A stretch of DNA of 64,000 bases, taken from Candidatus Eiseniibacteriota bacterium. Its GTDB lineage: Bacteria; Eisenbacteria; RBG-16-71-46; JACRLI01. The position numbers and the translations under genes were made by a program. Below are positions 1 to 64,000 of the stretch, piece after piece. The stretch lies in assembly GCA_016235265.1 (NCBI GenBank), contig JACRLI010000004.1, positions 171,485 to 235,484 on the forward strand. Reading direction: 5' to 3'. The notes beneath the pieces are model-generated. The model saw nothing but the letters and a program-made list of their open reading frames with translations. It did not search any database and was not told the DNA's origin. Within the stretch, counting starts at the first letter, position 1. Each line of letters starts with the position of its first letter.

Positions 1-512
1 ATCAGCGGGTCCGGGTGCAGCGAGAAGTAGATCCGCGGCACCACGAAGATCAGGAACGGCACCGTCACCACGGCGATCACCGAGTACGTGGCGGACAGCG
101 CCGCGCGCCGCTCATCGTCCTCGATGGCGGTGCGCAGCGTGACGTACGCCGCGTAGATGAGCAGCAGCAGGAAGATCGAGGTCTCCCGCGGGTCCCAGTT
201 CCAGTACGAGCCCCACATGCCCTTCGCGAACACCGCGCCGGTCAACGTGGCCAGCACGCACGCGATCAGCCCCAACTCGGCCCAGATGGCCGCCTTGGCG
301 TCCGCCACCAGGTCGCGATTGCGCAGGTAGACGATGCTCCAGAACGCCGACAGGGCGAAGGCGATCACCGTGATCCACGCCACGGGCAGGTGCGGGTAGA
401 TGATCCGGGTCATCTCGAACAGCTTCTTCGCCAGCGGGGCGTACAGGGTGCCGGCGGCGATGGCCGCCAGCATCCACAGCAACAGCCCGTACTTGAGCAG
501 CGTCTTCATCAT
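1..512 (-). CDS. ccmC: heme exporter protein CcmC (N-terminal part; gene runs off the left edge)
   Basis: Own reverse-strand translation from the ATG at 510-512 gives MMKTLLKYGLLLW... It contains in frame FAKGMWGSYWNWDPRET, the CcmC WWD heme-handling motif. The start overlaps the ccmB stop (ATGA). It is absent from the ORF track because no stop lies inside the window. Confidence 0.85.
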   Translation of the reverse strand, partial: MMKTLLKYGLLLWMLAAIAAGTLYAPLAKKLFEMTRIIYPHLPVAWITVIAFALSAFWSIVYLRNRDLVADAKAAIWAELGLIACVLATLTGAVFAKGMWGSYWNWDPRETSIFLLLLIYAAYVTLRTAIEDDERRAALSATYSVIAVVTVPFLIFVVPRIYFSLHPDPL

Positions 513-1177
513 TCGTTCCACACCGGCTCGATCAGAAACACCGAAACGCCGACCAGCACCGCGTCCAGCGAGGCGAGCATCACCAGGTGCGTGCGCGCGT
601 CGGGCGTCACGCCGAAGGCCGCCTTGGTCCCCCCGATGGCCGCCAGCAGCAGCGGGATCAGCACCGGGATCGCCAGGCCGGAGAACAGCGCCCCGCGCGT
701 ACGCGCCTGCGCCACCACCGCGGCCAGCAGCGTCGAAACCGAAACCAGCCCGATGTCCGCCAGCGCCAGCGTGGCCAGCAGAACCGGGAAGTCCCTTACC
801 TTCGGGGCCATCAGGACCAGGAAGAGCGGAACCACCATCAGCTCCACCAGGACCAGCAGCCAGAGATTGAACAGCGTCTTGCCGATCAAAGTTTCGAGCG
901 GCCCCGCCAATAGCTTTAGATGCGGGGCGGTCCGGGAATCGACCTCACGAATGTAGACCCGCGAGAGCCCGGAGAGACCCGAAAAGAGCAAAATGATCCA
1001 CAATAGGGCCGCCTGCAGCTCCGCCCCCGCTCCGAATGGACCCACGGAAAACGATAGCACAGCGAGCGTTACGAGCGCGAACAGGCCCGTGCTGGCCAGC
1101 CCGGACTGCGCCCGGCGCTCCGCCAGCCAGTCCTTGCGGGCCACCCCGAGGCTCCGGGACAGAAAGGTGGTCTTCAT
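509..1177 (-). CDS. ccmB: heme exporter membrane protein CcmB
   Basis: The 222-aa polytopic hydrophobic ORF sits between ccmA and ccmC. Its size and topology are typical of CcmB. Confidence 0.8.
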   Translation of the reverse strand: MKTTFLSRSLGVARKDWLAERRAQSGLASTGLFALVTLAVLSFSVGPFGAGAELQAALLWIILLFSGLSGLSRVYIREVDSRTAPHLKLLAGPLETLIGKTLFNLWLLVLVELMVVPLFLVLMAPKVRDFPVLLATLALADIGLVSVSTLLAAVVAQARTRGALFSGLAIPVLIPLLLAAIGGTKAAFGVTPDARTHLVMLASLDAVLVGVSVFLIEPVWNE

Positions 1178-1201
1178 GCGGCCGGAAGTACCCCCGGGCG
1201 G

Positions 1202-1825
1202 CTAGCCGCCGACACGGATCTCGCGGACGTCCGCGGGCAGCTCGGACGGGTCGTTGGTGGCCCACATCACGATCCCCCGGGTCAGCTGATCGGCCACCAC
1301 GGAGCGCACCTTTGCGCGGCCGAGGTCGTCCAGCAGCGCCATGGGTTCGTCCAGGATCAGCAGCGCGGGACGGTGGAGGATGGCCATGGCCAGCTTCAGC
1401 CGCTGCTTCATGCCGGAGGAATAACGGCCCGCCTGCACGTGCACGGCCTTCTCCAGGCCCACGGCCTCGAGCGAGGCCAGCAGGTGCGGCTCGTCGTGGG
1501 GCGCCCCCCGCATCCGTGCGGCGAAGTCCAGGTTCTCGAGGCCGGTCAACTCCTCGTACGACGAGATCTCGGGGCTCACCAGGCCCAGCGCCACGCGGCG
1601 CTCCGGGCCGGGCATGCGCACCCCGTCCAGGATCAGCTCGGAGGTGCCCTTGCTGGGACGGAGCAGCCCCGCCAGGACCTTGAGCAGCGTGGACTTGCCC
1701 GAGCCGTTCGGCCCCAGCACCGCCCACGCCTGCCCGGCTTCCGCCGTGAAACTCACGTCTCGCACCACCGCGCGGCGCCCGTAATACCTGGTGAGCCCGC
1801 GGGCTTCCAGCCGGACACCCGTCAT
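1202..1825 (-). CDS. ccmA: heme ABC exporter ATP-binding protein CcmA
   Basis: Walker A is GPNGSGKST, the ABC signature is YSSGMKQRL and Walker B is LLILDEP. It lies directly upstream of ccmB and ccmC. Confidence 0.8.
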   Translation of the reverse strand: MTGVRLEARGLTRYYGRRAVVRDVSFTAEAGQAWAVLGPNGSGKSTLLKVLAGLLRPSKGTSELILDGVRMPGPERRVALGLVSPEISSYEELTGLENLDFAARMRGAPHDEPHLLASLEAVGLEKAVHVQAGRYSSGMKQRLKLAMAILHRPALLILDEPMALLDDLGRAKVRSVVADQLTRGIVMWATNDPSELPADVREIRVGG

Positions 1826-2035
1826 AGCTCGGCAGTATAGCAGGGCCGGGGCGGCGGCGGCAATTCGCCCGGGGCCGGTCCCGGGAACCCGGGCTGCATT
1901 CCATTCCCGTATCTCTCATGGACTTGGACGACGCGAGTGGGCCGGCGGAGGTCCTGGCTCCCGGCGAGAACCGGATCCCATCTTGATACACGAATTCCCC
2001 TCAAGCTGCATCCCGGAAGGGGCGAAAATCGAGGT

Positions 2036-3922
2036 ATGAAACGCGCCCCCGCGTCCCTCAAGGCCGCGGTCACTGCCGCTTCCCCGGGAAGCTCGCGGAC
2101 CGGACGTGGCCTCGGTCGCCGCATATTCCTCTCCACCTCGCTGCCGCTGCTGGCCTTGAGCGCGCTGACGCTCTGGCTGGTGGGGGCTGCTGTCACGCGC
2201 CAGGCGGACCGGCAGCTGCGCGAGGACCTGGAGCGCGCCAGCCTGGTGTTCGAGCAGATCCTCTCCGCGCGCGCCGGAGAACTGGCGGCAGCGGGCGCCT
2301 CGCTCTCCCTGGATTCGAAGTTCCGCGGCGCCTGGGATGCCTTGCCGGCCCGTCCGGGCAGCGCCGCCGGCGGCGCCGGCGCCGGCGACGACGCCACCGG
2401 CCTCGTCCGGGAGTGGAACGAGCACGCGGCCCTGGACATCCTGGACGTGTACGACGCGCGCGGGGTGGAGCGCGTCAACGGCGGCCGGTTCCCGGACGGC
2501 GACGTGGAGACCACGGCGCTGGTGGCGGAGGCGCTGCGCGGCCGCACCGCCTACGGCGTGGTCCTGCGCGCCGACTCCCCCTACCAGGTCGCCGCCGTTC
2601 CGCTGCTGCGCAACGGCCGCCCCGCGGGCGCGATCCTGTGTGGCGAGCGCATGGGCCAGGCCCTGGCACATCGCCTTGCGGTGCTTACCCGCACCGAGGT
2701 CTCCTTCGTGGCCGGCCGCGCCGTTCGCGTGAGCACCCTGGCCGACCTGGGCGACCGCTACCGGCTGGTGCAGGACCTCTCGCAGGCGCGCGCGCGCCAC
2801 CCGATGGCGCGCGACGCGCGGTTGCTCGAATCGCAGACCTCCCGCGGCCGGGCCCTCACCCTGAGCCGCCCCTTCCCCGGCGCGGGCACCCGCGCAAGCT
2901 ACGCGCTCCAGCGCTCCGTGGAGGAGGAGACCCTCTACCTTCGCCGCGTGTACCGCGACCTGGCCGGCCTGGCCGTGGCCGCGTTCCTGGCCGCGCTGAT
3001 ATCCGCCTGGCTGGTGGCGCGCAGCATCACGCGGCCCATCGCCCGGCTGGTGGATGCCGCGCAGGCCCTGGAAGGGGGCGACTACGAGCACCCCCTGGAC
3101 GTGCGGTCGCGCGACGAGATCGGCCTCCTGGCCCGCACCTTCCTCGGAATGCGCCGCCATCTGCAGTGCCAAGTGCAGGGCCTCGAGGAGCTGGGCCGCA
3201 TCAAGAGCGAGTTCCTGAGCGTGGCCTCGCACGAGCTGCGCACGCCGCTCACCATCATCCAGGGCTACCAGTCGCTGCTCGCCGAGCGCGCGCTGGGCCC
3301 GCTCACCAGTCCGCAGGACAGCGCGGTGCTGGCCATCGGGCAGGGTGCCGAGACGTTGCACAAGCTGGCCGAGGACGCCGGTCGCCTGGCGGAGATCGAC
3401 CAGGTCCAGTTCAAGCCGGACCTGGCCCCCTTCGACGTGAGCGAGATGCTGGCGCGGGCGGTGCGCTGCTCGCTGGAGGCCGGTCCGGGCAGGAAGGTCG
3501 CGGTGCGCCACGAGGTGGCCCCCGGCGCCGAATTTGCGGTGGTGGACGGGCCACGGCTGCTGCACGCCATCTCCAAGCTGGTGGAGAACGGCATCCGCTT
3601 CACCCGGGATGGAGGCGAGGTCGTCCTGCGCGCCCGCCGCGACGGCGGCCTGCTGCGCGTCGAGGTGCGCGACACCGGCGTGGGCATCCCCGCCGATCAG
3701 CTCGAGGGGTTGTTCGACAAGACTTTCGCGCTGCGCAGCTCCACGGAGCACCACTCCTCGTCCACGCTGGAGTTCGGCTCGGCCGGGCTGGGGCTGGGGC
3801 TGTGCATCGCGCAGGGCGTGGCCCGCGCGCACGGCGGCGACGTCTTCGTGGAGAGCGAGGTGGGCCGCGGGACCACGGTCACCCTGATCGTGCCCGCGGA
3901 GGGGATGCAGCAGGCCGCGTAA
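2036..3922 (+). CDS. sensor histidine kinase (periplasmic sensor, HAMP, HisKA, HATPase)
   Basis: The H-box is SHELRTPLT, and the ATPase boxes are ENGIRFT, DTGVGI and GSAGLGLGL. A HAMP-like segment follows the second TM helix. I moved the start to the ATG at 2036 (MKRAPAS, preceded by GAGG). No response regulator is adjacent. Confidence 0.85.
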   Translation: MKRAPASLKAAVTAASPGSSRTGRGLGRRIFLSTSLPLLALSALTLWLVGAAVTRQADRQLREDLERASLVFEQILSARAGELAAAGASLSLDSKFRGAWDALPARPGSAAGGAGAGDDATGLVREWNEHAALDILDVYDARGVERVNGGRFPDGDVETTALVAEALRGRTAYGVVLRADSPYQVAAVPLLRNGRPAGAILCGERMGQALAHRLAVLTRTEVSFVAGRAVRVSTLADLGDRYRLVQDLSQARARHPMARDARLLESQTSRGRALTLSRPFPGAGTRASYALQRSVEEETLYLRRVYRDLAGLAVAAFLAALISAWLVARSITRPIARLVDAAQALEGGDYEHPLDVRSRDEIGLLARTFLGMRRHLQCQVQGLEELGRIKSEFLSVASHELRTPLTIIQGYQSLLAERALGPLTSPQDSAVLAIGQGAETLHKLAEDAGRLAEIDQVQFKPDLAPFDVSEMLARAVRCSLEAGPGRKVAVRHEVAPGAEFAVVDGPRLLHAISKLVENGIRFTRDGGEVVLRARRDGGLLRVEVRDTGVGIPADQLEGLFDKTFALRSSTEHHSSSTLEFGSAGLGLGLCIAQGVARAHGGDVFVESEVGRGTTVTLIVPAEGMQQAA

Positions 3923-4026
3923 CGCACGGCCGGCGGGAGTTCGACGTCGGAGTCGCGGCGTCGGGGCGTGCGGCACCGCTCCCGTGACGAGACTCCGCCT
4001 CACGTGCCCGGCGCCGCCCCTGGCTC

Positions 4027-5079
4027 CTACTTCAGTGTCGCCACACTCACCTGCTGCGCCAGGTTGCGCGCCAGGGCCAGGAACGCCTCGGACTGCGGCG
4101 ACTCCGGATTGCGCTTCACGATGGGGGTGCCGGCGTCCCCGGCCTGCCGCACCGCCGGGTGCATCGGGATCTCCCCCAGCAGCACGATGTCCATCTGCTC
4201 GCAGAGGCGCCGGCCGCCGCCGTGGTCGAACACGTCGGTGCGCTCGTTGCAGTGGGGACAGATGAAGTAGCTCATGTTCTCCACCAGGCCCAGGATCGGG
4301 ATCTGGAGCTTGCGGAACATGCTGGCGGCCTTGGACACGTCGGCCAGCGACACTTCCTGCGGCGTGGTCACCAGCACCGCGCCCGCCACCGGCACCAGCT
4401 GCGAGAGCGACAGCGACACGTCGCCGGTGCCCGGCGGCAGGTCCACCACCAGGTAGTCCAGCTCGCCCCACTTCACGTCGCGCACGAAGTTGTTCATGGC
4501 CGAATGCAGCATCGGCCCGCGCCAGATCACCGGCTGGTCGGGATCGAGCAGGAAGCCCATGGACATGATCTTCACGCCGTGGTTCTCCAGCGGGATCATC
4601 TTCTTGTCTTCCATCATGGGCGCCTCGTCCACACCCATCATCAGCGGCATGTTGGGGCCATAGACGTCCGCGTCCATCAGCCCCACGCGCGCGCCCAGCA
4701 TGCCCAGCGCCACCGCCAGGTTGGCGCTCACGGTGGACTTGCCCACGCCCCCCTTGCCCGCGCCCACCGCGATGATGTTGGCGACCCCGGGGATCTCCGC
4801 GCGGTCGGGAAGGCCCTTCGCGGAGCGCACCCGCGCGGTCATCTTGATGTGATGCGCCTTCAGCCCCGGCACGCCGGCGAGCGCCTCCTCGGCCATGGAG
4901 CGCATCTTCTCCTTCAGCGGGCAGGCGGGAGTCGTGAGCTCGTAGTCGAACCACACCTCGTCGTTCTCGATCTTGAGGTCCTTGACCATGCCCAGCGACA
5001 CGATGTCGCGGTGCAGGTCCGGGTCGATGACGCGGCTCAGCGCCTTGAGGACGGCTTCTTCGGTGACCTGAGAGGACAT
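4027..5079 (-). CDS. apbC: Mrp/ApbC/NBP35-family Fe-S cluster carrier ATPase
   Basis: The N-terminal DUF59-like segment reads MSSQVTEEAVLKALSRVIDPDL. The deviant Walker A is GKGGVGKST and the CPHC motif is present. I set the start at residue M82 of the ORF, which is preceded by AAGGAG. Confidence 0.9.
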   Translation of the reverse strand: MSSQVTEEAVLKALSRVIDPDLHRDIVSLGMVKDLKIENDEVWFDYELTTPACPLKEKMRSMAEEALAGVPGLKAHHIKMTARVRSAKGLPDRAEIPGVANIIAVGAGKGGVGKSTVSANLAVALGMLGARVGLMDADVYGPNMPLMMGVDEAPMMEDKKMIPLENHGVKIMSMGFLLDPDQPVIWRGPMLHSAMNNFVRDVKWGELDYLVVDLPPGTGDVSLSLSQLVPVAGAVLVTTPQEVSLADVSKAASMFRKLQIPILGLVENMSYFICPHCNERTDVFDHGGGRRLCEQMDIVLLGEIPMHPAVRQAGDAGTPIVKRNPESPQSEAFLALARNLAQQVSVATLK

Positions 5080-5191
5080 GGAATCTCCTTGCGGGCAATC
5101 GAAACGGCCGGGCTCACGGTCGGCCCGGCCGTCGGAACATGCAGGATACCTGGGATGGCGCGTGGTGCATTCGGGGCGGACCCTGCGGCGA

Positions 5192-5413
5192 TCAGCTTGC
5201 CGCCTGGGCCAGGACCTCCGCAGCCGGCTGGGACGCCGCCACGTCTTCGTAGGTGACCGCCTCTTCCGGGCACACGTCTTCGCAGATCCCGCACTCGGTG
5301 CAGGTTTGCGCGTCGATCGCATACAACCGGCGGGTGGTTTCCTCGATGGCTTCGACGGGGCAGTCCGCAGCGCAGACGCCGCACCCGGTGCACGCGGAGG
5401 TAATTCGGTACAT
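5192..5413 (-). CDS. 4Fe-4S dicluster ferredoxin
   Basis: There are two CxxCxxCxxxCP motifs (CTGCGVCAADCP and CTECGICEDVCP). The start is taken at MYRITSAC. Confidence 0.8.
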   Translation of the reverse strand: MYRITSACTGCGVCAADCPVEAIEETTRRLYAIDAQTCTECGICEDVCPEEAVTYEDVAASQPAAEVLAQAAS

Positions 5414-5546
5414 CGAGGCCTCGCTTTCCGGCCACATCCCTGGGGCCAATTCTAAGGATACCTCCGGATGGGGCTAACTCCAAGGGGAAAATGAAGCTGG
5501 GTGGGCTCCGGAGGTGGGTTTTCGGGGCCCCTGCGGGAGCTGGTTC

Positions 5547-6527
5547 TCAGGGCCGCGCGGACGTCCTCCGGGAGGCCGCGATCAGATCCGCCTCCCGCGC
5601 GGGGGACAGGGCCGTGGCGGGCATTTCCCGGTCCCGCATCCAGTCGCCCGTATCCCTCGCGGTCACAGCGGGCTCGGTCAGCACCAGGCCCGCCGCGCAG
5701 GCCCGCTCGTTGCTCACGTCCATGAGGCCGCTGCGGGGACCCCTCTCCGGCCGGTACAGCGGGAGCTCCAGGAAGGACAAGTTCGCGGCCTCCAGGACCC
5801 GGGCGCCCACCCAGGCGACGCGTTCGGCGCCCAGGATGTCCACGAACTCCGCCCAGGTGATCCGGGGGCCCGACAGGTTGTAGGCCCCGCCCAGGCCACC
5901 CTCCACCACGGCCCGCGCAAACCGCGCCACGTCGCGCACATCCACGACCTGGACGTGGTCCCACCCGTCGCCGGGCGCGAGCATTTCCCCTCCCCGGGTG
6001 GCCCTCTTCACCCAGTAGGTGTAGCGGCCGCTGGGATCCAGCGGCCCCGCGACCACCTGCGGACGCAGGAGGGCGCACCTGCCGGGGAAGAACTCCTCGA
6101 CCAGGTTCTCACAGGTCACTTTGAGGCGTCCGTAGGATTCCTGGTCCAGCTCGGTCACGTCCTCGGCGGCCGGGGCCACGCGGGGATGGTTCTCGCGGAC
6201 CGGGCGGAGTTCCGGATCGCCGTAAACGGCGACCGCGCTGATGTAGACGTACCGGCCGACCCGCTCCCGCAGGGCCGTGGCGCTCGCCCGCACGTGCACC
6301 GCGGTGTACCCGCTGACGTCGATGCACGCGTCCCAGGAGCGGCCCGCCAGCCCCGCCAGCCCGGCGGGGCCCTGGTCGCGGTCCGCGCGGATGCGCTCCA
6401 CCCGCGGGGGCAGCTCATCCGGTGACTTCCCGCGGTTGAGCACGCTCACGCCATGCCCGGCCGCAAGCAGGGTCTCCACGATGTGCCGGCCGATGAATTG
6501 CGTGCCGCCAAGGACCAGGATGTTCAT
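5547..6527 (-). CDS. NAD-dependent epimerase/dehydratase (SDR family)
   Basis: The N-terminal Rossmann motif is MNILVLGGTQFIGRH. The length and overall pattern fit an extended SDR. The start overlaps the methyltransferase stop by 4 nt. Confidence 0.8.
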   Translation of the reverse strand: MNILVLGGTQFIGRHIVETLLAAGHGVSVLNRGKSPDELPPRVERIRADRDQGPAGLAGLAGRSWDACIDVSGYTAVHVRASATALRERVGRYVYISAVAVYGDPELRPVRENHPRVAPAAEDVTELDQESYGRLKVTCENLVEEFFPGRCALLRPQVVAGPLDPSGRYTYWVKRATRGGEMLAPGDGWDHVQVVDVRDVARFARAVVEGGLGGAYNLSGPRITWAEFVDILGAERVAWVGARVLEAANLSFLELPLYRPERGPRSGLMDVSNERACAAGLVLTEPAVTARDTGDWMRDREMPATALSPAREADLIAASRRTSARP

Positions 6528-7429
6528 GGGGAGACGGGCTGGGGCGGCAGCGGGCTCTTCGGATCCGGGGTCGGACCGGGGTCATAGCCCACCCACTCGA
6601 TGTCCGGCACGCCCCGAAAGCGCCGGGCCATCACCGCCAGGGCCTCGGGGTTGTTGTCCACGAGCAGGAAGCGGCGGCCGAGCTCCAGCGCGGCCGCGCC
6701 GGTGGTCCCGCTCCCGGCGAAGCAGTCCAGCACCAGCCCTCCCGGGCGGGAGGAGGCCTGGACCACGCGCCGCAGGATCCCCAGCGGCTTCTGCGTCGGA
6801 TAGCCGGTCTTCTCCGGGCCGTTGGTGGGCACGATGGTGTGCCACCAGGTGTCCGTCGGGAGCTTGCCGCGAGCGGCCTTCTCCGGGCCCACCAGGCCGG
6901 GTGCCATGTACGGGATGCGCTCGATCTCCTCCGCGTTGAAGACGTGCTGCGAAGGGTTCCGGGCATACAGCAGGATGTTGTCGTGCTTCGGCGGCCACCG
7001 GTGCCTGGGCCGGCCGCCGTAGTCGTACGCCCAGATGATCTCGTTGAGAAAACACTCGCGCCCAAAGATGGCGTCGAGGAGCACCTTGCAGTAGTGCACC
7101 TCGCGGTAGTCCAAGTGCAGGTACAGGGATCCGTGGGCCGCGAGGACCCGGTGCGCCTCCGCCAGGCGCGGCTCCAGGAAGGCCAGGTAGTCGTCGAACA
7201 GGTCGCTGAACCGTATCGTGCCCATGACGACACTCTGGTAGCGGCGGCCCTGGAATCCCGTGCGGTCGCCCTCCGCGGAGCGCACGGTCTTCAGTTGCTT
7301 GCGGGTCTGCACCTTCCCGGTATTGAACGGCGGGTCAATGTAGATCAGGTCCACGGAGCCCGCGGGAAGGCTGCGCAGGACGTCGAGGTTGTCCGCGAGG
7401 TGAATCGTGCCGGTCACATCGTGCTCCAT
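6524..7429 (-). CDS. site-specific DNA methyltransferase, beta-class N6-adenine/N4-cytosine type
   Basis: The catalytic motif IV (IYIDPPFNTG) comes before the AdoMet motif I (LDCFAGSGTTGAAA), which is the beta-class order. The start is ambiguous: ATG at 7429 or TTG at 7471. Confidence 0.85.
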   Translation of the reverse strand: MEHDVTGTIHLADNLDVLRSLPAGSVDLIYIDPPFNTGKVQTRKQLKTVRSAEGDRTGFQGRRYQSVVMGTIRFSDLFDDYLAFLEPRLAEAHRVLAAHGSLYLHLDYREVHYCKVLLDAIFGRECFLNEIIWAYDYGGRPRHRWPPKHDNILLYARNPSQHVFNAEEIERIPYMAPGLVGPEKAARGKLPTDTWWHTIVPTNGPEKTGYPTQKPLGILRRVVQASSRPGGLVLDCFAGSGTTGAAALELGRRFLLVDNNPEALAVMARRFRGVPDIEWVGYDPGPTPDPKSPLPPQPVSP

Positions 7430-7489
7430 TGTCTCGCGGTCACGGGGCTTCGGCAGGTAACTGACCTTCAAGGAGTGCGCCCTGCAAAG

Positions 7490-8059
7490 CTATGCCGCAG
7501 GCCTGAGCTCCCAATGATCGGAGCCCTGGACAACTTGGAGCCTGGGCTGTCGAGATCTGGCAATCCCGTCGGCAAGCGTCCAGAAGTTCTTGTCCAGGGC
7601 ATTCAATCGCTTCATGTGACTGGGAGCAAGGTGGTTCTCGCCAGGCTTCCCTATCAGGTTCATGAACGCACCAAGCAAGATCCGCCGGTAGACGATCTCT
7701 GATGCGTACTCCAGGGGCTGTTTGGGACTGGCCTCTCGTTCGGCGATGGTGGCCCGCCGCGGGATTCTGAGTCGCAGAGCCAGGCCCGCCTGTGTGAGCC
7801 GGCAAGCAGAACGAAGGAACCTGAGTTCGGCACCGAACAGGTAGCGGGATTCACCCAGCAGATCCAGGGCAATCACCTGAAGAAGCTGCCATTCCTTGAA
7901 GATCGTGACCCTTGCAGCCTTGCAGTCGGGGCACTTCGACACAGTGACGCCGCCGCACAAATACACGTTGGTCAGCCCGGCTCCCAGGTAGCGATACTCG
8001 CCGGGCTTCCGGACTTCGAGTCTGTCACTACCGCAGGCAGGGCATCTCTTCGTGCTCAT
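7490..8059 (-). CDS. MqsA-like antitoxin (YgiT-type zinc ribbon plus XRE-type HTH, with a C-terminal extension)
   Basis: From M55 of the ORF the sequence is MSTKRCPACGS...CPDCK (CxxC...CxxC), followed by an HTH-like LRFLRSACRLTQAGLALRL. The start overlaps the stop of the upstream small ORF (ATGA). Confidence 0.65.
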   Translation of the reverse strand: MSTKRCPACGSDRLEVRKPGEYRYLGAGLTNVYLCGGVTVSKCPDCKAARVTIFKEWQLLQVIALDLLGESRYLFGAELRFLRSACRLTQAGLALRLRIPRRATIAEREASPKQPLEYASEIVYRRILLGAFMNLIGKPGENHLAPSHMKRLNALDKNFWTLADGIARSRQPRLQVVQGSDHWELRPAA

Positions 8060-8388
8060 GGTCGCCTCGGAACCTCCCTGGTCGGGTCGGCAATGGGGAA
8101 GACGGTCGCATACACATTGGGGCCGTCCGGAAGCAGGCCCAGGAGAACGCAGGTCGGTCTGCCGAATGCCAGGCACTTGCCGCGCAGGTAGGCCTTGAAG
8201 TTCGCGTGCTTGCCGCTCCAATACGGTGGGTGCTCGAACCTGCAGCTCTGCATGATGGAACGCACGTCATACATGGAGTAGCCATGCGCTTCCAGTTCCT
8301 GCAGGAAGTGGAGCGATTGAGAACATGGGACCGTTCCCGCGAGTATCTTCCGAATGATCTCCCTGGCGCCGTCCCTGGTCATGGCCAT
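8056..8388 (-). CDS. DUF4258-like putative toxin
   Basis: The pattern SLHFLQELEAHGYSMYDVRSIMQS...GRPTCVLLGLLPDGPNVYATVFPI resembles the DUF4258 consensus as I remember it. It sits upstream of, and is coupled to, the zinc-ribbon/HTH protein. The start is uncertain. Confidence 0.5.
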   Translation of the reverse strand: MAMTRDGAREIIRKILAGTVPCSQSLHFLQELEAHGYSMYDVRSIMQSCRFEHPPYWSGKHANFKAYLRGKCLAFGRPTCVLLGLLPDGPNVYATVFPIADPTREVPRRP

Positions 8389-8444
8389 CTCGGGGGGAGC
8401 TCTCTCCACTTGTACGTCTAGCGTACAAGCACCTCGCTCCCGTG

Positions 8445-9746
8445 TCAACTGCTTCCTTCAGTCCCTCCACCACGCGTTGACCCGGGCGCCCCCGGCACCA
8501 GCGCGAACAGCACCCCCGCGGCGACCAGCGCGAACGACGCCGAGCCGACGAACGCCGCGACACTCCCCCAGCGGTCCCACACCGCCCCGAACGCGGTGCT
8601 CGCCAGCAGAGCTGCCAGGCCGATGAGCATGTTGTATGCGCCGAATGCCGCGCCCCGGCCGTGCCCGGCGGCCAGGTCGGCGATGAGGCCGCGCTCCGCG
8701 CCCTCCACCAGGCCGTGCGAGATCCCGTAGACCGCGGTCAGCACGAACAGCAGCGGCAGGGACTGGACGAACCCGATCGCACCCCACAGCACACCGTAGA
8801 CGCACCAGCCCAGGACCAGCGCGTTGCGCTTGCCGTACCGGTCGGCCAGCCGGCCTCCTTGGGTGGCCGTGGCGGCCTTCACCAGGTGCAGCGTAAGCCA
8901 CAGCATGGGCGCGAGCGCCGGTGAGGCGCCGAGTTTCGCGGCTTTCACGATCAGGAATGCGTCGGTGGCGTTGGCGATCGCGAATATGGTCAGGGCCACC
9001 AGCGCGCGCTTCAGCGCCGGTGGGAGCGCGCCGGGCCCGCCGGCGGCGGACGCGCTCGCGGACCCGGCGCCGGAGTGCGCGGCGTCGGCATCCGCCTTTG
9101 CGGGCGCGGCAATTGGACGCCCTCCCGTGCCGGCCATCGCGCGCGCGGCGGGCTCCGGCGTCAGCGCCAGCGCCAGCATGGCGGCGAAGCCCGGCACGGC
9201 CGCCCACAGGAACACCGTGCGCATCCTGGCGGCGTTCTCCGGACCCACTCCCGCGCTGGCGCCCAGCAGCCACAGCAGTCCCGCGGCGAACAGGGTGCCG
9301 GCCACGGCCCCGGCGTGGTCCATCGCCCGGTGGAATCCGTAGGCCCGCGCGCGGATCGAAGGGTCCACCACGGACGCGATGAGCGCGTCGCGCGGCGTGG
9401 TGCGCACCCCCTTGCCCACCCGGTCCCCCACCCGCACCAGCAGCACGTGCCATGGTGCGGCCGCGAACGCCACCATGGGCCGCACGACGGTGGAAACTCC
9501 GTAGCCGAGCAACACCAGCGGCTTGAGGCGCGCGCGCCGGTCGGTGACGCGACCCATGACAAACTTGAGCGTGTTGGATACCAGCTCGGCCGCGCCCTCC
9601 ACCAGCCCGATGAACGCGCTGGAGGAGCCCAGGGACACCAGGAACGCGGGCAACAGCGGGAAGATGGCCTCGCTGGAGAGATCGGTGAACAGGCTCACCA
9701 GGCCCAGGCCGACGACGGTGCGGGGGAGCCTGGGGCCCGGCTTCAT
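8445..9746 (-). CDS. MFS transporter
   Basis: The 433-aa protein has about 12 predicted TM helices. Its N-terminus (GLVSLFTDLSSEAIFPLLPAFL) is MFS-like. Confidence 0.85.
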   Translation of the reverse strand: MKPGPRLPRTVVGLGLVSLFTDLSSEAIFPLLPAFLVSLGSSSAFIGLVEGAAELVSNTLKFVMGRVTDRRARLKPLVLLGYGVSTVVRPMVAFAAAPWHVLLVRVGDRVGKGVRTTPRDALIASVVDPSIRARAYGFHRAMDHAGAVAGTLFAAGLLWLLGASAGVGPENAARMRTVFLWAAVPGFAAMLALALTPEPAARAMAGTGGRPIAAPAKADADAAHSGAGSASASAAGGPGALPPALKRALVALTIFAIANATDAFLIVKAAKLGASPALAPMLWLTLHLVKAATATQGGRLADRYGKRNALVLGWCVYGVLWGAIGFVQSLPLLFVLTAVYGISHGLVEGAERGLIADLAAGHGRGAAFGAYNMLIGLAALLASTAFGAVWDRWGSVAAFVGSASFALVAAGVLFALVPGAPGSTRGGGTEGSS

Positions 9747-10198
9747 CGCTCCGCCATCTTCATCGCCGCCAGCTGTTGAACCGCGAGCACGTCCTTGCGC
9801 GTCCCGACCTGGATCCGGATGCCGCGACCCTCGGCGTAGCGCGGCGCCGCGTCCAGCAGCGCGAGGACCGCCGCGGGCAGGCCGGCGTCCTTCGCGGCCT
9901 TCGCCGCCTTCTCCCCGAGCACGAGTCCGACCAGAAAGCGACCTTCCTGCGGCGTGAGATACAGGATCACGCGGTCCTTGCGCTTCAGCCGCAGCGACCA
10001 GCCGAACTTGGGGGAGGCGAGGTTCCAGACTTCGAGCACCGGCTCGTACGCGCCGCGCGTGTGCGCGACGAGCCCGTGCCAGAGTGGGGCCGACCTGCCG
10101 AGCGCGCGATCCAGGTCCGCGGGGCCCGGCTGCCGGGACTTGTCGTCAAAGACGCTGAGGGCCAAGCGAATCTCCGGGTGCCAGGACCGCCGCCGCAC
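9743..10198 (-). CDS. DUF3788-like protein
   Basis: The segment GWSLRLKRKDRVILYLTPQEGRFLVGLVLGEKA matches the DUF3788 pattern from memory. Its stop overlaps the MFS start by 4 nt. Confidence 0.55.
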   Translation of the reverse strand: MRRRSWHPEIRLALSVFDDKSRQPGPADLDRALGRSAPLWHGLVAHTRGAYEPVLEVWNLASPKFGWSLRLKRKDRVILYLTPQEGRFLVGLVLGEKAAKAAKDAGLPAAVLALLDAAPRYAEGRGIRIQVGTRKDVLAVQQLAAMKMAER

Positions 10199-10222
10199 CC
10201 TCGATGAGGATCTCCTCCATCC

Positions 10223-11170
10223 TCACCGGTACAGCCTCCGCAGCCTGCCCCAGCTCGGCGGCGAAGCGGGCTGCGGGCCGAATCCCGCGGCGCGGGCCCA
10301 GCGGGACGCCATCCCGCCTGTGACCGCCCAGGTGGCGCGGCGGACACCGGGGCTGTTCGCGTCCGGGAACTCGCTCCACTCCGCCAGCTTCCACGTCCCC
10401 GTCCAGTCCGGCATGTACGTGAGCCACGCGGCCGTGAGCGCCTCGACCCGGCTGCTGTCCCGGAACGAAATGGAGAGATAGGTGTGCGTGGCGCAGCGGA
10501 CCCAGCCTGCGTGACCCGGCCGCGGATCGGACTCCTCGCGGTGCACATCGAGCTCGGCCGTCACGCGGACGGCCTGGGGAAGCCCGTTTGCAGGCTTGCC
10601 GCGGAGCAGCAGGTTCCAGCCGAATTGCACCTCGTCGTCGTAGTCCAGGGAATCGGACTGGCCGGGCACCTTGTCGCTGTCCTGGAAGCGGAACTTGAAC
10701 CCCGGGGCCAGCAGCTGCGGGTAGAGCTCCGGGTTGCGGCGCATGAACAGCGCGGCGATGTTGCGGGTCGCGATGGCGGGCGAGGTGGGCCGGCGGTAGT
10801 CGAACGGCAGCGCCACCGTGAGGCTCCGGATGTCGTAGCGGGCGATCGTGAAGGTGATGGAAGTGTCGGCGTAGCCCGGAAGGGACAGGGTGACGCGGTG
10901 CGGTCCCACCCGGAGCGAATCGAAGAGATGGGGCGTGGCCCATTGGACGGGGCTGTCGTCCATCGTGACCGCTGCACCGGATGGCACCGACACGAGATTC
11001 AGCGTGCCGATGCCCGGCGGGCCGGTGGCTTCCTCGACGCAGCCTGAAAGCAGCGCCGCGGCGAGGGGGAGCGCCGCGAACGCGGCGCGAGCGGCGGGTG
11101 CGTAAGGCCGTTCCGCGGGAACGGAGTGCGCAGCGGCCGTGCCGCGCGGGAACTTCCGGGTCGGGCTCAT
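10223..11170 (-). CDS. PEGA-domain lipoprotein (paralog 2)
   Basis: I set the start at M68 of the ORF, preceded by GGAGGAGG. The lipobox is LLSGC. A PEGA-like segment reads LNLVSVPSGAAVTMDD...GPHRVTLSLPGYAD. The C-terminus is SWGRLRRLYR. Confidence 0.6.
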   Translation of the reverse strand: MSPTRKFPRGTAAAHSVPAERPYAPAARAAFAALPLAAALLSGCVEEATGPPGIGTLNLVSVPSGAAVTMDDSPVQWATPHLFDSLRVGPHRVTLSLPGYADTSITFTIARYDIRSLTVALPFDYRRPTSPAIATRNIAALFMRRNPELYPQLLAPGFKFRFQDSDKVPGQSDSLDYDDEVQFGWNLLLRGKPANGLPQAVRVTAELDVHREESDPRPGHAGWVRCATHTYLSISFRDSSRVEALTAAWLTYMPDWTGTWKLAEWSEFPDANSPGVRRATWAVTGGMASRWARAAGFGPQPASPPSWGRLRRLYR

Positions 11171-11222
11171 GGATCCTCCTCCCCCGCGCGGTCTGGGAGG
11201 GTCGTGGCGCGGCCTGGGACGT

Positions 11223-12128
11223 CTACCGGTAGAGAATGCGTAGGTGACCCCACGTGGTCCTTGCAGCAGGCAGCGGCCGCAGGACTTGGGATGACGCCGC
11301 CTCCAGCGGAATTCGCTCCGCGGCACCGGCCGGCTGATCCACCCACTCCGCGAGCACCCAGGTACCGTCACCCCGGGGCTTGAAGTAGAGCACGACCGGG
11401 GAACGGACGCCCATCTGGCTTCCGTCGCCGAAGGTCACCGACAGCTCGGACGACATCCGGTACATTCTCCAGCTCTCATGTCGCGGGCGCGGGTCCGGAC
11501 CGGAATCGAGGGTCATGAACGCCAGGCCGATCCGGCTTGCACGGGGGAGTCCCTTCCCCGGAACTCCCATCTCGAAGAGGTTGCTCGCGAACGTGAGTTC
11601 CTGGCCCAGGACCATCGAGTCCGGTGACCCGCCGATGACATCGGCTTCCTGGAACCGGAACACGAACTGGGGGGACAGGTACTGCCGGTATTGTTCTGCA
11701 TTCATCTGCCCCCACGCCTTCTGGATCTTGGCGATCGCGTATTCCGGTGTCGTGGGCTGGATGACCTGCGCGGCCGGGACCAGCTCGGCGGCGTGCCGGG
11801 TCAGGCTGTCCACGAACACCGTGACGCGCTCCACCGATTCCAGGTCGACGGGAGTCAGGATCGCGCACCGCACCGTGTGCGTTCCCACCGCGAAGGAACC
11901 GAACTCGTACGGTGTCCGCACCCCCATGTCCCGGCCATCAATGTAGATCTCGGCATGCGTGGGAACGGAAGTGATGCTCAGCATGCCATGCTCTGTGAGA
12001 GGCTCAACGATCGGGTCGCCGCAGCCGCCGACGAGCGCGCCGAGAAACAGCGCGGCGGAAAGAAGCCCACCGGCTGTCGCAGGACCTGCGGGACTGCGGA
12101 AGGGCAGGAAGACGCGGCCGCACGACAT
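11223..12128 (-). CDS. PEGA-domain lipoprotein (paralog 1)
   Basis: The lipobox is LVGGC. The PEGA segment reads LSITSVPTHAEIYIDGRDMGVRTPYEF...GTHTV. The C-terminus is TWGHLRILYR. Confidence 0.65.
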   Translation of the reverse strand: MSCGRVFLPFRSPAGPATAGGLLSAALFLGALVGGCGDPIVEPLTEHGMLSITSVPTHAEIYIDGRDMGVRTPYEFGSFAVGTHTVRCAILTPVDLESVERVTVFVDSLTRHAAELVPAAQVIQPTTPEYAIAKIQKAWGQMNAEQYRQYLSPQFVFRFQEADVIGGSPDSMVLGQELTFASNLFEMGVPGKGLPRASRIGLAFMTLDSGPDPRPRHESWRMYRMSSELSVTFGDGSQMGVRSPVVLYFKPRGDGTWVLAEWVDQPAGAAERIPLEAASSQVLRPLPAARTTWGHLRILYR

Positions 12129-12188
12129 GGCTGCCTCCGGGGAACCCTGGTCGCGCTTGGCGGGCCCGGCGGGTGGGGCCCGCGGGGG

Positions 12189-12977
12189 CTACAGTTTCTT
12201 AAGCCTCTGCGCGGCCAGCCGCGCCTCCTCGGTGCCGGGATACTCCTGGCCCAGCCGGCGCAGCGTGGCGCGCGCCTCCGCCCGCTGGCCCAGCGCGGCC
12301 TGGCTCAGGCCCAGCTTGAGCATCGCGGCGGGGCACTTGATGTTGTGCGGATACTTCTCCAGCACCGCCTGGTAGGCCGGGGCTGCTTCGGTGAAGCGAC
12401 CCTGCTGGTAGAACGTCTCCCCGATCCAGAACTGCGCATTGCCGGCCAGTTCGGTGGAGGCAAAACCGGTCACGTACTGCTGGAACCCGGCGCGGGCCAG
12501 GTCGTACTTGCCGTTGGTGTAGTCCGCATAGGCGGCGTCGTAGAGCGGCTTGGGGTCGCGCAGCTCGGGCCGCGCGGAGGAGTCGGCGGACGAAGTGTCC
12601 TGGAAGGCCGGCGCGCGGGAGGCGTCAATCTTCTGCAGCACCTCCGCGAAGCGCTGGTTGCTGTCCTCCAGCTTGCCGATCACGGTGTCCAGCCGGCGCG
12701 CCATCTCGGCGATGCGCACGTCGCTGTCGGCCTTGGTGGAACGCAGGAAGTCGTTCTGGGACGAGACCTCCTTGCGCAGCTTGGCGGTCTCGGCGAGCTG
12801 GATGCGCTGGAGCGAGTCCAGCGCCGCCGCGCGCAGCTCGAGGCGCTGCACCGCCTGGAAGGTCTTGCCACCGTAGCAGCCCGCCAGCAGCGGCAGGGCC
12901 AGCGCGACCGGCAGCAACGCGATGACGCGACGCGCGGCCCCGTGTCCGCGCGTCGCCCTCAGTTCAACGGTGCGCAT
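12189..12977 (-). CDS. cpoB: Tol-Pal system protein CpoB/YbgF
   Basis: It has a lipoprotein-type signal peptide, an N-terminal coiled coil and C-terminal TPR repeats (YDAAYADYTNGKYDLARAGF...). It lies immediately downstream of pal. Confidence 0.85.
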   Translation of the reverse strand: MRTVELRATRGHGAARRVIALLPVALALPLLAGCYGGKTFQAVQRLELRAAALDSLQRIQLAETAKLRKEVSSQNDFLRSTKADSDVRIAEMARRLDTVIGKLEDSNQRFAEVLQKIDASRAPAFQDTSSADSSARPELRDPKPLYDAAYADYTNGKYDLARAGFQQYVTGFASTELAGNAQFWIGETFYQQGRFTEAAPAYQAVLEKYPHNIKCPAAMLKLGLSQAALGQRAEARATLRRLGQEYPGTEEARLAAQRLKKL

Positions 12978-12993
12978 GGCGCTCCCGCCGGCC

Positions 12994-13518
12994 TCACCGG
13001 ACCACGAAGTGCGCGCGGCGGTTCTTCGCCCACGCGGACTCGTCGTGGCCCTGGTCCACGGGCTTTTCCTTGCCGAAGCTCACGGTGGTCAGGCGGTTGC
13101 CGCCGACGCCGTAGCTGACCAGGTACTCCTTCACGCTGTTCGCGCGCCGCTCGCCCAGCGCCAGGTTGTACTCCACCGAGCCGCGCTCGTCACAGTTGCC
13201 CTGCACTTCCACGCGCACGTCGTTCTTGGACATGTGCGCCCCGGTGCGCGAGAGCACGCCGCGCGCCTCTTCGGAGAGGGTGGCGTCGTCGTAGGCGAAG
13301 TACACGTCCTTGTAGGTGAAACCCGTCTCGTCCTGCGACGACTCGGGGCCGTCGGTCGGCTTGGTGGTCTCGGGCGGGTTCGTATCGGTGGCGGGCGGCT
13401 TCACGACGTCGGTCGTCGGGCCCTCGGACTCCACGGATTTCCGCGAACATCCGGTCACGGCCAGCTGGCTGAGGACGAGCGCCGCTGCCACGATCAACAT
13501 CCACACGGGGCGTCTCAT
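12994..13518 (-). CDS. pal: peptidoglycan-associated lipoprotein Pal (OmpA family)
   Basis: The lipobox is VTGC. The OmpA_C motif reads GNCDERGSVEYNLALGERRANSV...RRAHFVV. Confidence 0.9.
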   Translation of the reverse strand: MRRPVWMLIVAAALVLSQLAVTGCSRKSVESEGPTTDVVKPPATDTNPPETTKPTDGPESSQDETGFTYKDVYFAYDDATLSEEARGVLSRTGAHMSKNDVRVEVQGNCDERGSVEYNLALGERRANSVKEYLVSYGVGGNRLTTVSFGKEKPVDQGHDESAWAKNRRAHFVVR

Positions 13519-13693
13519 GGTACAAACCTCCCAATGGAATCAAAGAAGGAAGCCCGGGGGTCTTCGACGAATCCTACCACAAAACCACTCGGCTGACCGC
13601 CCGCCGGCTGACACTCATCCGGGGGCCGATCCGCACCTCGCTGCTGTCCGGGGGCACGGACCCGCACCTCGCACCCGTCCCACCACATGAACC

Positions 13694-14989
13694 CTATCGC
13701 GACCAGGCGGGGGTCTGCACGCCCTCCGCGGGCGGCAGCGCGAACGTCTCCCCGCTGTCGGTGTTCAGGATGTGGAGCCGCGGCCGCCCGTCCCGGTTGG
13801 ACACGAACACCAGGTGCCGGCCGTTGCCCGCCCAGTGGGGGCTCTCGCTGCTGCCCTTGCCCTGGGTGAGGTTGTACACCTGCCCGCCGGACGCGTCCGC
13901 CATGCACACGTCGTAGCCGTTGCCCTGCCGGGCCATGAACGCCAGCAGCGTGCCCTTGGGCGACCAGCTGGGCGCCTCGTTGCGCGCCTGGTCTCGGGTG
14001 ACGCGCCGCGGGTTGGACCCGTCGGATTCCATGACGTACACCTGCGCCGAGCCCGCCCGGTCGGAGCAGAAGGCGACCTGGCGACCGTTGGGTGAGTACG
14101 AAGGCTGCACGTCGATGCCCGGGCTGTGGGTGAGGCGGCGCAGGCCGGTGCCGTCGCGGCGTATGGCGTAGATCTCGTGGTTGCCGTCGCGGCTGGTGGC
14201 GAATGCCACCTCCTCCCCGTCCGGCGAGAACGAGGGCGACAGGGCGCTGCCCGAATACGAGGCCAGCACCTTCTCGCGCATGGTGCCCAGCTCCAGCAGC
14301 ACGATGGCGAAGGTGCGCCCGCGCAGGGAGGTGAACGCCAGCGTGCGCCCGTCGGGCGAGAACGCGGGCGAGAAATCGAGGTTGCGGTCGCGGGTCACCT
14401 GGCGGGCGCCGTAGCCGTCGTAGTCGGCCACGAAGATCTCCTTGGCGCCGCCCACTTTCTGCGCCCACGCCAGCTGGCTCTGCGCGATCCCCTTCTCCCC
14501 CGAGAGCTGGAACACCACGTCGTCGGAGAGCTGGTGCGCGGCGCGGCGCAACTGCACGTCGCTGGCCCGGTAGCTCTTCTCCGAGATCAGGCTCCGGCCC
14601 GGCAGCCCGTAGAGGCGCGCCTGGACCTCGAAATCGCTGCCGTGCGCGCGGATCTCCACCGCCAGCTCGGCCTGCTCGGAGAGCCCCGAGAGGGCGGCGC
14701 TGTCGGTCACCGCGGGGCCCTCGGTGAGCGTGAACAGGCCGCTGATGGTGAGGTCGTTCTTCACCACCGCGCGCGCCTGCTGCGCCGCGGTCTGCGAGGA
14801 GGCCAGGTCGCCCGAAGGCACCCACTCGTCCAGCCGCAGCGCCAGCCGAGTGATGGACCCGCGCTTGATGCGGATGCGCACGTCGGGGGTCTGCGCCGAG
14901 GCCGGCGCGGGCGTGTCCTGCGCGACCACCACGGCCAGCAGCAGCGCGGCCGCGGCCAGCGTCCGCTCAGCGCGTGACTTCAAAGTCAA
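13694..14989 (-). CDS. tolB: Tol-Pal system beta-propeller protein TolB
   Basis: It has a signal peptide and repeated FSPDGR/WSPKG propeller blades. It is located between the tolA-like gene and pal. Confidence 0.9.
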   Translation of the reverse strand: MTLKSRAERTLAAAALLLAVVVAQDTPAPASAQTPDVRIRIKRGSITRLALRLDEWVPSGDLASSQTAAQQARAVVKNDLTISGLFTLTEGPAVTDSAALSGLSEQAELAVEIRAHGSDFEVQARLYGLPGRSLISEKSYRASDVQLRRAAHQLSDDVVFQLSGEKGIAQSQLAWAQKVGGAKEIFVADYDGYGARQVTRDRNLDFSPAFSPDGRTLAFTSLRGRTFAIVLLELGTMREKVLASYSGSALSPSFSPDGEEVAFATSRDGNHEIYAIRRDGTGLRRLTHSPGIDVQPSYSPNGRQVAFCSDRAGSAQVYVMESDGSNPRRVTRDQARNEAPSWSPKGTLLAFMARQGNGYDVCMADASGGQVYNLTQGKGSSESPHWAGNGRHLVFVSNRDGRPRLHILNTDSGETFALPPAEGVQTPAWSR

Positions 14990-15623
14990 AATGGACTCCC
15001 AGTTGGTCGGACTTGAAATCCGCCGGCAGCCGCGGAAGGGGGGACGACGCCAGCACCGCGCGCAGCGCGGCCTGGTCGAAGAGGGGCACGCCGGAGGGGG
15101 TCTCCACGCGCGCGTCCTCCACCGTGCCGTCGCGACGGATGCGGAATGCGATGGTGGTGCGGGTGCGCCGCGACACCCCGGGCTCGAGCCAGTTCCGCCC
15201 GATCACGTTGCGCACCGAAACCAGATAGTAACTGAAGGGGAAGTCGGAAGCCACACCGGGCGCCCCCGAGAGCCCGATGCGCGCCTCCGGCGTGGCCGGC
15301 GTGGCCGGCCCCGGCGGGGCGTTGGGCACCGGCGGGCGCTGGGTCTGCGCCGGGGGCGCGGGGGCCGGCCGGGCCACCGGCCGGACCTTCTTCGGCGAGG
15401 CCACCACCTCGTCGCGCGGCACCGGGATCGGCGGTCCCGTCACCGGGGCGGGCGCGACCGGTTCGGTGGCGCCGCCCACGAGGTCCACCGTGTAGCTCCC
15501 CGGCAGGCTCACCTCGATCACCTGCGGCTGGTGCAGCCACAGCCACGCCAGCACCGTGACATGCAGCACGGCGGAGAGGATCAGGCTGGCGCGGAAATCC
15601 CACGCGGGACGCGTGCGGGTCAT
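14967..15623 (-). CDS. TonB/TolA-family energy transducer
   Basis: It has an N-terminal TM anchor, a Pro-rich linker and a TonB_C-like domain (VEDARVETPSGVPLFDQAALRAV). Confidence 0.7.
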   Translation of the reverse strand: MTRTRPAWDFRASLILSAVLHVTVLAWLWLHQPQVIEVSLPGSYTVDLVGGATEPVAPAPVTGPPIPVPRDEVVASPKKVRPVARPAPAPPAQTQRPPVPNAPPGPATPATPEARIGLSGAPGVASDFPFSYYLVSVRNVIGRNWLEPGVSRRTRTTIAFRIRRDGTVEDARVETPSGVPLFDQAALRAVLASSPLPRLPADFKSDQLGVHFDFEVTR

Positions 15624-15670
15624 GATTCGACTATAGAAACCGTCCCGAAACGTGTCAAACTGGCGGACTC

Positions 15671-16585
15671 ATGGGGAATCTCGTCGCCTACGCGCTGTGC
15701 GCGCTCATCTGGAGCTCCACGTGGCTGTTCATCAAGGTGGGGCTGGAGAGCGTGACCCCAATCACCTCGCTCGCCGTCCGGTTCCTGCTGGCCGCCCCGG
15801 TGCTGTGGATCATGGCCCGCCGTGGGGGCGAGCCCTCGCCCCGCGGCGCCCGCGAATTCGCCACGCTGGCCTTCCAGGGCTTCGGCATGTGCGCCCTGCC
15901 CTACTTCCTGGTGTACTGGGGCGAGGCGAAGCTGCCCAGCGGCCTCACCGCGGTGCTGTTCGCGGTGCACGTGGTGACCGTGCCGGTGCTCGCGCACTTC
16001 CTGCTGACGCACGAGAAGTTTCGCCTCGGGCAGGTGGCGGGCATCCTGCTGGGGTTCGCGGGGGTGGTGATCGTGTGCTTCTCGAGGCTGCACGGCGCGG
16101 CGGACTGGGCGGGCGCCGCGGCGGTGCTGGTCGCGGCGGTGACGCAGGCCTACATGGCGGTGTTCTCGCGCAAGCGGCTGGAGAAGAAACCGCCGCTCAC
16201 CATGCTGGCGTGGGCCAACCTGTTCGGCGGGCTGATGCTGGTGCCCTTCGCGCTGCTGCTGGAGCCCCACCCCATCCGCCGCATGGACCCCATGGGCCTG
16301 GTGGCGATCCTGTACCTTTCGTGGTTCGGAACGGTGATCGCCTTTGCGCTGGTGTTCCGGCTGTTCCACAACTGGGGCGCCACGCGCACGTCCACCATCT
16401 CGCTGATCACGCCACCACTGGCGCTGCTGTGGGGCTGGATATTCCTGCACGAACAGCTCGGGCTGAGCTTCCTGATCGGCGGCGCGCTGGTCTCGGTCGG
16501 CGTGTGGCAGGCCAACCGCGAGGCTCACTCCGCCAGCAGCTCGATGCCCGCCGCTTCCAGGTCGCCCTCGAACTCCAGCGAGTAG
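15671..16585 (+). CDS. EamA/DMT-family transporter
   Basis: The 304-aa protein has 10 predicted TM helices and a duplicated EamA-like architecture. Confidence 0.85.
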   Translation: MGNLVAYALCALIWSSTWLFIKVGLESVTPITSLAVRFLLAAPVLWIMARRGGEPSPRGAREFATLAFQGFGMCALPYFLVYWGEAKLPSGLTAVLFAVHVVTVPVLAHFLLTHEKFRLGQVAGILLGFAGVVIVCFSRLHGAADWAGAAAVLVAAVTQAYMAVFSRKRLEKKPPLTMLAWANLFGGLMLVPFALLLEPHPIRRMDPMGLVAILYLSWFGTVIAFALVFRLFHNWGATRTSTISLITPPLALLWGWIFLHEQLGLSFLIGGALVSVGVWQANREAHSASSSMPAASRSPSNSSE

Positions 16586-16956
16586 TCCTTCGGCACGCGG
16601 AAGTACCACCACTGGCGCACCTGGTCCCAGTGGTGGTCGGTCGCGATGTCGTCGCCCCACAGGCAGGTGCCGCAGGGGACGGTGGCCTCCAGCATCCGGT
16701 TGTCCGCCAGTCCCAGGCGCGGGCGCACCCGGGTCCGCGTTCCGGCATCCAGGGCCTGCAGCGCCCCCTCCAGCAGCTCGCGGCCATCCATCTCGCCCAG
16801 GTAGGCGCTCAGGCTGAGGACATATCCCGAGTCGGCCACCTCGGAAGTGAGCGCCTCCCAGTCCGCGAGCAGGCCCTCCAGGCCGCGGTCCACGGTGGCC
16901 TCGTCACACCCCCGGCTGGCCAGGAAATCGCGCACGGCGTCGGTGCTGTGGATCAT
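16525..16956 (-). CDS. hypothetical acidic protein
   Basis: The 143-aa ORF has plausible composition but no domain I recognise. Its 3' end overlaps the eamA 3' end by 61 nt. Confidence 0.4.
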   Translation of the reverse strand: MIHSTDAVRDFLASRGCDEATVDRGLEGLLADWEALTSEVADSGYVLSLSAYLGEMDGRELLEGALQALDAGTRTRVRPRLGLADNRMLEATVPCGTCLWGDDIATDHHWDQVRQWWYFRVPKDYSLEFEGDLEAAGIELLAE

Positions 16957-17047
16957 GGGGGTCTCCTTCGGTGCGCGCGGCGCGCGGGGGCCTGCGGGCG
17001 GCCGCGGACGTGCGGCGGCGTGCAGGCACCCGTGGACGTGCGGTGCC

Positions 17048-17689
17048 TCAAGCTCCGCGCTTCGCGCGGCGCTCCATTTCCTCGAAAAGCGCCTCCAGCC
17101 CGCGGGCCGGGACGGTGATCACCTTCGGCTTGAAGTCGCGGGTGTAGACGGCCGTGTCCTTGTGATTGATCTGCGTGGTGGCCAGGATCGCGATGGCCTG
17201 CGCCCGGGCGCCCCGCGCCCGCAGGGCCCGCGAATCGTGCGAGCGGCCCTCGTCCAGCACCACCTCGAGCTCCGGCGCGCCGTCCAGGTAACTCAGCAGA
17301 TCCTGCCGGTAATTCGGACTGCCGCCCACCACCAGCCAGCGCACCAGGCCCGAGTCCACACACGCGCGTCGGGCCCGCTCGAAGGCGCGCCGGGAATTCG
17401 AGCCCACGCAGAAGGCGCACGCCTCGCGCCGCGCGGTGGCCACCACCTCACGCCCTCCCGCGGCTTCCTTCGCGAACCGAGCGCAGTCCTTGTCCGGGCA
17501 GTGCACCGCGAACGCCGCGCGCAACGCCTCCGCCGCGCGCCCGAGCTTGTCCTCGGAGATGTTCACCCGAGGCCGCTCCCCGATCACCCCTCCCGCCTTC
17601 AGCGCCGCCACCGCCCGGGCCCGGAGCCTCGATGTGTCGAAGCCGGACTCCGCCAGCCAGGTGTCGAGGTTGACGTGACCGTCAGGCAA
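17048..17689 (-). CDS. hypothetical protein, Cys-cluster (CPDKDC...CAFC) plus DUF2325-like C-terminal domain
   Basis: The C-terminal part (LVVGGSPNYRQDL...AIAILATTQINHKDTAVYTRDFKPKVITVPARGLEAL) resembles the DUF2325 pattern from memory. Confidence 0.5.
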   Translation of the reverse strand: MPDGHVNLDTWLAESGFDTSRLRARAVAALKAGGVIGERPRVNISEDKLGRAAEALRAAFAVHCPDKDCARFAKEAAGGREVVATARREACAFCVGSNSRRAFERARRACVDSGLVRWLVVGGSPNYRQDLLSYLDGAPELEVVLDEGRSHDSRALRARGARAQAIAILATTQINHKDTAVYTRDFKPKVITVPARGLEALFEEMERRAKRGA

Positions 17690-17832
17690 GGGGCCTCCAG
17701 GGCCGGGAGGTGCCGAAATCGCGGGTCAGCAGACCTTGCCCACCCTGCCTTGAGGGTACCACGTAGCGCTCCGGCGTTGTAGGGCAAGCATTTATGGCTG
17801 CCGGCCCGGGGCCTTTGCCCCGTGCCCCTGCC

Positions 17833-18771
17833 CTAGGCGCCCACTTCCAACTCCAGCATCTCCACCAGCAGGTCGGCCATCGTCACGAGGTCCAGCATGT
17901 TGTGGTGGAAGACCGGGACCAGGGGGTAGGGGTCTCCGTTCTTGACGTAACGGTGATAGCGGCCGGGGATCTCCGAGCCGGGGACGTCGCCCATCCGGCG
18001 CCGGCCGACCACCTTCCACTCCAGCGTCTGCAGGCGGCAGTTCTCGAAGTGGCCGCGCCAGTGGCGGCGGGAATGCGGAAGCAGGTCCACGTGGAACGGG
18101 TCGGCCGGCACCTTGAGCCGGTGGTACGCCGCCCGCGTCTTGATCATGGGCCAGTCGAAGCTGCGGCCGTTGAAGGTGACCAGGTTGGGGCGCTCGTCCA
18201 GGAGGTCGATGGTGGCCCGGATCAGCGCCTTCTCCTCGGCGTAGTGGCGGGCGAAGTACTGGCGCAGAATCCAGTCGTTGCGGCCCGCCACCATCACGCC
18301 CGTGAGGAACACCGGGCACTGCACCAGGCCGGCGGTCTCGAGGTCCAGGAACAGCGCCTTGCCCAGGCCGTCGTCCAGCAGCTTCGCCAGCTGTTCGTGC
18401 AGGTCGAGCTTCAGGGCCCGCTTGCGCGCGGCGTCCAGCCGGCGCAGGAACCGGGCGGTGAACTTGTCCAGTTCGGAGCGGCGGCGCTCGTGGAGGAACA
18501 GGGGACCGTGCGCGGTGTCGATCTCGCCGCCGGGCAGGTACACCTCCACGCCCACGGGCTCGATGTGAACCTCACTGCGGGCCACGGAGGCGCCGGCGGA
18601 GCCCGCGCGGCGGGCGGCAGCGGGTCGCTTTGCAGCGTTGGCGCGTGCCGGGGCGCGGGCACCCGGGCGCGCCGCGCCGGTGCCCCCGGCGCGCGCCGCG
18701 CCCGCGCCGCCCGCGCCCCTCGTGCCCCGCTTGAGCGCCTGCAGGCGCTCCTTCATACGCTCAGACGCCAC
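17833..18771 (-). CDS. mrfB: RNase H-like fold exonuclease, YprB/MrfB-like
   Basis: The exonuclease motif is LFLDLETAG, followed by LVTFNGRSFDWPM and HHNMLDLV. It lies immediately downstream of, and overlaps, the DUF1998 helicase, as in Bacillus yprA-yprB (mrfAB). Confidence 0.7.
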   Translation of the reverse strand: MASERMKERLQALKRGTRGAGGAGAARAGGTGAARPGARAPARANAAKRPAAARRAGSAGASVARSEVHIEPVGVEVYLPGGEIDTAHGPLFLHERRRSELDKFTARFLRRLDAARKRALKLDLHEQLAKLLDDGLGKALFLDLETAGLVQCPVFLTGVMVAGRNDWILRQYFARHYAEEKALIRATIDLLDERPNLVTFNGRSFDWPMIKTRAAYHRLKVPADPFHVDLLPHSRRHWRGHFENCRLQTLEWKVVGRRRMGDVPGSEIPGRYHRYVKNGDPYPLVPVFHHNMLDLVTMADLLVEMLELEVGA

Positions 18772-21265
18772 CGAGGATGCTCCGCAGCAGCGTGCGGGTG
18801 GTCTCCTTCTCGGGGATGGGCCAGCCGTGCTGCACGTCGGGGTCCTGCTGCTGCGCCGGGCGCAGGATGGGCAGCCCCACGCACGAGGGGCAGCCGGCGG
18901 CGCAGGGGCATTCCTCCAGCAGGTCGCGCGCGGCGCGCAGGGCGTCCTCGAAACGCTGGAAACCCTGCTCGGCGAAGCCCAGCCCGCCGGGATAGCGATC
19001 GTAGAGGAACATGGTGGGCTTGCCGAAATTGGCGGAGTCCACGATGCCGCCCAGGTCGGAGCGGTCGCACATGGACATCAGCGGCACGATGGTGATGAGC
19101 AGGTTGCGCAGCCCCACCAGCCCCTCCACCGGGTTGCGGCCCTGGCGCACCACGTCCAGCCACGCCCGATCCGAGGGGCGGAACCACATCGCCTGGGTAT
19201 CCAGCTTGAGCCGCGGCAGCTCCAGCGCGCGGTAGCCGATGGAATCCAGCGAGTGGAACTTGATCTTCTTGAACCCCACCGTGGCCCACGAAACGGTGGC
19301 CTCGCCGGTGCGCGCCATTTCGCCGGGAAGGAACTCGCGCTCCGCGCCCTGCCTCGTCACGCGCAGGTTGGAGTCCAGCACCGCCTGGGTGTAGTAGTCC
19401 ACCTGGCGCTTCTCCACGTAGGCCACCTTCTGCGCCAGGTCCAGCTCGCGCACGAAGAACGTGTCGCCCTCGTGCAGGTAGATGGCCTCGGGGTAGACCA
19501 GCTCCGGTGCGCTGATGGCGTCCACCGTGGCCAGCACCGCGTTCTCGCGCCCGGAGTCCACGATGGTGAAGGTGTCGTCGGAGATGGTGCGCAGCGGCGT
19601 GCGCGCGGCGGGGAACTCGGTGCTGGACCAGTACCACGCGCCCTCGAGCTGCTTGAGCTGCCCCTCCTCCTCCAGGATGCGCGCCACCTCGCCCGCCAGC
19701 GGCCCGAACCACTCGTCGTCGCCGGGACGGATGGGCAGCTCGTAGGCCGCGCACGCCAGGTGCGAGGCCAGGATGTGCGGGTTCTCGGGGTCAATCACCG
19801 CGGCCTCGGGCGAAGCGGCGAAGAAATACTCGGGGTGGCGCATCAGGTACTGGTCGATGGGGTCGTTGTACGCCACCAGCACCGCCATGCTGGGGTGCCG
19901 CCCGCGCCCCGCGCGGCCCGCCTGCTGCCACGCGGAGGCGATGGTGGTGGGAAAGCCCACCAGGATGGACGCGTCCAGGCTGCCCACGTCGATCCCCAGC
20001 TCCAGCGCGTTGGTGCTCACCACGCCCTTGAGCTCGCCCGAGAACAGCCGGCGCTCGATGTCGCGCCGCTCCTCGGGCAGGTAGCCGCCCCGGTAGGGGC
20101 TGACCGCCTCGGCCAGGTCGCGCCGGTCGCGCGAGAGCGCCTCGCGCGCGTAGCGGTAGATCAACTCCGCCGTCACCCGCGCCCGGGTGAACACGATGCT
20201 CTGGACGTCGTCGCGCACCAGCGAGGTGAACAACTCCTGGCCCTCGACGTTGCTGCTGCGCCGCTCCATCTTCGCGTCGTCCAGGAACGGCGGGTTCCAG
20301 AACACAAAGTGCCGCGGCCCGCGCGGCGAACCGTCCTGGTCCACCAGGTCCACGGGCATGCCGAAGAGCGCCTCCGCCAGCTCCGAGGGGTTGCGGATGG
20401 TGGCCGAGGAGGCGATGAACACCGGGTCGGCGCCGTAGTGGCGCGCCACGCGCCGCAACCGGCGCAGCACGTGGGCCACGTGCGAGCCGAAGATGCCGCG
20501 GTAGCTGTGGATCTCGTCCACCACCACGTAGCGCAGCGAGGCGTAGAAGCGCGCCCAGCGGTCGTGATAGGGCAGCACCCCCTGGTGCAGCATGTCGGGG
20601 TTGGTGAGCACCACGTTGCCGGTGTCACGCAGCTTCTTGCGCGTGTGCGGGGTGGTGTCGCCGTCGTAGGTGCCGGCGCGCACCAGGTCGCCCAGCTCCG
20701 GCGCGCCGTCGGCCAGCCTGCGCAGCGCCTTGAGCTGGTCCTGCGCCAGCGCCTTGGTGGGGAAGAGGTAGAACGCGGTCGCGCCCGGCTCGGCCATCAG
20801 CCGCTCCAGCACCGGGAGGTTGTAGCACAGCGTCTTGCCGGAGGCCGTGCCGCTCACCACCACCAGGCTCCTGCCCTCGCGCGCCAGGTCCACGGCGCGC
20901 GCCTGGTGCCGGTAGAGCCGGGTGATCCCCGCGCGCTCCAGCGAGGCCGCGAGGGGCGCCGGGAGCGGCGCGGTGGGTTCGGCCCAGGCGGCTTCGCGAG
21001 GCGGGATGCGCTGCACGTGGACCACCTGGCCCGCGTAGTCGCGGCGGTGGGTGAGCTCCGCGAGGAAGCGGTCGAAATCGAACGACGGGCGGGCCGCGCG
21101 AGGGTCGGAGACGCGCGGCTTCCCGGGCGGATTCGGGAGCGACGCGGGGTCGTGACGCGTGGCCGGCACCAGCCCGAAGTCGGCGAAGAGGTTCTCTGGC
21201 GGCGGGCGGTGCGAGCCGGGATCCAGCACGCCGCCGTTGCTGCCGTCGAACTCGCCGCGCTTCAC
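18761..21265 (-). CDS. mrfA: DEAD/DEAH-box helicase with C-terminal DUF1998 Zn-binding domain, YprA/MrfA-like
   Basis: Motif I is SGTASGKT, motif II is VVDEIH, and the helicase C region contains QQAGRAGR. The C-terminal cysteine cluster is CPCAAGCPSC. I set the start to GTG at 21263-21265, which overlaps the upstream stop (GTGA). The rest of the 957-aa ORF looks like a GC-artefact extension. Confidence 0.85.
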   Translation of the reverse strand: MKRGEFDGSNGGVLDPGSHRPPPENLFADFGLVPATRHDPASLPNPPGKPRVSDPRAARPSFDFDRFLAELTHRRDYAGQVVHVQRIPPREAAWAEPTAPLPAPLAASLERAGITRLYRHQARAVDLAREGRSLVVVSGTASGKTLCYNLPVLERLMAEPGATAFYLFPTKALAQDQLKALRRLADGAPELGDLVRAGTYDGDTTPHTRKKLRDTGNVVLTNPDMLHQGVLPYHDRWARFYASLRYVVVDEIHSYRGIFGSHVAHVLRRLRRVARHYGADPVFIASSATIRNPSELAEALFGMPVDLVDQDGSPRGPRHFVFWNPPFLDDAKMERRSSNVEGQELFTSLVRDDVQSIVFTRARVTAELIYRYAREALSRDRRDLAEAVSPYRGGYLPEERRDIERRLFSGELKGVVSTNALELGIDVGSLDASILVGFPTTIASAWQQAGRAGRGRHPSMAVLVAYNDPIDQYLMRHPEYFFAASPEAAVIDPENPHILASHLACAAYELPIRPGDDEWFGPLAGEVARILEEEGQLKQLEGAWYWSSTEFPAARTPLRTISDDTFTIVDSGRENAVLATVDAISAPELVYPEAIYLHEGDTFFVRELDLAQKVAYVEKRQVDYYTQAVLDSNLRVTRQGAEREFLPGEMARTGEATVSWATVGFKKIKFHSLDSIGYRALELPRLKLDTQAMWFRPSDRAWLDVVRQGRNPVEGLVGLRNLLITIVPLMSMCDRSDLGGIVDSANFGKPTMFLYDRYPGGLGFAEQGFQRFEDALRAARDLLEECPCAAGCPSCVGLPILRPAQQQDPDVQHGWPIPEKETTRTLLRSILGGV

Positions 21266-22485
21266 CGGTGCGCACCCCGCGCGCGCTCCACCGAGCCCAC
21301 GCGCCAGCGCGAGCCGTCGAAGTGCATGCCGAAGCGGAAGGTGTCGGAACCGAGCCGGCTGGCCAGGAACACCGAGTCGGACTCCGTGTGGCCGGCCTGC
21401 AGCCGCCAGGACCCCTCGGGCAGCACCGCGTCGAGGCGCTGCGCCTCGGCGGCGTCCATCACGGCGGCGTCCCACGCGAAGCGGGACGCCTCGTCGCGTC
21501 CGCGCGGCAGCGATTCCAGGAACCCGGCCAGCGCCGCGTAGGGCGAGTCCTCCGGCTGCTCGGTCACGAACGTGAGGCTCCCCGCCCCCAGGCGCCAGAT
21601 GCGGCTCACGTAACGCCGCGGGCACGCGGCGCACTCTTCAAACGGACCGTGGCCCACCGGGCGGCGGATCACCAGCAGCGGCGCGGCGCCCGGCTGTTCC
21701 ACGAATCCGGGGTCCAGCCCGGCCGTCACCTCCCCGGTGATGGCGGCCGCGCCGGCCAGCGAGTCCGCGGGTGGCAGCGAGTCCCACGACGCCCATCCCC
21801 CCCTGCCCTGCAGGTCCAGGCCGTCGAATGCGAAGCGCGGCCCCTCGGCGGTGGAGATCACGCCGGCCGCGGCGGCGTGCAACCCGTCGTGGGTGAACCA
21901 TGCGGCGGACGCGACGCGCGTGGGGTTGCTGATCTGCAGCGACACCCAGCCGATGCGCCCGCCCAGCCGGTAGAAGAGGTAAGGCGCGCGGTAGCGCACC
22001 GCCGCCCGCGGACGGAAGGTGACCAGCACGGCCCGGGCGTCGCCCGGCGCCCGGGCCAGCTCCGCGGGGACACCCATCGAGTCCAGCAGCTTGCGCAGCA
22101 CCGGCAGGCCCGGCATGGAGTCCGCGGACGGCGGCGCCATGGAGGACAGCGCGCGCGCCCAGAGGTCGAAGCCGCGGCGCATCGAGGCGGGATCGGCGCC
22201 GGGATCCACGCCCAGCAGCGAATCGCCGCTGTCCAGCCAGGTTCCCGCGGAGTCCGGCGCGGGTGGCGGCGGAAGCTGGGCCGCGGTCTGCGGCCCGCGC
22301 GGGCCGCGACGCAGGCAGCCCGCGCGCTCGGCCACCGCCAGCAAGCCGCCCACGCCGAAGATCATCACCACCAGCAGCACGCCGACGGCGATGCGCAGGC
22401 TGGGCGGGCCGGGCAGGCGGGAGGGGCCATTCCCGGGGGCGTTTCCGGGGACGTCCGGGGACCCAGGGGAGCCCGGCGCGCTCAT
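21262..22485 (-). CDS. hypothetical membrane-anchored protein
   Basis: It has a Pro/Gly-rich N-terminus, one TM helix (IAVGVLLVVMIFGVGGLLAV) and a large domain with no match I recognise. It is translationally coupled on both sides. Confidence 0.55.
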   Translation of the reverse strand: MSAPGSPGSPDVPGNAPGNGPSRLPGPPSLRIAVGVLLVVMIFGVGGLLAVAERAGCLRRGPRGPQTAAQLPPPPAPDSAGTWLDSGDSLLGVDPGADPASMRRGFDLWARALSSMAPPSADSMPGLPVLRKLLDSMGVPAELARAPGDARAVLVTFRPRAAVRYRAPYLFYRLGGRIGWVSLQISNPTRVASAAWFTHDGLHAAAAGVISTAEGPRFAFDGLDLQGRGGWASWDSLPPADSLAGAAAITGEVTAGLDPGFVEQPGAAPLLVIRRPVGHGPFEECAACPRRYVSRIWRLGAGSLTFVTEQPEDSPYAALAGFLESLPRGRDEASRFAWDAAVMDAAEAQRLDAVLPEGSWRLQAGHTESDSVFLASRLGSDTFRFGMHFDGSRWRVGSVERARGAHR

Positions 22486-23879
22486 GGACCGGTCTTCCCG
22501 GGCTTGCGCTCAGCCTCGCCTGCCGGGCCCGAGCGCTTCTTCGATGGTGGCGTGTGCCGCCTCTCCGGAGCGGGCGGGGTGGAAGTGTCCACTTCGTAGC
22601 CGAAGTACGCCCAGCGCCGGTCGCGCTGGCCGCCGAAGACGCGCAGCCGGCCCACCGCGGGATGCGAGACGGTCATGGTGTCGAAGCGCGCGCCGAAAGA
22701 CTCGAGCCTCCAACCCGAGGAGGCCTTGTCCCAGGGCAGGGCCGCGATGCTGTCCAGGGCGGCCGCGCTGCGCGCGTAGGGCAGCGCCCATTCCTTGTGC
22801 CCGCGCGCCAGCGCTTCCATCACCCAGGACGAGGGGCCAAAGGAGGACGGGTCCAGGCCGCGGGACCTGGTGTGCAGGGAATCGGCGTGCACTTCGTAGC
22901 GGCTCCGGAGCAGCACGTTGGTCTGCGTGGGCGGGTTGCTGAAGAGGTTCGATACCTGGATCTGGATCACGTCCAGACGCGGGAACTCGGAGGTGGGTGA
23001 ATCCAGTCCGACGGTGGCGTTGCGGCCGAACCTGGATTCGTCGTACGTCGCGACGGGCTTCCAGCCTTCCGGATCGCGCCGCAGCACCTGCAGGCTGTAG
23101 CGGGAAACTGCCGAGCCCACGCCCTGGAGGCTCATGATGGCATAGTCCCGGCCGCCTTCCGTCCAGGCGCGGACGGCCTGCCCGGAGAAGCAGCACGGGT
23201 CCGGGGACGGCAGGCGCACCGAGCCGACGCCCGTCGGAGTCCTGTCCATGAGGTACAGGGCGGTCTCATCGGGACGCATGCCGTTGTAGAAGGTGACGAG
23301 GATCGGGAAGCCGCGCTGCTTCGAGCGCTGGACGTTGGCGCGCAGGCCGTGGTCGGTGAGGTACTGCGGGCCGCGGGAGTCTTCGAGGACGCGGTCTCCC
23401 AGGGCCACCACGAGCACGTGCAGCGCTTCGATGAAGCACTGCCAGGCCTTCGGGTGGTCCAGCGCGGGGCCGGTGTACTTCGGATCCGTCTCGCGAATCA
23501 GGAGCGTCTGGCCCTGCGAGACCAGCTGCAGCACGCTGTCCTCCACGGCGCGGGGCAGGACCAGCGGGCCCGTCTCCTGCGGGGCGTTCTCCTCGGCGGC
23601 GGTGGCGGCACCGGCGGGAGCGGCACCGGCGGGAGCGGCACTGGCGGGAGCGGCGCTGGCGGGAGCGGCACCGGCAGGAGCGGCGGGGGCCACGCCCGGA
23701 CCGGTGATGAGTCCGAGTGCCAGGGCGAGGCCGGCGAGCCACACCACCCAGGAGCGGCCCGAGTACCACCGCACCGGGGCGCAACCGACGGGCCACCGCG
23801 CCGGGGCGGAACCGGTGAGGCACTGCGCCATGGCGGGGCGGCATGCCACCGAAGGGGACGGTCGCGCGTCACGGATCAT
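22482..23879 (-). CDS. hypothetical membrane-anchored/secreted protein with an Ala-Pro repeat linker
   Basis: It has a TM or signal segment (WVVWLAGLALALGLI), a (APAGA/APASA)n linker and a roughly 350-aa domain of unknown type. Confidence 0.55.
   Translation of the reverse strand: MIRDARPSPSVACRPAMAQCLTGSAPARWPVGCAPVRWYSGRSWVVWLAGLALALGLITGPGVAPAAPAGAAPASAAPASAAPAGAAPAGAATAAEENAPQETGPLVLPRAVEDSVLQLVSQGQTLLIRETDPKYTGPALDHPKAWQCFIEALHVLVVALGDRVLEDSRGPQYLTDHGLRANVQRSKQRGFPILVTFYNGMRPDETALYLMDRTPTGVGSVRLPSPDPCCFSGQAVRAWTEGGRDYAIMSLQGVGSAVSRYSLQVLRRDPEGWKPVATYDESRFGRNATVGLDSPTSEFPRLDVIQIQVSNLFSNPPTQTNVLLRSRYEVHADSLHTRSRGLDPSSFGPSSWVMEALARGHKEWALPYARSAAALDSIAALPWDKASSGWRLESFGARFDTMTVSHPAVGRLRVFGGQRDRRWAYFGYEVDTSTPPAPERRHTPPSKKRSGPAGEAERKPGKTGP
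23607..23681. repeat. in-frame 15-bp tandem repeat, 5 copies (ggcaccggcgggagc and variants)
   Basis: I counted the copies directly: 23607-21, 22-36, 37-51, 52-66 and 67-81. The repeat encodes the AP(A/S)GA linker of the 22482..23879 product. Confidence 0.9.
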
Positions 23880-23913
23880 CGGGTTCCTCCCCTGCGCCCG
23901 GGCGGACCGCCCG

Positions 23914-24876
23914 TCACAGGGCCAGTCCGTCCCGCCGGAGCATCTCCTGCATCAGCATCGCGTTTGCGGCCGCGTGCCCGGCGTGGCAGTTGTTGAAGAA
24001 GACGTAGGTGCGGGCCGCCTGCGAAGCCAGCTCGCGGATTCTATGGAGCCACTCGCGCAGCTCCGCCTCGTTGTAGTCGTAGTCGTAGCGGTCCCCCCCG
24101 CCCCGGCCCCACCAGTTGGCGGCGTTGCGGCCGTGGAGGCGGACGTAGCCCGTCCCGGTGGTGGCGACCGCACGCGGCGGCACCAGCCCCGGCAGGGCGG
24201 GCTCATCCACACAACAATAGCCGATTCCGCGCTCTCTCAAGAGGCCGAACACGTCGGGCCGGTCCCACTCGTCGCGGCGGAACTCCACGTGGAGCGGATC
24301 GTCCGGGAAGGCGTTTCGCAGGAAGTCCAGGTGCCGCAGACTCTCCGGGGCATATCGGAACGCCCAAGGGAACTGGGCCAGCAGACCCTTCAGCTTTCCG
24401 GACTCCCGCAGAGGCTCCAGCGCCGCGAGGAACTCGCGGTACAGGGAGGGGTCGGTGGAGCCCCTGTGGGTCATGTCCTGGTGGAGCTTCACCATGAACT
24501 CGAAGCCCGGGGGCGTCTTGCGCTCCATTTGCTCCATGGTGCGCGGGGGCGGGATGCGGTAGTAAGTGGCGTTCACCTCCACCACCGGAAACTGCCGGGC
24601 GTAGTGCGGGAGCATGGCGGACTTGGGGGTGCCCGAGGGGTAGAACGGACCGAGCCAGTCGGCGAAGGAGTAGCCGGAGGTGCCCACGACGACGGGGGAA
24701 GTGGCGGAGGGGTGGACGACGGGGGGCGCGGGCGCGGCGTCGGAACCTTCGGAGGACGCGGCCGGACCATCCCCGGGCGCGGGCTGCCGCGAGGACTCGG
24801 ACTGCGGCACGGGTGCGTCCTCAGCCCACAGGCAGGGCTGCGAGTCCGACTTGCGGCTGCGGCGGGAAGGTGGCAT
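23914..24876 (-). CDS. DUF72 (YecE-like) family protein with a roughly 60-aa low-complexity N-terminal extension
   Basis: VVVGTSGYSFADWLGPFYP...LPHYARQFPVVEVNATYYRIP matches the DUF72 N-terminal signature. The ATG lies 15 nt after the dinB stop. Confidence 0.8.
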   Translation of the reverse strand: MPPSRRSRKSDSQPCLWAEDAPVPQSESSRQPAPGDGPAASSEGSDAAPAPPVVHPSATSPVVVGTSGYSFADWLGPFYPSGTPKSAMLPHYARQFPVVEVNATYYRIPPPRTMEQMERKTPPGFEFMVKLHQDMTHRGSTDPSLYREFLAALEPLRESGKLKGLLAQFPWAFRYAPESLRHLDFLRNAFPDDPLHVEFRRDEWDRPDVFGLLRERGIGYCCVDEPALPGLVPPRAVATTGTGYVRLHGRNAANWWGRGGGDRYDYDYNEAELREWLHRIRELASQAARTYVFFNNCHAGHAAANAMLMQEMLRRDGLAL

Positions 24877-24891
24877 GGCGCGGCCCCGTTC

Positions 24892-26163
24892 TCAGTCCCT
24901 GCAGATCATCGCGCCCGCGCGCACCAGCACGTCTTCCCCCAGGCGGTCGCGCAGCGCGTCCACGGCCTCGATCATGATACGGGAGCGCCGCTCCACCGGG
25001 AACAGCAGCTGCTGAGGGTCCGGGGACATCCGGGTGAGCTCGGACAGGGAGACCCCGAGCAGGCGGACGCCGCGGTGCCTGCGGCTCGCGAGCGAGGAGA
25101 CGTCCCGCGCCTCCGTGGCGGTGTTGACTTCCGCCTCCTGCAGCCGCCGGAACAGCGCCGCCGCCGCCCGGTAGATCTCCAGCCCACCGCTCACCCAGCT
25201 ACCCAGCCGCTGCTGCCCCTGCCGGGTGGTGAAATCCCCCTGCCGCACCTTCACGCTCACCACGCGACCGGCGAAGCCCTGGGCGCGCGCGCGGCGGGCC
25301 ACCTGGTCGCTGAGGCGCAGCAGGTGCGCGTGCAGCCTCTCGGGATCGGCTTCGTCGCGCGCCAGGGTGTGCTCGTGGCCGATGGACTTGGCGTCGGGCG
25401 ACTGGTCGTAGGGCACCACCGGCGAGTCGTCCTCGCCGCGGGCCACCAGCTTCAGCCCCGGCCCCACCACGCCGAAAGTCGCGGAGAGGATCTCGCGGGG
25501 TGCGGCCGCGAGCTGGTTCACGGTCAGGATGCCCAGCGCGTTCATGGCCTTCGCGGTGGCTTCCCCCACCCCCCACAGTTCCTGGACCGGCTGGGGGCCG
25601 AAGTGCCTTCGGAAGTCGGCCTCCGAGAAGCAGGTCAGTCCCTCGGGCTTGTGCACCCCGGAGGCCATCTTGGCCACGAACTTGTTCGGCCCGATGCCCA
25701 CCGAGGCGGTGAGGCGCAGCTCGTCACGGATGCGCCGCTGGATGCGCGATGCCAGCGCCAGCATGCCCGGCCTGCCCCGCACCTGCCCGGTAAGTTCCAG
25801 GAACGCCTCGTCGATGCTGAATGGTTCGACGGTGGGGCTGGCCGAGCGCAGGATGTCCAGCACCTCCAGGGAGAGGTGGATGTACTTGGTCGGGTCCCCC
25901 TCCACGAACTCGCCGTGGGGACAGAGCCGGCGCGCCTCGGCCACCGGCATGCCACAGCGCACCCCGAAGGGCCGGGCCTCGTAGGAAGCGGTGGCCACCA
26001 CCCCGCGCCCCTGGGTGCTGCCGCACACCATCACCGGACGGCCCCGCAGGCGGGGGTTGAAGAGCTGCTCCACCGAGGCAAAGAAGGCGTCCATGTCCAC
26101 GTGGAACACCACGCGGCGGAGCGATGGCTCCCCGGGGGAGCGGGAAACGGGCTCCACTCTCAT
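24892..26163 (-). CDS. dinB: DNA polymerase IV (Y-family)
   Basis: From the internal Met the sequence is MRVEPVS...VVFHVDMDAFFASVEQ, then SIDEAFLEL and VGIGPNKFVAKMAS. The product is 423 aa, and I verified the ATG at 26161-26163. The upstream part of the 802-aa ORF is non-genic-looking. Confidence 0.9.
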   Translation of the reverse strand: MRVEPVSRSPGEPSLRRVVFHVDMDAFFASVEQLFNPRLRGRPVMVCGSTQGRGVVATASYEARPFGVRCGMPVAEARRLCPHGEFVEGDPTKYIHLSLEVLDILRSASPTVEPFSIDEAFLELTGQVRGRPGMLALASRIQRRIRDELRLTASVGIGPNKFVAKMASGVHKPEGLTCFSEADFRRHFGPQPVQELWGVGEATAKAMNALGILTVNQLAAAPREILSATFGVVGPGLKLVARGEDDSPVVPYDQSPDAKSIGHEHTLARDEADPERLHAHLLRLSDQVARRARAQGFAGRVVSVKVRQGDFTTRQGQQRLGSWVSGGLEIYRAAAALFRRLQEAEVNTATEARDVSSLASRRHRGVRLLGVSLSELTRMSPDPQQLLFPVERRSRIMIEAVDALRDRLGEDVLVRAGAMICRD

Positions 26164-26504
26164 CGTGCCTGCTCGCTCGTCTGCAGACCGCCCATTGTCC
26201 GAGCCTTCGTCTGCCGACTGAGCGGCCCCGGTGCGGGGTGCTGTTCTGCCTGCTGCAGTCCGTTCCGCACCGGGACCGGGATTTGGGTCAGGGGGCGGAG
26301 CCTGGAGGCCGCGCCGAAGCCGGTCTCCGGGTCGCCCCCCGCGGGCGCTGCCCCTCGGGAGTGCGATCACCCCGGGAGCCGGCCGGCCGGCCGCTCCCGT
26401 TTCCCGCGGGGCGCTGCGCGCCCGGAATTCAGGTGGCTGGATGGAATCGTGGGGCGTGATCGTGACGGCGTTTCCGCCGGGTTCCTCTCGATTCGATGCC
26501 TCCC

Positions 26505-26759
26505 TCACGCTCCATCCAGCCACACCTTTGCCAGGGTCCACTGCATCTTGCGGGCGTCGTATGCCAGTTCGAAGTAGTCGGAGGTTTCGCCCAGCACCGA
26601 GTAGTAATGGATGCGGGCATCCCCCTCCTTGCGAACCCACTCCCCGGTCACCTTCGAAACCTTCACCACGCGGGTGCGCCACTTGAATCGGAGCGGCTGC
26701 GCGTGGCCCTCGGAAAAAACGGAGATGACTTCGATCGGTTCCTGGACCGACTGGATCAC
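26505..26759 (-). CDS. small hypothetical protein (about 84 aa)
   Basis: The ORF lies in the lexA-dinB block. A GTG start is preceded by GGAAGG-N5. The product (PLRFKWRTRVVKVSKVTGEW...YFELAYDARKMQWTLAKVWL) looks beta-rich. I cannot assign a family with confidence. Confidence 0.45.
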   Translation of the reverse strand: MIQSVQEPIEVISVFSEGHAQPLRFKWRTRVVKVSKVTGEWVRKEGDARIHYYSVLGETSDYFELAYDARKMQWTLAKVWLDGA

Positions 26760-26804
26760 GGGGCCCCTTCCAAAGGGCGGCGAGCGGCCACCCACCAAGC
26801 GGTT

Positions 26805-27281
26805 CTACAGGCGATCCTCGTCCCAGAGCCGGTTCGAGCGGAGCTTCAGGCGCAGGGCCGGGAACGCCTGCATGAGTCGCAGGCTGGTGAGCCCGCGCAC
26901 CTCCCGGGTCACGGACTCGGGGCGGTGCAGGCCGTCCAGCTCCACCAATACGTCCAGGCGGTCGGGGTTGGTGGCCACCGACACCAGCCGGTAGCCGGAC
27001 TGCTCCGACAGTTCCTCCAGCGCCTGGTTCAGCTCGAACGCCACGTCGCCCACCAGCACCGGCTTGCGGCCCACGGTGAACAGCGAGACCAGGTGCAGGC
27101 ATTCCAGCGCGACCATCTCCACGGCGCGCTTGCCCTGCGCGGTTCCCGCGGCCCCGGCCCCGGCGCCGGCTCCGGCCGCGCGCCTCACGGGCAGGGGGGT
27201 GATGCGCGCCGGGGACGAGCCGGGAGCTCCCTGTGAAGTGCGGGCGGCCGGACGATCGAACCTCGGAAATGCGGTCGACAT
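26805..27281 (-). CDS. IS200/IS605 TnpA (Y1 transposase)-fold protein, apparently catalytically dead and truncated
   Basis: After a low-complexity A/G/P-rich N-terminus, the segment LHLVSLFTVGRKPVLVGDVAFELNQALEELSEQSGYRLVSVATNPDRLDVLVEL...VRGLTSLRLMQAFPALRLKLRSNRLW follows the IS200 TnpA pattern. However, the HUH position reads LDV, and the ORF stops before the catalytic-Tyr helix. An AAGGAG lies 7 nt upstream of the ATG at 27281. Confidence 0.55.
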   Translation of the reverse strand: MSTAFPRFDRPAARTSQGAPGSSPARITPLPVRRAAGAGAGAGAAGTAQGKRAVEMVALECLHLVSLFTVGRKPVLVGDVAFELNQALEELSEQSGYRLVSVATNPDRLDVLVELDGLHRPESVTREVRGLTSLRLMQAFPALRLKLRSNRLWDEDRL

Positions 27282-27459
27282 GGCATGACTCCTTGCGCAA
27301 ATGTGCAGTTCAGGGGTGCACCTGCCCCACCGCGATGCGCGTCGGGGGGCCCTACGCACAGCGCGCGAGATGTTGATTCTTCGGCCCGGCCGCGCCGGGA
27401 CTCAAGGTGGGAGCGAACGAACCGGCGCTTCGCCGGACCGATCTCCGGGCTGCGCCCGG

Positions 27460-28086
27460 CTACTCCACCTTCCGCAACACCGCGACCACCTTGCCCAGCA
27501 GCACCAGCTCCTGGCGCGCGGCGATCTCGATGGGTTCAAAGGCGGCGTTGGCAGGCTCGAGGACGATACCGCTTCGCTTGGCTCGGTAGGTCTTCACTGT
27601 GGCCTCGCCGTCCACCAACGCCACCACGATGTCACCGGAGCGGGCTTCGCGCTGCTCCCTCACCACCACCACGTCCCGGTCCAGGATGCCCGCGTCCTTC
27701 ATGGATTCCCCGCGCACGCGCAGGGCGAACACCTTGCCGTGCCCCGCCATGCTGGGGTCGAGGAGCAGCGTATCCTCCACGTTCTCGTCGGAGAGAACCG
27801 GAAGACCGGCAGCCACTCGACCCAGCAGGGGGACAGAAACCGGCTGCGGCGCGGACGCCGCGAGAGTGGGACTGGACGGGGCATGGGTCAGCTCGATGCC
27901 GCGTGAGAGGCCCTGGCTGCGCCGCACATAGCCCTTGGCTTCGAGGCGCTCCAGGAAGTAGCGGACCCCGTTCGTGGAGCGGATGCCCGCGGCCTCCCCG
28001 ATCTCGCGGATGGTGGGCGGAAAGCTCCGCTCCTCCGTGAGCCGCACGATCAGGTTCAGCAGTTCTCTCTCTCGGTCCGTCAGCAT
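27460..28086 (-). CDS. lexA: LexA repressor
   Basis: From the internal Met (verified at 28084-28086) the product is 208 aa. It has a winged HTH (PTIREIGEAAGIRSTNGVRYFLERLEAKGYV), the cleavage site VAAG and the S24 peptidase catalytic motifs GESM and a conserved Lys (ATVKT). Confidence 0.9.
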   Translation of the reverse strand: MLTDRERELLNLIVRLTEERSFPPTIREIGEAAGIRSTNGVRYFLERLEAKGYVRRSQGLSRGIELTHAPSSPTLAASAPQPVSVPLLGRVAAGLPVLSDENVEDTLLLDPSMAGHGKVFALRVRGESMKDAGILDRDVVVVREQREARSGDIVVALVDGEATVKTYRAKRSGIVLEPANAAFEPIEIAARQELVLLGKVVAVLRKVE

Positions 28087-28188
28087 GTCGTCCCTTTCTT
28101 CGGTCTCCGGACCGGGGCGCAGAATGCCCGGCCCGGGCCGAATGGCCCTGGTGAGGGCGCGTCCCACGACCTCACGAATCGAAGAGTA

Positions 28189-28204
28189 CTGCACGGAAGG
28201 GCAG
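28189..28204. promoter_or_regulatory. candidate LexA operator (CTG-N10-CAG)
   Basis: The sequence taCTGCACGGAAGGGCAGga lies about 100 bp upstream of the lexA ATG. The left arm TACTG equals the gamma/beta-proteobacterial SOS-box arm. A related ACTGCAC-N7-CAAG lies upstream of the next gene (27292-27309). Confidence 0.3.
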
Positions 28205-28252
28205 GAATCAAGTGGAAAGTGCCCGGATGGGCAGGAAACAGACAAAGAGGCG

Positions 28253-28282
28253 GTAACTTGTTGTAATATTGCGTAATACCAT
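28253..28282. repeat. three helically phased direct repeats GTAAY (period exactly 10 bp) in an AT-rich island
   Basis: GTAAC is at 28253, GTAAT at 28263 and GTAAT at 28273, within ggtaacttgttgtaatattgcgtaatacca. It is the most AT-rich stretch I saw in the lexA-upstream intergenic region. Confidence 0.6.
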
Positions 28283-28530
28283 CGGTGATGGTGGGCTTGA
28301 CCGGGAGTGACCGGACGCGGAGGCAGCGCCAGCCGACTTCTTCGCCTCCATTTGCCCGCTCGCACCCAGGTTGACGGAAAACCAAGCCCGAACGTACCCT
28401 CTTGGCTCCATCGCGAACTCCCGCCGCAGGTTGGGAGAGAATGTACGTCAGGTCGTGCGAAGCCAGCTTCTCGTGAGATCCCAACCCGGCCGCATGAGCG
28501 GTCGGGCGAGCCCTGACAGGAGAAAGCCCG

Positions 28531-28845
28531 ATGACCGCCCAGCCCGCAAGCCCGAGCCCGGCCGCGCTCCCGAGGCGCATCTTCCTCTATCTCCCATCCG
28601 CCCTCCTGCTGCTGCTCGGAACGATGGCGCTTCTCGTCACCTACGGCTGCGGCGATCACGACCCGCACAGCATGGGCATCTGCGAGCGATGCAACACCGA
28701 CGTGGACTGCAAGGAGGGGCTCACATGCGAGCTGTATGGGAACAGCTCCCTCCTGGTCATGTACTGCACCGACGGCAGGGCCGAATGCGCGCCGGTATCG
28801 GGCCCGCCCAGTGCGACCATGCTGATGGCTCCCGTGAGCCATTGA
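28531..28845 (+). CDS. small Cys-rich putative lipoprotein
   Basis: A signal-like segment ends in TYGC. The mature part has six Cys residues (C-x2-C-x5-C-x5-C-x12-C-x6-C). It lies directly upstream of the VKOR-DsbA fusion. Confidence 0.45.
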   Translation: MTAQPASPSPAALPRRIFLYLPSALLLLLGTMALLVTYGCGDHDPHSMGICERCNTDVDCKEGLTCELYGNSSLLVMYCTDGRAECAPVSGPPSATMLMAPVSH

Positions 28846-28870
28846 GCGCGGACCCGCCCGTCGGCGCGAC

Positions 28871-30250
28871 GTGGTAGGGCAGCGCAGGGACTGGCTGCTC
28901 ATCGGGCTGTCCACACTCGGGACAGCCCTTGCGCTTGTGGCCACGGTTCAGACTCTTCAACTCCAGGTGGACGCCTCCCGGGCCCTGCTCTGTGGCTCCA
29001 GCACCTGGTTCGACTGCCGCACCGCCCATGCTTCGAGCTTCTCGCACTTCCTCGGAATCCCGATCGCCTGGTACGGAGTGCTGCTCTTCTTCTGGGTCAC
29101 GGTCGCGCTGGCCTGCGGGGAAGCTCTGGGACTTTCCCGCGACGCCGTGCGCTTCACCTGCCGGATCACACTCCTCGGGGCGCTCCCCGTCTGCGCGGCG
29201 GAAGCGTATGCGATGCTCTTCCTGCTCCGGGTCGTGTGCCCGCTGTGTGTTTCCATTGACCTGGTGGTTCTGTTGTTGTTTCTCGGGCTGGCAACGGGAC
29301 GTCGGCAGGCCGGGGTGGGGATCATCAAATACTGGCGCGGCTTCCGCGAGCGCGCCGCGAGTGGTCCATCCCTGAAGGCGCAGGGGGATATCCGGTGGTG
29401 CTTCGGCTCGCTCCTCATGCTCTTCGCGACCGGCCTGGTGGCCATGTCCGTCGTCAGCAACGTGGTCTTCCGAGTCGGCAAGGTGGACGTGGCGCGGGAG
29501 GCACGCGAGCATTTCCTCCAGGCGCCCACCAGGCTGGTCGTGCCGGGGGATGCTCCCAGCTGGGGGAGCCCTGGGGCAACCGTGGAGATCGTTGTCGCCA
29601 GTGATTTCCTGTGCCCGATCTGCAAGGAGTCCGGATTGGTGCTCCGCGGGCTGCTCGCGGAGTACGCGGGCTCGACGCGCCTTCGCTTCCTCAACTACCC
29701 GCTGAGCACGCAGGTGAATCCGTACGTGAAGCACGACATCCATCCCCTCGCGGGAATGGCCGCCTCCGCGGCCCTCAGCGCCCAGAAGATGGGAGGATTC
29801 TGGTCCTTCCATGACGAGATGTTCAGGAACCAGTCCGGCATCTCGAAGCAGCGGATCCTCGACCTCGCGACGCATCGCGGGTGGGACGCCGGGAAATTCT
29901 GGGAGGAGATGGGATCCCCCAGGACTTCCAACCGCCTGCGTCAGGACATCGAAGCGGCGCACTCGGCAGGCGTGCTGGGGACGCCGACCGTCTGGGTCAA
30001 TGGCCGGGTGGTGCGGCGGTGGTCCACCCCGCCCCTCCTGAGGAGGATCCTGGACGCGGAACTCGACCGCCGGGGCTCCTCGGCGACGGGGAGGCCGCGC
30101 CAGGCGGCCCGCCGTCCAACCGGACCGGAACACCCGCCCTTCAGCTTTTCCGCCGCCGGGACCGAGGCAGGGATGCGACCGCGAATGGTCGAGATTCACA
30201 CCCTGCGGCGAGAACCCCCCGTCCCAGGTGGCACTATGCGTCGACGATGA
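28871..30250 (+). CDS. vitamin K epoxide reductase (VKOR) domain fused to a DsbA-like thioredoxin-fold domain
   Basis: The VKOR loop cysteines are CGSSTWFDC and the membrane CxxC is VCPLC. The downstream thioredoxin-fold CxxC is DFLCPIC. The start codon is GTG. Confidence 0.8.
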   Translation: MVGQRRDWLLIGLSTLGTALALVATVQTLQLQVDASRALLCGSSTWFDCRTAHASSFSHFLGIPIAWYGVLLFFWVTVALACGEALGLSRDAVRFTCRITLLGALPVCAAEAYAMLFLLRVVCPLCVSIDLVVLLLFLGLATGRRQAGVGIIKYWRGFRERAASGPSLKAQGDIRWCFGSLLMLFATGLVAMSVVSNVVFRVGKVDVAREAREHFLQAPTRLVVPGDAPSWGSPGATVEIVVASDFLCPICKESGLVLRGLLAEYAGSTRLRFLNYPLSTQVNPYVKHDIHPLAGMAASAALSAQKMGGFWSFHDEMFRNQSGISKQRILDLATHRGWDAGKFWEEMGSPRTSNRLRQDIEAAHSAGVLGTPTVWVNGRVVRRWSTPPLLRRILDAELDRRGSSATGRPRQAARRPTGPEHPPFSFSAAGTEAGMRPRMVEIHTLRREPPVPGGTMRRR

Positions 30251-30596
30251 CTTTGAAACCTCCGTACATCATCCGCTTCACATCGAAGGGCATCGCCTTT
30301 GACTTCATCATGTCCGCAATTCGCGGATCCTTCATGACCCTGGCATTCACTCGATCGCGATGCGCGCGAGACTTGAACACGATCCACGAGAACACGACGG
30401 TTTCACCCGGCTTCAGTCGAATGCCTCGAGGGAACGATTGCCCAAACTTCACCTTGAGATCATCGCCTACGCACTCGAGGTATTCCACGGCGCCATGGTC
30501 GCGCCATACCCTTGCGCCCAACCGTGCCATTTCAAGATAGCTCGCGAGGTTCTTCCTGGGCATGGGTAGGACGAACCCGTCTACGTAGCGTGGCAT
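30234..30596 (-). CDS. DUF1428 family protein
   Basis: MPRYVDGFVLPMP...VVFSWIVFKSRAHRD...PFDVKRMMYGGF matches the DUF1428 pattern. Confidence 0.8.
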   Translation of the reverse strand: MPRYVDGFVLPMPRKNLASYLEMARLGARVWRDHGAVEYLECVGDDLKVKFGQSFPRGIRLKPGETVVFSWIVFKSRAHRDRVNARVMKDPRIADMMKSKAMPFDVKRMMYGGFKVIVDA

Positions 30597-30794
30597 GGTT
30601 CCCTCCTGCGAGTTGCTGTGAGATTCAGGCTTGTTCGACGGATGAAGCAGCGGTCATTCTGGCAATTCTCAGCGATCGGGCCAAGTCGGCCGCAGACACG
30701 ACGTTGAAAAGCCGGCTCTTCCGGGAATCGCGTGAGTGCATTCAGCGCCTCAACGCGGCGCCGGCCGGATGGGGGCGAGGTCGACCGGGAAGAG

Positions 30795-33701
30795 CTAGTG
30801 CGGCGGCCCATCCCCCGGCCGGTCGCCGTGCTCTCCCCGCCACATCCCCGGCATCCGCGGCATCCTCCCGCCCATCATCGGCCGGATCGTATAGGTGAAC
30901 GTCAGCATCACGTAACGACCCAGCGCCCGGTTGCGCGCGTCCTCGACGTAGTTGCTGGTCACGGTCCGGCTGGTGCTCTGGTTCTGGTTCAGCAGGTCGG
31001 TGGCGGAGAGGCGCAGCTCGCCGCGGCGCTCCTTGAGGAACTTCAGCCCCACCCCCGCGTTCCACATCAGGATGTCCTGGTTGTAGCCGCTGGTGAGGCC
31101 GCTGGTGACGTTGCTCGCGAGTTCGTTGCGCACCACCACGTCGCTCCACAGTGTCAGATTGAGTCTCACGGACGCGGCGTGGCTGTAGTAATCGTTGTCG
31201 AGAGAGGTCTGCAGCGTGTTCCGGGCAACGTTGTAGCGCCCCATGTACGAAACCGTGAAGTCCAGGTTCTCGCTCCTGTTGCTGCTGAGCACCGCGCCGC
31301 CGCTGAAGGTGCTGGTGCCCGCCGAGTTCGGCGCCCCGCCGATCAGGCCCGGAGTGCGCGTGTAGGCGTACCCCGTGCTGAGGTTGAGGATCCCGCCCAG
31401 CAGACCCGTGGGCAGGCTGTAGGTGGCGAAGGAGTTCACGTTCCAGTGGCCGTCCAGGTTCACCGGGTACGCCAGCTGCGCGCCCTTCTTGAGCACCACG
31501 CCACCGGTGAGCACGCTGTCGGCGGCGGCGGTCACGGTGGAGGTGGCCACGTAGTCGCGCGTCCTCTGCGCCGAGAGCACCAGGAAGAAGCTGCGCGAGC
31601 GCGCGGGGTCCGCGGTGGAGTAGCGGGAGACGAACGTGTGCGTGTAGGACTCGTTGAGCCGCGGGTTGCCGCTGGTCAGCAGCAGCGGGTTGGAGTTGTC
31701 CACCACGTCCTGCAGCTGGCTGATGTCCGGCGCGGACGCCGACGTGCGGTAGAACACGCGCCAGTAGGCGTGCTGCGCCAGCGTGTACTCGGCGTTGAAG
31801 GAGGGCATGACTTTGTGGAAGTCCCGGTCCACGACGGTGTTCACCGGAAAGGTGCGCTCCCCGTGCAACCGGCTCTTCCGGTACGCCAGGTTGGCCGAGA
31901 GCCGCACACTGCCGAGGCGCGCCAGGTAGCCCAGCCCGGCGTCGTGCACGGTGTTCCGGCTGCTGTAGGTGTTGGAGAGCCCGGTGTCGGTTTCGGTGTA
32001 GGCACCCGCAAGCGGGTCCAGCAGGTGGACGCGGTTGTCGGCCTCGGTGTAGCTGAGCGAGGGCGCGTAGTGGAATTCGAGGATTCCCTTCGACCCCACG
32101 GGCTCGGTGTACACCAGCCGGGTGGAGAGCGAATAGCCGCGGGTGAGGATGTCCGTCTGCTGGTCCAGCGTGTCGCTCACGCTCCGGCCGGGTAGGAAGT
32201 AGTCCGCCACCGAGCGCAGGCTGCTGGAGCCGTCCCTGTGATTGGACCCCAGCCCGAAGTCGGCCGACACGGTGCGCCCGCGGGTGGCGAATTTGTGCCG
32301 GAGCACGGCATGGCCGGAGAGGTTGTTGCCCGCGGTGGCGGAGTTGGAGGCGCTGACAGCCTGTCCCAGCAGGGCCCCGTCCGCGGCGGAATTGGACGCG
32401 GAGACGGATCTCGACGAGTGGTTGCTCTGGAAGAACAGCCGCGGCGTGAGCACCAGCGAGTTGGAGGAATCAGCCGTGAGCTCCACGCGGGACTCGAACC
32501 GGTGATTGTAATTGCGGCCTTCGGAGTCGGTGGCCTGCCCGTAGAGGCTCACCGAGTCGGGGCGGTCGGCGTACTGGCGCGCGAGGGATTCGGTGTTGCG
32601 CGTGTCGGTGGTGTTGAAGAAGTAGCTCTGGTTGAACTGTAACGCGTTCCACCAGCGGTCGCTGTAGTTGCCGCCCAGCACGTGTGTGGCGGTGAGACCG
32701 CCCGGCTGGCCGATGAGGAAGTTGCCCAGCAGCCCGGGACCGTCGGGCCCGCCTCCGAACCCGCCGCCCACTCCCCCGCGCCCGCCGCCGGGCCGCCGGC
32801 CGCCGCCGAACATCCCGCCCCTCTGCCCCGGCGCGTTCAGCACCCCCAACAGGTCCTGCGCCGCGAAGTTCTGGAGGTTCACATTGTTGGAGAGCTCCAC
32901 CACCGAGAGCCGGCGGTCGCCGTGCATCATGTTGAGATTGCCGCCCGCGGTGTAGAGGCCCTGGTCCCCGTGGCCCGCCGCCACCTTGCCGAACTCGCTG
33001 TCGCGTCGCTCGGGGCGCAGCTTGAAGTTGATGGTCTTCTGCGCCTGGCCGTCGTCGAAGCCGGTGAACTCGGCCTGCTCGCTCAGCTTGTCGAAGATCT
33101 GGATCTTGTCGATGGCCTCGGCGGGCAGGTTGTGCAGCGCGATGTTGGGGTCGCCGCCGAAGAACGGCTTGCCGTCCACCAGCACCTGCTGGACCGTCTC
33201 GCTGTTGCTCTTCACGGTGCCGTTCTCGACGGTCACGCCGGGCACCTTGGCCAGCAGCTCGCCGGCGCTGGCGTCGCGGTTGGTCCTGAACGCGCCGGCG
33301 GCGAACTCGGTGGTGTCGGCCTTCTGCCGGGCCGGCGGCGGGGTGCCGGTGACGTCAATCTCGGGCAGTTCGATGGCGTCCTCGGTCATCACCAGGTCGC
33401 CCGCGTCGAAGGAGGCAGCGTTCACGCGCACCGTGCGGCGCAGGGGGGCGTAGCCGACGCGGGTGGCCTCCAGCCGGTAGGCGCGCCGGCCCAGGCCGGA
33501 GACCTCGAATGCGCCCTTGTCGTTGCTGACCGCATGGCGCACCACGGCGGTGTCGGCGGCATCCACGAGCCGCACCAGCACGCCGGGAAGTCCCCCACCC
33601 GCCTTGCGGTTGACGATCCGGCCGTGGAGCGTGGACGTCTGCGCGCGGGCAGGCAGCGGCAGCAGCGCCAGGAGTGCGAGGCACAGCAGGAGCTTCTTCA
33701 C
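30795..33701 (-). CDS. outer-membrane beta-barrel protein with N-terminal CarboxypepD_reg-like domain and plug (TonB-dependent-receptor-like)
   Basis: The protein has a signal peptide (MKKLLLCLALLALLPLPARA), a CarbopepD_reg-like segment (LHGRIVN...VRLVD), a plug-like segment and about 700 aa of alternating beta-strand pattern. The start overlaps the upstream stop (ATGA). Confidence 0.8.
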   Translation of the reverse strand: MKKLLLCLALLALLPLPARAQTSTLHGRIVNRKAGGGLPGVLVRLVDAADTAVVRHAVSNDKGAFEVSGLGRRAYRLEATRVGYAPLRRTVRVNAASFDAGDLVMTEDAIELPEIDVTGTPPPARQKADTTEFAAGAFRTNRDASAGELLAKVPGVTVENGTVKSNSETVQQVLVDGKPFFGGDPNIALHNLPAEAIDKIQIFDKLSEQAEFTGFDDGQAQKTINFKLRPERRDSEFGKVAAGHGDQGLYTAGGNLNMMHGDRRLSVVELSNNVNLQNFAAQDLLGVLNAPGQRGGMFGGGRRPGGGRGGVGGGFGGGPDGPGLLGNFLIGQPGGLTATHVLGGNYSDRWWNALQFNQSYFFNTTDTRNTESLARQYADRPDSVSLYGQATDSEGRNYNHRFESRVELTADSSNSLVLTPRLFFQSNHSSRSVSASNSAADGALLGQAVSASNSATAGNNLSGHAVLRHKFATRGRTVSADFGLGSNHRDGSSSLRSVADYFLPGRSVSDTLDQQTDILTRGYSLSTRLVYTEPVGSKGILEFHYAPSLSYTEADNRVHLLDPLAGAYTETDTGLSNTYSSRNTVHDAGLGYLARLGSVRLSANLAYRKSRLHGERTFPVNTVVDRDFHKVMPSFNAEYTLAQHAYWRVFYRTSASAPDISQLQDVVDNSNPLLLTSGNPRLNESYTHTFVSRYSTADPARSRSFFLVLSAQRTRDYVATSTVTAAADSVLTGGVVLKKGAQLAYPVNLDGHWNVNSFATYSLPTGLLGGILNLSTGYAYTRTPGLIGGAPNSAGTSTFSGGAVLSSNRSENLDFTVSYMGRYNVARNTLQTSLDNDYYSHAASVRLNLTLWSDVVVRNELASNVTSGLTSGYNQDILMWNAGVGLKFLKERRGELRLSATDLLNQNQSTSRTVTSNYVEDARNRALGRYVMLTFTYTIRPMMGGRMPRMPGMWRGEHGDRPGDGPPH

Positions 33702-34306
33702 CTTGGCCAGATTCCCGGAACCGCGCGACGGTAATCCTCAAACTCCCGGCCGAACGCCTTGCGCAGCAGCTCGTCCTCGATGCGCGCGCGGTACGCCGCC
33801 ACCGGCCACCACGCCACCGCCACCACCGCCGCGGGCCAGGAGAGCGCCGCCAGCGCGGAGCCGGCGAATAACAGGCCCAGGCCGAAATAGATGGGATGGC
33901 GCACCATGTTGAATGGGGGCTCGCGGATCAGCTTGCCACCCCAGTCCACGCGCGCCAGCACGTGGCCGGCATGGCCCAGCACCAGCACCGACCACACCAG
34001 GAGCGTGAGCGCCACGAAGCACATCAGCGTGCCGAGGGCCGCCAGCGGAGCGGCCACCGGCTGCGGCAGGTACTTCCCCACCGCGCCCCAGTTCATCTTC
34101 ACGCACACCGGCACCAGCGCCCCGAGCACGAAGGTGGCGATCGCCCCCGGCCACGAGCGCCGGTCGCGGTGGGTGGCCGCGCGGCGCGTGCCTTCCACCC
34201 GGAACAGGTGCCACAAAACGCCGAGGGCCAGCGCCGAGAACACGAGCAGCACCGTGATCCGGCCGGTGACGATGAGTGAGTAGACGAGCACCTGCGTGAG
34301 GGACAT
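33698..34306 (-). CDS. ICMT/PEMT-family membrane methyltransferase
   Basis: The protein is polytopic, and its C-terminal motif is REPPFNMVRHPIYFGLGLLFAG. Confidence 0.7.
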   Translation of the reverse strand: MSLTQVLVYSLIVTGRITVLLVFSALALGVLWHLFRVEGTRRAATHRDRRSWPGAIATFVLGALVPVCVKMNWGAVGKYLPQPVAAPLAALGTLMCFVALTLLVWSVLVLGHAGHVLARVDWGGKLIREPPFNMVRHPIYFGLGLLFAGSALAALSWPAAVVAVAWWPVAAYRARIEDELLRKAFGREFEDYRRAVPGIWPR

Positions 34307-34318
34307 GCAGGGAAGGTA

Positions 34319-37300
34319 TCACCCGGCGGGTGCGGGGACCAGCGACACCGCCACCGCCGGCTCGCCCACGACTTCCGTTCCGGAAACCGCGTCCACCTGC
34401 GGGGCGATCAGCTTGTACATCACCGGCGTCAGGATGCGCGCGAGCAGCGTGCTCGAGATCAGCCCGCCGATGATCACCCACGCCAGCGGGGCATACATCG
34501 CGCTGCCCTGGAGCGCGATGGGCAGCAGGCCGCCCGCGGCCGTGAGGCTGGTGAGCACGATGGGCAGGAAACGCACCTCGCCGGCGCGACGGATGGCGTC
34601 CTCCATGGGCATGCCCTGGGCCCGCAGCTGGTTGGTGAGGTCCACCAGCAGGATGCTGGTCTTGATCTCGATGCCGATCAGCGCCACGAACCCGATGGTC
34701 GCGGTGAACGAGAGTGTCTGCCCCACGAGGAACAGCGCGGCGATGCCCCCGGCGATGCCCAGGGGGATCACCGACGCCACGATGGCCGTGGAGCGGAAGG
34801 TGCGGAACTCCAGCACCAGGATGGCGAGAATGCCGAAGATGGCCACCAGGATCGCGCCGCCGATGCCGCCGAAGCTCTCCTCGCGGCTCTCGATCTCGCC
34901 CGCGGGCACGATCCGGTAGCCCTCGGGCAGGCGGAGCTTCGCCACCCGGGCCAGCGCGTCCCGCGTCACCCGGTCGGTGATGTGGCCGGTGAGCACCGCC
35001 GCGCCCACCGTCACGCTGCGCACCCGGTCGCGGCGCTGGATCTCGGGCACCGCGCGCTCGAAGCGCACGCGCGCCACCTGGCCCAGCGGTGTGAGCTGTC
35101 CGGCCGCGCCGCTCACGTACAGCCGCTCCAGGTCGGACGGGCGCGGCCGGCTGGCGGGCGCCAGGCGCAGCACCACGTCGCGCTCGTCGCCGGCCCCCTC
35201 GCGCAGCGTGCCGGCCTGCAGGCCCGAGAGCGCCAGGCGCACCATGCGGTCGATCTCCAGCGGCGCCACGCCCAGCAACCCGGCCTTGCCGCGGTCAATG
35301 TCCACGCGCAGGTCGCTGCGCGCCAGCCGCAGCGGGTTGTTGACGTACTGCGTGCCCGGGGTCCGCTTCAGCGCCTCCTCGACGCGCGCCGCCAGCACGC
35401 CCAGCGTATCCAGCGAGCTGCCGGTGATGCGCATCGCGACCGGCGCGTCCACCGGCGGGCCCTGCTCGAACTCCCGCACCGCCAGCTCCGCCCCCGGGAA
35501 GCGCGCCAGTTCGGCGCGCAGCGTGTCGAGCATGCGCGGCGTGCCCTTCTGGTCGTAGTGGTCCAGCAGCACGAACAACTGCCCCACCCGGGGGTTGTCC
35601 ACGCGCGAAGTGACGTTGTAGTACACCGCGGGGTTGTCGTGCCCCACCGAGGTGTACACGTTGGTGATCCCCGGGTGCCGCGCCAGCACCCGCTCGGCGA
35701 AGCGCGCGGCCGAGTCGGTGACGGCGATGCTGGCGCCCTCCGACGACGTGATATCAATGTGGAACTGCGGGGTCTCGGCCTTGGGGAACAGCGAGAACCC
35801 CACCACGGGCACCAGCGCCAGGCTGCCCACCACCACCGCGACCGCCAGCCCCACGGTGAGCATCGGCCGCCGCAGCGCCTTGTCGAGCACCGGGGCATAG
35901 GTGACGTGGATGCCCCGGTCGAACGCCCGCAGCACCCGGTTGCCGTGCGCCGCGGGCTTCTTCCCCAGCAGCAGCGTGGTGAGCCACGGGATGATGGTCA
36001 GGGAGACGAACAGCGACGCCAGCACCGTGACCACCACCGCCATCGGCAGCGAGCGGATGAACCTCCCCGGGCCGCCCGGCAGGAACAGCAGCGGCAGGAA
36101 CGCGAACAGCAGCGTGGCGGTGGCCCCCAGCACCGCCACCCAGATCTGGCTGGTGGCGCGGATGGCGGCCTCGCGCAGCGGCACGCCTTCCCTTCGGAAG
36201 CGGGTGATGTTCTCGACCACCACGATGGAATCGTCCACCAGCAGCCCCAGTGCGATCACCATTCCCACGATGGTCATCTGGTTGAGCGAGTACCCGAGCC
36301 AGTACAGCCCCGTGATGCCGATGGCCAGGGAGAGCGGGATGCTGATCATCACCACCAGCGCGGCGCGCAGGCCCAGCGGGAGCAGCGTGAGCAGCACCAG
36401 CAGGATGGCGATCCCGAAGTCCTCGCCCAGCCGCGCCAGCCTGCGGTTGACGTTGCGGGCCTGGTCGAACGCGAACTCCAGGCGCACCCCCGCGGGCAGC
36501 GCCTTCTGGAAGCGCGCCAGCTCGGCCGCGATCCCGTCGCGCACCGACTCCACGGTGGTGCCGCGCTGCTGTTGCGCGGTCACGAACACGGAGCGGCGGC
36601 CGTTGAAGCGGGCGCGGTAGGTGGAGTCGGCGTAGCCCCAGCTCACGTCGGCCACGTCGCGCACCCGCACCAGTCGCTCGCCCGAGCCGCGCACCACGGT
36701 GTTGCGGATCTCATCCAGCGTGGCGTAGCTGCCGGAGGAGCGCACGCTGAACCGGCTGGCGCCGGCCTCCACGCTGCCCGCGGGGATGTCGGCGCTCTCC
36801 CCGCCGATGGCCTGCATCACCTCGCCCACGGGCATGCGCAGCGCCGCCAGCCGGGCGAAGTTCACCGCCACGTCCACCTGCCGCTTCGGCGCGCCCCAGC
36901 GTTCGGAGGCGCGCACGCCGCGGACCGAGCGCAGCCGGTCGCTGAGATCCTCGCCCAGTGAGTCGAGCGTCCGGTACGAGGCCGCCGCCGAGACCAGCGC
37001 CACCTGCGCGATGTTCACGTTCAGCGTGGAGCCCTTCTGCACGTCGAAGCGCACCAGTTCCGCGGGCAGGCCCGGGCGCAGCACGTTCATCTCGCGCACC
37101 ACTTCGTCGTACTTCCTGTCGGGGTCCTTGTCCGGGCGGAACTCGACGCGTGTGACGGCCACGCCGTCGCGGATGCTGCTGGTGAGGCTCTTCACGTCCT
37201 CCAGCTCGTACAGCCGCTTCTCCACCTCGTTCACCACCAGCCGCTCCAGGTCGGTGGGGCTCGCGCCCGGCAGCACCGAGATCACCGAGAACGTGGGGAA

Positions 37301-37423
37301 GTCCAGTGGCGGGTCCTCGAAGCGCGGAATGTTGTTCCACGCCGCCATCCCCAGCGCGGCGAGCATCAGGAACAGGACCACCGTGAACTGCCAGCGCCGG
37401 ACTGCGAATTCAGTCAGTTTCAT
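34319..37423 (-). CDS. RND efflux transporter permease (AcrB/HAE family)
   Basis: The 1034-aa protein shows the typical 12-TM, two-large-loop architecture and an AcrB-like N-terminus (MKLTEFAVRRWQFTVVLFLML). Confidence 0.95.
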   Translation of the reverse strand: MKLTEFAVRRWQFTVVLFLMLAALGMAAWNNIPRFEDPPLDFPTFSVISVLPGASPTDLERLVVNEVEKRLYELEDVKSLTSSIRDGVAVTRVEFRPDKDPDRKYDEVVREMNVLRPGLPAELVRFDVQKGSTLNVNIAQVALVSAAASYRTLDSLGEDLSDRLRSVRGVRASERWGAPKRQVDVAVNFARLAALRMPVGEVMQAIGGESADIPAGSVEAGASRFSVRSSGSYATLDEIRNTVVRGSGERLVRVRDVADVSWGYADSTYRARFNGRRSVFVTAQQQRGTTVESVRDGIAAELARFQKALPAGVRLEFAFDQARNVNRRLARLGEDFGIAILLVLLTLLPLGLRAALVVMISIPLSLAIGITGLYWLGYSLNQMTIVGMVIALGLLVDDSIVVVENITRFRREGVPLREAAIRATSQIWVAVLGATATLLFAFLPLLFLPGGPGRFIRSLPMAVVVTVLASLFVSLTIIPWLTTLLLGKKPAAHGNRVLRAFDRGIHVTYAPVLDKALRRPMLTVGLAVAVVVGSLALVPVVGFSLFPKAETPQFHIDITSSEGASIAVTDSAARFAERVLARHPGITNVYTSVGHDNPAVYYNVTSRVDNPRVGQLFVLLDHYDQKGTPRMLDTLRAELARFPGAELAVREFEQGPPVDAPVAMRITGSSLDTLGVLAARVEEALKRTPGTQYVNNPLRLARSDLRVDIDRGKAGLLGVAPLEIDRMVRLALSGLQAGTLREGAGDERDVVLRLAPASRPRPSDLERLYVSGAAGQLTPLGQVARVRFERAVPEIQRRDRVRSVTVGAAVLTGHITDRVTRDALARVAKLRLPEGYRIVPAGEIESREESFGGIGGAILVAIFGILAILVLEFRTFRSTAIVASVIPLGIAGGIAALFLVGQTLSFTATIGFVALIGIEIKTSILLVDLTNQLRAQGMPMEDAIRRAGEVRFLPIVLTSLTAAGGLLPIALQGSAMYAPLAWVIIGGLISSTLLARILTPVMYKLIAPQVDAVSGTEVVGEPAVAVSLVPAPAG

Positions 37424-38457
37424 TTCATCACCTCCACGCGGTCGCCCGCGCCGATCCTGCCGGCGCCCTCGGTGACCACCAGGCGCGCGCCCTCCAGGCC
37501 GCTGCGGATCGCGGCGCGCCCGCCGTCCAGGAAGGCGAGTCTCACCTCGCGCCGCTCGGCGCGCCGGCCGTCGGGGGCCAGCGTGTACACGGTGGCGGCG
37601 TCGCCGTCCGCCTCCAGCAGCGCCTCGACCGGCACGAGCGTGACCGCCGACTCCGCGCGCGGGCGGATCTCGACACTGCCCACGAGTCCGCTCGCGAGCG
37701 CGGCCGCGCCGGGCAGCGAGACTTCCACGCGGTAGGTCCCGGTGGCCGGGTCGGATGCGTTGCCCAGCTCGGTGACGGTGCCCTGAAACTCGCGACCGGG
37801 GATCGCGTCGAAGCGCACCGTGGCGCGGTCGCCCAGCCGCACGCGCACGAAGTCGCGGTCGGCCAGCCCGGCACGCAGCACCTGGCCGCGGGCGTGGCTG
37901 CCGAAGGCCAGCACCGGCATGCCCGCGGCCACCACCTCGCCGGGCTCGGCGAGACGGCGGAGCACCATGCCCGAGGCGGGGGCCACGATGACGGCGTGGC
38001 TGCGGTTGAAGCGCGCGGCCTCGTACTCGGCCCGCGCCGCGTCGCGCGCGGTGCCGGCGTCCTGCAATTGCGACAGCGTGGCGACGCTGTCGGCGTAGAG
38101 GCGCTCGAGCCGGCGGTGGTCGCGCTCGGCCTTCTCCGCGGCGGCCGCGGCGCGCGTGACGCCCGGCTCGATCTCGCCGAGGTCGAGCTGGGCGAGCAGC
38201 TGCCCCGCGCGCACGCGGTCGCCCTCGTTCACCAGCACCCGCGCCACCAACCCGCCCACCTTGAAGCTGAGGTTGGCGCCGTCCTTGGGGACCAGGGTTC
38301 CGGTGGCGGTCACCGGCAGGGCCAGCTTCACCGCGGTGACGGCGGCCACGCGCACGGCCACGGTCTCAGCCGGGTGGCCCGGGGCCGCATCGGTGCGGGT
38401 GCACCCGGCCAGCGGGAACACCAGGGCGGGAAGCAACAACAGGAGGTGGCGGTTCAT
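37420..38457 (-). CDS. RND efflux periplasmic adaptor (membrane fusion protein)
   Basis: From the verified internal ATG at 38455-38457 the product is 345 aa. It begins MNRHLLLLLPALVFPLAGC (lipobox) and has biotinyl-lipoyl-like and coiled-coil segments. Confidence 0.9.
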   Translation of the reverse strand: MNRHLLLLLPALVFPLAGCTRTDAAPGHPAETVAVRVAAVTAVKLALPVTATGTLVPKDGANLSFKVGGLVARVLVNEGDRVRAGQLLAQLDLGEIEPGVTRAAAAAEKAERDHRRLERLYADSVATLSQLQDAGTARDAARAEYEAARFNRSHAVIVAPASGMVLRRLAEPGEVVAAGMPVLAFGSHARGQVLRAGLADRDFVRVRLGDRATVRFDAIPGREFQGTVTELGNASDPATGTYRVEVSLPGAAALASGLVGSVEIRPRAESAVTLVPVEALLEADGDAATVYTLAPDGRRAERREVRLAFLDGGRAAIRSGLEGARLVVTEGAGRIGAGDRVEVMK

Positions 38458-39911
38458 CGGAGGTCTCCCTTCTCGGCGGGCAGGTCCCGCAGCGCGGCGG
38501 CGCGCTCCAGGTCCACCCGCAGGATCGCGTAGCGGTACAGGGTGAGCACGCGGTTGATCTCGGCGGTGGTGAGCTGGGTGCGCGCGGCGGTCAGCTCGAG
38601 GGGGCTGGCCGTGCCCTCCTCGTACCGGCGGCGCACCATGGAATAGGTGTGACGGGCGGCGTCGGCGCGCGTGTCCGCGGTGGCCAGCGCATCGCGGCCC
38701 ACCCTCGCGGCCTCGTGGGCGTTGCGCACCTCCACGGCGATGCGCTCCGCGGCGTCGCGGCGATCCAGCTCCGCGCGCTCGGCGCCGGCGCGCGCGGCCG
38801 CGCGGCGCGCCAGGTCGCTGCCGCCGCGGAACAGGTCCCACGAGGCGACCAGCGAGGCGCTCCAGGAGCGGTCCTTGGAGCGCAGCCCCCAGCGCTCCCC
38901 CTGGTACGCCAGGTCGAACGCCGCGGAGACGTTCGGCAGGAATGTCCCGGTGGCGGCGCGCACCGCGGCCCGGGCCGCGCGCGAGCCGGCGTCCGCCTGC
39001 GCCAGTTCCTCCCGGCGCGTCAGCGCCGAGCGGACGGCCTCCTCGGCACCGACCCCCAGGGGCAGGTCGAAGGAGCTGTCCGGCAGGTCCTCCACCGGCG
39101 CTCCGTCCGCGCGGCCGGCGACGCGGTTGAGCTCGCGCGCCGCTGCGGACGCACGCACCCGCGCGTCGTCGAGCTGCTGCGCCACTTCCGCGCGGTCGGC
39201 GCGGGCGCGGTGCACGGCCTCCGGCGTGGCCCTGCCCGCGGCGAGCAGCTTTCCGGCTACGCGCTCGTTCTCCTGCACCAGGTTGAGCGCGGACTCCTCG
39301 ATGCGCACCACCCGCAGGGCCGAGGCGTGCCGCAGGTAGGCGATCTGCACCTCCGCCGCCAGCCGGCGCGCGGCCGCGCCGCGGGCGGCGCGCGCGGCGT
39401 CGCGGCCCGCGCCCGCGATCGAGACGCTGGCGCGGAGCGGTTCGTGGATGAGCGGCTGCGTCACGCGCAGGTGCGACTCGTACTGCCGCGGCAGCGTCAG
39501 GCTGAGGTCGGTCGGGAAGTCGCGCGTGCCGGTAAGTCGGTTCAGCGCCTCGTAGGCCGGGTTGATCAGCGCACCCAGGTCCTGCACGTCGTCGAGCTTC
39601 GAGGCTCGCGTCTCCAGGCGGACCGACGGCAGCCACTGCGTGCGCGCGGCCGTGAGCTCCGCGGACGCGCGCCGCTCGGCGAGTCGCGCCGAGGCGAACT
39701 CGAGATTGTTGGCGAGCGCCTCGGAGACCAACGGCGCCAGGGGGTCGCGCGCGAGCGGGCGCTCCGCACCCGCCGGGGCGGGCGCGGCCTCCACGGCGCG
39801 CGCGGACTTGGGCTGCTCCGCGCGGGCAACTGCCGGCGGGAGCGAGATGGCAACCGCCAGGGCGGTCACGATCCGGGAGATCCTCAGGACCAGGTTGTGA
39901 GTGCCTATCAT
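38454..39911 (-). CDS. TolC-family outer membrane efflux protein
   Basis: From the verified ATG at 39909-39911, which is preceded by AGGAGA, the product is 485 aa. It has duplicated OEP repeats. Confidence 0.85.
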   Translation of the reverse strand: MIGTHNLVLRISRIVTALAVAISLPPAVARAEQPKSARAVEAAPAPAGAERPLARDPLAPLVSEALANNLEFASARLAERRASAELTAARTQWLPSVRLETRASKLDDVQDLGALINPAYEALNRLTGTRDFPTDLSLTLPRQYESHLRVTQPLIHEPLRASVSIAGAGRDAARAARGAAARRLAAEVQIAYLRHASALRVVRIEESALNLVQENERVAGKLLAAGRATPEAVHRARADRAEVAQQLDDARVRASAAARELNRVAGRADGAPVEDLPDSSFDLPLGVGAEEAVRSALTRREELAQADAGSRAARAAVRAATGTFLPNVSAAFDLAYQGERWGLRSKDRSWSASLVASWDLFRGGSDLARRAAARAGAERAELDRRDAAERIAVEVRNAHEAARVGRDALATADTRADAARHTYSMVRRRYEEGTASPLELTAARTQLTTAEINRVLTLYRYAILRVDLERAAALRDLPAEKGDLR

Positions 39912-39921
39912 AGTTACTTCT

Positions 39922-39936
39922 CCTAACGGCGTTAGG
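39922..39936. promoter_or_regulatory. palindromic operator CCTAAC-N3-GTTAGG (copy 1, between tetR and tolC)
   Basis: I read a perfect 6+6 inverted repeat directly from the sequence. The same palindrome occurs in the tetR promoter. Confidence 0.65.
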
Positions 39937-39964
39937 TATGGGCCGAAAAAAAATGGCCGGCTGA

Positions 39965-40600
39965 TCAACAGCCCTTCAGGATCCCGCGCATGAGCGCGGC
40001 CAGCATGAGCCGAACCGTCTCGCGCAGGTCTCTCCAGGGGATGAAGCTCTGCTCGTGCTTGGCCACCTGCAGGGCGATGATCCCGTGGATGGCGCCCCAA
40101 CACATCTGCGCGATCTGGTCGGGGTCGTTGTACTCGGGCCGGAAGCGCCCCTGCTCGATCGCCTCGGAGCACGCCTGGCGCAGGAAAGCGTAGGCGCTCC
40201 GCTCCGGGTTGTTGTGCTCTTCCGCGAAGCAGGTGTCCTCGACCTTGATCGGGGGCAACACGGTCATGAACATGAACCGGTACTGGCTCGGATACTCGAG
40301 CGCGAAGCGCAGGTAGGCTTCGCCGACCGCAAACAGCCGCTCGACGGGGTCGGACGGCGCCACCGTGGTCCGGAAGTGCCGCCCGAGCTCGTCGAAATCC
40401 CTCTCGCACAGCTCCGTGAGCAGCGCGTGCTTGCTCGGGAAGTGGTGGTACAGCGCCGTGGGTGTGTACTCGATGTGATCGGCGATCGCGCGCATGGTGA
40501 CGGCGTCGTAGCCCTTGGTCGCGAACATCTCGCGCGCCGCCGCGAGGATCTTCTCGCGGGTGTCCATGCGCTCGCGTTCGCGTCTTTCCTTGGTGCCCAT
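39965..40600 (-). CDS. TetR/AcrR-family transcriptional regulator
   Basis: The N-terminal HTH reads REKILAAAREMFATKGYDAVTMRAIADHIEYTPTALYHHFPSK. Confidence 0.9.
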   Translation of the reverse strand: MGTKERRERERMDTREKILAAAREMFATKGYDAVTMRAIADHIEYTPTALYHHFPSKHALLTELCERDFDELGRHFRTTVAPSDPVERLFAVGEAYLRFALEYPSQYRFMFMTVLPPIKVEDTCFAEEHNNPERSAYAFLRQACSEAIEQGRFRPEYNDPDQIAQMCWGAIHGIIALQVAKHEQSFIPWRDLRETVRLMLAALMRGILKGC

Positions 40601-40629
40601 CTCGTCCCCCTGTTGACTTCACTATCGTC

Positions 40630-40658
40630 AGAATACCTAACAACGTTAGGTCGGTCAA
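40630..40658 (-). promoter_or_regulatory. sigma70-like promoter of tetR with embedded operator (copy 2)
   Basis: The minus strand reads TTGACC-17 nt-TATTCT. The 17-nt spacer contains CCTAAC-N3-GTTAGG (40636-40650). The ATG lies about 30 nt downstream, after GGGGGA. Confidence 0.6.
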
Positions 40659-40764
40659 GAGGAAAGATCACGGGTCGCCGAAAAAATGTTCGGCCGTCCG
40701 GAGGGGAACCCAACGGACGGCCTAACATGAATGAATTCAATTAGTTGCGCCGAAACTCGTGAGT

Positions 40765-41325
40765 CTACGCCCGCCCGATGAACGAACCGTCCCGGGTGTC
40801 CACCGACACCTTGTCCCCCACGTTCATGTGCTGCGGCACCTTCACCGTCAGACCGGTGGTGAGCTTGGCGGGCTTGGGGCTGCCGCTGGCGGTGGCACCC
40901 TTAAGCGGCGGATCGCACTCCACGATCTCCAGCGTCACCGAGAGCGGCAGCTCCACGCCCACCGGCTTGCTCTCGAAATAGTCCACGGTGATGTCCATGT
41001 CCTCCACCAGGTAGAGCGTGGCGTCGCCCAGCACGTCGCGGGCGATCGGCACCTGCTCGTAGTTCTCGGTGTTCATGAACACGTACTCGTTGCCGGCCTG
41101 GTAGAGGAAGCGCATCTCGTGCGTCTCCATCTCGGCGCGGTCCACCTTGTCCTCGGAGCGGAAGCGGTGCTCGGCGTTCGAGCCGGTCTTGATGTTGACC
41201 ATCTTGGTCTGCACCATGCCGCGCCAGTTGCCCGGAGTGACGTGGACCACCTGGGTCACGCGGTGGGGCTGGCCGTTGTAGATGATGGTCATGCCGACCT
41301 TGACCTGGGTGGCCGGAATGGGCAT
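40765..41325 (-). CDS. efp: elongation factor P
   Basis: The 186-aa protein has three EF-P domains recognisable by eye (GNEYVFMNTENYEQ, GATASGSPKPAKLTTG). A strong AGGAGG precedes the ATG. Confidence 0.9.
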   Translation of the reverse strand: MPIPATQVKVGMTIIYNGQPHRVTQVVHVTPGNWRGMVQTKMVNIKTGSNAEHRFRSEDKVDRAEMETHEMRFLYQAGNEYVFMNTENYEQVPIARDVLGDATLYLVEDMDITVDYFESKPVGVELPLSVTLEIVECDPPLKGATASGSPKPAKLTTGLTVKVPQHMNVGDKVSVDTRDGSFIGRA

Positions 41326-41640
41326 GGGACAAACCTCCTGAGGAATTCGTGAGACACGCCCTTGCCGCGGCGGGTCCTTCCAATAAGCCCCTGTCGAAAC
41401 AGGACTTGTGAGGAGACCACGATGGGCGGAAAACGCGCGGGGCGGGCTCGGGACGGAGCCGGCCCCTGGAAACGCAGCTCAGCGTGGGAAGTGTACCAGA
41501 ATCGGCGCGGGGCAGGCAAACACGGGCGTGCAGCGCGGGCAGCGGGCGTGCAGCGGGTCGTTGCTGTGCTACATGATTCTGTCACCCCCCTGCCGCGGCG
41601 ATGGGAGGCATCCGCGTCGGTCCCGGCACGGCGGGCTCCG

Positions 41641-43521
41641 CTACAGAATATCCCGCAGCGTCACCTGCACCACCTTCTCCTCGCCGGCGCGCTTAAGCCC
41701 GAATGTGAGCTTCGTGCCGGCGGGCTGGTCGGTCACCTTGCGCAGCATCTCGCCGGTGAGCCCGTGGATGTCCTGGTCCTCGAGGGTCATGAGCAGATCG
41801 CCCTCCTCCACGCCGGCGTCCGCGGCGGGGGTGCCCGGGGCCACGCCCACCACGCGCAGCTGACCGTCCAGCTTGGCGACCTGCCAGCCGAGGCGTCCCA
41901 CGTTCATCGCTTCGCCGAACAGCCTGCCCGGCTGCAGCCACAGCTTCCTGCCCTTGTAGTCCAGTGTCAGGCGGAACTGCTCCAGCAGCCACCCGCCGAT
42001 GTTGCCCGCCAGCTCGGAGCTGCCGCCGGTCACGCCCCGCTGCGAGCTGGACAGGCTGACCAGCGGGTTGGCCAGGGTGAACCCGCCCAGCTCGAAGCTC
42101 TTCATGCGCACCGTGGTGTTGGTCTCCTCGCCGCCCGCGCCGCGCACCCGCACCTGCAGCTTGCGGGCGGTGTTTTCCATGAGGCGGTGTTCGCGCACGA
42201 ACGGGCCGTGCAGCAGCAGGCTGCCGTTGTTGCCGGTGTCCACGACGAAGCGGCCGGGGATGCCGTCGCAGGAGGCGGTCACCACGGGAACGTTGTGCAC
42301 CAGCTCCATGGCCACCGCGTGCGCGCTCTCGGGCGCCTGCCACGCGGCGGGGTCGGAGAACGTGACCTGCTTGCCGGAGTAGTCCACGCTCACCGCGAAG
42401 CGCGACAGGAAGTCGTAGCCCAGGATGCCCGCGAGGGGCCGGTCCAGGAGCGCACGGATCCCGGGCAGCGCGATGGCGATGATCCGTTGCGAGCCGATCT
42501 TCACCCCGCCCACTACCAGCGAGTCCACCTGGGTGAAGCCGAAGTCCGTGGTGCCCCCCACGCCCTGCGCGCCCAGCTTGCCCTCGGTCTTGAGTCCCAG
42601 GGAATCGGCCACCGAGCGCTCCACCACCGTGGCGCCGGCGCCGGAGTCCAGCAGGAAGTACATCGGCGGGGAGGCGTTCACGCGGCCCTGCACGAATACG
42701 TGGTGGTTGACGATCTCGGCCGGCAGCGTCACGGAGCCGGCGCCGCCCGCCAGCTCCCAGTCGCGGGCCGAGGCGCCCGGCCGCCGCCACAGGGTGTCGG
42801 GCAGCGTGGGCACCGCCGCCGACTTGTCGGTGGTCACCGTGATGGCCCGCGTGGCGTCGCCGCCCAGCATCTGCACGGAGCGGAAGGACATCTTCACGCC
42901 GGCCACTTCGCGGTAGTCCGAGAGATACGTCTGGGCCTCGCCCATGGCCGACACCTGGATCATCTTCCGGGGCAGGTAGGTGACCGGATCCAGGCACAGC
43001 CGGACCGGCTTGCCGCCCGCGGGCACCACGTCGAGGTTGATGTACTGCGCGCTCTCGGGGGTCGCGGTGGAGAAGCGGACCGTGGCTTCGTCCGGGGCCA
43101 GGAGGTACCGGTACGCGGAGACGCAGCGCTCATCCTGGAGGTTGCGCAGCTCCTGGCCGGTCATCTCCTTCACCTGGCCGTTCTGGTCCACCATCCACGC
43201 CGAGCCGCCGTCCTGGACCACCACCTGGCGCAGGGACGCGATCTGGAACTCGTTGCGCATCCGCCCGGGAAACTCCATGTAGGCGCGCAGCGTCCCGTTG
43301 AGGCCGCCCACCGAGATGGTGCCCTCGCCCCACACGCACTTGAGGGCGCGGAGCTTCTCCAGCCCCCCCAGCGCGTCGGCGTGACGGCGCAGGACCTGCT
43401 GGAGGTCGGGATTCGTCTTTTCCGGGGCGTTCCGGACGGCGGACGGGGCGGCGTTCGCGCCCGGGGCGGCGGAAAGGGCCAGCGCCAGCGCGGCGGCAAC
43501 GATCCTGGTTCGGCGGGTCAT
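41641..43521 (-). CDS. secreted protein with two retropepsin-like aspartyl protease domains and a C-terminal PDZ domain
   Basis: From the in-frame ATG at 43519-43521 the product is 626 aa with a signal peptide. The two aspartyl protease motifs are FLLDSGAG and FVVDTGNNG. The PDZ-like C-terminus reads VAPGTPAADAGVEEGDLLMTLEDQDI. Confidence 0.7.
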   Translation of the reverse strand: MTRRTRIVAAALALALSAAPGANAAPSAVRNAPEKTNPDLQQVLRRHADALGGLEKLRALKCVWGEGTISVGGLNGTLRAYMEFPGRMRNEFQIASLRQVVVQDGGSAWMVDQNGQVKEMTGQELRNLQDERCVSAYRYLLAPDEATVRFSTATPESAQYINLDVVPAGGKPVRLCLDPVTYLPRKMIQVSAMGEAQTYLSDYREVAGVKMSFRSVQMLGGDATRAITVTTDKSAAVPTLPDTLWRRPGASARDWELAGGAGSVTLPAEIVNHHVFVQGRVNASPPMYFLLDSGAGATVVERSVADSLGLKTEGKLGAQGVGGTTDFGFTQVDSLVVGGVKIGSQRIIAIALPGIRALLDRPLAGILGYDFLSRFAVSVDYSGKQVTFSDPAAWQAPESAHAVAMELVHNVPVVTASCDGIPGRFVVDTGNNGSLLLHGPFVREHRLMENTARKLQVRVRGAGGEETNTTVRMKSFELGGFTLANPLVSLSSSQRGVTGGSSELAGNIGGWLLEQFRLTLDYKGRKLWLQPGRLFGEAMNVGRLGWQVAKLDGQLRVVGVAPGTPAADAGVEEGDLLMTLEDQDIHGLTGEMLRKVTDQPAGTKLTFGLKRAGEEKVVQVTLRDIL

Positions 43522-43538
43522 GCGGGTCTCCCGTGGGG

Positions 43539-44654
43539 CTAGGTCAGCAGCTTCTCGGTCCGCGCTTCCAGCGTGCGGCGCTTCACCTCCGCCAGCCCGA
43601 GGCCGGTGCGCGCGGAAGTCAGGATGCAGTCCGAATGACGGGCGCGCACGAACAGGCGCGCCTCCTCGTCCAGCCGGTCCACCTTGTTGAGCAGCAACAG
43701 CCGCGGCGTCTGGTCCGCGCCCAACTCGTGGAGCACCTGCTCCACCGCCTCCAGGTGGTCGGCCAGCGCGGGGTCGGCGGCGTCGGCCACGTGATAGAGC
43801 AGGTCCGCCTCCAGCACCTCGGAGAGCGTGGAGCGGAAGGAGGCCACCAGGTGGTGGGGCAGCTTGCGGATGAAGCCCACCGTGTCGGTGACCAGCACCG
43901 GGTGGTCCTTGTGCCCGATCTTCAGGCGCCGGGTGGTGGAGTCCACGGTGGCGAAGAGCCGGTCCTCGATGAACACGTCGGCGGAGGTGAGCGCCTTCAT
44001 CAGGGTGGACTTGCCGGCGTTGGTGTAACCGACGATGGCCACGCGGTAGGAGCCGGTGCGGCTTTTGCGCTGCACCTGCCGCTCGGCCTCCACCTTCTCC
44101 AGCTGCTTCTTGAGGTTCGAGATGCGCGTGCGCACCAGGCGGCGGTCCGTCTCCAGCTGGGTCTCGCCGGGGCCGCGGGTGCCGATGCCGCCACCCAGCC
44201 GCTCCAGGTGCTTCCACATGCCGGTCAGTCGCGGCAGCGAGTACTCCAGCTGCGCCAGCTCCACCTGCAGGCGCGACTCGCGGGTGCGGGCGCGGCGCGA
44301 GAAGATGTCCAGGATCAGCTCGCTGCGGTCAATCACCTTGGCGTCCACCGCCTTCTCGAGGTTGCGGATCTGCGCCGGCGACAGGTCCTCGTCGCACACC
44401 AGCAGGTCCGCCTCGTGCTCCTTGAGCAGCGCGGCCGCCTCCTCCACCTTGCCCTTGGTGAGATAGGTGGACGGCGACGGCTTGCCGCGCTTCTGGCGCA
44501 TCTGGGCGCACACGTCGGCGCCGGCGGTGTCGGCCAGCAGCGCCAGCTCTCGCAGGGAGACCTCGACGTCCACGGTGGCGTGGAAGTCGAACCCCACCAG
44601 GACGGCGCGCTCGCGCCGTCCGGAGGATCGGGTGTCATAGAAGGCTCGGGTCAT
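43539..44654 (-). CDS. hflX: GTPase HflX
   Basis: The HflX N-domain is present, G1 is GYTNAGKST, G3 is DTVGF and G4 is NKVD. Confidence 0.9.
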   Translation of the reverse strand: MTRAFYDTRSSGRRERAVLVGFDFHATVDVEVSLRELALLADTAGADVCAQMRQKRGKPSPSTYLTKGKVEEAAALLKEHEADLLVCDEDLSPAQIRNLEKAVDAKVIDRSELILDIFSRRARTRESRLQVELAQLEYSLPRLTGMWKHLERLGGGIGTRGPGETQLETDRRLVRTRISNLKKQLEKVEAERQVQRKSRTGSYRVAIVGYTNAGKSTLMKALTSADVFIEDRLFATVDSTTRRLKIGHKDHPVLVTDTVGFIRKLPHHLVASFRSTLSEVLEADLLYHVADAADPALADHLEAVEQVLHELGADQTPRLLLLNKVDRLDEEARLFVRARHSDCILTSARTGLGLAEVKRRTLEARTEKLLT

Positions 44655-44709
44655 CGGGGTCCTTCGCGGTGGCGCGGTGGCGCTGGCAGGTCAGGCATCC
44701 ATGCCTGGC

Positions 44710-45951
44710 CTACACCACCTCCATGTCGTACGGGAAATCGGTGAGGTTCTCGAACGTGCCGTCGTCGCGGGCCACCAGGACGTCCTCCAGGCGGATGCCC
44801 ATGCCACGCGAGGGGTAGTACAGCCCGGGCTCCACCGTGAACACCGTGCCGGGCAGGATCACGTCGGCGTTGGTCGGGGTGCTCGCGAAGCGCGGGCGCT
44901 CGTGCAGCTCCAGCCCCAGCCCGTGGCCCAGGGAGTGCACGTAACCTTCCTCCAGCTTGTCGTCCTGGCGCAGGGTGCGGTGGCCCTTCGACTCGAAGAA
45001 CTCGCACACGGCGTCCTGGTAGGAGCGCGCCATCACACCCGCAGCGAAGCTCTTCAGGGACAGCAGGTGCGCCTCCTTCACCGTCTCGAACAGCTCGCGC
45101 AGCTCCGGGCGGGCCTGGCCCACGCAGAAGGTCCGGGTCATGTCGAAGTGGTACCCGCCCCCGATCTGCTGCGGGTAGATATCCACCACGATCGGCTCCC
45201 CGGCGCGGATGGGCTGGGCGTCGTCGCCATGGTTGTGCGGCACGCCGGCGTCGCGGCCCTGCGCCACGATGGAGCCGTGCGGCTCCACCAGGCCGTGCTC
45301 GATGAACCCCACGCGCAGCAGCGTGCGCAGGTCGCCCAGCAGGGCCGGCGTTCCGTCGGGGCGGGCGAGGCCGTCGCGACCCGGCTTGAGGGACTTCAGG
45401 CAGGCGCGCAGGCGGCCCATCACCTTGCAGGTCACCTTTCCGAGCTCCCGGGTGGTGTCGATCTCGCTCTTGTCCTTGGTGTAGCGGATCTCGTCGGCCA
45501 GCGGGAGCTTGTCGTCGGCCACCACGGTGCAGCCAAACTCGCCTTCCAGCGTGCGTGCCAGCTCCACCGACTCGCCCGCCGGCGCGGAGCCGTACAGCGC
45601 CACGCGCCCGGACACGCCCATGGCCTTCAGCCGCTCCCCCACCATGCGCGCGGAGGCGTGCGCGTTGGAGCGCGAACTCTCCAGCAGCGCCCGGAAGTTG
45701 TTGGCCGCCGGCGTGGACATCTCCACCCCGACCTTCACCGCGTCGTCGCGCTCCATGGGGTTGTGGATCAGGTGCGCGCGGCCGCCCCGGCCCCCCAGGT
45801 ACCACGAGATGCCCAGGTTGGCGCCCTTCAGGAAGTACCACAGCGCGGGCGAGTGGACCGGGTTGCCGAACGCGACGAACCCGTCGAGTTCGCGCTCCTG
45901 CAGCAGGCGTTCGAGATCGTTGCGCATATCCCATCCCATCCGGGGGCGCAC
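44710..45951 (-). CDS. M24-family Xaa-Pro aminopeptidase
   Basis: A creatinase-like N-domain is followed by the M24 metal-ligand pattern (DIYPQ..GGYHFDMTRT, HSLGHGLGLELHE, TVEPG). Three closely spaced alternative starts lie between 45927 and 45951. Confidence 0.85.
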   Translation of the reverse strand: MRPRMGWDMRNDLERLLQERELDGFVAFGNPVHSPALWYFLKGANLGISWYLGGRGGRAHLIHNPMERDDAVKVGVEMSTPAANNFRALLESSRSNAHASARMVGERLKAMGVSGRVALYGSAPAGESVELARTLEGEFGCTVVADDKLPLADEIRYTKDKSEIDTTRELGKVTCKVMGRLRACLKSLKPGRDGLARPDGTPALLGDLRTLLRVGFIEHGLVEPHGSIVAQGRDAGVPHNHGDDAQPIRAGEPIVVDIYPQQIGGGYHFDMTRTFCVGQARPELRELFETVKEAHLLSLKSFAAGVMARSYQDAVCEFFESKGHRTLRQDDKLEEGYVHSLGHGLGLELHERPRFASTPTNADVILPGTVFTVEPGLYYPSRGMGIRLEDVLVARDDGTFENLTDFPYDMEVV

Positions 45952-45982
45952 GGCGCCCCGAGCCCTGACTGGAACCCCGGGT

Positions 45983-47173
45983 CTACTTGGCCCGGAACAT
46001 GACCTTTTCGTTGCTGAACAGCCGCACGGCGACCGCGATCGCCAGTGCGGCCAGCACCACCGAGGATACCACGGCGATCGCCAGGTGGGCGGACTTGGCC
46101 TCCCCCAGCAGGATCTCGCGCTGCGCCAGCGCGGTGCCCAGGATGGGGATGGCGAAACTCCGCGGCGTGGGGTCGGTCTGCTGCACCATGGAGCTCAGGC
46201 CGCCGAAGATCACCAGCATCTGCAGCCACACCGAGGTCATCTGGCCCTCGCGCGCGCTCTTGGCGAAGCAGCCCAGGGCCACCAGCAGCGCGGAGATGAG
46301 GACCGCCATGGGCAGCGCCACCAGCAGCACGCCCAGCAGCGCCGGCACCGACACGTTGATCGCGCCGTTCGCCTCACCGCGGCCGAACGAGAGCATGCCC
46401 ATCGCGAACGTGACCCCGATCCCCACGCAGCTGGCCAGCGTGGAGGTGAGTGCCACGGTGACCACCGCCAGCAGCTTGCCTACCACGATGTCGGTGCGGC
46501 CGGCGGAGCTGACCAGGATCGTCTCCAGCGTGCCGCGGTCCTTCTCGCCGGCGGTGGTGTCAATGGCCGTGGTGACCGCGCCGCTGACCACCGCGATGGC
46601 CAGGAAGTACGGCAGGAACAGCGCCAGCATGTAGCCGCTCTTCTTGGCGGGAGGCGCGGCGTCGCGCTTTTCCAGCTCCACGATGCGCGCCAGGTCCGCG
46701 GACACGCCGCGCGCCGTGAGCGCCCGGGCGGTGGCGCGCTGGCCGAAGCGGCGCGCCAACTGCTCGGCGAGCCCGCGCGCGTGGCGGCTGATCTCGCGGG
46801 TCTCGTCGGCGTACAGGGTGAGCTTCACCTGCCGGCCCTCCGCCAGCGCCGCCGCCGCGTCGGCCGGGACCACCACCGCGGCGTCCGCGCGGCGGGTGCG
46901 CACGTCGGCCTGCGGGTCGGTGGTTTCGACCAGGCGCGCCTTGGGCAGCGCCGCCAGCGAGTCGGACAACTCCGGCAGGGCCTTCATGTTCTGCACCGCC
47001 AGGGTCAGCGCCGTGTTGCGGACCGCCTTGTCCTCCTTCTCGGCCATCATGGCCATGCCGCCCATCAGCGCGGGGTACAGCACCAGCGGGAACACGATCA
47101 TGAAGAACAGCGTGCGCTGGTCGCGCAGCGCATCCCGCATCTCCTTCACCCACACCAGGCCGACGTTCTTCAC
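45983..47173 (-). CDS. ABC-2 type transporter permease (NatB-like)
   Basis: A GTG start after AAGGAGG overlaps the ATPase stop (GTGA). The 396-aa product has an N-terminal TM helix, a large loop and a C-terminal TM bundle. Confidence 0.8.
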   Translation of the reverse strand: MKNVGLVWVKEMRDALRDQRTLFFMIVFPLVLYPALMGGMAMMAEKEDKAVRNTALTLAVQNMKALPELSDSLAALPKARLVETTDPQADVRTRRADAAVVVPADAAAALAEGRQVKLTLYADETREISRHARGLAEQLARRFGQRATARALTARGVSADLARIVELEKRDAAPPAKKSGYMLALFLPYFLAIAVVSGAVTTAIDTTAGEKDRGTLETILVSSAGRTDIVVGKLLAVVTVALTSTLASCVGIGVTFAMGMLSFGRGEANGAINVSVPALLGVLLVALPMAVLISALLVALGCFAKSAREGQMTSVWLQMLVIFGGLSSMVQQTDPTPRSFAIPILGTALAQREILLGEAKSAHLAIAVVSSVVLAALAIAVAVRLFSNEKVMFRAK

Positions 47174-47907
47174 GCAACCTCCTTGACCAGCTTGAAGAAG
47201 ACTTCCTCGATGTCGTTCTCGCGGTAGGTCTCCTTGAGCTCGTCCAGCGTCCCGGCGGCCAGGATGGCGCCCTTGTCGATGATGGCGACGCGGTCGCACA
47301 GCTTGTCCACTTCCGACATGATGTGCGTGGACAGCAGTACGCAATGGCCGGCGGCCCGGGCGCGTTTCACGAACAGCACCACTTCGCGGGCGGCCATGAT
47401 GTCCAGGCCCACGGTGGGCTCGTCCAGGATCAGGATCGGCGGGTTGTGCACCACCACGCGGGCCAGGGAGATGCGCTGCTTCTGCCCGCCGGAGAGCTTC
47501 GCCACGCGGGTGTCCATGAACTCGGTCAGCGCGAACTCCCGTCCCAGCGCCTCGGCGCGCGCGCGGGCTTCGTCCTTCGACATGCCCTGCAGGCGGCCGT
47601 AGAACTCCAGCGACTCGCGCCCGGTCAGCCGGTCGTAGAGCTTGGTGTCGCTGGTGTGGAAGCCGATGCTGCGGCGCACCTCCGCGGGGCGCTGCAGCAG
47701 GTCGTGGCCGTTCAGGACTGCGGTGCCCTCGTCCGGCTGCAGGATGGTGGAGAGGATGCGCAGCGTGGTGGTCTTGCCCGCCCCGTTCCGGCCCAGCAGC
47801 CCGAACACCTGCCCGGCCTGGGCCTGGAAGGTCACCCGGTCCGCGCCACGGATCTCCCCGCGCTTCTTGTCGTGGAACTTCTTGGTGAGGCCTCGGACAT
47901 CGATCAA
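47170..47907 (-). CDS. ABC transporter ATP-binding protein
   Basis: Walker A is GRNGAGKTT, the signature is LSGGQKQR and Walker B is ILILDEP. I infer a TTG start 6 nt after GGAGG. The nearby ATG is out of frame. Confidence 0.9.
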   Translation of the reverse strand: MIDVRGLTKKFHDKKRGEIRGADRVTFQAQAGQVFGLLGRNGAGKTTTLRILSTILQPDEGTAVLNGHDLLQRPAEVRRSIGFHTSDTKLYDRLTGRESLEFYGRLQGMSKDEARARAEALGREFALTEFMDTRVAKLSGGQKQRISLARVVVHNPPILILDEPTVGLDIMAAREVVLFVKRARAAGHCVLLSTHIMSEVDKLCDRVAIIDKGAILAAGTLDELKETYRENDIEEVFFKLVKEVA

Positions 47908-48080
47908 GCATGACCTCCGGGTCGTTGTGGACACGCGCGCCGGGTGCGGCCCCGGGCGGGGGATGAACGCAGAGAGTAACCCGGCCGGGCCTTTCGGCCA
48001 ACAGGGGGTGTACGCGGGTGCGGGGGTGGCGGTTGCAGCCTGGCGCAGCGGGGCCGGGCGCGAATGCCCGTCCCGCGAAC

Positions 48081-49343
48081 CTAGAAGAAGTCCCGCATGC
48101 CCGGCAGGGGCACCCGGAATGCCCGGTCCAGCTCGGCCAGCACGTCGTCGCCGCGCTGCACGAACAGCTCCTCGCGCGCGGCCACGGACCAGGGCAGGTA
48201 GCCGAAGAAGCACTGGCTGAACAGGTCCACCGGCAGCGTGATGGAGGCGCGCAGCGAGGCCCCCCGCCGCAGCGGGGTCACCTTGGCGGGCGCGCCGCCC
48301 TCGGCACCCAGCGTCAGCACCGAGCGCACCGCCCCGCCGGGCACGCTGGGGTCCTTCACGGTGAACGCCGCCACCAGCGGCAGGCACGGGTGGTAGTGGC
48401 GCTGCGCCAGCGCGCGCTGCACGTCCAGCACGCGCGCCATGTAGCCGAACGCCAGCCGGCCGGCGACGCTGAAGCCGTACCAGGCTCCCATCTCGTTGCG
48501 CAGCGGCGCCTCCGGCTCCACCAGGCGCGCCGCGAAGTGCTCGTCGGGGGCGGCGAAGATGCGCACCATCCACACCTGGTCGCGCAGCGAGGACAGCAGC
48601 CCCAGGATGGCCTGCAGCGCGGTCTCGCCCTCGGCGGCGTAGTCGGTGACTTCCAGGCCCGGCCGGCCGTCGAAGTCGCGGTTCTCGCACACCGCGTAGC
48701 CGGCCAGCTCGCCGTCGTCCTCGCCCTCGCGGTGCACGCCGTAGACGCGGGTCTCCGCGGCCTTGAGCCGCTTCTGCCACATCTTGCGGGTGCGCTCCAG
48801 CCAGCAGTGGTTCTCCTTCATCAGGCGCGCGTAGCACTCGTGCACCCGCGGGTACTCCTCGCGGCGCAACACGCGCACGTGGCGGCGCGCCTCGTGCAGC
48901 GGCAGGGATGCCGGTGGCACCTCGAAGATGTGCCGCTCGCCCACCAGTCCGTAGCCATGGCCCCGGTAGAAGTCGTGGCGGAAGGGATAGAGCATCGCGA
49001 TCGAGTCGCCGCGCGCGCGCATCTGGCGCAGCGACTCGTTGAGCAACGCGGCGGCCACCCCCTCGCGCCGCGCGTCGGGCGAGACCGCCACCGCCGCGAT
49101 GCCGCCCACCTGGAAGCGCGCGCCCGCCAGCCACACGTGCAGCGGGATCATGGCCAGGGTGCCGGCGGGACGGCCGTCCAGTTCCAGGAACAGCCGGTCC
49201 TTGAGGTCCACCAGCGGGTGGTCCTTCAGCAGTTCCTCGCGCTTGGAGATGGGCAGGTTGGGCATGGGAAACGAGTCGTACGACAGCCGCGCCAGGGTGG
49301 GGACGTCCCGGGGTCCCGGGCGGCGGATTCGAATCCTGGGCAT
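48081..49343 (-). CDS. GNAT N-acetyltransferase, Eis-like (GNAT plus SCP2-like C-terminus)
   Basis: The acetyl-CoA motif is VAVSPDARREGVAAALL, and the roughly 420-aa length fits the Eis family architecture. The start is taken at MPRIRIRR. Confidence 0.7.
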   Translation of the reverse strand: MPRIRIRRPGPRDVPTLARLSYDSFPMPNLPISKREELLKDHPLVDLKDRLFLELDGRPAGTLAMIPLHVWLAGARFQVGGIAAVAVSPDARREGVAAALLNESLRQMRARGDSIAMLYPFRHDFYRGHGYGLVGERHIFEVPPASLPLHEARRHVRVLRREEYPRVHECYARLMKENHCWLERTRKMWQKRLKAAETRVYGVHREGEDDGELAGYAVCENRDFDGRPGLEVTDYAAEGETALQAILGLLSSLRDQVWMVRIFAAPDEHFAARLVEPEAPLRNEMGAWYGFSVAGRLAFGYMARVLDVQRALAQRHYHPCLPLVAAFTVKDPSVPGGAVRSVLTLGAEGGAPAKVTPLRRGASLRASITLPVDLFSQCFFGYLPWSVAAREELFVQRGDDVLAELDRAFRVPLPGMRDFF

Positions 49344-49565
49344 GGCGCCTCCGTGGGCCGGGCCGGCCCGCAAAGCGTTCCGGCGGGCGCGCTTGCGCGC
49401 CCGCCCGGTCGTTGACGGTATTCCGATGGCTGTGCCATTCTAGCTCAAGCTGCCGCGGGCAGCGAATCTTCGCGTGGAATGCGGGCATCTACCATGGCGA
49501 AGGGACGTGCCCCCGATTGGGTCCTCCCCCCCGCAGATGTGCCATCGAAAGGAGCAGGTGAAGTC

Positions 49566-49892
49566 ATGTCCAGTGTTGCCGCGGTCAGCGATACCACCTT
49601 CGAGCAGGAAGTCCTCAAGTCGGGCACCCCGGTGCTGGTGGACTTCTGGGCCGAGTGGTGTGGCCCGTGCCGGGCCCTCGGGCCCACCATCGACGAGATC
49701 GCGCGCGAGAAGGCCGGATCGCTGAAGGTGGTCAAGATGAACGTCGACGAGAACCCGTCGATCTCGGTGCAGTTCGCCATCCGCAGCATCCCGACCCTGC
49801 TGCTGTTCAAGGACGGCAAGGTGGTCGAGCAGCTGATCGGCAACATGCCCAAGCAGGCCCTGCTCTCGAAGCTCACGCCCCACCTGGGCTAG
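49566..49892 (+). CDS. trxA: thioredoxin
   Basis: The active site is DFWAEWCGPCR and the product is 108 aa. An AGGAG lies upstream of the ATG at 49566. Confidence 0.9.
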   Translation: MSSVAAVSDTTFEQEVLKSGTPVLVDFWAEWCGPCRALGPTIDEIAREKAGSLKVVKMNVDENPSISVQFAIRSIPTLLLFKDGKVVEQLIGNMPKQALLSKLTPHLG

Positions 49893-49946
49893 CGCGCCGC
49901 GCGGTCCCCGCCAGCGGAGCGCGGGCACTCCCGGGACATGGAATCC

Positions 49947-49995
49947 GCGAAGTAAGGAAGGCTGGGTCCGCGCGGACCCAGCCTTCATGCTTCGC
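49947..49995 (+). terminator. long GC-rich hairpin downstream of trxA
   Basis: A perfect 13-bp stem, GAAGGCTGGGTCC/GGACCCAGCCTTC (49957-49986, loop GCGC), is extended by an outer GCGAAG/CTTCGC stem. There is no U-tract. Confidence 0.45.
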
Positions 49996-50209
49996 ATCGT
50001 CCTTGTGCAGTCCCGTGTCGCGGCCTCGGGAGGCTCGTACGAGGGTGGCGGTGCGGCATCCTTGCCGCGCCCGCCACCAAGGGGCGCGTCCCGAACTGTT
50101 CCTCATGACCCATTCGAGACGACGTCCACACTCGTGTATCGAGCGAACGGAGTATTGCACCCGCGTAAACACACTCACAACGAATTTCTGTTCCGCCGCG
50201 CGAAAAAGT

Positions 50210-50237
50210 CGCGCGTCGCGCCCATGCGCGACGCGCG
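50210..50237. other. perfect 12-bp-stem hairpin (CGCGCGTCGCGC-ccat-GCGCGACGCGCG)
   Basis: I checked the pairing base by base. It lies 17 bp upstream of DnaA box 1. Confidence 0.7.
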
Positions 50238-50253
50238 CACTCCTCTTCCGAAG

Positions 50254-50262
50254 TTATCCACA
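50254..50262 (+). promoter_or_regulatory. perfect DnaA box TTATCCACA (1)
   Basis: This is an exact match to the canonical 9-mer. The extended shared context is AGTTATCCACA. Confidence 0.7.
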
Positions 50263-50361
50263 ACGGGATCGCACACTCCTCGAATGCTCCGCGCGGCACC
50301 GGCGGAAGCGGAAGCGCGCGCGTACCGGCGCGCACACGCGCGAGTTCCGGTGGGCGCCGAG

Positions 50362-50370
50362 TTATCCACA
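50362..50370 (+). promoter_or_regulatory. perfect DnaA box TTATCCACA (2)
   Basis: This is an exact match in the same orientation, 108 bp from box 1, with the same AGTTATCCACA context. Confidence 0.7.
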
Positions 50371-50435
50371 GCCCGGGCGCCGCGGGCCGCCACCATCGTG
50401 AACGGACTCCGCGGGAGAACTGGCTCGGGCTATGC

Positions 50436-51641
50436 TCAGCGCAGGATCTTCGCGGGCCTCGGGCACTCGGGCGCCAGCGCGCCGATCACCCCGCACGGCT
50501 CGCGGTCGGCGGGACCGCCGGGCCGCGGGTGAAAATTGCCGTTGAGGTAGTTGCAGAACCCGGGGTCTTCCTCGATCTGCTGGCCCGCGCCGGGGATTTC
50601 GCCCGGCGGCGAGGAGCCCGGGATCTCGGTGGGATTGGCGGCGTAGTAGAAATTCTCGGGTGTGTTGTGCCAGGCCAGGTTGCAGCGCAGATCCGGGTAG
50701 GCCGCGCGCCCGGCCACCAGGCCGCCGCCCTGGTTGGCGCTGATGTTCTCGGCGAGCAGGTTGCGCACCACCAGCGGGCGGCAGTTCAGGAAGAACAGCC
50801 CGCCGCCCCAGTGCTCCACCCGGTTGGCCACGATGGTGTTGCCGCGCACTTCCACGCGCGTGAGCGTGCCGATTTCCGCCCCGCCGCCCCACCCGGCGTC
50901 GTTGCGGTCCATGACGTTGGCCTCGAGCAGGCCCTGGGTGCGGAAGTCCAGGAACACCCCCCCGCCGTGGTAGTCGGCGTGGTTGCGCAGGAAGCGGTTG
51001 CCGCGGATGGTCACCAGCGAGCAGGCGCGGGCGTAGAGGCCGCCGCCGTTGCTGGCGGAATTCCCCTCGAAGGTGTTGCCCTCCAGCACCGCGGGCGACT
51101 CGAACAGCGCCACCGCCCCGCCCACCCCCTTGCCGATCTCCAGCACGTTGTCCACGAAGATGTTGTCCCGCACCCGCACCGCCGCCCGGAAGGCCAGCAG
51201 CCCGCCACCGCCCTCGCGCGGCGTGTCCGGCAGGTACGTGCCCCGGCCGCGGGTGACGGTGAATCCCTCCACGCGGGTGAGGCTGTCGGCGTCGCGGACC
51301 AGGATCACGGAGCCGCGGTAGTCGCCCAGGATCCGGGTGGACAGGGCGCCGTCGCGGCTGCGCAAGGTGACGCCCGAAGGCAGGACCAGCCGTTCCTCGT
51401 AGTCACCCGGCAGGACCAGCACGGTGTCGCCGGGCTGCACCCGGTCCAGCGCCCTCTGGATGGACCGGCTGCCGGCCACCGGGGCCACCTCGACCGTGGC
51501 CGCCGGCGCCGGGGACGGGACCGGCCACGCACCCGTGACCAGCGCGCTCAGCGCGCCGGCGAAGATCGCGGCACGGAAACGGATGCACGGGCGGGTATTG
51601 GGCGCGGCCGGAGGGGTGGTCGGACGGTGGCGGTACGACAT
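50436..51641 (-). CDS. right-handed parallel beta-helix repeat protein (pectate-lyase/NosD-like fold), secreted
   Basis: A signal-like N-terminus is followed by repeated G-x-N-x-h-x-x-N turns (e.g. RDNIFVDN, EGNTFEGN, RGNRFLRN, RGNTIVAN). Confidence 0.75.
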   Translation of the reverse strand: MSYRHRPTTPPAAPNTRPCIRFRAAIFAGALSALVTGAWPVPSPAPAATVEVAPVAGSRSIQRALDRVQPGDTVLVLPGDYEERLVLPSGVTLRSRDGALSTRILGDYRGSVILVRDADSLTRVEGFTVTRGRGTYLPDTPREGGGGLLAFRAAVRVRDNIFVDNVLEIGKGVGGAVALFESPAVLEGNTFEGNSASNGGGLYARACSLVTIRGNRFLRNHADYHGGGVFLDFRTQGLLEANVMDRNDAGWGGGAEIGTLTRVEVRGNTIVANRVEHWGGGLFFLNCRPLVVRNLLAENISANQGGGLVAGRAAYPDLRCNLAWHNTPENFYYAANPTEIPGSSPPGEIPGAGQQIEEDPGFCNYLNGNFHPRPGGPADREPCGVIGALAPECPRPAKILR

Positions 51642-51769
51642 GGTGGGATACTAGCACGCCCGGGGAGTGGACTCGTAGGGTTGGGCTCAAACCTCTCCCG
51701 GGGCGCGGGCGTCCCGGGAGAGATCTCCGGGGACGCCCCTCACCCCAGGGCCGCCCTGCAGCTGCGGGC

Positions 51770-52729
51770 CTATCCGCGGAGCCAGGTGAAGCGCCGGGTG
51801 ATGCGGGTGCCCTGGGCCTCCAGGCGATAGAAGTACGTTCCGGAGGCGGCCCGGACGCCGCTGGCGCCGCGGCCGTCCCAGGAGACGGTGTGGCGACCGG
51901 CGTCCTGTGGGCCGTCCACCAGCACCCGGACCAGCTGGCCCGAGGCGTCGAGCAGTGCCATGCGCACCGTCCCCCGTGCCGCCAGCTCGTAGGCCAGTTG
52001 CACCCGCCCACGCGCCGGGTTGGGCCGGGCGAACAGCAGCCGGGTCGCGATCGCACCGCCGCCTTCCACCCCCACGGCCGCGCCGACCGTCACCGTGCCG
52101 ACCATGCTGAACGAGTGGACGGCGCAGAAGTACTGCTGCGCCCCGCCGACCATCATGGGGATCGCGGCGCTGGCATTGTGGCCCAGGAAACCGGTGTCCC
52201 ACGTGCCGTTCTCGATCCCGCCGCTGCCGCTGGTGCTGGTGTGGGTGAACGTCCCGCTGTTGAACCACACCACCGTGTCCCCCAGCGTGACGTTCAGGGT
52301 GGCCGGATTGAACGAGAAGTCCTTGATCGTGACCACTGCGCGCGTGACGCGGATGATGCCCCGCGTGGCGGGGTTGAGCGAATCGAAGTAGCGGAACGGG
52401 CCCATCAGCGTGAAGGCGCGCTGGTAGGTCGCGGCGGGGGCCAGCGTGGGCGAGGCGAACTTGCCGTCGGGAGTGGGTGAGATGCCACTGGTGACATTGT
52501 GGCTCGAGGCCGACTGGTTCACCCAGCGGATGGTGTCCCCCAGGGTGGCGAAGACCGTCGAAGGTGAGTACTCGAATCCGCCGCCCACGTCCACGATGTT
52601 GACCACCCGCACCGTGGCGCGGGCCGGCGTGGCGAGCGGCAGGGCGGCGGCGAGGAGCAGCAGGGCCAGCGCCGCGCGGCGGCCGGCGGACGGGGTGGCG
52701 GGAGTCGTCGCGGTGACAATGCGCTGCAT
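51770..52729 (-). CDS. tandem cupredoxin-domain protein with C-terminal FlgD-Ig/T9SS-like sorting domain
   Basis: I set the start at M53 (MQRIVTATT..., signal peptide). The second domain has type-1 copper ligands (FTHTSTSG...YFCAVHSFSM). The C-terminus reads SGTYFYRLEAQGTRITRRFTWLR. Confidence 0.75.
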   Translation of the reverse strand: MQRIVTATTPATPSAGRRAALALLLLAAALPLATPARATVRVVNIVDVGGGFEYSPSTVFATLGDTIRWVNQSASSHNVTSGISPTPDGKFASPTLAPAATYQRAFTLMGPFRYFDSLNPATRGIIRVTRAVVTIKDFSFNPATLNVTLGDTVVWFNSGTFTHTSTSGSGGIENGTWDTGFLGHNASAAIPMMVGGAQQYFCAVHSFSMVGTVTVGAAVGVEGGGAIATRLLFARPNPARGRVQLAYELAARGTVRMALLDASGQLVRVLVDGPQDAGRHTVSWDGRGASGVRAASGTYFYRLEAQGTRITRRFTWLRG

Positions 52730-53022
52730 GGCTGGGCACCTCCGCTGTGGTTCGCGGGCATCGGACCAGCGAAACGACGGACTGGGAGGGAGCCGTCGGC
52801 GCACCTGGGCGAGGCCGGACTTCGGGACGGTTTCCGACGGCGCGGGCCTGGGGGCGCGACGCGGGCGGATCTTCGCCGGGTCCATCGCGGACGGGTCGGT
52901 GCCGGGACGGCAGGGAGGCGAAGCAGCGGCTACTGTTTGGATGCGGACGGAGGCGGGTCGGTGCCTATCGGGAACCGGATCTCACGCAGGTGACCCGGGC
53001 CCCGGCAGCCACCGCACGGTGG

Positions 53023-53589
53023 CTAGAACCGGCGCTCGGCGCGGCCCAGCAGCATGGTGGGCGAGACGATCCCGCCGGAGAGCACCAGCTTGAGCCCCTC
53101 TTCCACCGAGATGTCGAGCGGGTGCACCTGGTCCACGGGCAGCAGGATGAACATGCCCGAAGTGGGGTTGGGGGGATGCGGGATATAGACGTTCACCAGG
53201 GGATCCACTTCGCCGTCCGGCCGGCGATAGTCAATGCGATTGGTGACGAAACCGACCGAGTACATCCCCAGCCGCGGGTACTCCACCAGCAGCACCTCGC
53301 GGAAGATGATGGACTTGTTGGCCCCCGAGAATGCCTCCATGAGCTGCTTGGCCGCGTGGTAGATGGTCTTCACCACGGGGATGGACAGCAGCAGGCTCTC
53401 CACGCCGCGCAGCAGGAACTTGCCCACCAGGTTCCGCGCCAGCAGGCCCAGCAGGAAGATGGCGACGATGGCCGAGATGAAGCCCAGCCCGTAGATCAGG
53501 GCCACGCCCTGCAGGAAGATGTTGCGGATGCCGCCCCAGAAGCCGGGGTGCTTCTCCTCGTCGGAGAGCTTCTTCTCGATGTCGCTCAC
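53023..53589 (-). CDS. DUF502 family membrane protein
   Basis: It has two TM helices followed by IPVVKTIYHAAKQL...REVLLVEYPRLGMYSVGFVT...PNPTSGMFILLP, which is the DUF502 pattern. Confidence 0.85.
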   Translation of the reverse strand: MSDIEKKLSDEEKHPGFWGGIRNIFLQGVALIYGLGFISAIVAIFLLGLLARNLVGKFLLRGVESLLLSIPVVKTIYHAAKQLMEAFSGANKSIIFREVLLVEYPRLGMYSVGFVTNRIDYRRPDGEVDPLVNVYIPHPPNPTSGMFILLPVDQVHPLDISVEEGLKLVLSGGIVSPTMLLGRAERRF

Positions 53590-53682
53590 GCGCGGAGCTT
53601 ACAGAGGGCCGGGCGCGTTGTCCAGAAGCGTTGAGGCACGGGCGCGGGCCGGTGGGACCGCGGGCACGCTGGGGGCGCGCGG

Positions 53683-53799
53683 CGGGGGCGTGCGCCGGGA
53701 GCGCGCGCCGGGAGCGCGCGCCGGGCGCGCGCGGCGGGAGCGCGCGGCGGGAGCGCGCGGCGGGAGCGTGCGCCGGGAGCGCGCGGCGGGAGCGCGCGG
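53683..53799. repeat. 13-bp tandem repeat, 9 contiguous copies (consensus cgggagcgcgcgg)
   Basis: I counted unit by unit: 53683, 53696, 53709, 53722, 53735, 53748, 53761, 53774 and 53787. It is intergenic, between the RHS stop and the DUF502 start. Confidence 0.9.
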
Positions 53800-53816
53800 C
53801 GCCACCGGCCACCCGC

Positions 53817-56800
53817 TCAATGCGCCTCCGCGGCATCGTCCCACACCGGCCCGAAGAGGCCATCCAGGACCGACGTGTTCGCGTATCCGGGCACCACCCG
53901 CGAGAGGATGTCGTCCGAGAGGTCGGACAGTTCCGGCCGCAACCCGCCCCAGGTGAGCAGCGCCATCACCCCCACCGGCGGCGTGGCCAGTCCCGCCTGC
54001 ACCGCCAGCACGCCCAGGAGGTCCAGGGTGGTCTCCCCCAGCAGGACGCTCTCCGAGGCCAGGCGCGCGTTCTCCACCTGAACCGGGGTCAGGCCTCGCG
54101 CGTTCTCGAGGGCCATCTGGACGCGAATGCCGGCCACCAGCTGGTGGCCGATCATGGCGCGGTCCAGCGTGCGCGTCGCGGGCACCTTGGTCACGGCCCC
54201 GCGCACCACGGCCCGGGTCACCACCGGGCACACCCGGCCCAGTCCGGCGACCACGGAGAGGGTCGCGTCCTTTCCCGGGAACGTGAGCAATCCGTCGTGG
54301 ATCGAGCGCGCAGCACGGGTGACGGCCAGGTAGGCCTGGTAGAGCTTGCGGCCCTGCTCGCCCGCCCGGTCCCCGCCCACGGTCTTCAGCAGGCGGATGG
54401 CCAGGAGCAGCTTGTCCGGCACGCCGATGGTGCCGCGCACGATCACCGGGGGCAGGATGTAGCGCGGCGCCAGCCCGGCGGGCGCGTCCACCGGGGAGCC
54501 GGCCAGGCCCTCGGGGTCGGCGTAGGTGAGCGGATCGCCGAAGGCGTAGCCGTACGGCGGGGCGCCGGAGTCCCGGAGCGGATCCGGTGAGACGAAGCGC
54601 GCGGTGCCCGGGTCATAGAAGCGGTTCACCAGGTAACACCAGCCGGTCTCCGGATCCTGCTCCGCCCCCAGGAAGCCCAGCGTGGGGCGATCCGCGCCCT
54701 CGAAACGCGACAGCTCGCCGTAGGGCAGGAACTCCTGCTGGAAGCGGACCGCCCCGTCTTCGTCCACGCCCAGGCGCACGGAACCCAGCGCGTCGCAGAG
54801 ATAGGCGACGAAGGCGCCGTCGCGCTCGACGGTGCCGAGCAGCCGGGCCCCCGCGCGCACGTACTCGCGGAGCACGCGGCCCGAGGAATCGGCCTCCGCC
54901 AGCAGCGTGCCATCCTCGTCGCGCAGCTGGAACGTGGTCACGCCGCCCACGCGACGGCGGGTGCGCCAGCCGCGCGCGTCGTATCCATAGACGGCCGAGT
55001 CGGTGACGTCGGCGGCCCGCCCGGCGACCGTCACCAGCCGCCCGGCGGACGACCAGGCGAGCGTGAGGGCGCCGAGGGTGTCCGAGCCCACCAGGCGGGT
55101 GCGTTCGGCCAGCGCGCCGCCGGCGTCATAGGCGAATTCTTCGCGTCCGTGCGGCGCCCGGCGCACGCGGGAGAGGCGCGGCCCGTCCAGGTCGAAGGCC
55201 GCCGATTCGAGGTCACTGCCCACCGAGTCCAGCTCCCCGCCGGGGGCGTGGCGGTAGGTGACGGCGGGAGAGCCCGGTTCGCTGGAGAAGCGCACCGAGG
55301 CGAGACGCCCCGCCGGATCGCGCGCGAAGTCCCAGCGCACTCCCCCGGCGGCGGCACGCGCGGCGCACCGTCCGTCCGGGTCGCGCTCGTGGAACTCCTG
55401 GAACAGGGTGCGCCCGCGCGACTGTCCCACCTGGGAGACCGGCGCACCGCCCGCGTCGCGCTCCCAGCGCTGCTCCAGCGCACCGGCACGCTGCGCGGCG
55501 ACGCGGCCCGCGGCGTCGCGGGTAAAGGCCGCCAGCTCCCGCCCGGAGCCGTGCTCCTCGAGCCGAGCCACGCGGCCAGTGGCGGGATCGTAGTAGTGGT
55601 TCACGCGCCGGCCGTCCGGGTAGATGATGGAGGTGACGCGGTCCAGGCGGTCGTATTCGAACTCCAGCGAAAGCGGACTGGCCACTCCCGCGAAGTGGCA
55701 GGTCTTGCGGACCACCCGGCCCCGGCCGTCGCAGTCGAGTTCCACCACATCCACGGCGCCTCGCTCGTCGCGTGTCTCCACCCGGGTGAGGGAGCCGGGC
55801 GAGGCGCTGCCGTCGTACGAGTAGCGGGCAGTCCAGCGGGAGTCTGCGGGCAGCGCGCCGGCGTCGGCCAGGGCCTGCGCGGAGGCCTCCGTGAGACCCG
55901 CGGAGGTGGCTTCCTCCAGCAGCCGGCCCAGCGCGTCGTAGCGCAGGCACGTCCAGCCGGCCCCGGCCGCGCCACGCTCGTCGCGGGTGAACACCGGGCG
56001 TCCGGCGAGGTCCCACACCGTCACGCGGCGTGAACCGTCGGGGTTCTCGACCAGCAGGCGGTGGCCCGCGAGGTCGTGGTGAAACCGGGTGACGTGCCCG
56101 CCGGGTGCGTGCCACGCGGTGACCCGGCCCGCGGCGTCGTATTCGTAGTACCGGGTCTCGAAGGGAACCGATGCGCCGGCGGCGTACTCCGCGGCGGCCA
56201 GCAGCAGCCCGCGCGCATCCCGGGCGCGCAGCGAGGAGACTCCGCCGGGGTGCCGGGCGATCTCCACGGCGCAGAACCCCGGCGTGCCGCCCGGCCGGCC
56301 CAGGCCGAGAACCTGGAGATCCGGGACGGTGCGGTGCTCGACCCGGGTGGTGCCGGCCGGCCCCGCCTCGGCCGTGGGGCGCCCCAGCTCATCGTGGGTG
56401 TAGGTCACGCCGGCAGCTCCAGCCCTCCCCGCCTGCACCAGGCGTCCGAACGCGTCGTACGCGTACTCCATGGCGGCGCCAGACTCCCCGGCGCGGCGCA
56501 GGCTGCGCGGGCGGCCCAGGCCGTCGAGATGACACACCGCCAGCAGGCTCTCCAGCATGGCCGGATACAGCGCCGCGTAGTCGGTGGCATACCCCGCACC
56601 CGACGTCCGGGTGAGCACCCGCGACGGCCACACCGTGAGGTCGTAGGGCGGCAGCAGCGCCCCGCGCGGCGCGACCGGCGACCTGGGAGTCGGCGGCGGA
56701 GGGCCGGTCATCACGTCGCCGGGCAGCGCGCGGGTGCGCTCGCGGCCTTCCGCGTCGTAGCCGTGCGAGGTGAGGTGCCCCGCGCCGTCGGCCTCGCGCA

Positions 56801-59123
56801 ACAGCTCCCCTTCCCAGCCGAACGACTGGTAGGCCTGCAGGCTGCTCCCGGCGTCCGGGTGCAGCGTGATCATCACCGGGTAGGCGCCTCCGGGGCAGTC
56901 GGCAAAGGCGATGGTGTTGGGGATGGGCCGCGGGTCGTACTCGAACTCCACCGCCTCCCCCAGGGGGCCCGTTGCGCGCACCATCCGCGAGGGCTCGGTC
57001 TCGCTCCAGCTGAAGGTCCGCGTGGCCACGCGCGCGTCGTCGAGCCGGATGTGCTCGGCGGTGACGCGGCCGTAGGCGGGCTCCCGCTCGTACCAGGTCT
57101 CGGAGAGGAGCGCGCCCGTGACCGGGGCCAGCCGGCGCGCGCGCGCGGGGAGCTGCACCGAATAGCGCCCCGTTCCGCTCCAGGGCTGGTGCAGCCCGGG
57201 CGCGTCGAAGTACTCCACTTCGGTGCGCACCCCGGCCGCATCGGTGCATGCCGTCACCCGCGCGAGGCTGTCGTAGGTGGTGGTGGTGGTGTAGCCGCCC
57301 AGAGGCGCGCCCGCGGAGGTGGCCCGGAAGGTCTTCGAGGCCGGCAGCAGCGTGCCGGTGTAATGGTCGCCTTCGGGCACGGCGTCGTAGTCCATGGCCA
57401 GGGCGTGCGTCTCGCCGCAGGCGAGGCTCACCGAGGACTCCACCAGCCGGGCGGCCCAGCGGCTGCGGGTCGGGCCGCCGTGCGTCTGGGGCAGGCACGG
57501 GTACTTGCGAAAGGTGTGCACCATGCGGAACCCGGACGCCAACGCGGCGGCCCGCGCGGCCTCGCGCGACGCGACCGGGGCGCCCGGCCCGGGGGCCCCG
57601 GCGGGAAGGCTCGACGCGCCCGGCGCGCCTCCTGCCGGCGGGGACGGCGACAGCGGCGGCCCGCCGTCGTAGTCCACGTTCGTCAGGTACCGGTACGCGT
57701 CGGACTCGAACGGCGCGCCCACGGCGGGCCGCTCGCTCCAGTCGTAGGCGAGGGCGACCACCTGCACCGGGGCCTGCCCCGCAGCCTCGCGGATCTCCAC
57801 GCGCGAGACCATCGGCGCCAGGCACGGCGAACGCCCGGTGGCCCGCCACGCGCCGTCCTCCCCGCGCAGCGTGGGGTCCGGGCAGGCGGGACGCGTCGCC
57901 GGAAGCGGGACGAAGCCGTAGGTGGAACTGCCGCCTTCCGGGTAGTCCACGCCGGCAAGCCGCATGGCGCGCACGTCCGCGCTGTCCGAGCAGTTCGTGA
58001 GCCACGCCTCGGAGCGGTCGTCGGGCTCGTGGCGGAAGCCGGTCACCCGGCCGGTTCGGTCCGTGAAGTGGTCGAGATAGTACAGGTACGACCGGCGCGG
58101 CCGGGCCGCGCGGTCCGTGTACCACCGCTCCGAGAAGTCCAGCTCGTGCTGGCCGGGGCCGTAGCTGGTCACGACGGACACGTGGCACTCGCCGCCCTGG
58201 GGGGAGGCGTCCACGAGGATGTTCACGCTCCGTCCCGACTGGTCGGTGACCCGCACCGCCGTGGGATGCAGCCACGCGGAGCGTCCGCCGCCGGAGTCGG
58301 CGTACTCGTAACGGACGGTGAGCGAGCAGCCCGGCGTGGGCCCGGCCACCCGGGAGAGGCGGAATGCACGCGGGCCTTCGTTGTTGTTGTACGAGTAACC
58401 GGGCCAGCGCAGCGTGAGCGGCACTTCGTCGAAGGTCCACGTGCTGCCGTCCGGCTTCTTCACCGTGAGCGCGCGCCGGGTGTATGCGGGCGGGGCCAGC
58501 GAGGCGCGCCAGGCGAGTGAGGGATCGTTGGGCAGCATCGCGGGATTGCCGGAGGTGGGCAGGTTGCCGGGGTAGCCGAAGGCCACCGGGGCACCCTCCG
58601 AGGAGGCCAGTTCCACGTCGCCGTTGGATCCCCCGGACGCATACGCCTTGTCGCAGATGGAGTAGCCGGAGGTGCGCCAGCACCCGTCCACCACCAGGCC
58701 GGACGCGTCGCGATGCGGCTGGCCCGGCACCTCGCCGTTGAAGAGGTAGGGCGCCAGGTTGGCGGTCCACAGCACGTGGCCGTTCAGCCCCAGGCTCCAC
58801 TCTCCGAAGGCGGCCTCGGCATCCACGTAGGCCGAGGCGGCCGTGAAATCGAACCGGTGATGCGACACCGAGCCCGAGTAGTCGAGCGTGAGCACCACGT
58901 CCATGCCCCCCGGCTCCGGCCAGCGAAGCAGGGTGCGGTGATACGAGGGCGAGCCGGCGAACAGGCCCACGGACTCGCCGGGCGCGATCTCAACCTGGTC
59001 CTCCCCGAGGCGGCCGCCCAGGGCGTCCCGCGGATCGGGCGCATCCCCGGCCGCGGCCTGCGCCGGGCCCCAGATCGCGATGACAGCCGCCGCCAGGACC
59101 GCCCGAAGTGTGCGTCCCGTCAT
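53817..59123 (-). CDS. RHS/YD-repeat protein with RHS core and a 228-aa C-terminal domain of unknown type
   Basis: The protein has a signal peptide and many YD repeats (YDALGRL, YDAFGRLV, YEYDAAGRV...). The RHS core end reads NRFYDPGTARFVSPDPL...YGYAFGDPLTYADPEGL and is followed by a unique C-terminal region. Confidence 0.9.
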   Translation of the reverse strand: MTGRTLRAVLAAAVIAIWGPAQAAAGDAPDPRDALGGRLGEDQVEIAPGESVGLFAGSPSYHRTLLRWPEPGGMDVVLTLDYSGSVSHHRFDFTAASAYVDAEAAFGEWSLGLNGHVLWTANLAPYLFNGEVPGQPHRDASGLVVDGCWRTSGYSICDKAYASGGSNGDVELASSEGAPVAFGYPGNLPTSGNPAMLPNDPSLAWRASLAPPAYTRRALTVKKPDGSTWTFDEVPLTLRWPGYSYNNNEGPRAFRLSRVAGPTPGCSLTVRYEYADSGGGRSAWLHPTAVRVTDQSGRSVNILVDASPQGGECHVSVVTSYGPGQHELDFSERWYTDRAARPRRSYLYYLDHFTDRTGRVTGFRHEPDDRSEAWLTNCSDSADVRAMRLAGVDYPEGGSSTYGFVPLPATRPACPDPTLRGEDGAWRATGRSPCLAPMVSRVEIREAAGQAPVQVVALAYDWSERPAVGAPFESDAYRYLTNVDYDGGPPLSPSPPAGGAPGASSLPAGAPGPGAPVASREAARAAALASGFRMVHTFRKYPCLPQTHGGPTRSRWAARLVESSVSLACGETHALAMDYDAVPEGDHYTGTLLPASKTFRATSAGAPLGGYTTTTTYDSLARVTACTDAAGVRTEVEYFDAPGLHQPWSGTGRYSVQLPARARRLAPVTGALLSETWYEREPAYGRVTAEHIRLDDARVATRTFSWSETEPSRMVRATGPLGEAVEFEYDPRPIPNTIAFADCPGGAYPVMITLHPDAGSSLQAYQSFGWEGELLREADGAGHLTSHGYDAEGRERTRALPGDVMTGPPPPTPRSPVAPRGALLPPYDLTVWPSRVLTRTSGAGYATDYAALYPAMLESLLAVCHLDGLGRPRSLRRAGESGAAMEYAYDAFGRLVQAGRAGAAGVTYTHDELGRPTAEAGPAGTTRVEHRTVPDLQVLGLGRPGGTPGFCAVEIARHPGGVSSLRARDARGLLLAAAEYAAGASVPFETRYYEYDAAGRVTAWHAPGGHVTRFHHDLAGHRLLVENPDGSRRVTVWDLAGRPVFTRDERGAAGAGWTCLRYDALGRLLEEATSAGLTEASAQALADAGALPADSRWTARYSYDGSASPGSLTRVETRDERGAVDVVELDCDGRGRVVRKTCHFAGVASPLSLEFEYDRLDRVTSIIYPDGRRVNHYYDPATGRVARLEEHGSGRELAAFTRDAAGRVAAQRAGALEQRWERDAGGAPVSQVGQSRGRTLFQEFHERDPDGRCAARAAAGGVRWDFARDPAGRLASVRFSSEPGSPAVTYRHAPGGELDSVGSDLESAAFDLDGPRLSRVRRAPHGREEFAYDAGGALAERTRLVGSDTLGALTLAWSSAGRLVTVAGRAADVTDSAVYGYDARGWRTRRRVGGVTTFQLRDEDGTLLAEADSSGRVLREYVRAGARLLGTVERDGAFVAYLCDALGSVRLGVDEDGAVRFQQEFLPYGELSRFEGADRPTLGFLGAEQDPETGWCYLVNRFYDPGTARFVSPDPLRDSGAPPYGYAFGDPLTYADPEGLAGSPVDAPAGLAPRYILPPVIVRGTIGVPDKLLLAIRLLKTVGGDRAGEQGRKLYQAYLAVTRAARSIHDGLLTFPGKDATLSVVAGLGRVCPVVTRAVVRGAVTKVPATRTLDRAMIGHQLVAGIRVQMALENARGLTPVQVENARLASESVLLGETTLDLLGVLAVQAGLATPPVGVMALLTWGGLRPELSDLSDDILSRVVPGYANTSVLDGLFGPVWDDAAEAH

Positions 59124-59135
59124 CCTCTCCCCCCT

Positions 59136-60941
59136 TCAGTCCAGCCGGACCAGTTTGCCGATGGTCTCCGCGCTCTCCGATCCGGAACGCGCGGTGACGC
59201 GGTAGAAGTACACGCCGCGAGCCACAGGCTCACCGGTGGCGTCTCGCCCGTCCCAACCGAGGCGCTGGCGGCCCTCGCCGAAGTCGCCCTCCAGTCCGCG
59301 CACGCGTCGCCCCGCGACGGTGAACACGTCCACGCGCACGCGCGCGGACCGGGTGAGCGCGAACAGGAAGTCGGTGGCGGTGCGCACCGGGTTGGGGTAG
59401 TTGAAGACGTCCCGCAGGGCCAGCGGCAGCTCGACCTGGAATCGGGCCCCGCCCAGCGTGTCGCCGCGCGCGCAGGCGACGGCGGTATAGGTGCCGCTCT
59501 CGAGGCTCAACCGAAGCTGCACCGCGGAGCGGCCGGTGGCGCGGCCCACGGCCGCCGCACCGCGGAACACCCGGATTTCCACCTCCGGATCCCCGGAGAG
59601 CGCCGGTTCCTCCAGCGCCCCGCGCAGCTCCACCTCCCCACCGGTCAGCCGCAGCACCGGGCCGGCGGCGGAGCCTTCGGCGCCATTCACCCACAGGCGA
59701 AACCGGCCGGGCGGGAGCAACCCGGCCGGCGCGGAGGCGCTCACGCCGTGGTGCCGGTGACCCAGCTCGTGGCGGAACAGCCTCGGGCGGCCGGCCGAGT
59801 CGCTTCCAGCGTCGCTCACGAAACCCAGGGCGGTGCCCCCGTCGTGCGCGGCCCACGCCGCCCGCGTGCCCGGGGGCGCGGAGGCGGAACAGGCTGCCAG
59901 GTCGGTCTGCGAGAGGGAGCGCCCGGGTCGCGCGCCGTCGCCCCAGGTCCCAAGCGGCGAACCGTCGGCGGCCCACGCGGCCAGGCGGCCGTCGCGGCCC
60001 AGGGCGAGGATTCTCTGGCCGCGGTCCGCCAGCACGGCGACACCCCCCACCGGGCCCACGGGCGCGGTGGCCGGCCAGCCGGTCGCGGCGTGGAAGCCGC
60101 GCAGGCCGTCGCCGTCCCAGCGGCCCACGCCACCGGCCAGCGGCACCAGCAGGCAGGGCGCCGCGTCGGATCCCACCCGCGCGGGCTGTGGCGCGGCGGT
60201 GACGGGCACGGAAGTCTGCCGCTCCTGGTAGACCGGCATCGAGCCCGCGTAGAAGAGGCAGAACCACCGGCCGGCCGGGCCTTCCTCCACCCCACCCAGC
60301 ACATCCGGAACGCCGTCGCCGTCCGCGTCGGCGAGACGCAGGCGCGGCCGGCCGGTGAAGTTCGTCAGGGGAGAGATGGGCCGGCGGGCGGACGGATCGC
60401 CGGCCTCGGAGGCCAGCACGTCGCCGGACGTGCCGACCCACACCCAGTCGGGGCGACCGCGGCGCTCGATGTCGCCCAGCTCGGGGGTGTCGGCCATGTC
60501 GCGCGGACAGGGGATCTCTGCGAAGCCCGCCGCGGGCTGCCCGTCGAGGCGCCAGGCGCGCACGGTCTGCCCGCCGTCCCACGACTTCAGCAGGCAGACC
60601 ACCTCCGGCTGGCCATCGCCGTCGAGGTCCTGAAGCCGGGGAACGCCCGCGGGCCACGCGCCGGACGCCGCGACGGGCCAGCCCGGCGCGGGACGCCCGT
60701 ATTCGTCCCACAAGAAGATTCGGCCGCCGTCGTCGCGGCTCACCAGGCGGAAGCCGCCGCCCACCGCGCCCGCGGAGAGCGAGGCCGACGGCAGGGCCGC
60801 GGCGTCCACGGCGAGGAACACCGCCCACAGCAGCGCGGCGATGCCGGCGGCCAGGGCCAGGAACACGACCCAGCGGACCGTCGAGAAGAGCACGGCCCGG
60901 GCGCCCGAGTCCGGGCGGGACCGTTCGTGGCGTGCGCTCAT
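59136..60941 (-). CDS. FG-GAP/VCBS-repeat protein with C-terminal FlgD-Ig/T9SS-like sorting domain
   Basis: It has an N-terminal TM anchor and DxDxDG repeats (LQDLDGDGQPEVV, LADADGDGVPDVL). The C-terminus reads NYPNPVRTATDFLFAL...GVYFYRVTARSG...GKLVRLD. Confidence 0.75.
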   Translation of the reverse strand: MSARHERSRPDSGARAVLFSTVRWVVFLALAAGIAALLWAVFLAVDAAALPSASLSAGAVGGGFRLVSRDDGGRIFLWDEYGRPAPGWPVAASGAWPAGVPRLQDLDGDGQPEVVCLLKSWDGGQTVRAWRLDGQPAAGFAEIPCPRDMADTPELGDIERRGRPDWVWVGTSGDVLASEAGDPSARRPISPLTNFTGRPRLRLADADGDGVPDVLGGVEEGPAGRWFCLFYAGSMPVYQERQTSVPVTAAPQPARVGSDAAPCLLVPLAGGVGRWDGDGLRGFHAATGWPATAPVGPVGGVAVLADRGQRILALGRDGRLAAWAADGSPLGTWGDGARPGRSLSQTDLAACSASAPPGTRAAWAAHDGGTALGFVSDAGSDSAGRPRLFRHELGHRHHGVSASAPAGLLPPGRFRLWVNGAEGSAAGPVLRLTGGEVELRGALEEPALSGDPEVEIRVFRGAAAVGRATGRSAVQLRLSLESGTYTAVACARGDTLGGARFQVELPLALRDVFNYPNPVRTATDFLFALTRSARVRVDVFTVAGRRVRGLEGDFGEGRQRLGWDGRDATGEPVARGVYFYRVTARSGSESAETIGKLVRLD

Positions 60942-60950
60942 GTCGCCCCC

Positions 60951-61958
60951 CTACCAGCGCGCCACGGCGGACACGCGGTGCGTGCCGCCGAGGTCGTGAA
61001 AGGGAGCCACCGCGTAGTCCACGCGAAACGCGCCCACGCCCAGGCCGGCACCGAACGCCGCCCGGCCTTCCGAGGACCCGGCCCGCAGGAACAGCCGGTC
61101 GCGGTTCCGGAGCTCCACTCCGCCGCGCCACGGGCGCACCGGTCCGCCCGAGAGACCCGGGGCGGACGCCGCGCCGAACACGCCGCGCACCGCCAGGCCA
61201 GGGCCCAGGCGCACCTCGCGCGCCACCGCCAGCTCCAGGGACGGTGGGAGGCTCTCTCGCGCCCCGGAATCCCACGCCATGCGCGTGCTGGTGATGTCGC
61301 TGACGCGCGCCGCGACCTCCACGCCGGACACCTCGGCGCGCAACCCCACATCCAGCCCGAAGCCCTCCCCGCGACGGCCGGCGACCTCCTGGCGCAGGTA
61401 CTTGGCGCACACCCCGGCGCTCACGCGCGGGCCGAAGGCGCGCGCGTAGCCCACCATGAGCGCCCACTCGGCGTCGCTGCGCCACTCCACCCGCGAGGGA
61501 TCCACCTGCACCGGCTCGCCCGGTTCCCATCGGCCGTCGTCTTCGCCGGGATCGCGCGTGCCGGGCTGGCCGTCGGCACCGAAGTCGTCGAAGGCGAAGC
61601 GGTCGGTGACCGGGATGTCGTCCACGGACAGGCGCAGGATGCCCACTCCCAGCGCCTCGCCGGAGCCGTGCCCGATGGGGCCGGTCCAGGCCAGCGCATC
61701 GAAGCCGGCCGCCCCGGAGAAGTTCTCGGAGTGCATGATCTCCGCGGCGGCCGAAGGGGTGCGGGCCATCAGCGCCGGGTTCCAGCACAGCGCCGACGGG
61801 TCGTGGCCCACCGAGAGGAGCCCGCCGCCCAGCGCGTACGCGCGGGCGCCCAGCCCCAGGCGCAGGAACTCGGCCACACCGGAAGCGCCGGAAGCGGTGG
61901 GCGGGCCCGCCACGAGCAGCAGGCCGGCCAGGGCAGGAAACAGGGACGAGACGCGCAT
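60951..61958 (-). CDS. PorV/PorQ-like outer-membrane beta-barrel protein
   Basis: From the verified ATG at 61956-61958 the product is 335 aa with a signal peptide. The N-terminal signature is GVAEFLRLGLGARAYALGGGLLSVGHDPSALCWNPA. The C-terminal residue is aromatic (W). Confidence 0.55.
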   Translation of the reverse strand: MRVSSLFPALAGLLLVAGPPTASGASGVAEFLRLGLGARAYALGGGLLSVGHDPSALCWNPALMARTPSAAAEIMHSENFSGAAGFDALAWTGPIGHGSGEALGVGILRLSVDDIPVTDRFAFDDFGADGQPGTRDPGEDDGRWEPGEPVQVDPSRVEWRSDAEWALMVGYARAFGPRVSAGVCAKYLRQEVAGRRGEGFGLDVGLRAEVSGVEVAARVSDITSTRMAWDSGARESLPPSLELAVAREVRLGPGLAVRGVFGAASAPGLSGGPVRPWRGGVELRNRDRLFLRAGSSEGRAAFGAGLGVGAFRVDYAVAPFHDLGGTHRVSAVARW

Positions 61959-62199
61959 GGGGCGCCCTCGCGGGGAATGCATCCGGGGACGGCGTGGATC
62001 CATCGCAAGCGGCGGGCCACCGTCGCCGGGGGCGGCAAACGTTGCAGACAAAGGCGTCCGGCCCGCGATCACGCCCGGACCGGCGGTCACCGCGCGTTGT
62101 CGGGGGAAACACCGGTGGCGGGGGCGGGCCTCTCGGGTATCATTGCGCCAGGCGCCCGGCACGCCGCCATGCGCGGACCCAGGACCCCGGAGATCCAGG

Positions 62200-63894
62200 A
62201 TGACCCCGCCGCGACCCGGACCGATCGTCGAACCCGCCATCCCCCGCTCCACCGAATTCCCCGCATGGGCCCGGTGGGCTCTGCGCGCCGTGCTCCTGGT
62301 TGTGCCCGCCGCCCTGGCGGTCGCCTGTCTGCGCCCGATGCTCTCCGCGCAGGGCCGGCTGGGCTTCCCGATGGACGACCCTTACATTCACTTCCAGTAC
62401 GCGCGGAACCTGGCGCACGGCGCCGGCTTCTCGTTCAACCCCGGTGAGCCATCGCCGGGTGCCACCAGCCCCCTGTGGGTGGTGCTGCTGGCGGCCGGCA
62501 ACGCGATGGGGGCGCCCCTGGAACCGTGGGCGGTGGTCCTGGGCATCCTCGCGTCGTGTGCCGCGGCGCTGCTTACCATGGAAGTGGGCCGCGCCGCGGG
62601 GCTGTCCACCCCGCTGGCCTTCCTCGCGGGGCTGGCAACCGCCACCAGCGGGCGCATGACCTGGGGGGCGCTCTCCGGCATGGAGGTCTGCGTGGCCATG
62701 GCGCTGGCGCTGGCCGCGGTCCGCATGCACCTTTCCGGCGCGCACGGATGGAAGCGGGCGCTGGGCGTGGGCGCGCTCGCGGGCCTGGCCGGGCAGGCGC
62801 GTCCCGAGGCCGCGCTGCTGGGCGTGCTGCTGTGCGCGCTGGAGGCGTGGCGCGCCGGCCGCGGACGGGGTCCCTCCGGCGCGCCTGGCGTCGCGGTCAC
62901 CGGCCGGCGCGGCTCCGGAAGTCCGCCCGCGGTCCGCAGGTCCGGATCCCGAATCGCCGCCGCGCTGCGCGCCACCCTGCCCTGCGCCGCCGCCATGATC
63001 GCGGTGATGCTCCCCTACGGCATCTTCTGCCTCGCCACGACCGGGCGCCCGTTCCCCAACACGTTCTACGCGAAGAGCCTCATCCCGCTGGGAGAGGGCA
63101 TCGCGTGGTGGAACGGCGGGCGCGCCCACTACCTGCAGGAGGCGATGCTGTGGGCCTTCCGGGACAACTCCCTGCTGGTGCTGCTGGCGCCGGGGCTGCT
63201 GCTGTGGGGCTTCCGCTCTCGTTGGGCCGGCCGCGGCGCGGCGATGCGGCCCCTCGCCCTGCCCCTGTGGCCGCTCGTATTCTGGGCCTACGCGCTGGTC
63301 TTCTTCCCCATGCACTTCAGCCTGTCGCGCTACACCATTCCCCTGGTCCCGTTCACGGCCCTGGTGGCGATGGTCTGTCTCGAGGCGCTGCAGGCGGCGC
63401 TCGGCAGCGCCACGGCCCGTCGCGGCGTGGAACTGGTCGCCGCGCTGATCCTGGTGGTGGGGGCCACCCGCAGCCAATTCATGGGTCAGGAAACCTACCG
63501 GCTGAACGTGGACAACATCCTGCACATGCAGGTGGCCATGGGCGAGTGGGTGGCGCAGAACGTGCCGCCCGGATCGAAGATCGCGAACAACGACGTGGGC
63601 GCGATCACCTACATCGGCGGCCGCTACTGCATTGACGTGATGGGGCTGGTGAGCTCGGACTTCGTGACCGAGCTGCTCGAGCGGCGCCGCGCGGGCCTGT
63701 CCCCGTACCCGGACGACGCGCTGCCCGGCTATCTCGACGAGCGCGGTCCGGACTACTGCATCCTCTTCCCCGAGTGGTTCCCCGACTACGTCCGCAGCGG
63801 CCGCCTGGTGCCGATTCACGAGATTGACTACGAGAACACCACCGGTGGGGGCAACCAGCTGGTGGTGTACCGGTTCCTGAAGCGGGCGCGGTGA
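62200..63894 (+). CDS. polytopic membrane protein, GT-C (ArnT/PMT-like) glycosyltransferase candidate
   Basis: From the in-frame ATG at 62200 the product is 564 aa with about 10-12 TM helices. An acidic motif, FPMDDPYIHF, lies in the first loop, and there is a soluble C-terminal domain. Confidence 0.5.
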   Translation: MTPPRPGPIVEPAIPRSTEFPAWARWALRAVLLVVPAALAVACLRPMLSAQGRLGFPMDDPYIHFQYARNLAHGAGFSFNPGEPSPGATSPLWVVLLAAGNAMGAPLEPWAVVLGILASCAAALLTMEVGRAAGLSTPLAFLAGLATATSGRMTWGALSGMEVCVAMALALAAVRMHLSGAHGWKRALGVGALAGLAGQARPEAALLGVLLCALEAWRAGRGRGPSGAPGVAVTGRRGSGSPPAVRRSGSRIAAALRATLPCAAAMIAVMLPYGIFCLATTGRPFPNTFYAKSLIPLGEGIAWWNGGRAHYLQEAMLWAFRDNSLLVLLAPGLLLWGFRSRWAGRGAAMRPLALPLWPLVFWAYALVFFPMHFSLSRYTIPLVPFTALVAMVCLEALQAALGSATARRGVELVAALILVVGATRSQFMGQETYRLNVDNILHMQVAMGEWVAQNVPPGSKIANNDVGAITYIGGRYCIDVMGLVSSDFVTELLERRRAGLSPYPDDALPGYLDERGPDYCILFPEWFPDYVRSGRLVPIHEIDYENTTGGGNQLVVYRFLKRAR

Positions 63895-63898
63895 CCCG

Positions 63899-64000
63899 GT
63901 GAGCCGTTTGCTCGTGCCGGCCGAGCACGGGAGCTGGGCCTTCCTGGGCGAGCCCGTGGTGCTGGGCCTCGCCGTGGCGCTGCGCGCACCCGGCGCCACG
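63899..64000 (+). CDS. YwiC-like membrane protein (N-terminal fragment; runs off the right edge)
   Basis: Own translation from the GTG at 63899 gives VSRLLVPAEHGSWAFLGEPVVLGLAVAL. The P-x-EHG-x-W start is typical of the YwiC-like family from memory. Confidence 0.35.
   Translation, partial: MSRLLVPAEHGSWAFLGEPVVLGLAVALRAPGAT

What the first reader, a model, noticed from the sequence alone, without database searches (positions are those of the whole stretch)
26805..27281. Exapted, catalytically inactive IS200/IS605 TnpA-like protein
Residues from about LHLVSLFTVGRKPVLVG to LRSNRLW track the IS200/IS605 TnpA pattern as I remember it (h-H-h-V-h..K.R...L.G........l.e.........h.....D-HUH-hLh........s.....hKG.sS..L...F..L.......LW).

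Three features differ from an active transposase:
- The HUH triad position reads L-D-V (NPDRLDVLVEL).
- The ORF terminates (LWDEDRL*) exactly where the helix carrying the catalytic Tyr would begin.
- The N-terminus carries a 55-aa Ala/Gly/Pro-rich disordered extension.

There is no tnpB and I saw no flanking subterminal hairpin ends. It therefore looks like a domesticated DNA-binding module rather than a mobile element or a fresh pseudogene. A good AAGGAG-N7-ATG is retained.
Basis: partly seen in the sequence, partly recalled or inferred. Interest (0 to 1): 0.72.

Follow-up and report, generated by a model that had tools for sequence, protein, structure and literature searches.

The report
Dead transposase recruited into SOS response
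This small gene encodes a transposase-derived protein that has lost its DNA-cutting residues. It is conserved across a whole uncultured bacterial phylum as a gene under the DNA-damage repressor LexA, and here it heads a translesion-polymerase repair operon.

Summary
ORF 26805-27281 (minus strand, 158 aa) matches Pfam Y1_Tnp above its cut-off. Its predicted core superposes on IS608/ISDra2 TnpA at 1.1-1.4 Å. The HUH motif reads R-L-D, and the ORF stops right after the conserved LW, so the last β-strand and the Tyr helix are missing.

It is not a decaying IS. Seven truncated orthologs keep the same stop position, the same AAGGAG-N7-ATG and the same neighbours.

The gene belongs to a family I found almost only in the candidate phylum Eiseniibacteriota, with 141 distinct sequences. 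The catalytic Tyr position is never Tyr in any of them (Arg 109, Lys 18). About a third have also lost HUH.

The conserved partner is lexA, immediately upstream. A palindrome TGCAC-N4-GT[G/T]CA lies upstream of lexA in 124 of 124 loci and upstream of the Y1-like gene in 127 of 128. A stricter form of the motif occurs only once elsewhere in 1.06 Mb.

In the window the gene is first in a cluster: Y1-like, imuB-C (DUF6504), dinB, DUF72, two unknown genes, and an MrfA-like helicase.

Best reading: an SOS-induced, non-catalytic ssDNA/hairpin-binding protein. Its biochemical role is inferred, not shown. I found no paper describing it.

The parts
26805..27281 (-). Y1-transposase-like gene (158 aa). 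Residues 1-55 (27117-27281) form a disordered basic A/G/P-rich tail. Residues 56-158 (26808-27116) form the TnpA-like core, with HUH replaced by R-L-D and the last β-strand and Tyr helix absent.
27289..27294 (-). Shine-Dalgarno AAGGAG, 7 nt before ATG 27281. Conserved in L001, L003 and L157.
27294..27307 (-). Putative LexA operator TGCACATTTGCGCA, abutting the SD. It is orthologous to the perfect palindromes TGCACATATGTGCA (L003) and TGCACGAATGTGCA (L157), and to TGCAC-N4-GTTCA in 127 of 128 family loci.
27460..28086 (-). lexA (208 aa). It has the LexA DNA-binding domain and the S24 peptidase domain. The A-G cleavage site, the Ser in GESM and the Lys in TVKT are visible in the sequence.
28190..28203 (-). 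Putative LexA operator upstream of lexA (TGCCCTTCCGTGCA, about 118 nt before the ATG).
28220..28233 (-). Second, weaker operator-like site upstream of lexA (TGCCCATCCGGGCA). L001 and L003 have TGC[T/C]CATCCGTTCA at the same place.
26505..26759 (-). Standalone ImuB-C domain gene (Pfam DUF6504, 84 aa, GTG start). It is the most conserved gene of the cluster.
26430..26522 (-). Conserved hairpin straddling the imuB-C stop codon (20-bp outer stem). It is present in the truncated-clade loci WIN, L001, L003 and L158, poorly kept in L157, and absent from the other family loci examined.
24892..26163 (-). dinB / Pol IV-type Y-family polymerase. The catalytic motifs DMDAFFASVE and SIDEAF are present.
23914..24876 (-). 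DUF72 gene.
22482..23879 (-). Unknown protein with no family match. Syntenic in L001 and L003 and fast-evolving.
21262..22485 (-). Unknown protein with no family match. Syntenic and fast-evolving.
18761..21634 (-). MrfA-like DEAD/DEAH helicase (DEAD, Helicase_C, WHD_HRQ1 and MrfA Zn-binding domains). 21634 is the start of the longest ORF. The real start is probably near 21265, overlapping the stop of the preceding gene as in L001.

Best explanation
The gene encodes a domesticated, catalytically dead derivative of an IS200/IS605 Y1 (HUH) transposase. I read it as a LexA-repressed SOS protein.

**Shown**
- It keeps the TnpA core fold but has neither HUH nor the Tyr nucleophile, so it cannot carry out the covalent cleave-and-join chemistry of TnpA.
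- It belongs to a vertically conserved family in Eiseniibacteriota in which the Tyr position is always Arg or Lys.
- It always sits just downstream of lexA.
- It is preceded by a conserved palindrome of the same type as the one in front of lexA.
- In this window it is the first gene of a cluster: Y1-like, imuB-C, dinB, DUF72, two unknown genes, and an MrfA-like helicase. No other operator-like site lies inside the cluster.

**Inferred**
- After DNA damage, LexA cleavage de-represses the gene.
- The protein, probably a dimer like TnpA, uses the retained TnpA surface plus its basic disordered tail to bind single-stranded or hairpin-forming DNA. Such DNA is exposed at stalled forks and gaps.
- In this lineage it acts together with ImuB-C and DinB. 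It could mark or hold the ssDNA substrate for translesion synthesis or repair, or limit access to it.
For: **Fold and loss of catalytic residues:**

**Family survey**
- The family was found in 60 GTDB species-representative genomes, almost all labelled Eisenbacteria, and in at least 250 metagenome contigs.
- Among 141 distinct sequences the Tyr column is R 109, K 18, gap 10, other residues 4, and Y 0.
- HxH is kept in 94 and lost in 47.

**Linkage to lexA and operator**
- 128 unique loci carry lexA followed by the Y1-like gene.
- TGCNC-N4-GTGCA, allowing one mismatch, lies upstream of lexA in 124 of 124 loci and between lexA and the Y1-like gene in 127 of 128.
- The strict pattern TGCAC-N4-GT[GT]CA occurs 236 times in 1.06 Mb of loci. 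Of these, 114 are before lexA and 121 before the Y1-like gene. The single other site lies 29 nt before a separate imuB-C/dinB module.
- The same box precedes lexA in loci labelled Myxococcota, Latescibacterota, Ignavibacteria and Zixibacteria, none of which has a Y1-like gene in the 2.5 kb held downstream.

**Not a pseudogene:** synteny and the stop position are conserved in the truncated clade, and dN/dS is 0.35-0.57.

**Nucleic-acid binding is plausible**
- The family domain has a median pI of 10.2 and net charge +6, like canonical TnpAs.
- The non-catalytic TnpA motifs are retained: LH.V, GR.pVL, RE.RG.tS.L and P.LR..L..N.LW.

**Operon partners are DNA-damage proteins**
- DUF6504 corresponds to ImuB-C (PMC3765255; PMC6511836).
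- dinB is catalytically intact.
- The helicase is MrfA-like.

**Background:** TnpA of IS608 binds ssDNA hairpins, shows affinity for fork-like DNA and is thought to interact with the β-clamp (PMC6006769, read; PMC5027513, from its abstract only).
Against: - No binding, induction or interaction was measured. Everything about function is inferred from context.
- The window protein's own core is acidic (pI 5.7, net -2), unlike the rest of the family. Only the tail is basic.
- The truncated form lacks one β-strand of the sheet, so the TnpA-type dimer and DNA site may not be preserved.
- Purifying selection on the core is weaker than on the neighbouring genes.
- In most of the 88 family loci with at least 1.8 kb held downstream, imuB-C/dinB does not follow the Y1-like gene (7 with imuB-C next, 19 with dinB within 1.2 kb). 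A dedicated DinB-accessory role therefore cannot be the family's general function.
- I could not find a recognisable sigma-70 promoter, so 'own promoter' rests on operator position only. In other loci it also rests on an intrinsic terminator after lexA.
- That the palindrome is the LexA operator is inferred from its position and specificity, and from my recollection of the Fibrobacter LexA box TGCNCN4GTGCA. I could not retrieve the primary paper.
Confidence: 0.6

Rival explanations
1. Dedicated small subunit of a DinB/ImuB-C translesion complex. It would be functionally analogous to UmuD' or YolD/YqjX, with the disordered N-terminal arm docking on the polymerase.
For: - In the window, L001, L003, L007, L010, L012, L157 and L158, the gene lies directly upstream of imuB-C and dinB under a single operator.
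- Small subunits with unstructured N-terminal arms are a recurring theme for PolY partners (PMC12926913).
- In a non-Eisenbacteria locus (L005), a UmuD-like S24 protein follows lexA, and a 360-bp stretch with no called gene then separates it from imuB-C.
- HUH loss correlates with the fused context: lost and fused 19, HxH and solo 63, lost and solo 5, HxH and fused 1.
Against: - In most family loci with enough downstream sequence the Y1-like gene is not followed by imuB-C/dinB, and in some genomes that module lies on another contig (L022 vs L011, L039 vs L013).
- The N-terminal arm has no conserved motif.
- The HUH/context correlation may reflect a single clade.
Confidence: 0.2
2. SOS checkpoint or regulatory factor tied to LexA itself. 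It could be a cell-division or replication inhibitor, or a modulator of LexA/RecA. The analogy is to the non-homologous SOS genes that sit next to lexA in other phyla: sulA, yneA, chiZ and divS (from my own knowledge).
For: The one invariant feature of the family is its position immediately downstream of lexA with its own operator. In most genomes it stands alone there, followed by convergent or unrelated genes.
Against: - The fold is a nucleic-acid-processing fold with a basic surface.
- It has no membrane segment or LysM domain like YneA/ChiZ, and no RecA-like fold like SulA.
- Adjacency alone is weak evidence for function.
Confidence: 0.1
3. Host-encoded dominant-negative inhibitor of IS200/IS605 transposition. 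It would be produced when damage creates the ssDNA on which these elements move, and would compete for the end hairpins or poison TnpA dimers.
For: - It keeps the TnpA body while lacking the nucleophile, which is the design expected of a competitive inhibitor.
- It is under SOS control.
- From my own knowledge, ISDra2 transposition is strongly stimulated by irradiation.
Against: - It is only 25-30% identical to any canonical TnpA.
- The window holds no IS200/IS605 copies or repeated hairpins.
- Phylum-wide vertical conservation would require an equally persistent cognate IS.
Confidence: 0.06
4. Decaying remnant of an IS200/IS605 insertion: a truncated pseudogene that merely remains open.
For: - It is truncated at the C-terminus with catalytic residues gone.
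- dN/dS is higher than for neighbouring genes.
- The N-terminal tail is low-complexity.
Against: - The stop position, SD, start codon, operator and neighbours are the same in at least 7 sequences down to 55% identity, with no frameshifts.
- The core is predicted with pLDDT of about 97.
- It is part of a 141-sequence family with strong motif conservation.
- It shows no IS ends, no tnpB and no extra copies.
Confidence: 0.03

Closest known systems
IS200/IS605 TnpA (Y1 HUH transposase; IS608, ISDra2; Pfam PF01797)
   Same: - Homologous core and the same fold (rmsd 1.1-1.4 Å over about 96 residues).
- Shared non-catalytic motifs.
- Small size.
- A basic domain across the family as a whole.
   Different: - No HUH and no Tyr helix. 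The wider family has a helix but with Arg or Lys in place of Tyr.
- Single copy, with no subterminal hairpins and no tnpB.
- Vertically inherited at a fixed chromosomal position next to lexA, under a LexA-type operator.
RAYT / TnpA_REP (REP-associated tyrosine transposases)
   Same: A domesticated, single-copy, vertically inherited relative of IS200/IS605 TnpA. JGI automatically names ortholog P0003 'RayT'.
   Different: - RAYTs keep HUH and the catalytic Tyr and are flanked by REP/BIME hairpins (PMC3333891 from its abstract; PMC6006769, read). Here both motifs are lost and no REP-like repeats exist.
- The Foldseek match to RAYT 4er8 is far weaker (E 0.018) than the matches to TnpA.
lexA-imuB-C-polY operon (Geobacter GSU0042 type; Aravind 2013, Timinskas & Venclovas 2019)
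   Same: The same backbone: lexA, a standalone ImuB-C, then an active Y-family polymerase. Those papers report damage induction for the Geobacter operon. The window's ImuB-C hits the Geobacter lexA-adjacent 84-aa ORF at E 5e-5.
   Different: - A Y1-transposase-derived gene with its own operator is inserted between lexA and imuB-C.
- The operon is extended by DUF72, two unknown genes and an MrfA-like helicase.
- Neither paper mentions a transposase-like component.
UmuD' / YolD (YqjX) small subunits of Y-family polymerases
   Same: A small SOS-regulated protein encoded just upstream of a Y-family polymerase, with a disordered N-terminal arm.
   Different: The fold is unrelated: an α/β HUH-type core rather than an SH3-like β-barrel. 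It has no S24 peptidase. Most family members are not adjacent to a polymerase.

Membership tests
IS200/IS605 TnpA (Y1 HUH transposase) | Profile match to PF01797 above the curated cut-off | tested here: met
   33.4 bits against a gathering cut-off of 23
IS200/IS605 TnpA (Y1 HUH transposase) | NCBIfam equivalog transpos_IS200 (NF033573) cut-off | tested here: not met
   40.2 bits against a cut-off of 55
IS200/IS605 TnpA (Y1 HUH transposase) | TnpA α/β core fold | tested here: met
   AF2 core pLDDT of about 97. Foldseek top 29 hits are all TnpA, rmsd 1.1-1.4 Å.
IS200/IS605 TnpA (Y1 HUH transposase) | HUH metal-binding motif | tested here: not met
   PDHVH aligns to PDRLD
IS200/IS605 TnpA (Y1 HUH transposase) | Catalytic Tyr on the C-terminal αD helix (Y-x3-Q) | tested here: not met
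   The ORF ends 5 residues after LW. The only Tyr (Y97) is at the start of β2. The family column is R or K, never Y.
IS200/IS605 TnpA (Y1 HUH transposase) | Mobile-element anatomy: subterminal hairpins, often tnpB, multiple copies | tested here: not met
   The flanks are lexA and imuB-C. No flanking hairpins and no repeats in the window.
RAYT / TnpA_REP | HUH and Tyr retained, gene flanked by REP/BIME repeats | tested here: not met
   Both motifs are absent. No REP-like families. Weak Foldseek match to 4er8.
LexA (SOS) regulon member | LexA operator in the promoter or 5' region | tested here: met
   A box at 27294-27307 abuts the SD. An equivalent box is present in 127 of 128 loci, and the strict motif is otherwise almost absent from 1.06 Mb. 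Operator identity is inferred from its presence before lexA in 124 of 124 loci.
LexA (SOS) regulon member | LexA binding and damage induction | not testable with these tools
   Needs EMSA, ChIP or expression data.
PolY accessory subunits (UmuD', YolD/YqjX, ImuB-C, SRAP) | Homology to a known accessory family | tested here: not met
   Only Y1_Tnp is detected. No PADLOC hit.
PolY accessory subunits (UmuD', YolD/YqjX, ImuB-C, SRAP) | Consistent operon linkage with a Y-family polymerase | tested here: inconclusive
   Linked in the window clade and some others. In most family loci the polymerase is not adjacent: 19 of 88 loci with enough downstream sequence.
ImuB-C superfamily (for the neighbouring DUF6504 gene) | Homology to GSU0042-like proteins and the ImuB C-terminus | tested here: met
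   tblastn gives E 5e-5 to the Geobacter anodireducens lexA-adjacent 84-aa ORF. Pfam DUF6504 matches the Rhodoplanes ImuB C-terminus (411-488) at E 0.025, which is sub-threshold.

The most novel reading that the evidence does not exclude
Tyr-less Y1 proteins are a previously unrecognised class of SOS effector. On this reading an IS200/IS605 transposase inserted between lexA and imuB-C/dinB was captured early in Eiseniibacteriota and now works as a structure-specific ssDNA/hairpin reader. It would direct or gate translesion synthesis and gap repair as a new mutasome component. Alternatively, in the HxH-retaining 'solo' forms, where Arg replaces Tyr, it could act as a metal-dependent hydrolytic ssDNA nuclease.
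Probability: 0.2. Interest if true: 0.85.

Novelty: new variant of a known kind. Interest (0 to 1): 0.68.

Why it matters
- **A different kind of domestication.** Domesticated Y1 transposases known so far (RAYTs) keep their chemistry. Here the chemistry is gone in every member examined, while the fold, the position next to lexA and the operator are conserved across a phylum. That is a clear case of a transposase body reused for a non-catalytic host function inside the DNA-damage response.
- **A first view of the SOS system in Eiseniibacteriota.** I know of no cultured member of this phylum. The data give a candidate operator (TGCAC-N4-GTGCA/GTTCA), a core regulon gene, and a testable new partner for the poorly understood ImuB-C/PolY modules.
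- **An annotation error.** Public records name these genes 'transposase' or 'RayT'. That would inflate mobile-element counts in these genomes.

Tried and rejected
- **Decaying IS remnant.** Rejected on conservation of the stop position, SD, operator and synteny.
- **RAYT.** Rejected: there is no HUH or Tyr, and no REP repeats.
- **Anti-phage defence component.** There are no PADLOC hits except generic helicase matches for the MrfA-like protein.
- **Missing C-terminus in another frame or in the 45-nt gap before imuB-C.** I saw nothing resembling 'SYFxxTVG...Y' there when reading the translations.
- **Rfam scan of the whole window.** No family matched.
- **Sigma-70 promoter and intrinsic terminator scan of 26400-28400.** Nothing found.
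- **Window-only statistics for the operator.** Not significant: 2 exact sites against 1.29 expected. The significance comes only from cross-locus conservation.
- **PDB sequence search with the ImuB-C profile.** Nothing found.
- **Literature searches.** Combinations of DUF6504, Eisenbacteria + LexA, IS200 + LexA/dinB, and inactive/domesticated IS200 found no description of this family. One search failed on syntax.
- **Broad lexA scan meant to measure lexA/Y1 co-occurrence within the phylum.** It returned mostly other phyla, because the patterns were too generic. I used it only as a negative control.
- **Covariation test on the hairpin after imuB-C.** Inconclusive, with only G-U type changes in 3-5 sequences.
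Full report
**1. The observation**

The minus-strand ORF 26805-27281 encodes 158 aa. The start at ATG 27281 is supported by AAGGAG plus 7 nt, and this arrangement is conserved in orthologous loci.

- Pfam Y1_Tnp (PF01797) matches at 33.4 bits against a cut-off of 23, covering profile positions 8-98 of 121.
- The NCBIfam IS200 equivalog model scores 40.2 bits, below its cut-off of 55.
- phmmer against PDB finds ISDra2 and IS608 TnpA (E 1e-6 to 3e-4). The alignment places P-D-R-L-D opposite P-D-H-V-H and ends at chain residue 113 of 140.
- The ORF stops before the last β-strand as well as before the αD helix that carries the Tyr.
- An AlphaFold2 model built on a 55-sequence alignment gives pLDDT of about 97 for residues 60-155 and 51-66 for residues 1-58.
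- The first 29 Foldseek PDB hits are all IS200/IS605 TnpA structures, at rmsd 1.1-1.4 Å over 95-97 residues. The RAYT structure 4er8 is a much weaker hit.

**2. It is not a pseudogene or a mobile element**

- Five close homologs exist in a 5.8-billion-protein collection. All keep PDR[L/F]D and end at L/M/V/F-W-D/E. A sixth, in L003, has PDHVN and ends in LWI.
- Their contigs show the same gene order.
- The domain has dN/dS of 0.35-0.57. The disordered tail gives 0.85 over 40 aligned codons and 0.33 over 19 codons in a second pair. For the same genome pairs the values are LexA 0.21-0.29, DinB 0.27-0.33, ImuB-C 0.12-0.15, and the two unknown genes 0.62-0.86.
- The gene has no flanking hairpins, no repeated copies or REP-like families in the window, and no tnpB. 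Its neighbours are lexA and imuB-C.

**3. Context in the window (minus strand)**

| Element | Coordinates |
|---|---|
| lexA | 27460-28086 |
| Y1-like gene | 26805-27281 |
| DUF6504 gene | 26505-26759 |
| dinB, with intact catalytic motifs | 24892-26163 |
| DUF72 | 23914-24876 |
| unknown gene | 22482-23879 |
| unknown gene | 21262-22485 |
| helicase with DEAD, WHD_HRQ1 and MrfA Zn-binding domains | 18761 to about 21265 |

Sources.

DUF6504 is the standalone ImuB-C domain.
- The window protein hits the 84-aa ORF that follows lexA on a Geobacter anodireducens plasmid (E 5e-5).
- Pfam DUF6504 matches the C-terminus of a Rhodoplanes ImuB, although below threshold.
- Aravind et al. defined ImuB-C from GSU0042-like proteins (PMC3765255).
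- Neither paper, nor the 2026 polymerase survey (PMC12926913), mentions a transposase-like partner.

**4. The wider family**

A more divergent locus (L007) led to longer relatives that keep a C-terminal helix but have no Tyr.

- A scan with their alignment found 60 species-representative genomes. Almost all are labelled Candidatus Eisenbacteria, now phylum Eiseniibacteriota. A few soil-MAG records carry other labels, and I doubt those names are right but did not check them.
- The same alignment found at least 250 metagenome contigs.
- In 141 distinct sequences aligned to a TnpA profile, the catalytic Tyr column is Arg 109, Lys 18, gap 10, other residues 4, and never Tyr.
- HxH is kept in 94 sequences and lost in 47 (QVR 25, RVH 10, RLD 2, and others). 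Only the window, L001 and L003 are truncated.
- An exhaustive profile search of 1.84 billion representatives found only these family members as Tyr-less. Of the other hits, those whose alignment reached the Tyr column had Tyr there in almost every case. About a third stopped short of that column, mostly as short or frameshifted fragments.
- The family domain is basic (median pI 10.2, net charge +6), like canonical TnpAs. The window's core is an exception at pI 5.7, with the positive charge carried by its tail.

**5. Link to LexA**

- The commonest architecture is lexA followed by the Y1-like gene and nothing else recognisable. In long loci the Y1-like gene is followed by unrelated or convergent genes.
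- The imuB-C/dinB/DUF72 module lies elsewhere in some of those genomes (L022 vs L011, L039 vs L013).
- A palindrome TGCAC-N4-GTGCA lies about 70-75 nt upstream of lexA in most loci, and in 124 of 124 loci with enough upstream sequence. A variant, TGCAC-N4-GTTCA, lies between lexA and the Y1-like gene in 127 of 128.
- In most loci an intrinsic terminator follows lexA. Then come about 12 nt, the box, an SD and the start codon.
- The strict motif occurs 236 times in 1.06 Mb: 114 before lexA, 121 before the Y1-like gene, and once elsewhere. That one site is 29 nt before a detached imuB-C/dinB module in L013.
- The same box precedes lexA in loci labelled Myxococcota, Latescibacterota, Ignavibacteria and Zixibacteria, none of which has a Y1-like gene in the sequence held. 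Several of those phyla have imuB-C directly after lexA.
- The window's own boxes each differ by one base from the palindrome: 27294-27307 and 28190-28203, plus a weaker site at 28220-28233. On window statistics alone they are not significant. Their positional orthology to perfect palindromes in L003 and L157 is what identifies them.
- No further box lies between 24543 and 27294, so the cluster downstream of the Y1-like gene has no other operator-like site.
- The motif agrees with the Fibrobacter LexA box as I remember it (TGCNCN4GTGCA). I could not retrieve that paper.

**6. Interpretation**

Shown:
- The protein has a TnpA-fold core without HUH or Tyr.
- It belongs to a phylum-wide Tyr-less family.
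- It has a fixed position after lexA.
- It has its own LexA-type operator.
- Here it is the first gene of an imuB-C/dinB/DUF72/MrfA-like cluster.

Inferred:
- It is induced by the SOS response.
- It binds ssDNA or hairpins without cutting them, through the retained TnpA surface and the basic tail.
- In this lineage it cooperates with ImuB-C and DinB.

A plausible history is that an IS200/IS605 element inserted into an ancestral lexA-imuB-C-polY operon and its TnpA was captured. Most lineages would then have moved imuB-C/dinB elsewhere.

HUH loss correlates with the fused arrangement: 19 lost and fused against 63 HxH and solo. This may reflect one clade rather than repeated events.

Rivals, in order of my confidence:
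- dedicated PolY small subunit (0.2)
- LexA-linked checkpoint or regulator (0.1)
- dominant-negative inhibitor of IS200/IS605 transposition (0.06)
- pseudogene (0.03)

**7. Comparison and novelty**

The protein is homologous to IS200/IS605 TnpA but fails four of that family's six defining features tested here: HUH, Tyr, mobile-element anatomy and the NCBIfam equivalog cut-off. It resembles RAYTs in being domesticated, but RAYTs keep the chemistry and the REP partners. The operon backbone is the known lexA-imuB-C-polY type with an added gene.

Seven literature searches that ran, plus reading of the four most relevant papers, found no description of the family. I rate it a new variant of a known kind. 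The finding is solid at the level of what the gene is and how it is controlled. Its biochemical role remains open.

Noticed in passing
window 26430-26522 (- strand); L001 6613-6706; L003 8621-8716: A conserved hairpin of about 90 nt straddles the imuB-C stop codon. A 20-bp outer stem pairs the last codons of imuB-C with downstream sequence, and there is an inner CGGCG-GAAA-CGCCG hairpin. The RNA fold has ΔG -52 kcal/mol and z -4.4. Only G-U type one-sided changes are seen, with no compensatory pairs. It is present in WIN, L001, L003 and L158 of the truncated-Y1 clade and poorly kept in L157. Elsewhere dinB starts 10-20 nt after imuB-C, whereas the window has a 341-nt spacer.
   Followed up: partly
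L001-L158 loci; window 27294-27307, 28190-28203, 28220-28233: A candidate LexA operator for Eiseniibacteriota is TGCAC-N4-GTGCA before lexA and TGCAC-N4-GTTCA before the Y1-like gene. The same box precedes lexA in loci labelled Myxococcota, Latescibacterota, Ignavibacteria and Zixibacteria (L160, L161, L167, L188, L225, L231).
   Followed up: yes
window 22482-23879 and 21262-22485 (- strand): Two syntenic proteins (465 and 407 aa by longest ORF) lie between DUF72 and the MrfA-like helicase. They have no Pfam, NCBIfam or PADLOC match and evolve fast (dN/dS 0.62-0.86). The first contains a 15-nt tandem repeat (23583-23684) that encodes AAPAG-type repeats.
   Followed up: partly
L005 6556-12459 (ENA scaffold FORT17-1..., not Eisenbacteria): A variant cluster runs lexA, a UmuD-like S24 peptidase (157-172 aa), a 360-bp gap with no called gene, imuB-C, a 105-aa unknown, an 863-aa secreted protein with a Por_Secre_tail, and PolY. 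The S24 protein follows lexA where Eiseniibacteriota have the Y1-like gene.
   Followed up: partly
L003 7497-7870: In one truncated-clade genome a glyoxalase/VOC-like ORF is inserted between lexA and the Y1-like gene. I judged its family by eye only. The operator and SD remain directly in front of the Y1-like gene. In L041 a similar VOC-like ORF follows the Y1-like gene.
   Followed up: no
L163 (DASTSZ010000069.1, labelled Eisenbacteria): This lexA locus has an upstream box but no Y1-like gene within 2.5 kb. A second identical box (TGCACAAATGTGCA) lies within the longest ORF that contains the imuB-C homolog, probably just upstream of its real start, about 2 kb downstream of lexA. It is either an exception to the lexA/Y1 rule or a mislabelled MAG.
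   Followed up: no
window 53647-53815: A 13-nt GC-rich tandem repeat (GAGCGCGCGCCGG-like) with about 13 copies. It is unrelated to the finding.
   Followed up: no
family loci, e.g. MAG MFD05942.bin.1.32 (L031, L064, L075): One Eisenbacteria MAG carries three lexA/Y1-like pairs on different contigs. Two of the LexA copies are divergent (57-61 bits against 171). This suggests duplicated lexA/Y1 modules or a mixed bin.
   Followed up: no

Follow-up and report, generated by a model that had tools for sequence, protein, structure and literature searches.

DnaA, the replication initiator, also regulates the transcription of a limited group of protein-coding genes. The DnaA-regulated promoters outside oriC include those of nrdAB, dnaA, mioC, polA, purH and rne in Escherichia coli and that of sda in Bacillus subtilis. 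The locus described here lies within a 64-kb stretch of DNA (hereafter the window) and resembles these promoters in having a few consensus DnaA boxes (TTATCCACA or TTTTCCACA, with similar flanks) which are upstream, off-origin and conserved among relatives. It differs from them in that the putative target is a non-coding RNA and not a protein gene, and in that the boxes are single and located at -76 to -222, unlike the double boxes at or abutting the known promoters. The datA, DARS1 and DARS2 loci of E. coli and the DnaA-box clusters of B. subtilis are, like this locus, conserved intergenic DnaA-type loci outside the origin, but here the boxes are fewer (1-3), are not paired at 2-3 bp and are tied in position to a promoter. 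A further parallel is CcnA from Caulobacter crescentus, a non-coding RNA at the origin which is described as activated by CtrA and linked to cell-cycle regulators (PMC8959179). In both cases a small RNA gene stands beside sites for a master regulator of replication or the cell cycle; the two differ in that the locus described here is most likely not an origin and its sites are of the DnaA type.

A preliminary description of the window had reported two perfect DnaA boxes in the gap between the 3' ends of trxA (plus strand) and a beta-helix gene (minus strand), and had offered three roles for the region: a replication origin, a datA/DARS-like regulatory site or an unannotated RNA gene. The flanking genes are as it described them. 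In our interpretation the gap is probably a compact conserved non-coding module of an uncultured Candidatus Eisenbacteria lineage, composed of the following features.

49566-49892, plus strand: trxA, thioredoxin, 108 aa (Pfam Thioredoxin, E = 2.5e-31), convergent with the RNA gene
49945-50144, minus strand: predicted structured small RNA gene (about 50144 to about 49950), from the conserved block, folding, promoter and terminator
49957-49986, no single strand: bidirectional terminator hairpin, a perfect palindrome with 17-nt arms (inverted repeat I2, 100% complementary)
50029-50147, minus strand: conserved RNA core, with a 5' hairpin, hairpin A (covarying) and hairpin B (near-invariant)
50151-50180, minus strand: predicted promoter-like element of the RNA gene, architecture conserved in all eight versions of the locus
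50181-50205, minus strand: A/T-rich tract resembling an UP element, directly upstream of the -35 element
50200-50237, minus strand: intrinsic terminator, from a terminator scan (inverted repeat I8, 50210-50237)
50252-50262, plus strand: DnaA box 1 (AGTTATCCACA), promoter-proximal
50360-50370, plus strand: DnaA box 2 (AGTTATCCACA), distal
50436-51641, minus strand: beta-helix protein gene (Pfam Beta_helix, E = 7.9e-11), the 3' end of which bounds the gap

Read along the minus strand, the module would comprise the beta-helix stop codon, one to three boxes, a terminator (in this window), the UP-like tract, a promoter of the sigma-70 extended -10 type, an RNA of approximately 150-215 nt and a terminator shared with trxA. 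Thus, of the three proposed roles, that of an RNA gene does account for the gap, but the boxes are upstream of this gene and not inside it.

The two copies of TTATCCACA (50254-50262 and 50362-50370) are both on the plus strand in the same extended context, as had been reported. The earlier estimate of about 0.06 chance copies was reproduced by 100 dinucleotide-preserving shuffles, which gave an expectation of 0.06 and never yielded two or more copies (0/100), and an exhaustive scan of both strands of the window, in which no other copies had been noticed, returned just these two. Both conform to the DnaA-box 9-mer TTWTNCACA, and they are separated by 108 bp, approximately ten helical turns. Five more sites with one mismatch, all TGATCCACA or TCATCCACA, are scattered over the window in a number within the chance range. 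The strings acgTCCACA and gtaAACACA, listed previously as weaker boxes, are present but neither is kept as a box in relatives; the former is located within the RNA gene and the latter within the spacer of its promoter.

For comparison we used eight distinct syntenic versions of the locus from Candidatus Eisenbacteria metagenomes, which were reached through TrxA homologues at 69-82% identity and in which the beta-helix gene is also syntenic. Versions L123, L125, L254 and L255 are among those that come from soil and peat metagenomes. Every version (8/8) contains one to three boxes of the form TTWTCCAC(A/C) upstream of the RNA promoter, in one orientation throughout; L253 and L254 have three. In seven versions there are 13 boxes in 3.0 kb of gap sequence versus one in 116 kb outside; with the eighth (L339) included, there are 16 boxes in approximately 3.4 kb of gaps and none within 400 bp on either side of them, an enrichment over flanking DNA of about 500-fold. 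Across relatives the motif reads R-G-T-T-W-T-C-C-A-C-M; no change is seen at core positions 2 and 4-8, and the variation is confined to positions which DnaA tolerates. TTWTNCACA is matched exactly by nine of the 16 sites and with one mismatch by the other seven (TTTTCCACC six times and ATTTCCACA once). The DNA around the boxes cannot be aligned between versions, and yet the boxes are kept. On this comparison they are non-random and very probably functional DnaA-type sites.

The position of the boxes was examined relative to both neighbouring elements. In the window the centre of box 1 is at about -114 from the predicted RNA start, with the box 73 bp upstream of the -35 element; the centre of box 2 is at about -222, and this box is 65 bp past the beta-helix stop codon. 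A box is found 65-73 bp upstream of the -35 element (-105 to -114 from the predicted start) in six of the eight versions, being the distal one in L339. The other two versions have a single strong box each, at 87 bp (L123) and 55 bp (L126) upstream of the -35 element, L126 having one additional site with one mismatch. Over all versions, 35-87 bp separate the promoter-proximal box from the -35 element downstream of it; the distance between this box and the beta-helix stop codon, measured in seven versions, varies between 10 and 173 bp. Counted from the -35 element, the centres of the boxes show helical phasing (R = 0.71), with a peak at a period of 10.3-10.5 bp and no phasing at periods of 9.5 bp and below or 11.5 bp and above. 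The Rayleigh p value is about 1e-3, and the phasing was equalled by 52 of 20 000 random placements, both figures treating eight kin sequences as independent. As judged from these measurements, box position is tied to the RNA promoter rather than to the beta-helix gene, because of the 65-73 bp range in six of eight versions, the phasing and the variable distance from the stop codon.

Promoter control had been considered not obvious for a region between convergent 3' ends. This view is not supported: a conserved promoter-like element at 50151-50180 is predicted to fire leftward, 73 bp from box 1. It consists of a -35 element TTGTGA (50180-50175), an 18-nt spacer and an extended -10 element TGC-AATACT (50159-50151). 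The architecture TTGnnn-17/18-(TGn)(A/C)AT(A/C)(A/C)T is retained in 8/8 versions while the spacer sequence varies freely. The promoter matches eight of 12 consensus positions and was missed by a generic scanner with a threshold of 9/12. In relatives the position of the UP-like tract is occupied by CAGAAATTCG, GAGAAAGAAG, CGTTTTTCA and CAGAATTTCA. The hairpin at 49957-49986 is common to trxA on the plus strand and the small RNA on the minus strand; the homologous hairpin of relatives has compensatory changes in seven of 11 pairs and is followed by minus-strand U-runs, for example CCUGUUUUGUUU in L129. The terminator at 50200-50237 has a 12-bp stem with 11 G-C pairs and a 4-nt loop followed by ACTTTTTCGC, and is not clearly conserved as a terminator in relatives. 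Situated between box 1 and the RNA promoter, it probably terminates transcription coming from the beta-helix gene.

The RNA block is likewise conserved in 8/8 syntenic versions. The predicted transcript, with its 5' end placed from the promoter and its 3' end from the terminator, would be about 200 nt in length in the window and about 150-215 nt in relatives. Two marks of a small RNA gene are found: a promoter and a terminator on one strand with no conserved open reading frame, and a secondary structure backed by covariation. The folding z-scores are -4.6 and -4.9. A covariance model of the core (R1) scores 125.3 bits in the window, where the element is single-copy. In the core alignment 89.8% of paired cells are complementary, versus 36-47% when the partners are slid, and five pairs show double changes, or 12 counting the terminator. 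The covariation score was equalled in none of 500 shuffles, the alignment of eight sequences giving this test modest power. Many G-U variants in the core are compatible with the minus strand only. The plus strand was rejected as the RNA strand: read on that strand, about 30 G-U cells of hairpin A turn into A-C mismatches, and the minus strand alone also agrees with the promoter and the U-runs. We also considered a small protein for the conserved block and discarded it; indels shift the frame across relatives and the start codon is not conserved. Pairing of the RNA with the trxA translation-initiation region was similarly abandoned, since the signal was inconsistent (z from -2.1 to +1.4).

Core identity (columns 58-116) is 0.69-0.98, compared with 0.61-0.74 for third codon positions of trxA, the one exception to this ranking being the near-duplicate pair L129/L130 (0.93 against 0.91), and the RNA is near-invariant over about 60 nt. 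No match in the window reached the Rfam gathering thresholds, with 6S, SRP, tmRNA, RNase P and riboswitches among the families covered, and permissive Rfam searches, of the window at E <= 10 and of four relatives at E <= 1, returned nothing that overlapped the core. Viral contigs scanned for the core gave no matches. The RNA was absent from 79 trxA loci of other phyla, retrieved from reference genomes with the TrxA alignment as bait and searched with nhmmer in all cases and with the covariance model in 25; at close range the same bait returned just one Eisenbacteria genome, which was already known. The beta-helix protein as bait gave distant matches only in reference genomes, and identical-protein look-ups found neither the TrxA nor the beta-helix protein of the window on record. 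A metagenome scan with a loose pattern produced at least 120 GC-rich chance matches, and the element was in none of the matches listed. To our knowledge the Eisenbacteria phylum has no cultured members and no described non-coding RNAs. The predicted RNA is backed by covariation and forms a new family whether or not DnaA controls it. Its near-invariance, a conservation above that of the synonymous sites of a neighbouring essential-type gene and its absence from Rfam make it a candidate for curation and for structural and functional work.

The proposal that headed the preliminary description, a candidate oriC, is not supported. The locus shares with oriC the intergenic position of its perfect DnaA boxes and a local drop in GC content, and the AT-richer stretch and a strong predicted promoter nearby could help unwinding. 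There is also a shallow local dip in cumulative G-C at 46-52 kb. Set against this, origins typically have at least 4-5 boxes in both orientations, while there are two here and one to three in relatives, all one-way and without box pairs, with two lineages having one strong box. No unwinding element was found in the gap and trio-like runs occur in none of the seven gaps scanned, the AT-rich segment being occupied by the conserved promoter and RNA. Two checks had been suggested for the full contig or genome, the location of dnaA/dnaN and the cumulative GC skew; over the window, both count against an origin. The window genes include no dnaA, dnaN, gyrB, recF, parAB, rnpA or mnmG, and a DnaA signature scan agrees; linkage of origins to dnaA/dnaN is common but not universal. 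The skew over the window is flat and noisy and reaches a lower minimum at 10 kb than at 46-52 kb, a 64-kb window having limited power here. To the left and right of the gap the genes keep to the minus strand over at least 10 kb, in this window and in L123 and L126, with no orientation flip. Finally, about 120 bp of the gap carry RNA-type covariation, which an origin does not explain. In our view the boxes are most likely not a replication origin, and a chromosomal oriC, or part of a bipartite origin, unlinked to dnaA is scarcely tenable.

The other origin-like features can be explained more simply. The lower GC content at 50100-50200 is real (54% per 100 bp) but not exceptional, since the window contains five to ten further stretches just as AT-rich, the lowest at about 28.2 kb. 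The 30-bp GC minimum of the gap (40% at 50163) is inside the RNA promoter, and ten places in the window are as low. The RNA promoter and the UP-like tract, together with the 5' half of the RNA itself, account for this stretch. Similarly, the strong hairpins do exist, but they are the common trxA/RNA terminator (49957-49986), the RNA helices and the minus-strand terminator (50210-50237), not features of an origin. Every origin-like feature of the first reading belongs to the RNA gene, its promoter or a terminator. Thus, two perfect DnaA boxes between seemingly convergent genes need not denote an origin: the promoter that such a region seems to lack can be provided by an RNA gene that escaped annotation. 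A genome-wide DNA scan for two AGTTATCCACA sites at a distance of 90-110 bp was uninformative, with matches in generic origin regions of a wide range of phyla.

The interpretation which we favour is that DnaA regulates transcription of the small RNA gene, to which we assign a probability of about 0.5 on the sequence comparisons above. We infer that DnaA is the protein that binds the boxes, owing to the near-universal TTATCCACA/TTTTCCACA specificity of DnaA domain IV. DnaA would then use these boxes in its role of transcription factor: bound about 75-220 bp before the start site, on a single helical face, it would modulate firing of the RNA promoter, in one direction or the other, and the RNA level would track DnaA availability and replication-initiation status. 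Sites bound in vivo in E. coli, gagTTATCCACAg and tacTTTTCCACAg, have flanks similar to those of the boxes here (PMC11317965). Several observations count against DnaA control. The boxes, at -76 to -222, are far upstream for a classical activator or repressor, a strong terminator stands between box 1 and the promoter in the window, and the boxes are single and not double boxes spaced by 2-3 bp. In E. coli DnaA prefers such double boxes in vivo, and consensus single boxes were bound in 13 of 32 cases (PMC11317965). Furthermore, boxes and RNA are both present in 8/8 versions, so that their co-occurrence cannot separate a promoter role from two independent elements. The fuller proposal, in which DnaA at phased upstream boxes sets the RNA level and thereby provides an RNA-based link from replication-initiation status to gene control, is put forward tentatively.

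The boxes might instead hold or remodel DnaA and so tune a distant origin, serving, like datA, DARS or the DnaA-box clusters of Bacillus, to titrate DnaA or to control its nucleotide state, with the neighbouring RNA being incidental or its transcription exploited. This would agree with a conserved non-origin intergenic cluster of consensus boxes, and both the regular 30-31-bp spacing in three lineages and the phasing on one face would suit a DnaA array or looped complex. The strongest non-origin DnaA sites of E. coli are of this kind (PMC11317965; PMC12371093). However, one to three boxes, with a single strong one in L123 and L126, offer little capacity, and their position is constrained relative to the promoter. 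The spacing of 2-3 bp typical of DnaA-bound sites, including DARS and datA (PMC11317965), is absent here, the best neighbouring 9-mers matching at most four of nine positions. We regard a role of this type as unlikely.

It is less probable still that another, lineage-specific DNA-binding protein regulates the RNA promoter and that the identity of its sites with DnaA boxes is coincidental. The conserved purine-G flank at -2/-1 does slightly extend the classical 9-mer, position 9 tolerates C (six of 16 sites end in C) and each site stands alone a long way upstream, in contrast to the typical DnaA operators of E. coli. Nevertheless, the invariant core T-T-W-T-C-C-A-C is exactly the DnaA box, and domain IV of DnaA keeps its specificity from one bacterial phylum to another. 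The TTATCCACA and TTTTCCACA variants are moreover both bound by DnaA in E. coli, with similar flanks (PMC11317965). A last alternative is that bound DnaA or another protein acts as a roadblock or insulator which stops read-through from the beta-helix operon into the RNA promoter. The boxes always follow the 3' end of the upstream operon and precede the RNA promoter, and lineages other than this one might rely on a roadblock, the clear intrinsic terminator being present in this window only. Such a device would need neither helical phasing with the promoter nor a fixed orientation, and a single box would be a weak block, all of which makes it very improbable.

If DnaA control of the RNA is correct, a conserved small RNA would add a post-transcriptional arm to the DnaA regulon and would be the first small-RNA member of such a regulon; a literature search found no DnaA-regulated small RNA. 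The logic would be analogous to that of sda, the DnaA-dependent checkpoint gene of Bacillus.

As to what the RNA itself might do, it was compared with protein-sequestering RNAs of the CsrB/RsmZ type. These have multiple exposed GGA or CANGGANG motifs, whereas there is one such hairpin here. The GGA count in the RNA is 2-5 versus about two expected, and chance alone would produce the CANGGANG motif about 0.4 times in each kb. The DNA of the window and of the relatives examined showed no CsrA gene. With one matching hairpin and no enrichment of GGA, the idea of a CsrA sponge is retained as a weak lead only. The hairpin concerned is hairpin B, the apex of which reads CA[A/U]GGA[U/C]G and fits the Rsm/CsrA motif, as in CsrB/RsmZ, varying at its two N positions only. 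That hairpin B is nearly invariant on both of its strands suggests that the RNA binds a protein.

The gap between the 3' ends of trxA and the beta-helix protein gene (window 49893-50435) contains two perfect copies of the DnaA-box-like 9-mer TTATCCACA, both embedded in the same longer context, AGTTATCCACA. No third perfect copy is present on either strand of the 64 kb window, which has a base composition of about 70% G+C; dinucleotide-preserving shuffles (n = 100) gave a mean expectation of 0.06 copies, and none contained two. The two boxes, their context and their setting are thus as the preliminary description had them. Five sites elsewhere in the window have one mismatch, all of them TGATCCACA or TCATCCACA, which is near the chance level. 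The comparisons described below lead us to place an undescribed small RNA gene in the gap. The features are as follows.

49566-49892, plus strand: trxA, flanking the gap
49957-49986: terminator hairpin shared by trxA and the small RNA
about 50144 to 49950, minus strand: small RNA gene, ends predicted
50210-50237, minus strand: terminator followed by TTTTT, probably ending the beta-helix transcript
50254-50262, plus strand: box 1
50362-50370, plus strand: box 2
50436-51641, minus strand: beta-helix protein gene, flanking the gap

The TrxA and beta-helix proteins of the window have no entries of their own on record. Relatives were found through TrxA homologues (69-82% identity) on contigs with matching gene order, namely GNAT (-), trxA (+), gap, beta-helix (-), cupredoxin (in some only), DUF502 (-) and RHS (-). 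Once duplicates were removed, eight distinct gaps remained, those of the window and of the related loci L123, L126, L129, L130, L253, L254 and L339. Both the element and the synteny are missing at TrxA loci of 64% identity or less and at those of other phyla. All eight gaps share a block with about 60 nt nearly invariant and about 120 nt well conserved (window 50029-50147). The most conserved half of this block has identities of 0.69-0.98, compared with 0.61-0.74 for trxA third codon positions in the same pairs, the sole exception to this margin being the near-duplicate pair L129/L130 (0.93 versus 0.91). Since the block exceeds the adjacent third codon positions in identity, it is under purifying selection. 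On the minus strand, each of the eight versions has a promoter-like pair before the block, TTGnnn and (TGn)(A/C)AT(A/C)(A/C)T, with a 17-18 nt spacer of freely varying sequence and an A/T-rich tract immediately upstream of the -35. Next on this strand comes a hairpin that is rich in G+C and trailed by a U-run; in seven of the eight versions this hairpin also terminates the convergent trxA. In L254 the RNA and trxA have separate terminator hairpins (that of the RNA at 1370-1412), so that the RNA does not require overlap with the 3' end of trxA.

The RNA folds much better than shuffled sequences do (z = -4.6 and -4.9). In the full alignment 90% of cells pair, compared with 38-47% when partners are slid, and 12 pairs show two-sided changes (1-5 in the slid controls); for the core in a covariance-model alignment the values are 89.8% and 36-47%. 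Hairpin A of this core contains about 30 G-U cells, which would become A-C mismatches on the opposite strand, so that the RNA is assigned to the minus strand. Both strands of hairpin B are almost invariant, with one compensatory change (G-C to A-U, in L130). An unannotated RNA gene had been among the earlier suggestions for the gap, and it is borne out by the conserved block, fold, covariation and promoter/terminator architecture. A protein-coding reading of the block was rejected, as indels break any reading frame. The element occurs once in the window, was not found in viral contigs and matches no Rfam family even at E <= 10. Within the 5' and 3' segments of the RNA (50015-50048 and 50127-50143), we note two alternative partners for an invariant CGAG close to the 5' end. 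It can form a small 5' hairpin with an upstream YUCG or bind an invariant CUCG immediately 3' of hairpin B; with the latter partner, UGG/CCA pairing would compete against the hairpin's outer stem. Two mutually exclusive conformations may exist, neither of which is favoured by covariation.

In every version the stretch that separates the beta-helix stop codon from the promoter of the RNA has at least one box and at most three, giving 16 sites, all on one strand; the stretch is otherwise unalignable. Their motif is R-G-T-T-W-T-C-C-A-C-M. Within its core, positions 2 and 4-8 never vary, position 3 is either A or T, and position 9 is A at 10 sites and C at the other 6. In the first seven versions there are 13 boxes in 3.0 kb of gaps versus one in 116 kb of surrounding Eisenbacteria DNA, and no extra box with up to one mismatch lies within 400 bp on either side of the gaps. 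In vivo sites of Escherichia coli DnaA (gagTTATCCACAg at oriC, datA and purH; tacTTTTCCACAg at mioC) show both box variants and the same purine-G flank (PMC11317965). Because of this conservation, density and match, the boxes are most probably functional sites with DnaA as the binder. GATC or CGATCG words lie a few bases from boxes in the window, L253 and L254, which may be chance in G+C-rich DNA; the window also encodes an N6_N4_Mtase-family DNA methyltransferase (6524-7489, minus strand), for which the neighbouring ORFs that were scanned offer no obvious restriction partner.

The placement of the boxes links them to the promoter of the RNA. A box lies 65-73 bp upstream of the -35 in six of the eight versions (centre -105 to -114 from the predicted start), and the promoter-proximal box lies 35-87 bp upstream overall; from the beta-helix stop codon it is anywhere between 10 and 173 bp away (seven versions measured). 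Extra boxes are spaced by 30-31 bp in three lineages, by 20 and 39 bp in L254 and by 108 bp in the window. Taken as one set, the boxes have centres that keep helical phase with the -35 (resultant length 0.71, period peak 10.3-10.5 bp), a signal that collapses at periods of <= 9.5 and >= 11.5 bp. A Rayleigh test gives p of about 1e-3, and among 20,000 random placements 52 match or exceed the observed value, although the eight sequences are related and the positions therefore incompletely independent.

The reading that we prefer, with a probability of roughly one half, is that DnaA would occupy the upstream boxes along one helix face and modulate firing of the RNA promoter, so that the RNA level would track DnaA availability. 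A titration or DARS/datA-like control site would also employ DnaA boxes, but the low box number and the missing close pairs make it unlikely. A different protein reading the same word is less likely still, and we consider it very improbable that the boxes act as a roadblock to transcription running on from the operon upstream.

We give hardly any credence to a replication origin, the headline candidate of the preliminary description. Two lineages have a single strong box, all boxes point in one direction, and closely spaced pairs and DnaA-trios are absent. No dnaA, dnaN, gyrB, recF, parAB, rnpA or mnmG is among the genes annotated across the window, and in the window, L123 and L126 the genes to either side keep to the minus strand over 10 kb or more, with no strand switch. 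The proposed skew check, run over the window, gave a noisy cumulative G-C walk in which the dip at 46-52 kb is shallower than that at 10 kb. The origin-like features of the preliminary description can all be explained more simply. The AT-richer stretch is real, but is promoter and RNA 5' half. Over 30 bp, G+C within the gap is lowest at 50163 (40%), inside the conserved promoter, and ten places in the window are equally low, the lowest near 28.2 kb. Likewise, the weaker boxes exist as strings, but acgTCCACA is part of the RNA, gtaAACACA is part of the promoter spacer, and the relatives conserve neither as a box; the hairpins are present as the shared terminator, RNA helices and minus-strand terminator. 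RNA-type covariation would also be out of place in an origin.

In its working, the module comes closest to a DnaA-regulated promoter. It does not pass the tests applied for an oriC or for a core of DARS/datA type, and its RNA matches no known family. CcnA of Caulobacter is an origin-encoded RNA tied to CtrA, whereas the RNA here has DnaA-type boxes. The DnaA regulons that our literature search turned up consist of protein genes, and it yielded no small RNA under DnaA boxes; new here are DnaA boxes that would serve a non-coding RNA gene, by a mechanism that we infer, and a new RNA family. The anatomy of the module is both solid and unexpected; sampling of this uncultured lineage is thin, at eight versions.

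Thioredoxin reduces ribonucleotide reductase, the genes of which are classic DnaA targets. The boxes, which lie beyond the RNA gene as seen from trxA, cannot act on the trxA promoter. The initiation region of trxA is not consistently complementary to the RNA. Near-invariance of both hairpin B arms suggests recognition by a protein. The apex, CA[A/U]GGA[U/C]G, fits the Rsm/CsrA motif CANGGANG (PMC6849547), with variation confined to the two N positions; a CsrA-type site is a weak lead, because there is a single such hairpin, GGA is unenriched and chance alone would produce the motif about 0.4 times per kb.

Several further observations concern the loci. L129 has a sub-threshold match to the Rfam sodF sRNA (3147-3228, minus strand; 33.4 bits versus a gathering score of 46; E = 0.048), intergenic between DUF502 and RHS genes. 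L124/L132 (DATKKS010000188.1) is titled 'Candidatus Saccharimonadales bacterium' yet has 72% G+C, is syntenic with the Eisenbacteria loci and carries a nearly identical RNA; the bin is probably mislabelled or contaminated. The AT-richest spot of the window (about 28.1-28.3 kb; 30% G+C per 30 bp at 28253) adjoins an IS200-like Y1 transposase domain (26805-27401, minus strand), and the surrounding 28-32 kb, at 65% G+C, may be a mobile or foreign insert. Two neighbouring genes at 17833-21637 (minus strand) are reminiscent of the DNA-repair pair MrfA-MrfB; one encodes a helicase (DEAD/Helicase_C/MrfA-Zn-binding) and the other an exonuclease of the RNase_H_2 superfamily. A 1768-residue RHS-repeat protein followed by an FG-GAP/FlgD-Ig protein (53817-60950, minus strand) is retained downstream of the locus in relatives and could represent a secreted toxin or a system of the cell surface.

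Follow-up and report, generated by a model that had tools for sequence, protein, structure and literature searches.

The tips of RHS proteins are usually viewed as interchangeable weapons that are accompanied by immunity genes. WapA is exported by the Sec pathway and carries a polymorphic tRNase tip, with an immunity gene, wapI, located immediately downstream. Tc toxins encapsulate their cargo and, being aimed at cells other than the producer, do without an immunity gene. Teneurins, the YD-shell proteins of eukaryotes, are type II membrane proteins whose conserved C-terminal domain derives from a toxin, has a recognisable Tox-GHH fold and is located outside the shell. WapA of Bacillus subtilis is named in PMC10684867, and in Tse5 (RhsP1) of Pseudomonas aeruginosa an RHS shell is joined to a helical C-terminal toxin that forms pores (PMC9637101, PMC10684867). 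From the work on Tse5, the autoprotease motif is DPXGX18DPXG and the cut is four residues past the second Asp (PMC10684867). Polymorphic toxins are recognised by tip swapping on conserved carriers, by toxin domains shared across carriers, by a downstream immunity gene and by orphan cassettes (PMC4436062). None of these four features is found for the RHS tip described here, a counter-example from an uncultured phylum. The window, the whole 64-kb stretch of DNA that was analysed, has the following features at this locus.

60951..61958, minus strand: PorV/PorQ-like outer-membrane beta-barrel gene, the first of an apparent operon (start placed at the Met before the signal-peptide-like MRVSSLFPALAGLLLVAGPPTASGA)
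59136..60941, minus strand: FG-GAP repeat (beta-propeller-type) protein with a T9SS type A C-terminal sorting domain (Pfam FG-GAP_3, E=2e-9, and FlgD_ig; TIGR04183)
53817..59123, minus strand: RHS/YD-shell protein of 1768 aa plus stop codon (open reading frame with Pfam, NCBIfam and PDB matches)
59043..59123, minus strand: putative Sec-type signal peptide, aa 1-27 of the RHS protein (MTGRTLRAVLAAAVIAIWGPAQAAAGD), as judged from the translation
54504..54584, minus strand: C-terminal aspartyl autoprotease motif DPLR-X18-DPEGL with D1514 and D1536 (regular-expression match on the translation)
53820..54503, minus strand: C-terminal tip, aa 1541-1768, the 228 residues beyond the RHS core and the putative shell-enclosed cargo
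53853..54176, minus strand: conserved helical module, tip residues about 110-217 (from pairwise identity and AF2)
53671..53801, no strand assigned: 13-bp tandem repeat (GGGAGCGCGCGGC x10.1) in the RHS-DUF502 spacer (TRF score 199, 90% matches; the copy number is that of the assembly and is outside the Logan contig coverage)
53023..53589, minus strand: DUF502 membrane protein gene (PF04367, E=1e-29, 103 bits against a cut-off of 23.8)

The YD/RHS repeats of the RHS protein are recognised by PF05593 (E=9.8e-26, four stretches) and by TIGR01643 (E=1.7e-18), and TIGR03696 (Rhs_assc_core, NCBIfam) matches aa 1466-1540 with 65.8 bits against a cut-off of 32.5. The core ends at L1540 (PLTYADPEGL), and the PDB sequence matches, to RhsA-like proteins, Tse5, Tse15, TcdB2-TccC3 and SGS1, all end at query residue 1539-1549. 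An exact-sequence look-up of the protein returned no record; two orthologs, P0002 (1767 aa) and P0004 (1733 aa), are colinear with it over the full length. The putative signal peptide, read from the translation, has no lipobox Cys, and the orthologs have equivalent hydrophobic N-termini. Relative to DPXGX18DPXG, the motif at aa 1514-1539 has an R in place of the first G, with the spacing retained in all six family members and both D1514 and D1536 invariant in these six; an autoproteolytic cut is predicted after L1540.

As in Tse5, an aspartyl autoprotease motif forms the end of the YD shell (the two shells can be aligned at query residues 1443-1540), a C-terminal fragment is predicted from the motif to be freed after the L of DPxGL, and the cargo is, according to the structural model, helical. 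The RHS protein differs from Tse5, however, in having a putative Sec signal peptide and in lacking both a T6SS context and an immunity gene, and its tip is conserved across orthologs and dissimilar in sequence to Tse5-CT. The TcB-TcC cocoon (TcdB2-TccC3, PDB 4o9x / 6h6e) is also of the RHS type and has the same C-terminal autoprotease region (query residues 1441-1549), with only this TcC-like C-terminal shell region of the Tc toxins matching the RHS protein. By analogy, the cargo would here also be encapsulated without an immunity gene and, where Tc toxins have a beta-propeller partner domain, an FG-GAP protein is encoded just upstream. This propeller, however, stands alone as a T9SS-sorted protein instead of being built into TcB, and TcC tips are hypervariable enzymes whereas the tip here is conserved and predicted to be helical. 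Among the window ORFs scanned, none resembles a TcA translocator. With teneurins, the RHS protein shares a YD shell and a vertically inherited, non-polymorphic C-terminal domain that has no immunity partner, but its autoprotease residues are intact and its tip fold is unrecognisable. WapA is similar in that export apparently depends on a signal peptide rather than a T6SS, but the polymorphic tip and adjacent immunity gene (wapI) of WapA have no counterparts here. The ORFs scanned in the window also include no genes of a T6SS or of mobile elements, and the remainder of the window has housekeeping genes (EF-P, HflX, AcrB, M24 peptidase, helicase).

The tip is genuine coding sequence. In the RHS frame, GC3 is 0.88-1.00 throughout the tip, and GC1, GC2 and GC3 are 0.76, 0.50 and 0.94 in the tip and 0.73, 0.59 and 0.91 in the RHS core. 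Independent Logan contigs from groundwater metagenomes span positions 53900..54700 with zero differences. With a total GC content of 73.2% in the tip versus 74.4% in the core, and GC3 also like that of the core, horizontal gain of the tip is rejected on the basis of composition. Four ORFs in alternative frames that overlap the tip and spacer (53599..54231 and 53231..53863 on the minus strand, 53631..54590 and 53519..53956 on the plus strand) are high-GC artefacts. All four have Arg/Pro/Gly/Ala-rich translations, and the three that were tested do not show the GC profile of coding sequence, having GC3 values of 0.62-0.79 with GC1 or GC2 at least 0.80, as compared with a GC3 of 0.94 and GC2 of 0.50 in the RHS frame.

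Relatives of the tip were sought by exhaustive HMMER (phmmer) over 1.84 billion representative proteins at E<=1e-3. Six matches were obtained, of which five are real, and all five are C-termini located behind the same RHS core; the sixth, P0006, a repetitive 1132-aa protein matched in 10 short stretches, is a low-complexity artefact. The tip relatives are known from Candidatus Eisenbacteria-like genomes from soil and groundwater and, so far, the RHS protein has been seen only in such genomes. Homology extends across the five relatives with an identity that declines gradually and without a break and, in three pairs, core identities of 57, 53 and 50% are matched by tip identities of 40, 35 and 33%, in the same rank order. 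Word-index protein searches gave 0 matches with the tip alone, only P0005 with a tip profile and 0 with a profile of the N-terminal domain. Related loci were collected with an alignment of the RHS N-terminal domain, and three extra loci (L001, L002 and L003) were returned. As the scans yielded only these three, and two of the word-index protein searches were empty, orthologs with a different tip could exist yet escape detection. When the six tips and the core were used in tblastn searches of the 64-kb window and the loci, only RHS genes were found and no orphan tip/immunity cassettes.

These results bear on an earlier note, made from the sequence of the window alone, in which the tip was treated as a possible polymorphic toxin. 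Its placement of the tip, with the core ending at PLTYADPEGL and the final 228 residues encoded by 53820..54503, is exactly as found here, and its failure to see orphan tip/immunity cassettes is confirmed by tblastn over the 64 kb. The polymorphic-toxin logic that it implied is not upheld, given that every ortholog found carries a homologous tip that has diverged along with its shell, and that the tip has a single carrier, a native composition and no orphan cassettes; a fusion of the tip to any other delivery domain, which the note proposed to look for, was not found among the 1.84 billion representatives. The note also considered that the tip might be a structural, non-toxic domain conserved in all orthologs. 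Of these two properties, it is the conservation that is observed here.

Searches of Pfam, NCBIfam and PADLOC with all six family members identified no domain family in the tip, even at E<=10, a tip profile had no PDB match at E<=10, and a PADLOC scan of the RHS protein, tip and DUF502 gave no match. With no Pfam, NCBIfam, PADLOC or PDB entry matched, the tip is, as the note had described it, of an unrecognised type. Conservation within the tip is uneven. Mean pairwise identity rises from 0.15-0.31 in the upstream linker (tip residues 1-110) to 0.35-0.60 in residues 121-220, which argues for purifying selection on a sub-module of the tip. The motifs MI(A/G)H(E/Q)L(V/I)A, GLTP, LLxExTxD, RxxxSDLxD and VPGYxxTS are located in this module and, in the six sequences that define invariance here, the invariant positions are H, E, T, D, R, S, D, PGY and S. 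When provided with the six-sequence alignment, AF2 generated a model of the tip with a mean pLDDT of 56.6, with values of 67-84 for residues 120-210 only, all of which are predicted to be helical; the single-sequence prediction has a pLDDT of 41. Profile and structure prediction, both suggested in the note, have provided a helical model for residues 120-210 and no profile match in the PDB. Foldseek comparison of the model with the PDB and BFVD found nothing at E<=0.001, the best matches being to generic helical proteins with a TM-score of about 0.3. The matches to V-ATPase c subunits are non-significant (E>=0.3, TM-score about 0.3) and no meaning is assigned to them.

Downstream of the RHS gene, there is no credible immunity ORF at any of the four loci that could be read (the window, L001, L002 and L003), consistent with the earlier note, as is the order in the window of RHS stop codon, 13-bp repeat array (53671..53801) and DUF502 (53023..53589). 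The next gene is DUF502 at all four loci, with the L001, L002 and L003 orthologs 58-68% identical, and the spacer is 227 bp in the window (53590..53816), 62 bp in L001, about 130 bp in L002 and under 100 bp in L003. The 13-bp repeat is missing from the 62-bp spacer of L001, and a different short repeat is present at the same place in L002. Just upstream of the DUF502 start, a motif, TGGAC-N13-15-CTCTG(T/A)(T/A)A, is kept at all four loci, which suggests that DUF502 has its own promoter. The gene order PorV-like, FG-GAP with T9SS tail, RHS and DUF502 is common to the four loci, and genes for a cupredoxin-CTD protein, a NosD-like protein and a GNAT protein are next in line in the window and in L003. 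The neighbours in this block are 48-68% identical between loci, and the RHS gene therefore appears to evolve like the surrounding core genes. A gene that co-occurs downstream, as the note had proposed to seek, does exist in DUF502 but its adjacency is explained by the synteny of the whole block, and DUF502 is best described as a conserved neighbour that is not demonstrably part of the RHS system.

The explanation that we favour, tentatively and based on these sequence comparisons, is that the tip may be a fixed, lineage-specific and shell-enclosed effector cargo, vertically inherited and non-polymorphic, of a chromosomal RHS/YD-shell protein. The presence of the same cargo on the same shell in every relative, their co-divergence, the native composition and the absence of an adjacent immunity gene all point to a fixed lineage-specific effector rather than a polymorphic toxin/immunity module. 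The RHS protein would be exported by Sec, by means of its signal peptide, and would then fold in the periplasm as a YD-repeat cocoon, by analogy with solved RHS shells. Cleavage after L1540 by the D1514/D1536 autoprotease, the motif for which is present, would leave the tip as a separate polypeptide kept inside the shell, a cargo predicted to have a fast-evolving linker of ~110 aa followed by three long helices that form a conserved bundle of ~105 aa. The lack of an immunity gene is most likely explained if the producer is not exposed to a cargo that is enclosed from the moment of folding and, following the logic of Tc toxins, the targets would probably be non-kin, for example other microbes or eukaryotic grazers. 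Our best guess for the action of the cargo is protein binding or membrane perturbation by a helical domain. The tip represents a new family of cargo within an otherwise familiar architecture and, as yet, the system is a well-delimited candidate and nothing more. If toxic, the tip would define a new family of effectors with ~105 conserved, helical residues and with relatives only on the same RHS orthologs among 1.84 billion representatives, and would probably be aimed at non-kin targets.

A conserved cargo without an immunity gene fits a non-toxic role equally well. In a surface protein resembling teneurins, the tip might have a structural, regulatory or adhesive function, for example as a plug or stabiliser or as a ligand or signalling peptide, and with nothing toxic there would be no need for an immunity gene, in agreement with its absence at the four loci. 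The tip would then be a bacterial analogue of the teneurin situation, and P0005 does have a weak precomputed Pfam match to TEN_YD-shell (PF25023). The retention of a tip that co-diverges with the shell in all orthologs, the location of the RHS gene in a syntenic block of core genes that evolve at the same rate, and the absence of a toxin motif in every library searched are also in accord with such a role. We nevertheless regard it as unlikely, although far from negligible, as both autoprotease Asp residues are intact in all members, which favours cargo release, the defining trait of RHS and Tc effectors in bacteria, and the first ~110 residues of the tip resemble the disordered linkers typical of encapsulated toxins. 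The lack of a known toxin motif is weak evidence, with many RHS tips being uncharacterised.

That the tip is instead a classical antibacterial toxin with a displaced immunity function, provided by the adjacent DUF502 membrane protein or by a gene elsewhere in the genome, seems improbable. DUF502 does directly follow RHS at all four loci and is of the inner-membrane type, as are immunity proteins that protect against membrane-targeting toxins (Tsi5 for Tse5; PMC9637101, PMC10684867), and a window of 64 kb leaves room for a distant immunity gene. But DUF502 (PF04367) is a general Pfam family for which no literature link to immunity was found, a promising lead having concerned DUF5020, and its position is accounted for by block synteny that extends to the cupredoxin, NosD-like and GNAT genes. 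It is separated from RHS by 62-227 bp with the conserved motif suggestive of its own promoter, and the higher identity of DUF502 (58-68%) than of the tip (33-40%) shows that DUF502 is the slower to evolve, leaving no signature of co-evolution; a non-polymorphic tip would also be unusual among kin-competition toxins. The chance that the tip is a pore-forming or membrane-depolarising toxin resembling Tse5 is similarly small. There is the precedent that an RHS tip, Tse5-CT, forms pores (PMC9637101, PMC10684867), the tip is predicted to be all-helical, and its top, non-significant fold matches are membrane helical hairpins. In all six members, the helix LLGETTLDLLGVLAV or its equivalent combines an Eisenberg <H> of about 0.5 with a low hydrophobic moment, about 0.1, but includes invariant E and D residues. 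The hydrophobic stretch quoted in the earlier note is itself a borderline case, with 1.73 as its maximum Kyte-Doolittle 19-mer value; E and D residues within it are invariant, and the relatives are not uniformly hydrophobic there. The Kyte-Doolittle maximum of the tip is 1.7-1.85 in three of the six members whereas the other three have no 19-mer of >=1.6, and the stretch that follows the helix is not conserved, with charged residues in P0004 and P0005. The membrane activity hinted at in the note is thus consistent with one moderately hydrophobic helix present in all six members, but is weakened by the invariant acidic residues, the non-conserved second stretch and fold matches with E>=0.3 and a TM-score of about 0.3. 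In addition, there is no small membrane protein that would provide immunity, and the tip does not resemble Tse5-CT in sequence, its profile having no PDB match at E<=10 even though the PDB includes Tse5 (8cp6, 9i9y) and the Tse5 shell is matched.

For the fixed, shell-enclosed cargo, delivery would probably involve the products of the two preceding genes of a tight, conserved operon, the PorV-like barrel and T9SS-sorted FG-GAP propeller, as suggested by synteny. The gap from the PorV-like stop to the FG-GAP start is 9 nt, and from the FG-GAP stop to the RHS start 12 nt. The PorV-like gene is matched by the NCBIfam models PorV2 (E=2.4e-28) and PorV_fam (E=4.8e-20), both below their curated cut-offs, and has orthologs in equivalent positions in L001, L002 and L003 that are 52-67% identical. 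The FG-GAP protein is matched by TIGR04183 (Por_Secre_tail) with 25.4 bits against a cut-off of 23, and its orthologs at the four loci are 48-60% identical. As Pfam and NCBIfam reveal no T9SS C-terminal sorting domain in the RHS protein itself, it is gene order that links it to these two proteins. This conserved operon offers a hypothesis for how a T6SS-independent RHS protein might reach the cell surface in FCB-type bacteria. More speculatively, and as something of a long shot, the PorV-like barrel, T9SS-anchored FG-GAP propeller and Sec-exported RHS cocoon could together form an undescribed surface delivery apparatus, specific to the lineage in which it has been seen so far (Candidatus Eisenbacteria-like genomes). 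It would be a T9SS-linked counterpart of the Tc toxins and would display a fixed helical effector with a new fold to non-kin cells, such as prey bacteria or protist grazers, or inject it into them. An apparatus aimed at non-kin cells would explain the absence of an immunity gene in every member. A T9SS sorting domain is also present on the product of a neighbouring gene, at 51770..52981.

The evidence supports the view that the C-terminal tip of the RHS protein is a putative shell-enclosed, self-cleaved cargo fixed to one RHS lineage. The cargo family is new, comes from an uncultured phylum and sits in an architecture that is already known. The RHS gene and the features downstream of it are:

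59123 down to 53817, minus strand: RHS gene, a single ORF of 1768 aa
53671..53801: 13-bp tandem array GGGAGCGCGCGGC, x10.1 with 90% matches, between the RHS stop codon and DUF502
53023..53589, minus strand: DUF502 gene
50436..52981, minus strand: a two-domain cupredoxin with a T9SS type A tail, then a NosD-like beta-helix protein, both kept downstream of DUF502 in a second locus, L003

The protein has a Sec-type signal peptide at its N-terminus, read from the sequence without a predictor, RHS repeats (Pfam, E=9.8e-26) and an RHS-associated core domain at residues 1466-1540 (NCBIfam). With the whole protein as phmmer query, the PDB matches are RHS shells, those of an Rhs-family protein (8h8a), Tse15, Tse5, TcdB2-TccC3 and mosquito SGS1, and all end at query residue 1539-1549. 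The core is closed by DPLR-X18-DPEGL (D1514, D1536, L1540), a predicted aspartyl autoprotease site in line with the motif DPXGX18DPXG, at which Tse5 is cut four residues past the second Asp (PMC10684867). With a predicted cut at the same distance, the tip therefore comprises residues 1541-1768, encoded by 53820..54503; core end and predicted cut thus yield the same boundaries as the earlier note.

That note had also called the tip of unrecognised type, and the searches agree. Nothing was found in Pfam, NCBIfam or PADLOC, even when the six family members (the window and five relatives) were each searched at E<=10, and a family profile had no match in the PDB at E<=10. AF2 predicts an all-helical tip, poorly without an alignment (pLDDT 41) and, with the six sequences, at a mean pLDDT of 56.6 that is acceptable only at residues 120-210 (pLDDT 67-84). 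The best Foldseek match in the PDB and BFVD was no better than E=0.3, with a TM-score of about 0.3. The tip is real coding sequence, native to the genome: GC3 in the RHS frame is 0.88-1.00 across it and drops only past the stop codon, GC is 73.2% in the tip and 74.4% in the core, GC3 is 0.94 and 0.91, respectively, and 53900..54700 is identical in independent Logan contigs from groundwater metagenomes. Other ORFs overlapping the tip or spacer lack a coding GC profile and were discarded as high-GC artefacts.

An exhaustive phmmer search with the tip of 1.84 billion representative proteins (E<=1e-3) returned six matches, five genuine (P0001 to P0005) and one a low-complexity artefact. All five are C-terminal ends behind the same RHS core, and two of these proteins, P0002 (1767 aa) and P0004 (1733 aa), are complete and align colinearly with that of the window from signal peptide to last residues. 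Homology is unbroken from core through tip in all three pairs of these proteins, the tip diverging faster than the core, with the same rank order of pairs for both.

Pairwise identity of RHS core and tip
Window and P0002: core 57%, tip 40%
Window and P0004: core 53%, tip 35%
P0002 and P0004: core 50%, tip 33%

The first ~110 tip residues have low pairwise identity (0.15-0.31); residues 121-220 (0.35-0.60) are conserved to the same degree as the shell, and H120, E157, T159, D161, R189, S193, D197, P205-G206-Y207 and S211 are invariant in the six sequences. Judged from these alignments, the layout resembles a disordered linker in front of a functional module under selection, not a swapped toxin cassette. 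With a homologous tip in every relative, always on this core, the reading as a polymorphic toxin did not hold; no variable tips, tips on other carriers, adjacent immunity or orphan cassettes were found. The ~450 residues of the RHS N-terminal region (aa 28-500; 57624..59042, minus strand) are the best-conserved part of the protein and are rich in conserved Cys and Trp; over aa 101-300 they are 64-79% identical to P0002 and P0004. They have no match in Pfam or NCBIfam and may form a plug or partner-binding domain.

Four loci are readable: the window; L001, an ENA metagenome contig; L002 (DATKKS010000161.1), a 9484-bp MAG contig labelled Candidatus Saccharimonadales; and L003, a Candidatus Eisenbacteria MAG. 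The L002 label is almost certainly mis-binning, because the contig has 75.8% GC and the same four-gene block as the Eisenbacteria MAG and the window. In L001 the RHS ortholog is broken at about 6469..6664 into overlapping frames of 1431 aa and 337 aa; either this metagenome contig, of low coverage, has a frameshift there or the gene is a pseudogene. The gene order, a PorV/PorQ-like outer-membrane barrel, an FG-GAP protein with a T9SS type A sorting tail, RHS and DUF502, is the same in all four loci and extends, in the window and L003, to the T9SS-tailed cupredoxin, the NosD-like protein and a GNAT protein. Between loci the neighbours are 48-68% and RHS 47-54% identical, and RHS therefore diverges like the surrounding core genes. 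The remaining window genes are housekeeping (EF-P, HflX, M24 peptidase, AcrB pump, helicase, histidine kinase), and the window ORFs scanned showed no T6SS or mobile-element genes. The tailed cupredoxin, NosD-like protein and PorV-like gene show that the host organism uses a T9SS. Gaps of only 9 and 12 nt separate the PorV-like, FG-GAP and RHS genes, and this conserved operon, in which RHS follows a PorV-like barrel and a T9SS-sorted propeller, suggests, from gene order only, possible surface presentation of a T6SS-independent RHS. Pfam and NCBIfam detect no T9SS tail on RHS itself, and a literature search turned up no description of a T9SS-RHS link.

The lack of a downstream immunity gene and of orphan cassettes, noted earlier for the window, extends to all four loci: the RHS-DUF502 spacers (62 to 227 bp) have no room for a conserved ORF, and tblastn found no second tip or RHS core in the window or loci. 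DUF502, the only constant downstream neighbour, was considered as an immunity protein and argued against, as it is a general Pfam family, is 58-68% identical versus 33-40% for the tip, belongs to a block conserved in order as a whole, and is preceded by a conserved motif suggesting its own promoter; no DUF502-immunity connection was found in the literature. In each of the four loci this non-coding motif, TGGAC(A/T)-N13-15-CTCTG(T/A)(T/A)A, precedes the DUF502 start by about 10-15 nt and may be that promoter; a sigma-70 consensus scan found no promoter at the motif. The motif regions are:

Window: 53595..53650, minus strand
L001: 7655..7712
L002: 8540..8597
L003: 15060..15110

Missing immunity in every locus fits an effector to which the producer is never exposed, the cargo presumably being shut in as it folds in the periplasm and directed at cells other than kin, on the model of Tc toxins. 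It also fits a non-toxic, teneurin-like role of the tip. By a small margin we favour the enclosed effector, because every member keeps its autoprotease residues and because encapsulated effectors have this layout of linker plus module. A Tse5-like pore former is possible, and the earlier hint of membrane activity is weakly supported: one moderately hydrophobic helix, LLGETTLDLLGVLAV, is present in all six members, but it contains an invariant E and D, and the segment after it is charged in P0004 and P0005. The hydrophobic stretch pointed out in the earlier note is borderline, with a Kyte-Doolittle 19-mer maximum of 1.73 in the window tip and no 19-mer at 1.6 or above in three of the six members. 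Together with the low hydrophobic moment of the helix in every member, this pattern equally suits a helix buried within a soluble bundle.

The window DUF502 is 34 aa shorter, by the first transmembrane helix, than its orthologs in the other three loci. Logan contigs from four groundwater runs match the window up to exactly 53496 (53496/53497, inside DUF502) and beyond it encode VPLFFTYWV and PVYDQVLGRH, the segment that the window lacks. The gap is in frame, measures about 102 bp and probably reflects either a collapsed assembly or a minority variant. The 13-bp array falls in 53648..53900, a stretch without Logan contig coverage, and its copy number comes from the assembly alone. It is missing from the 62-bp spacer of L001, and at the equivalent place the L002 spacer carries another short GC-rich repeat, GGCCGCGAGC (about x2.5).
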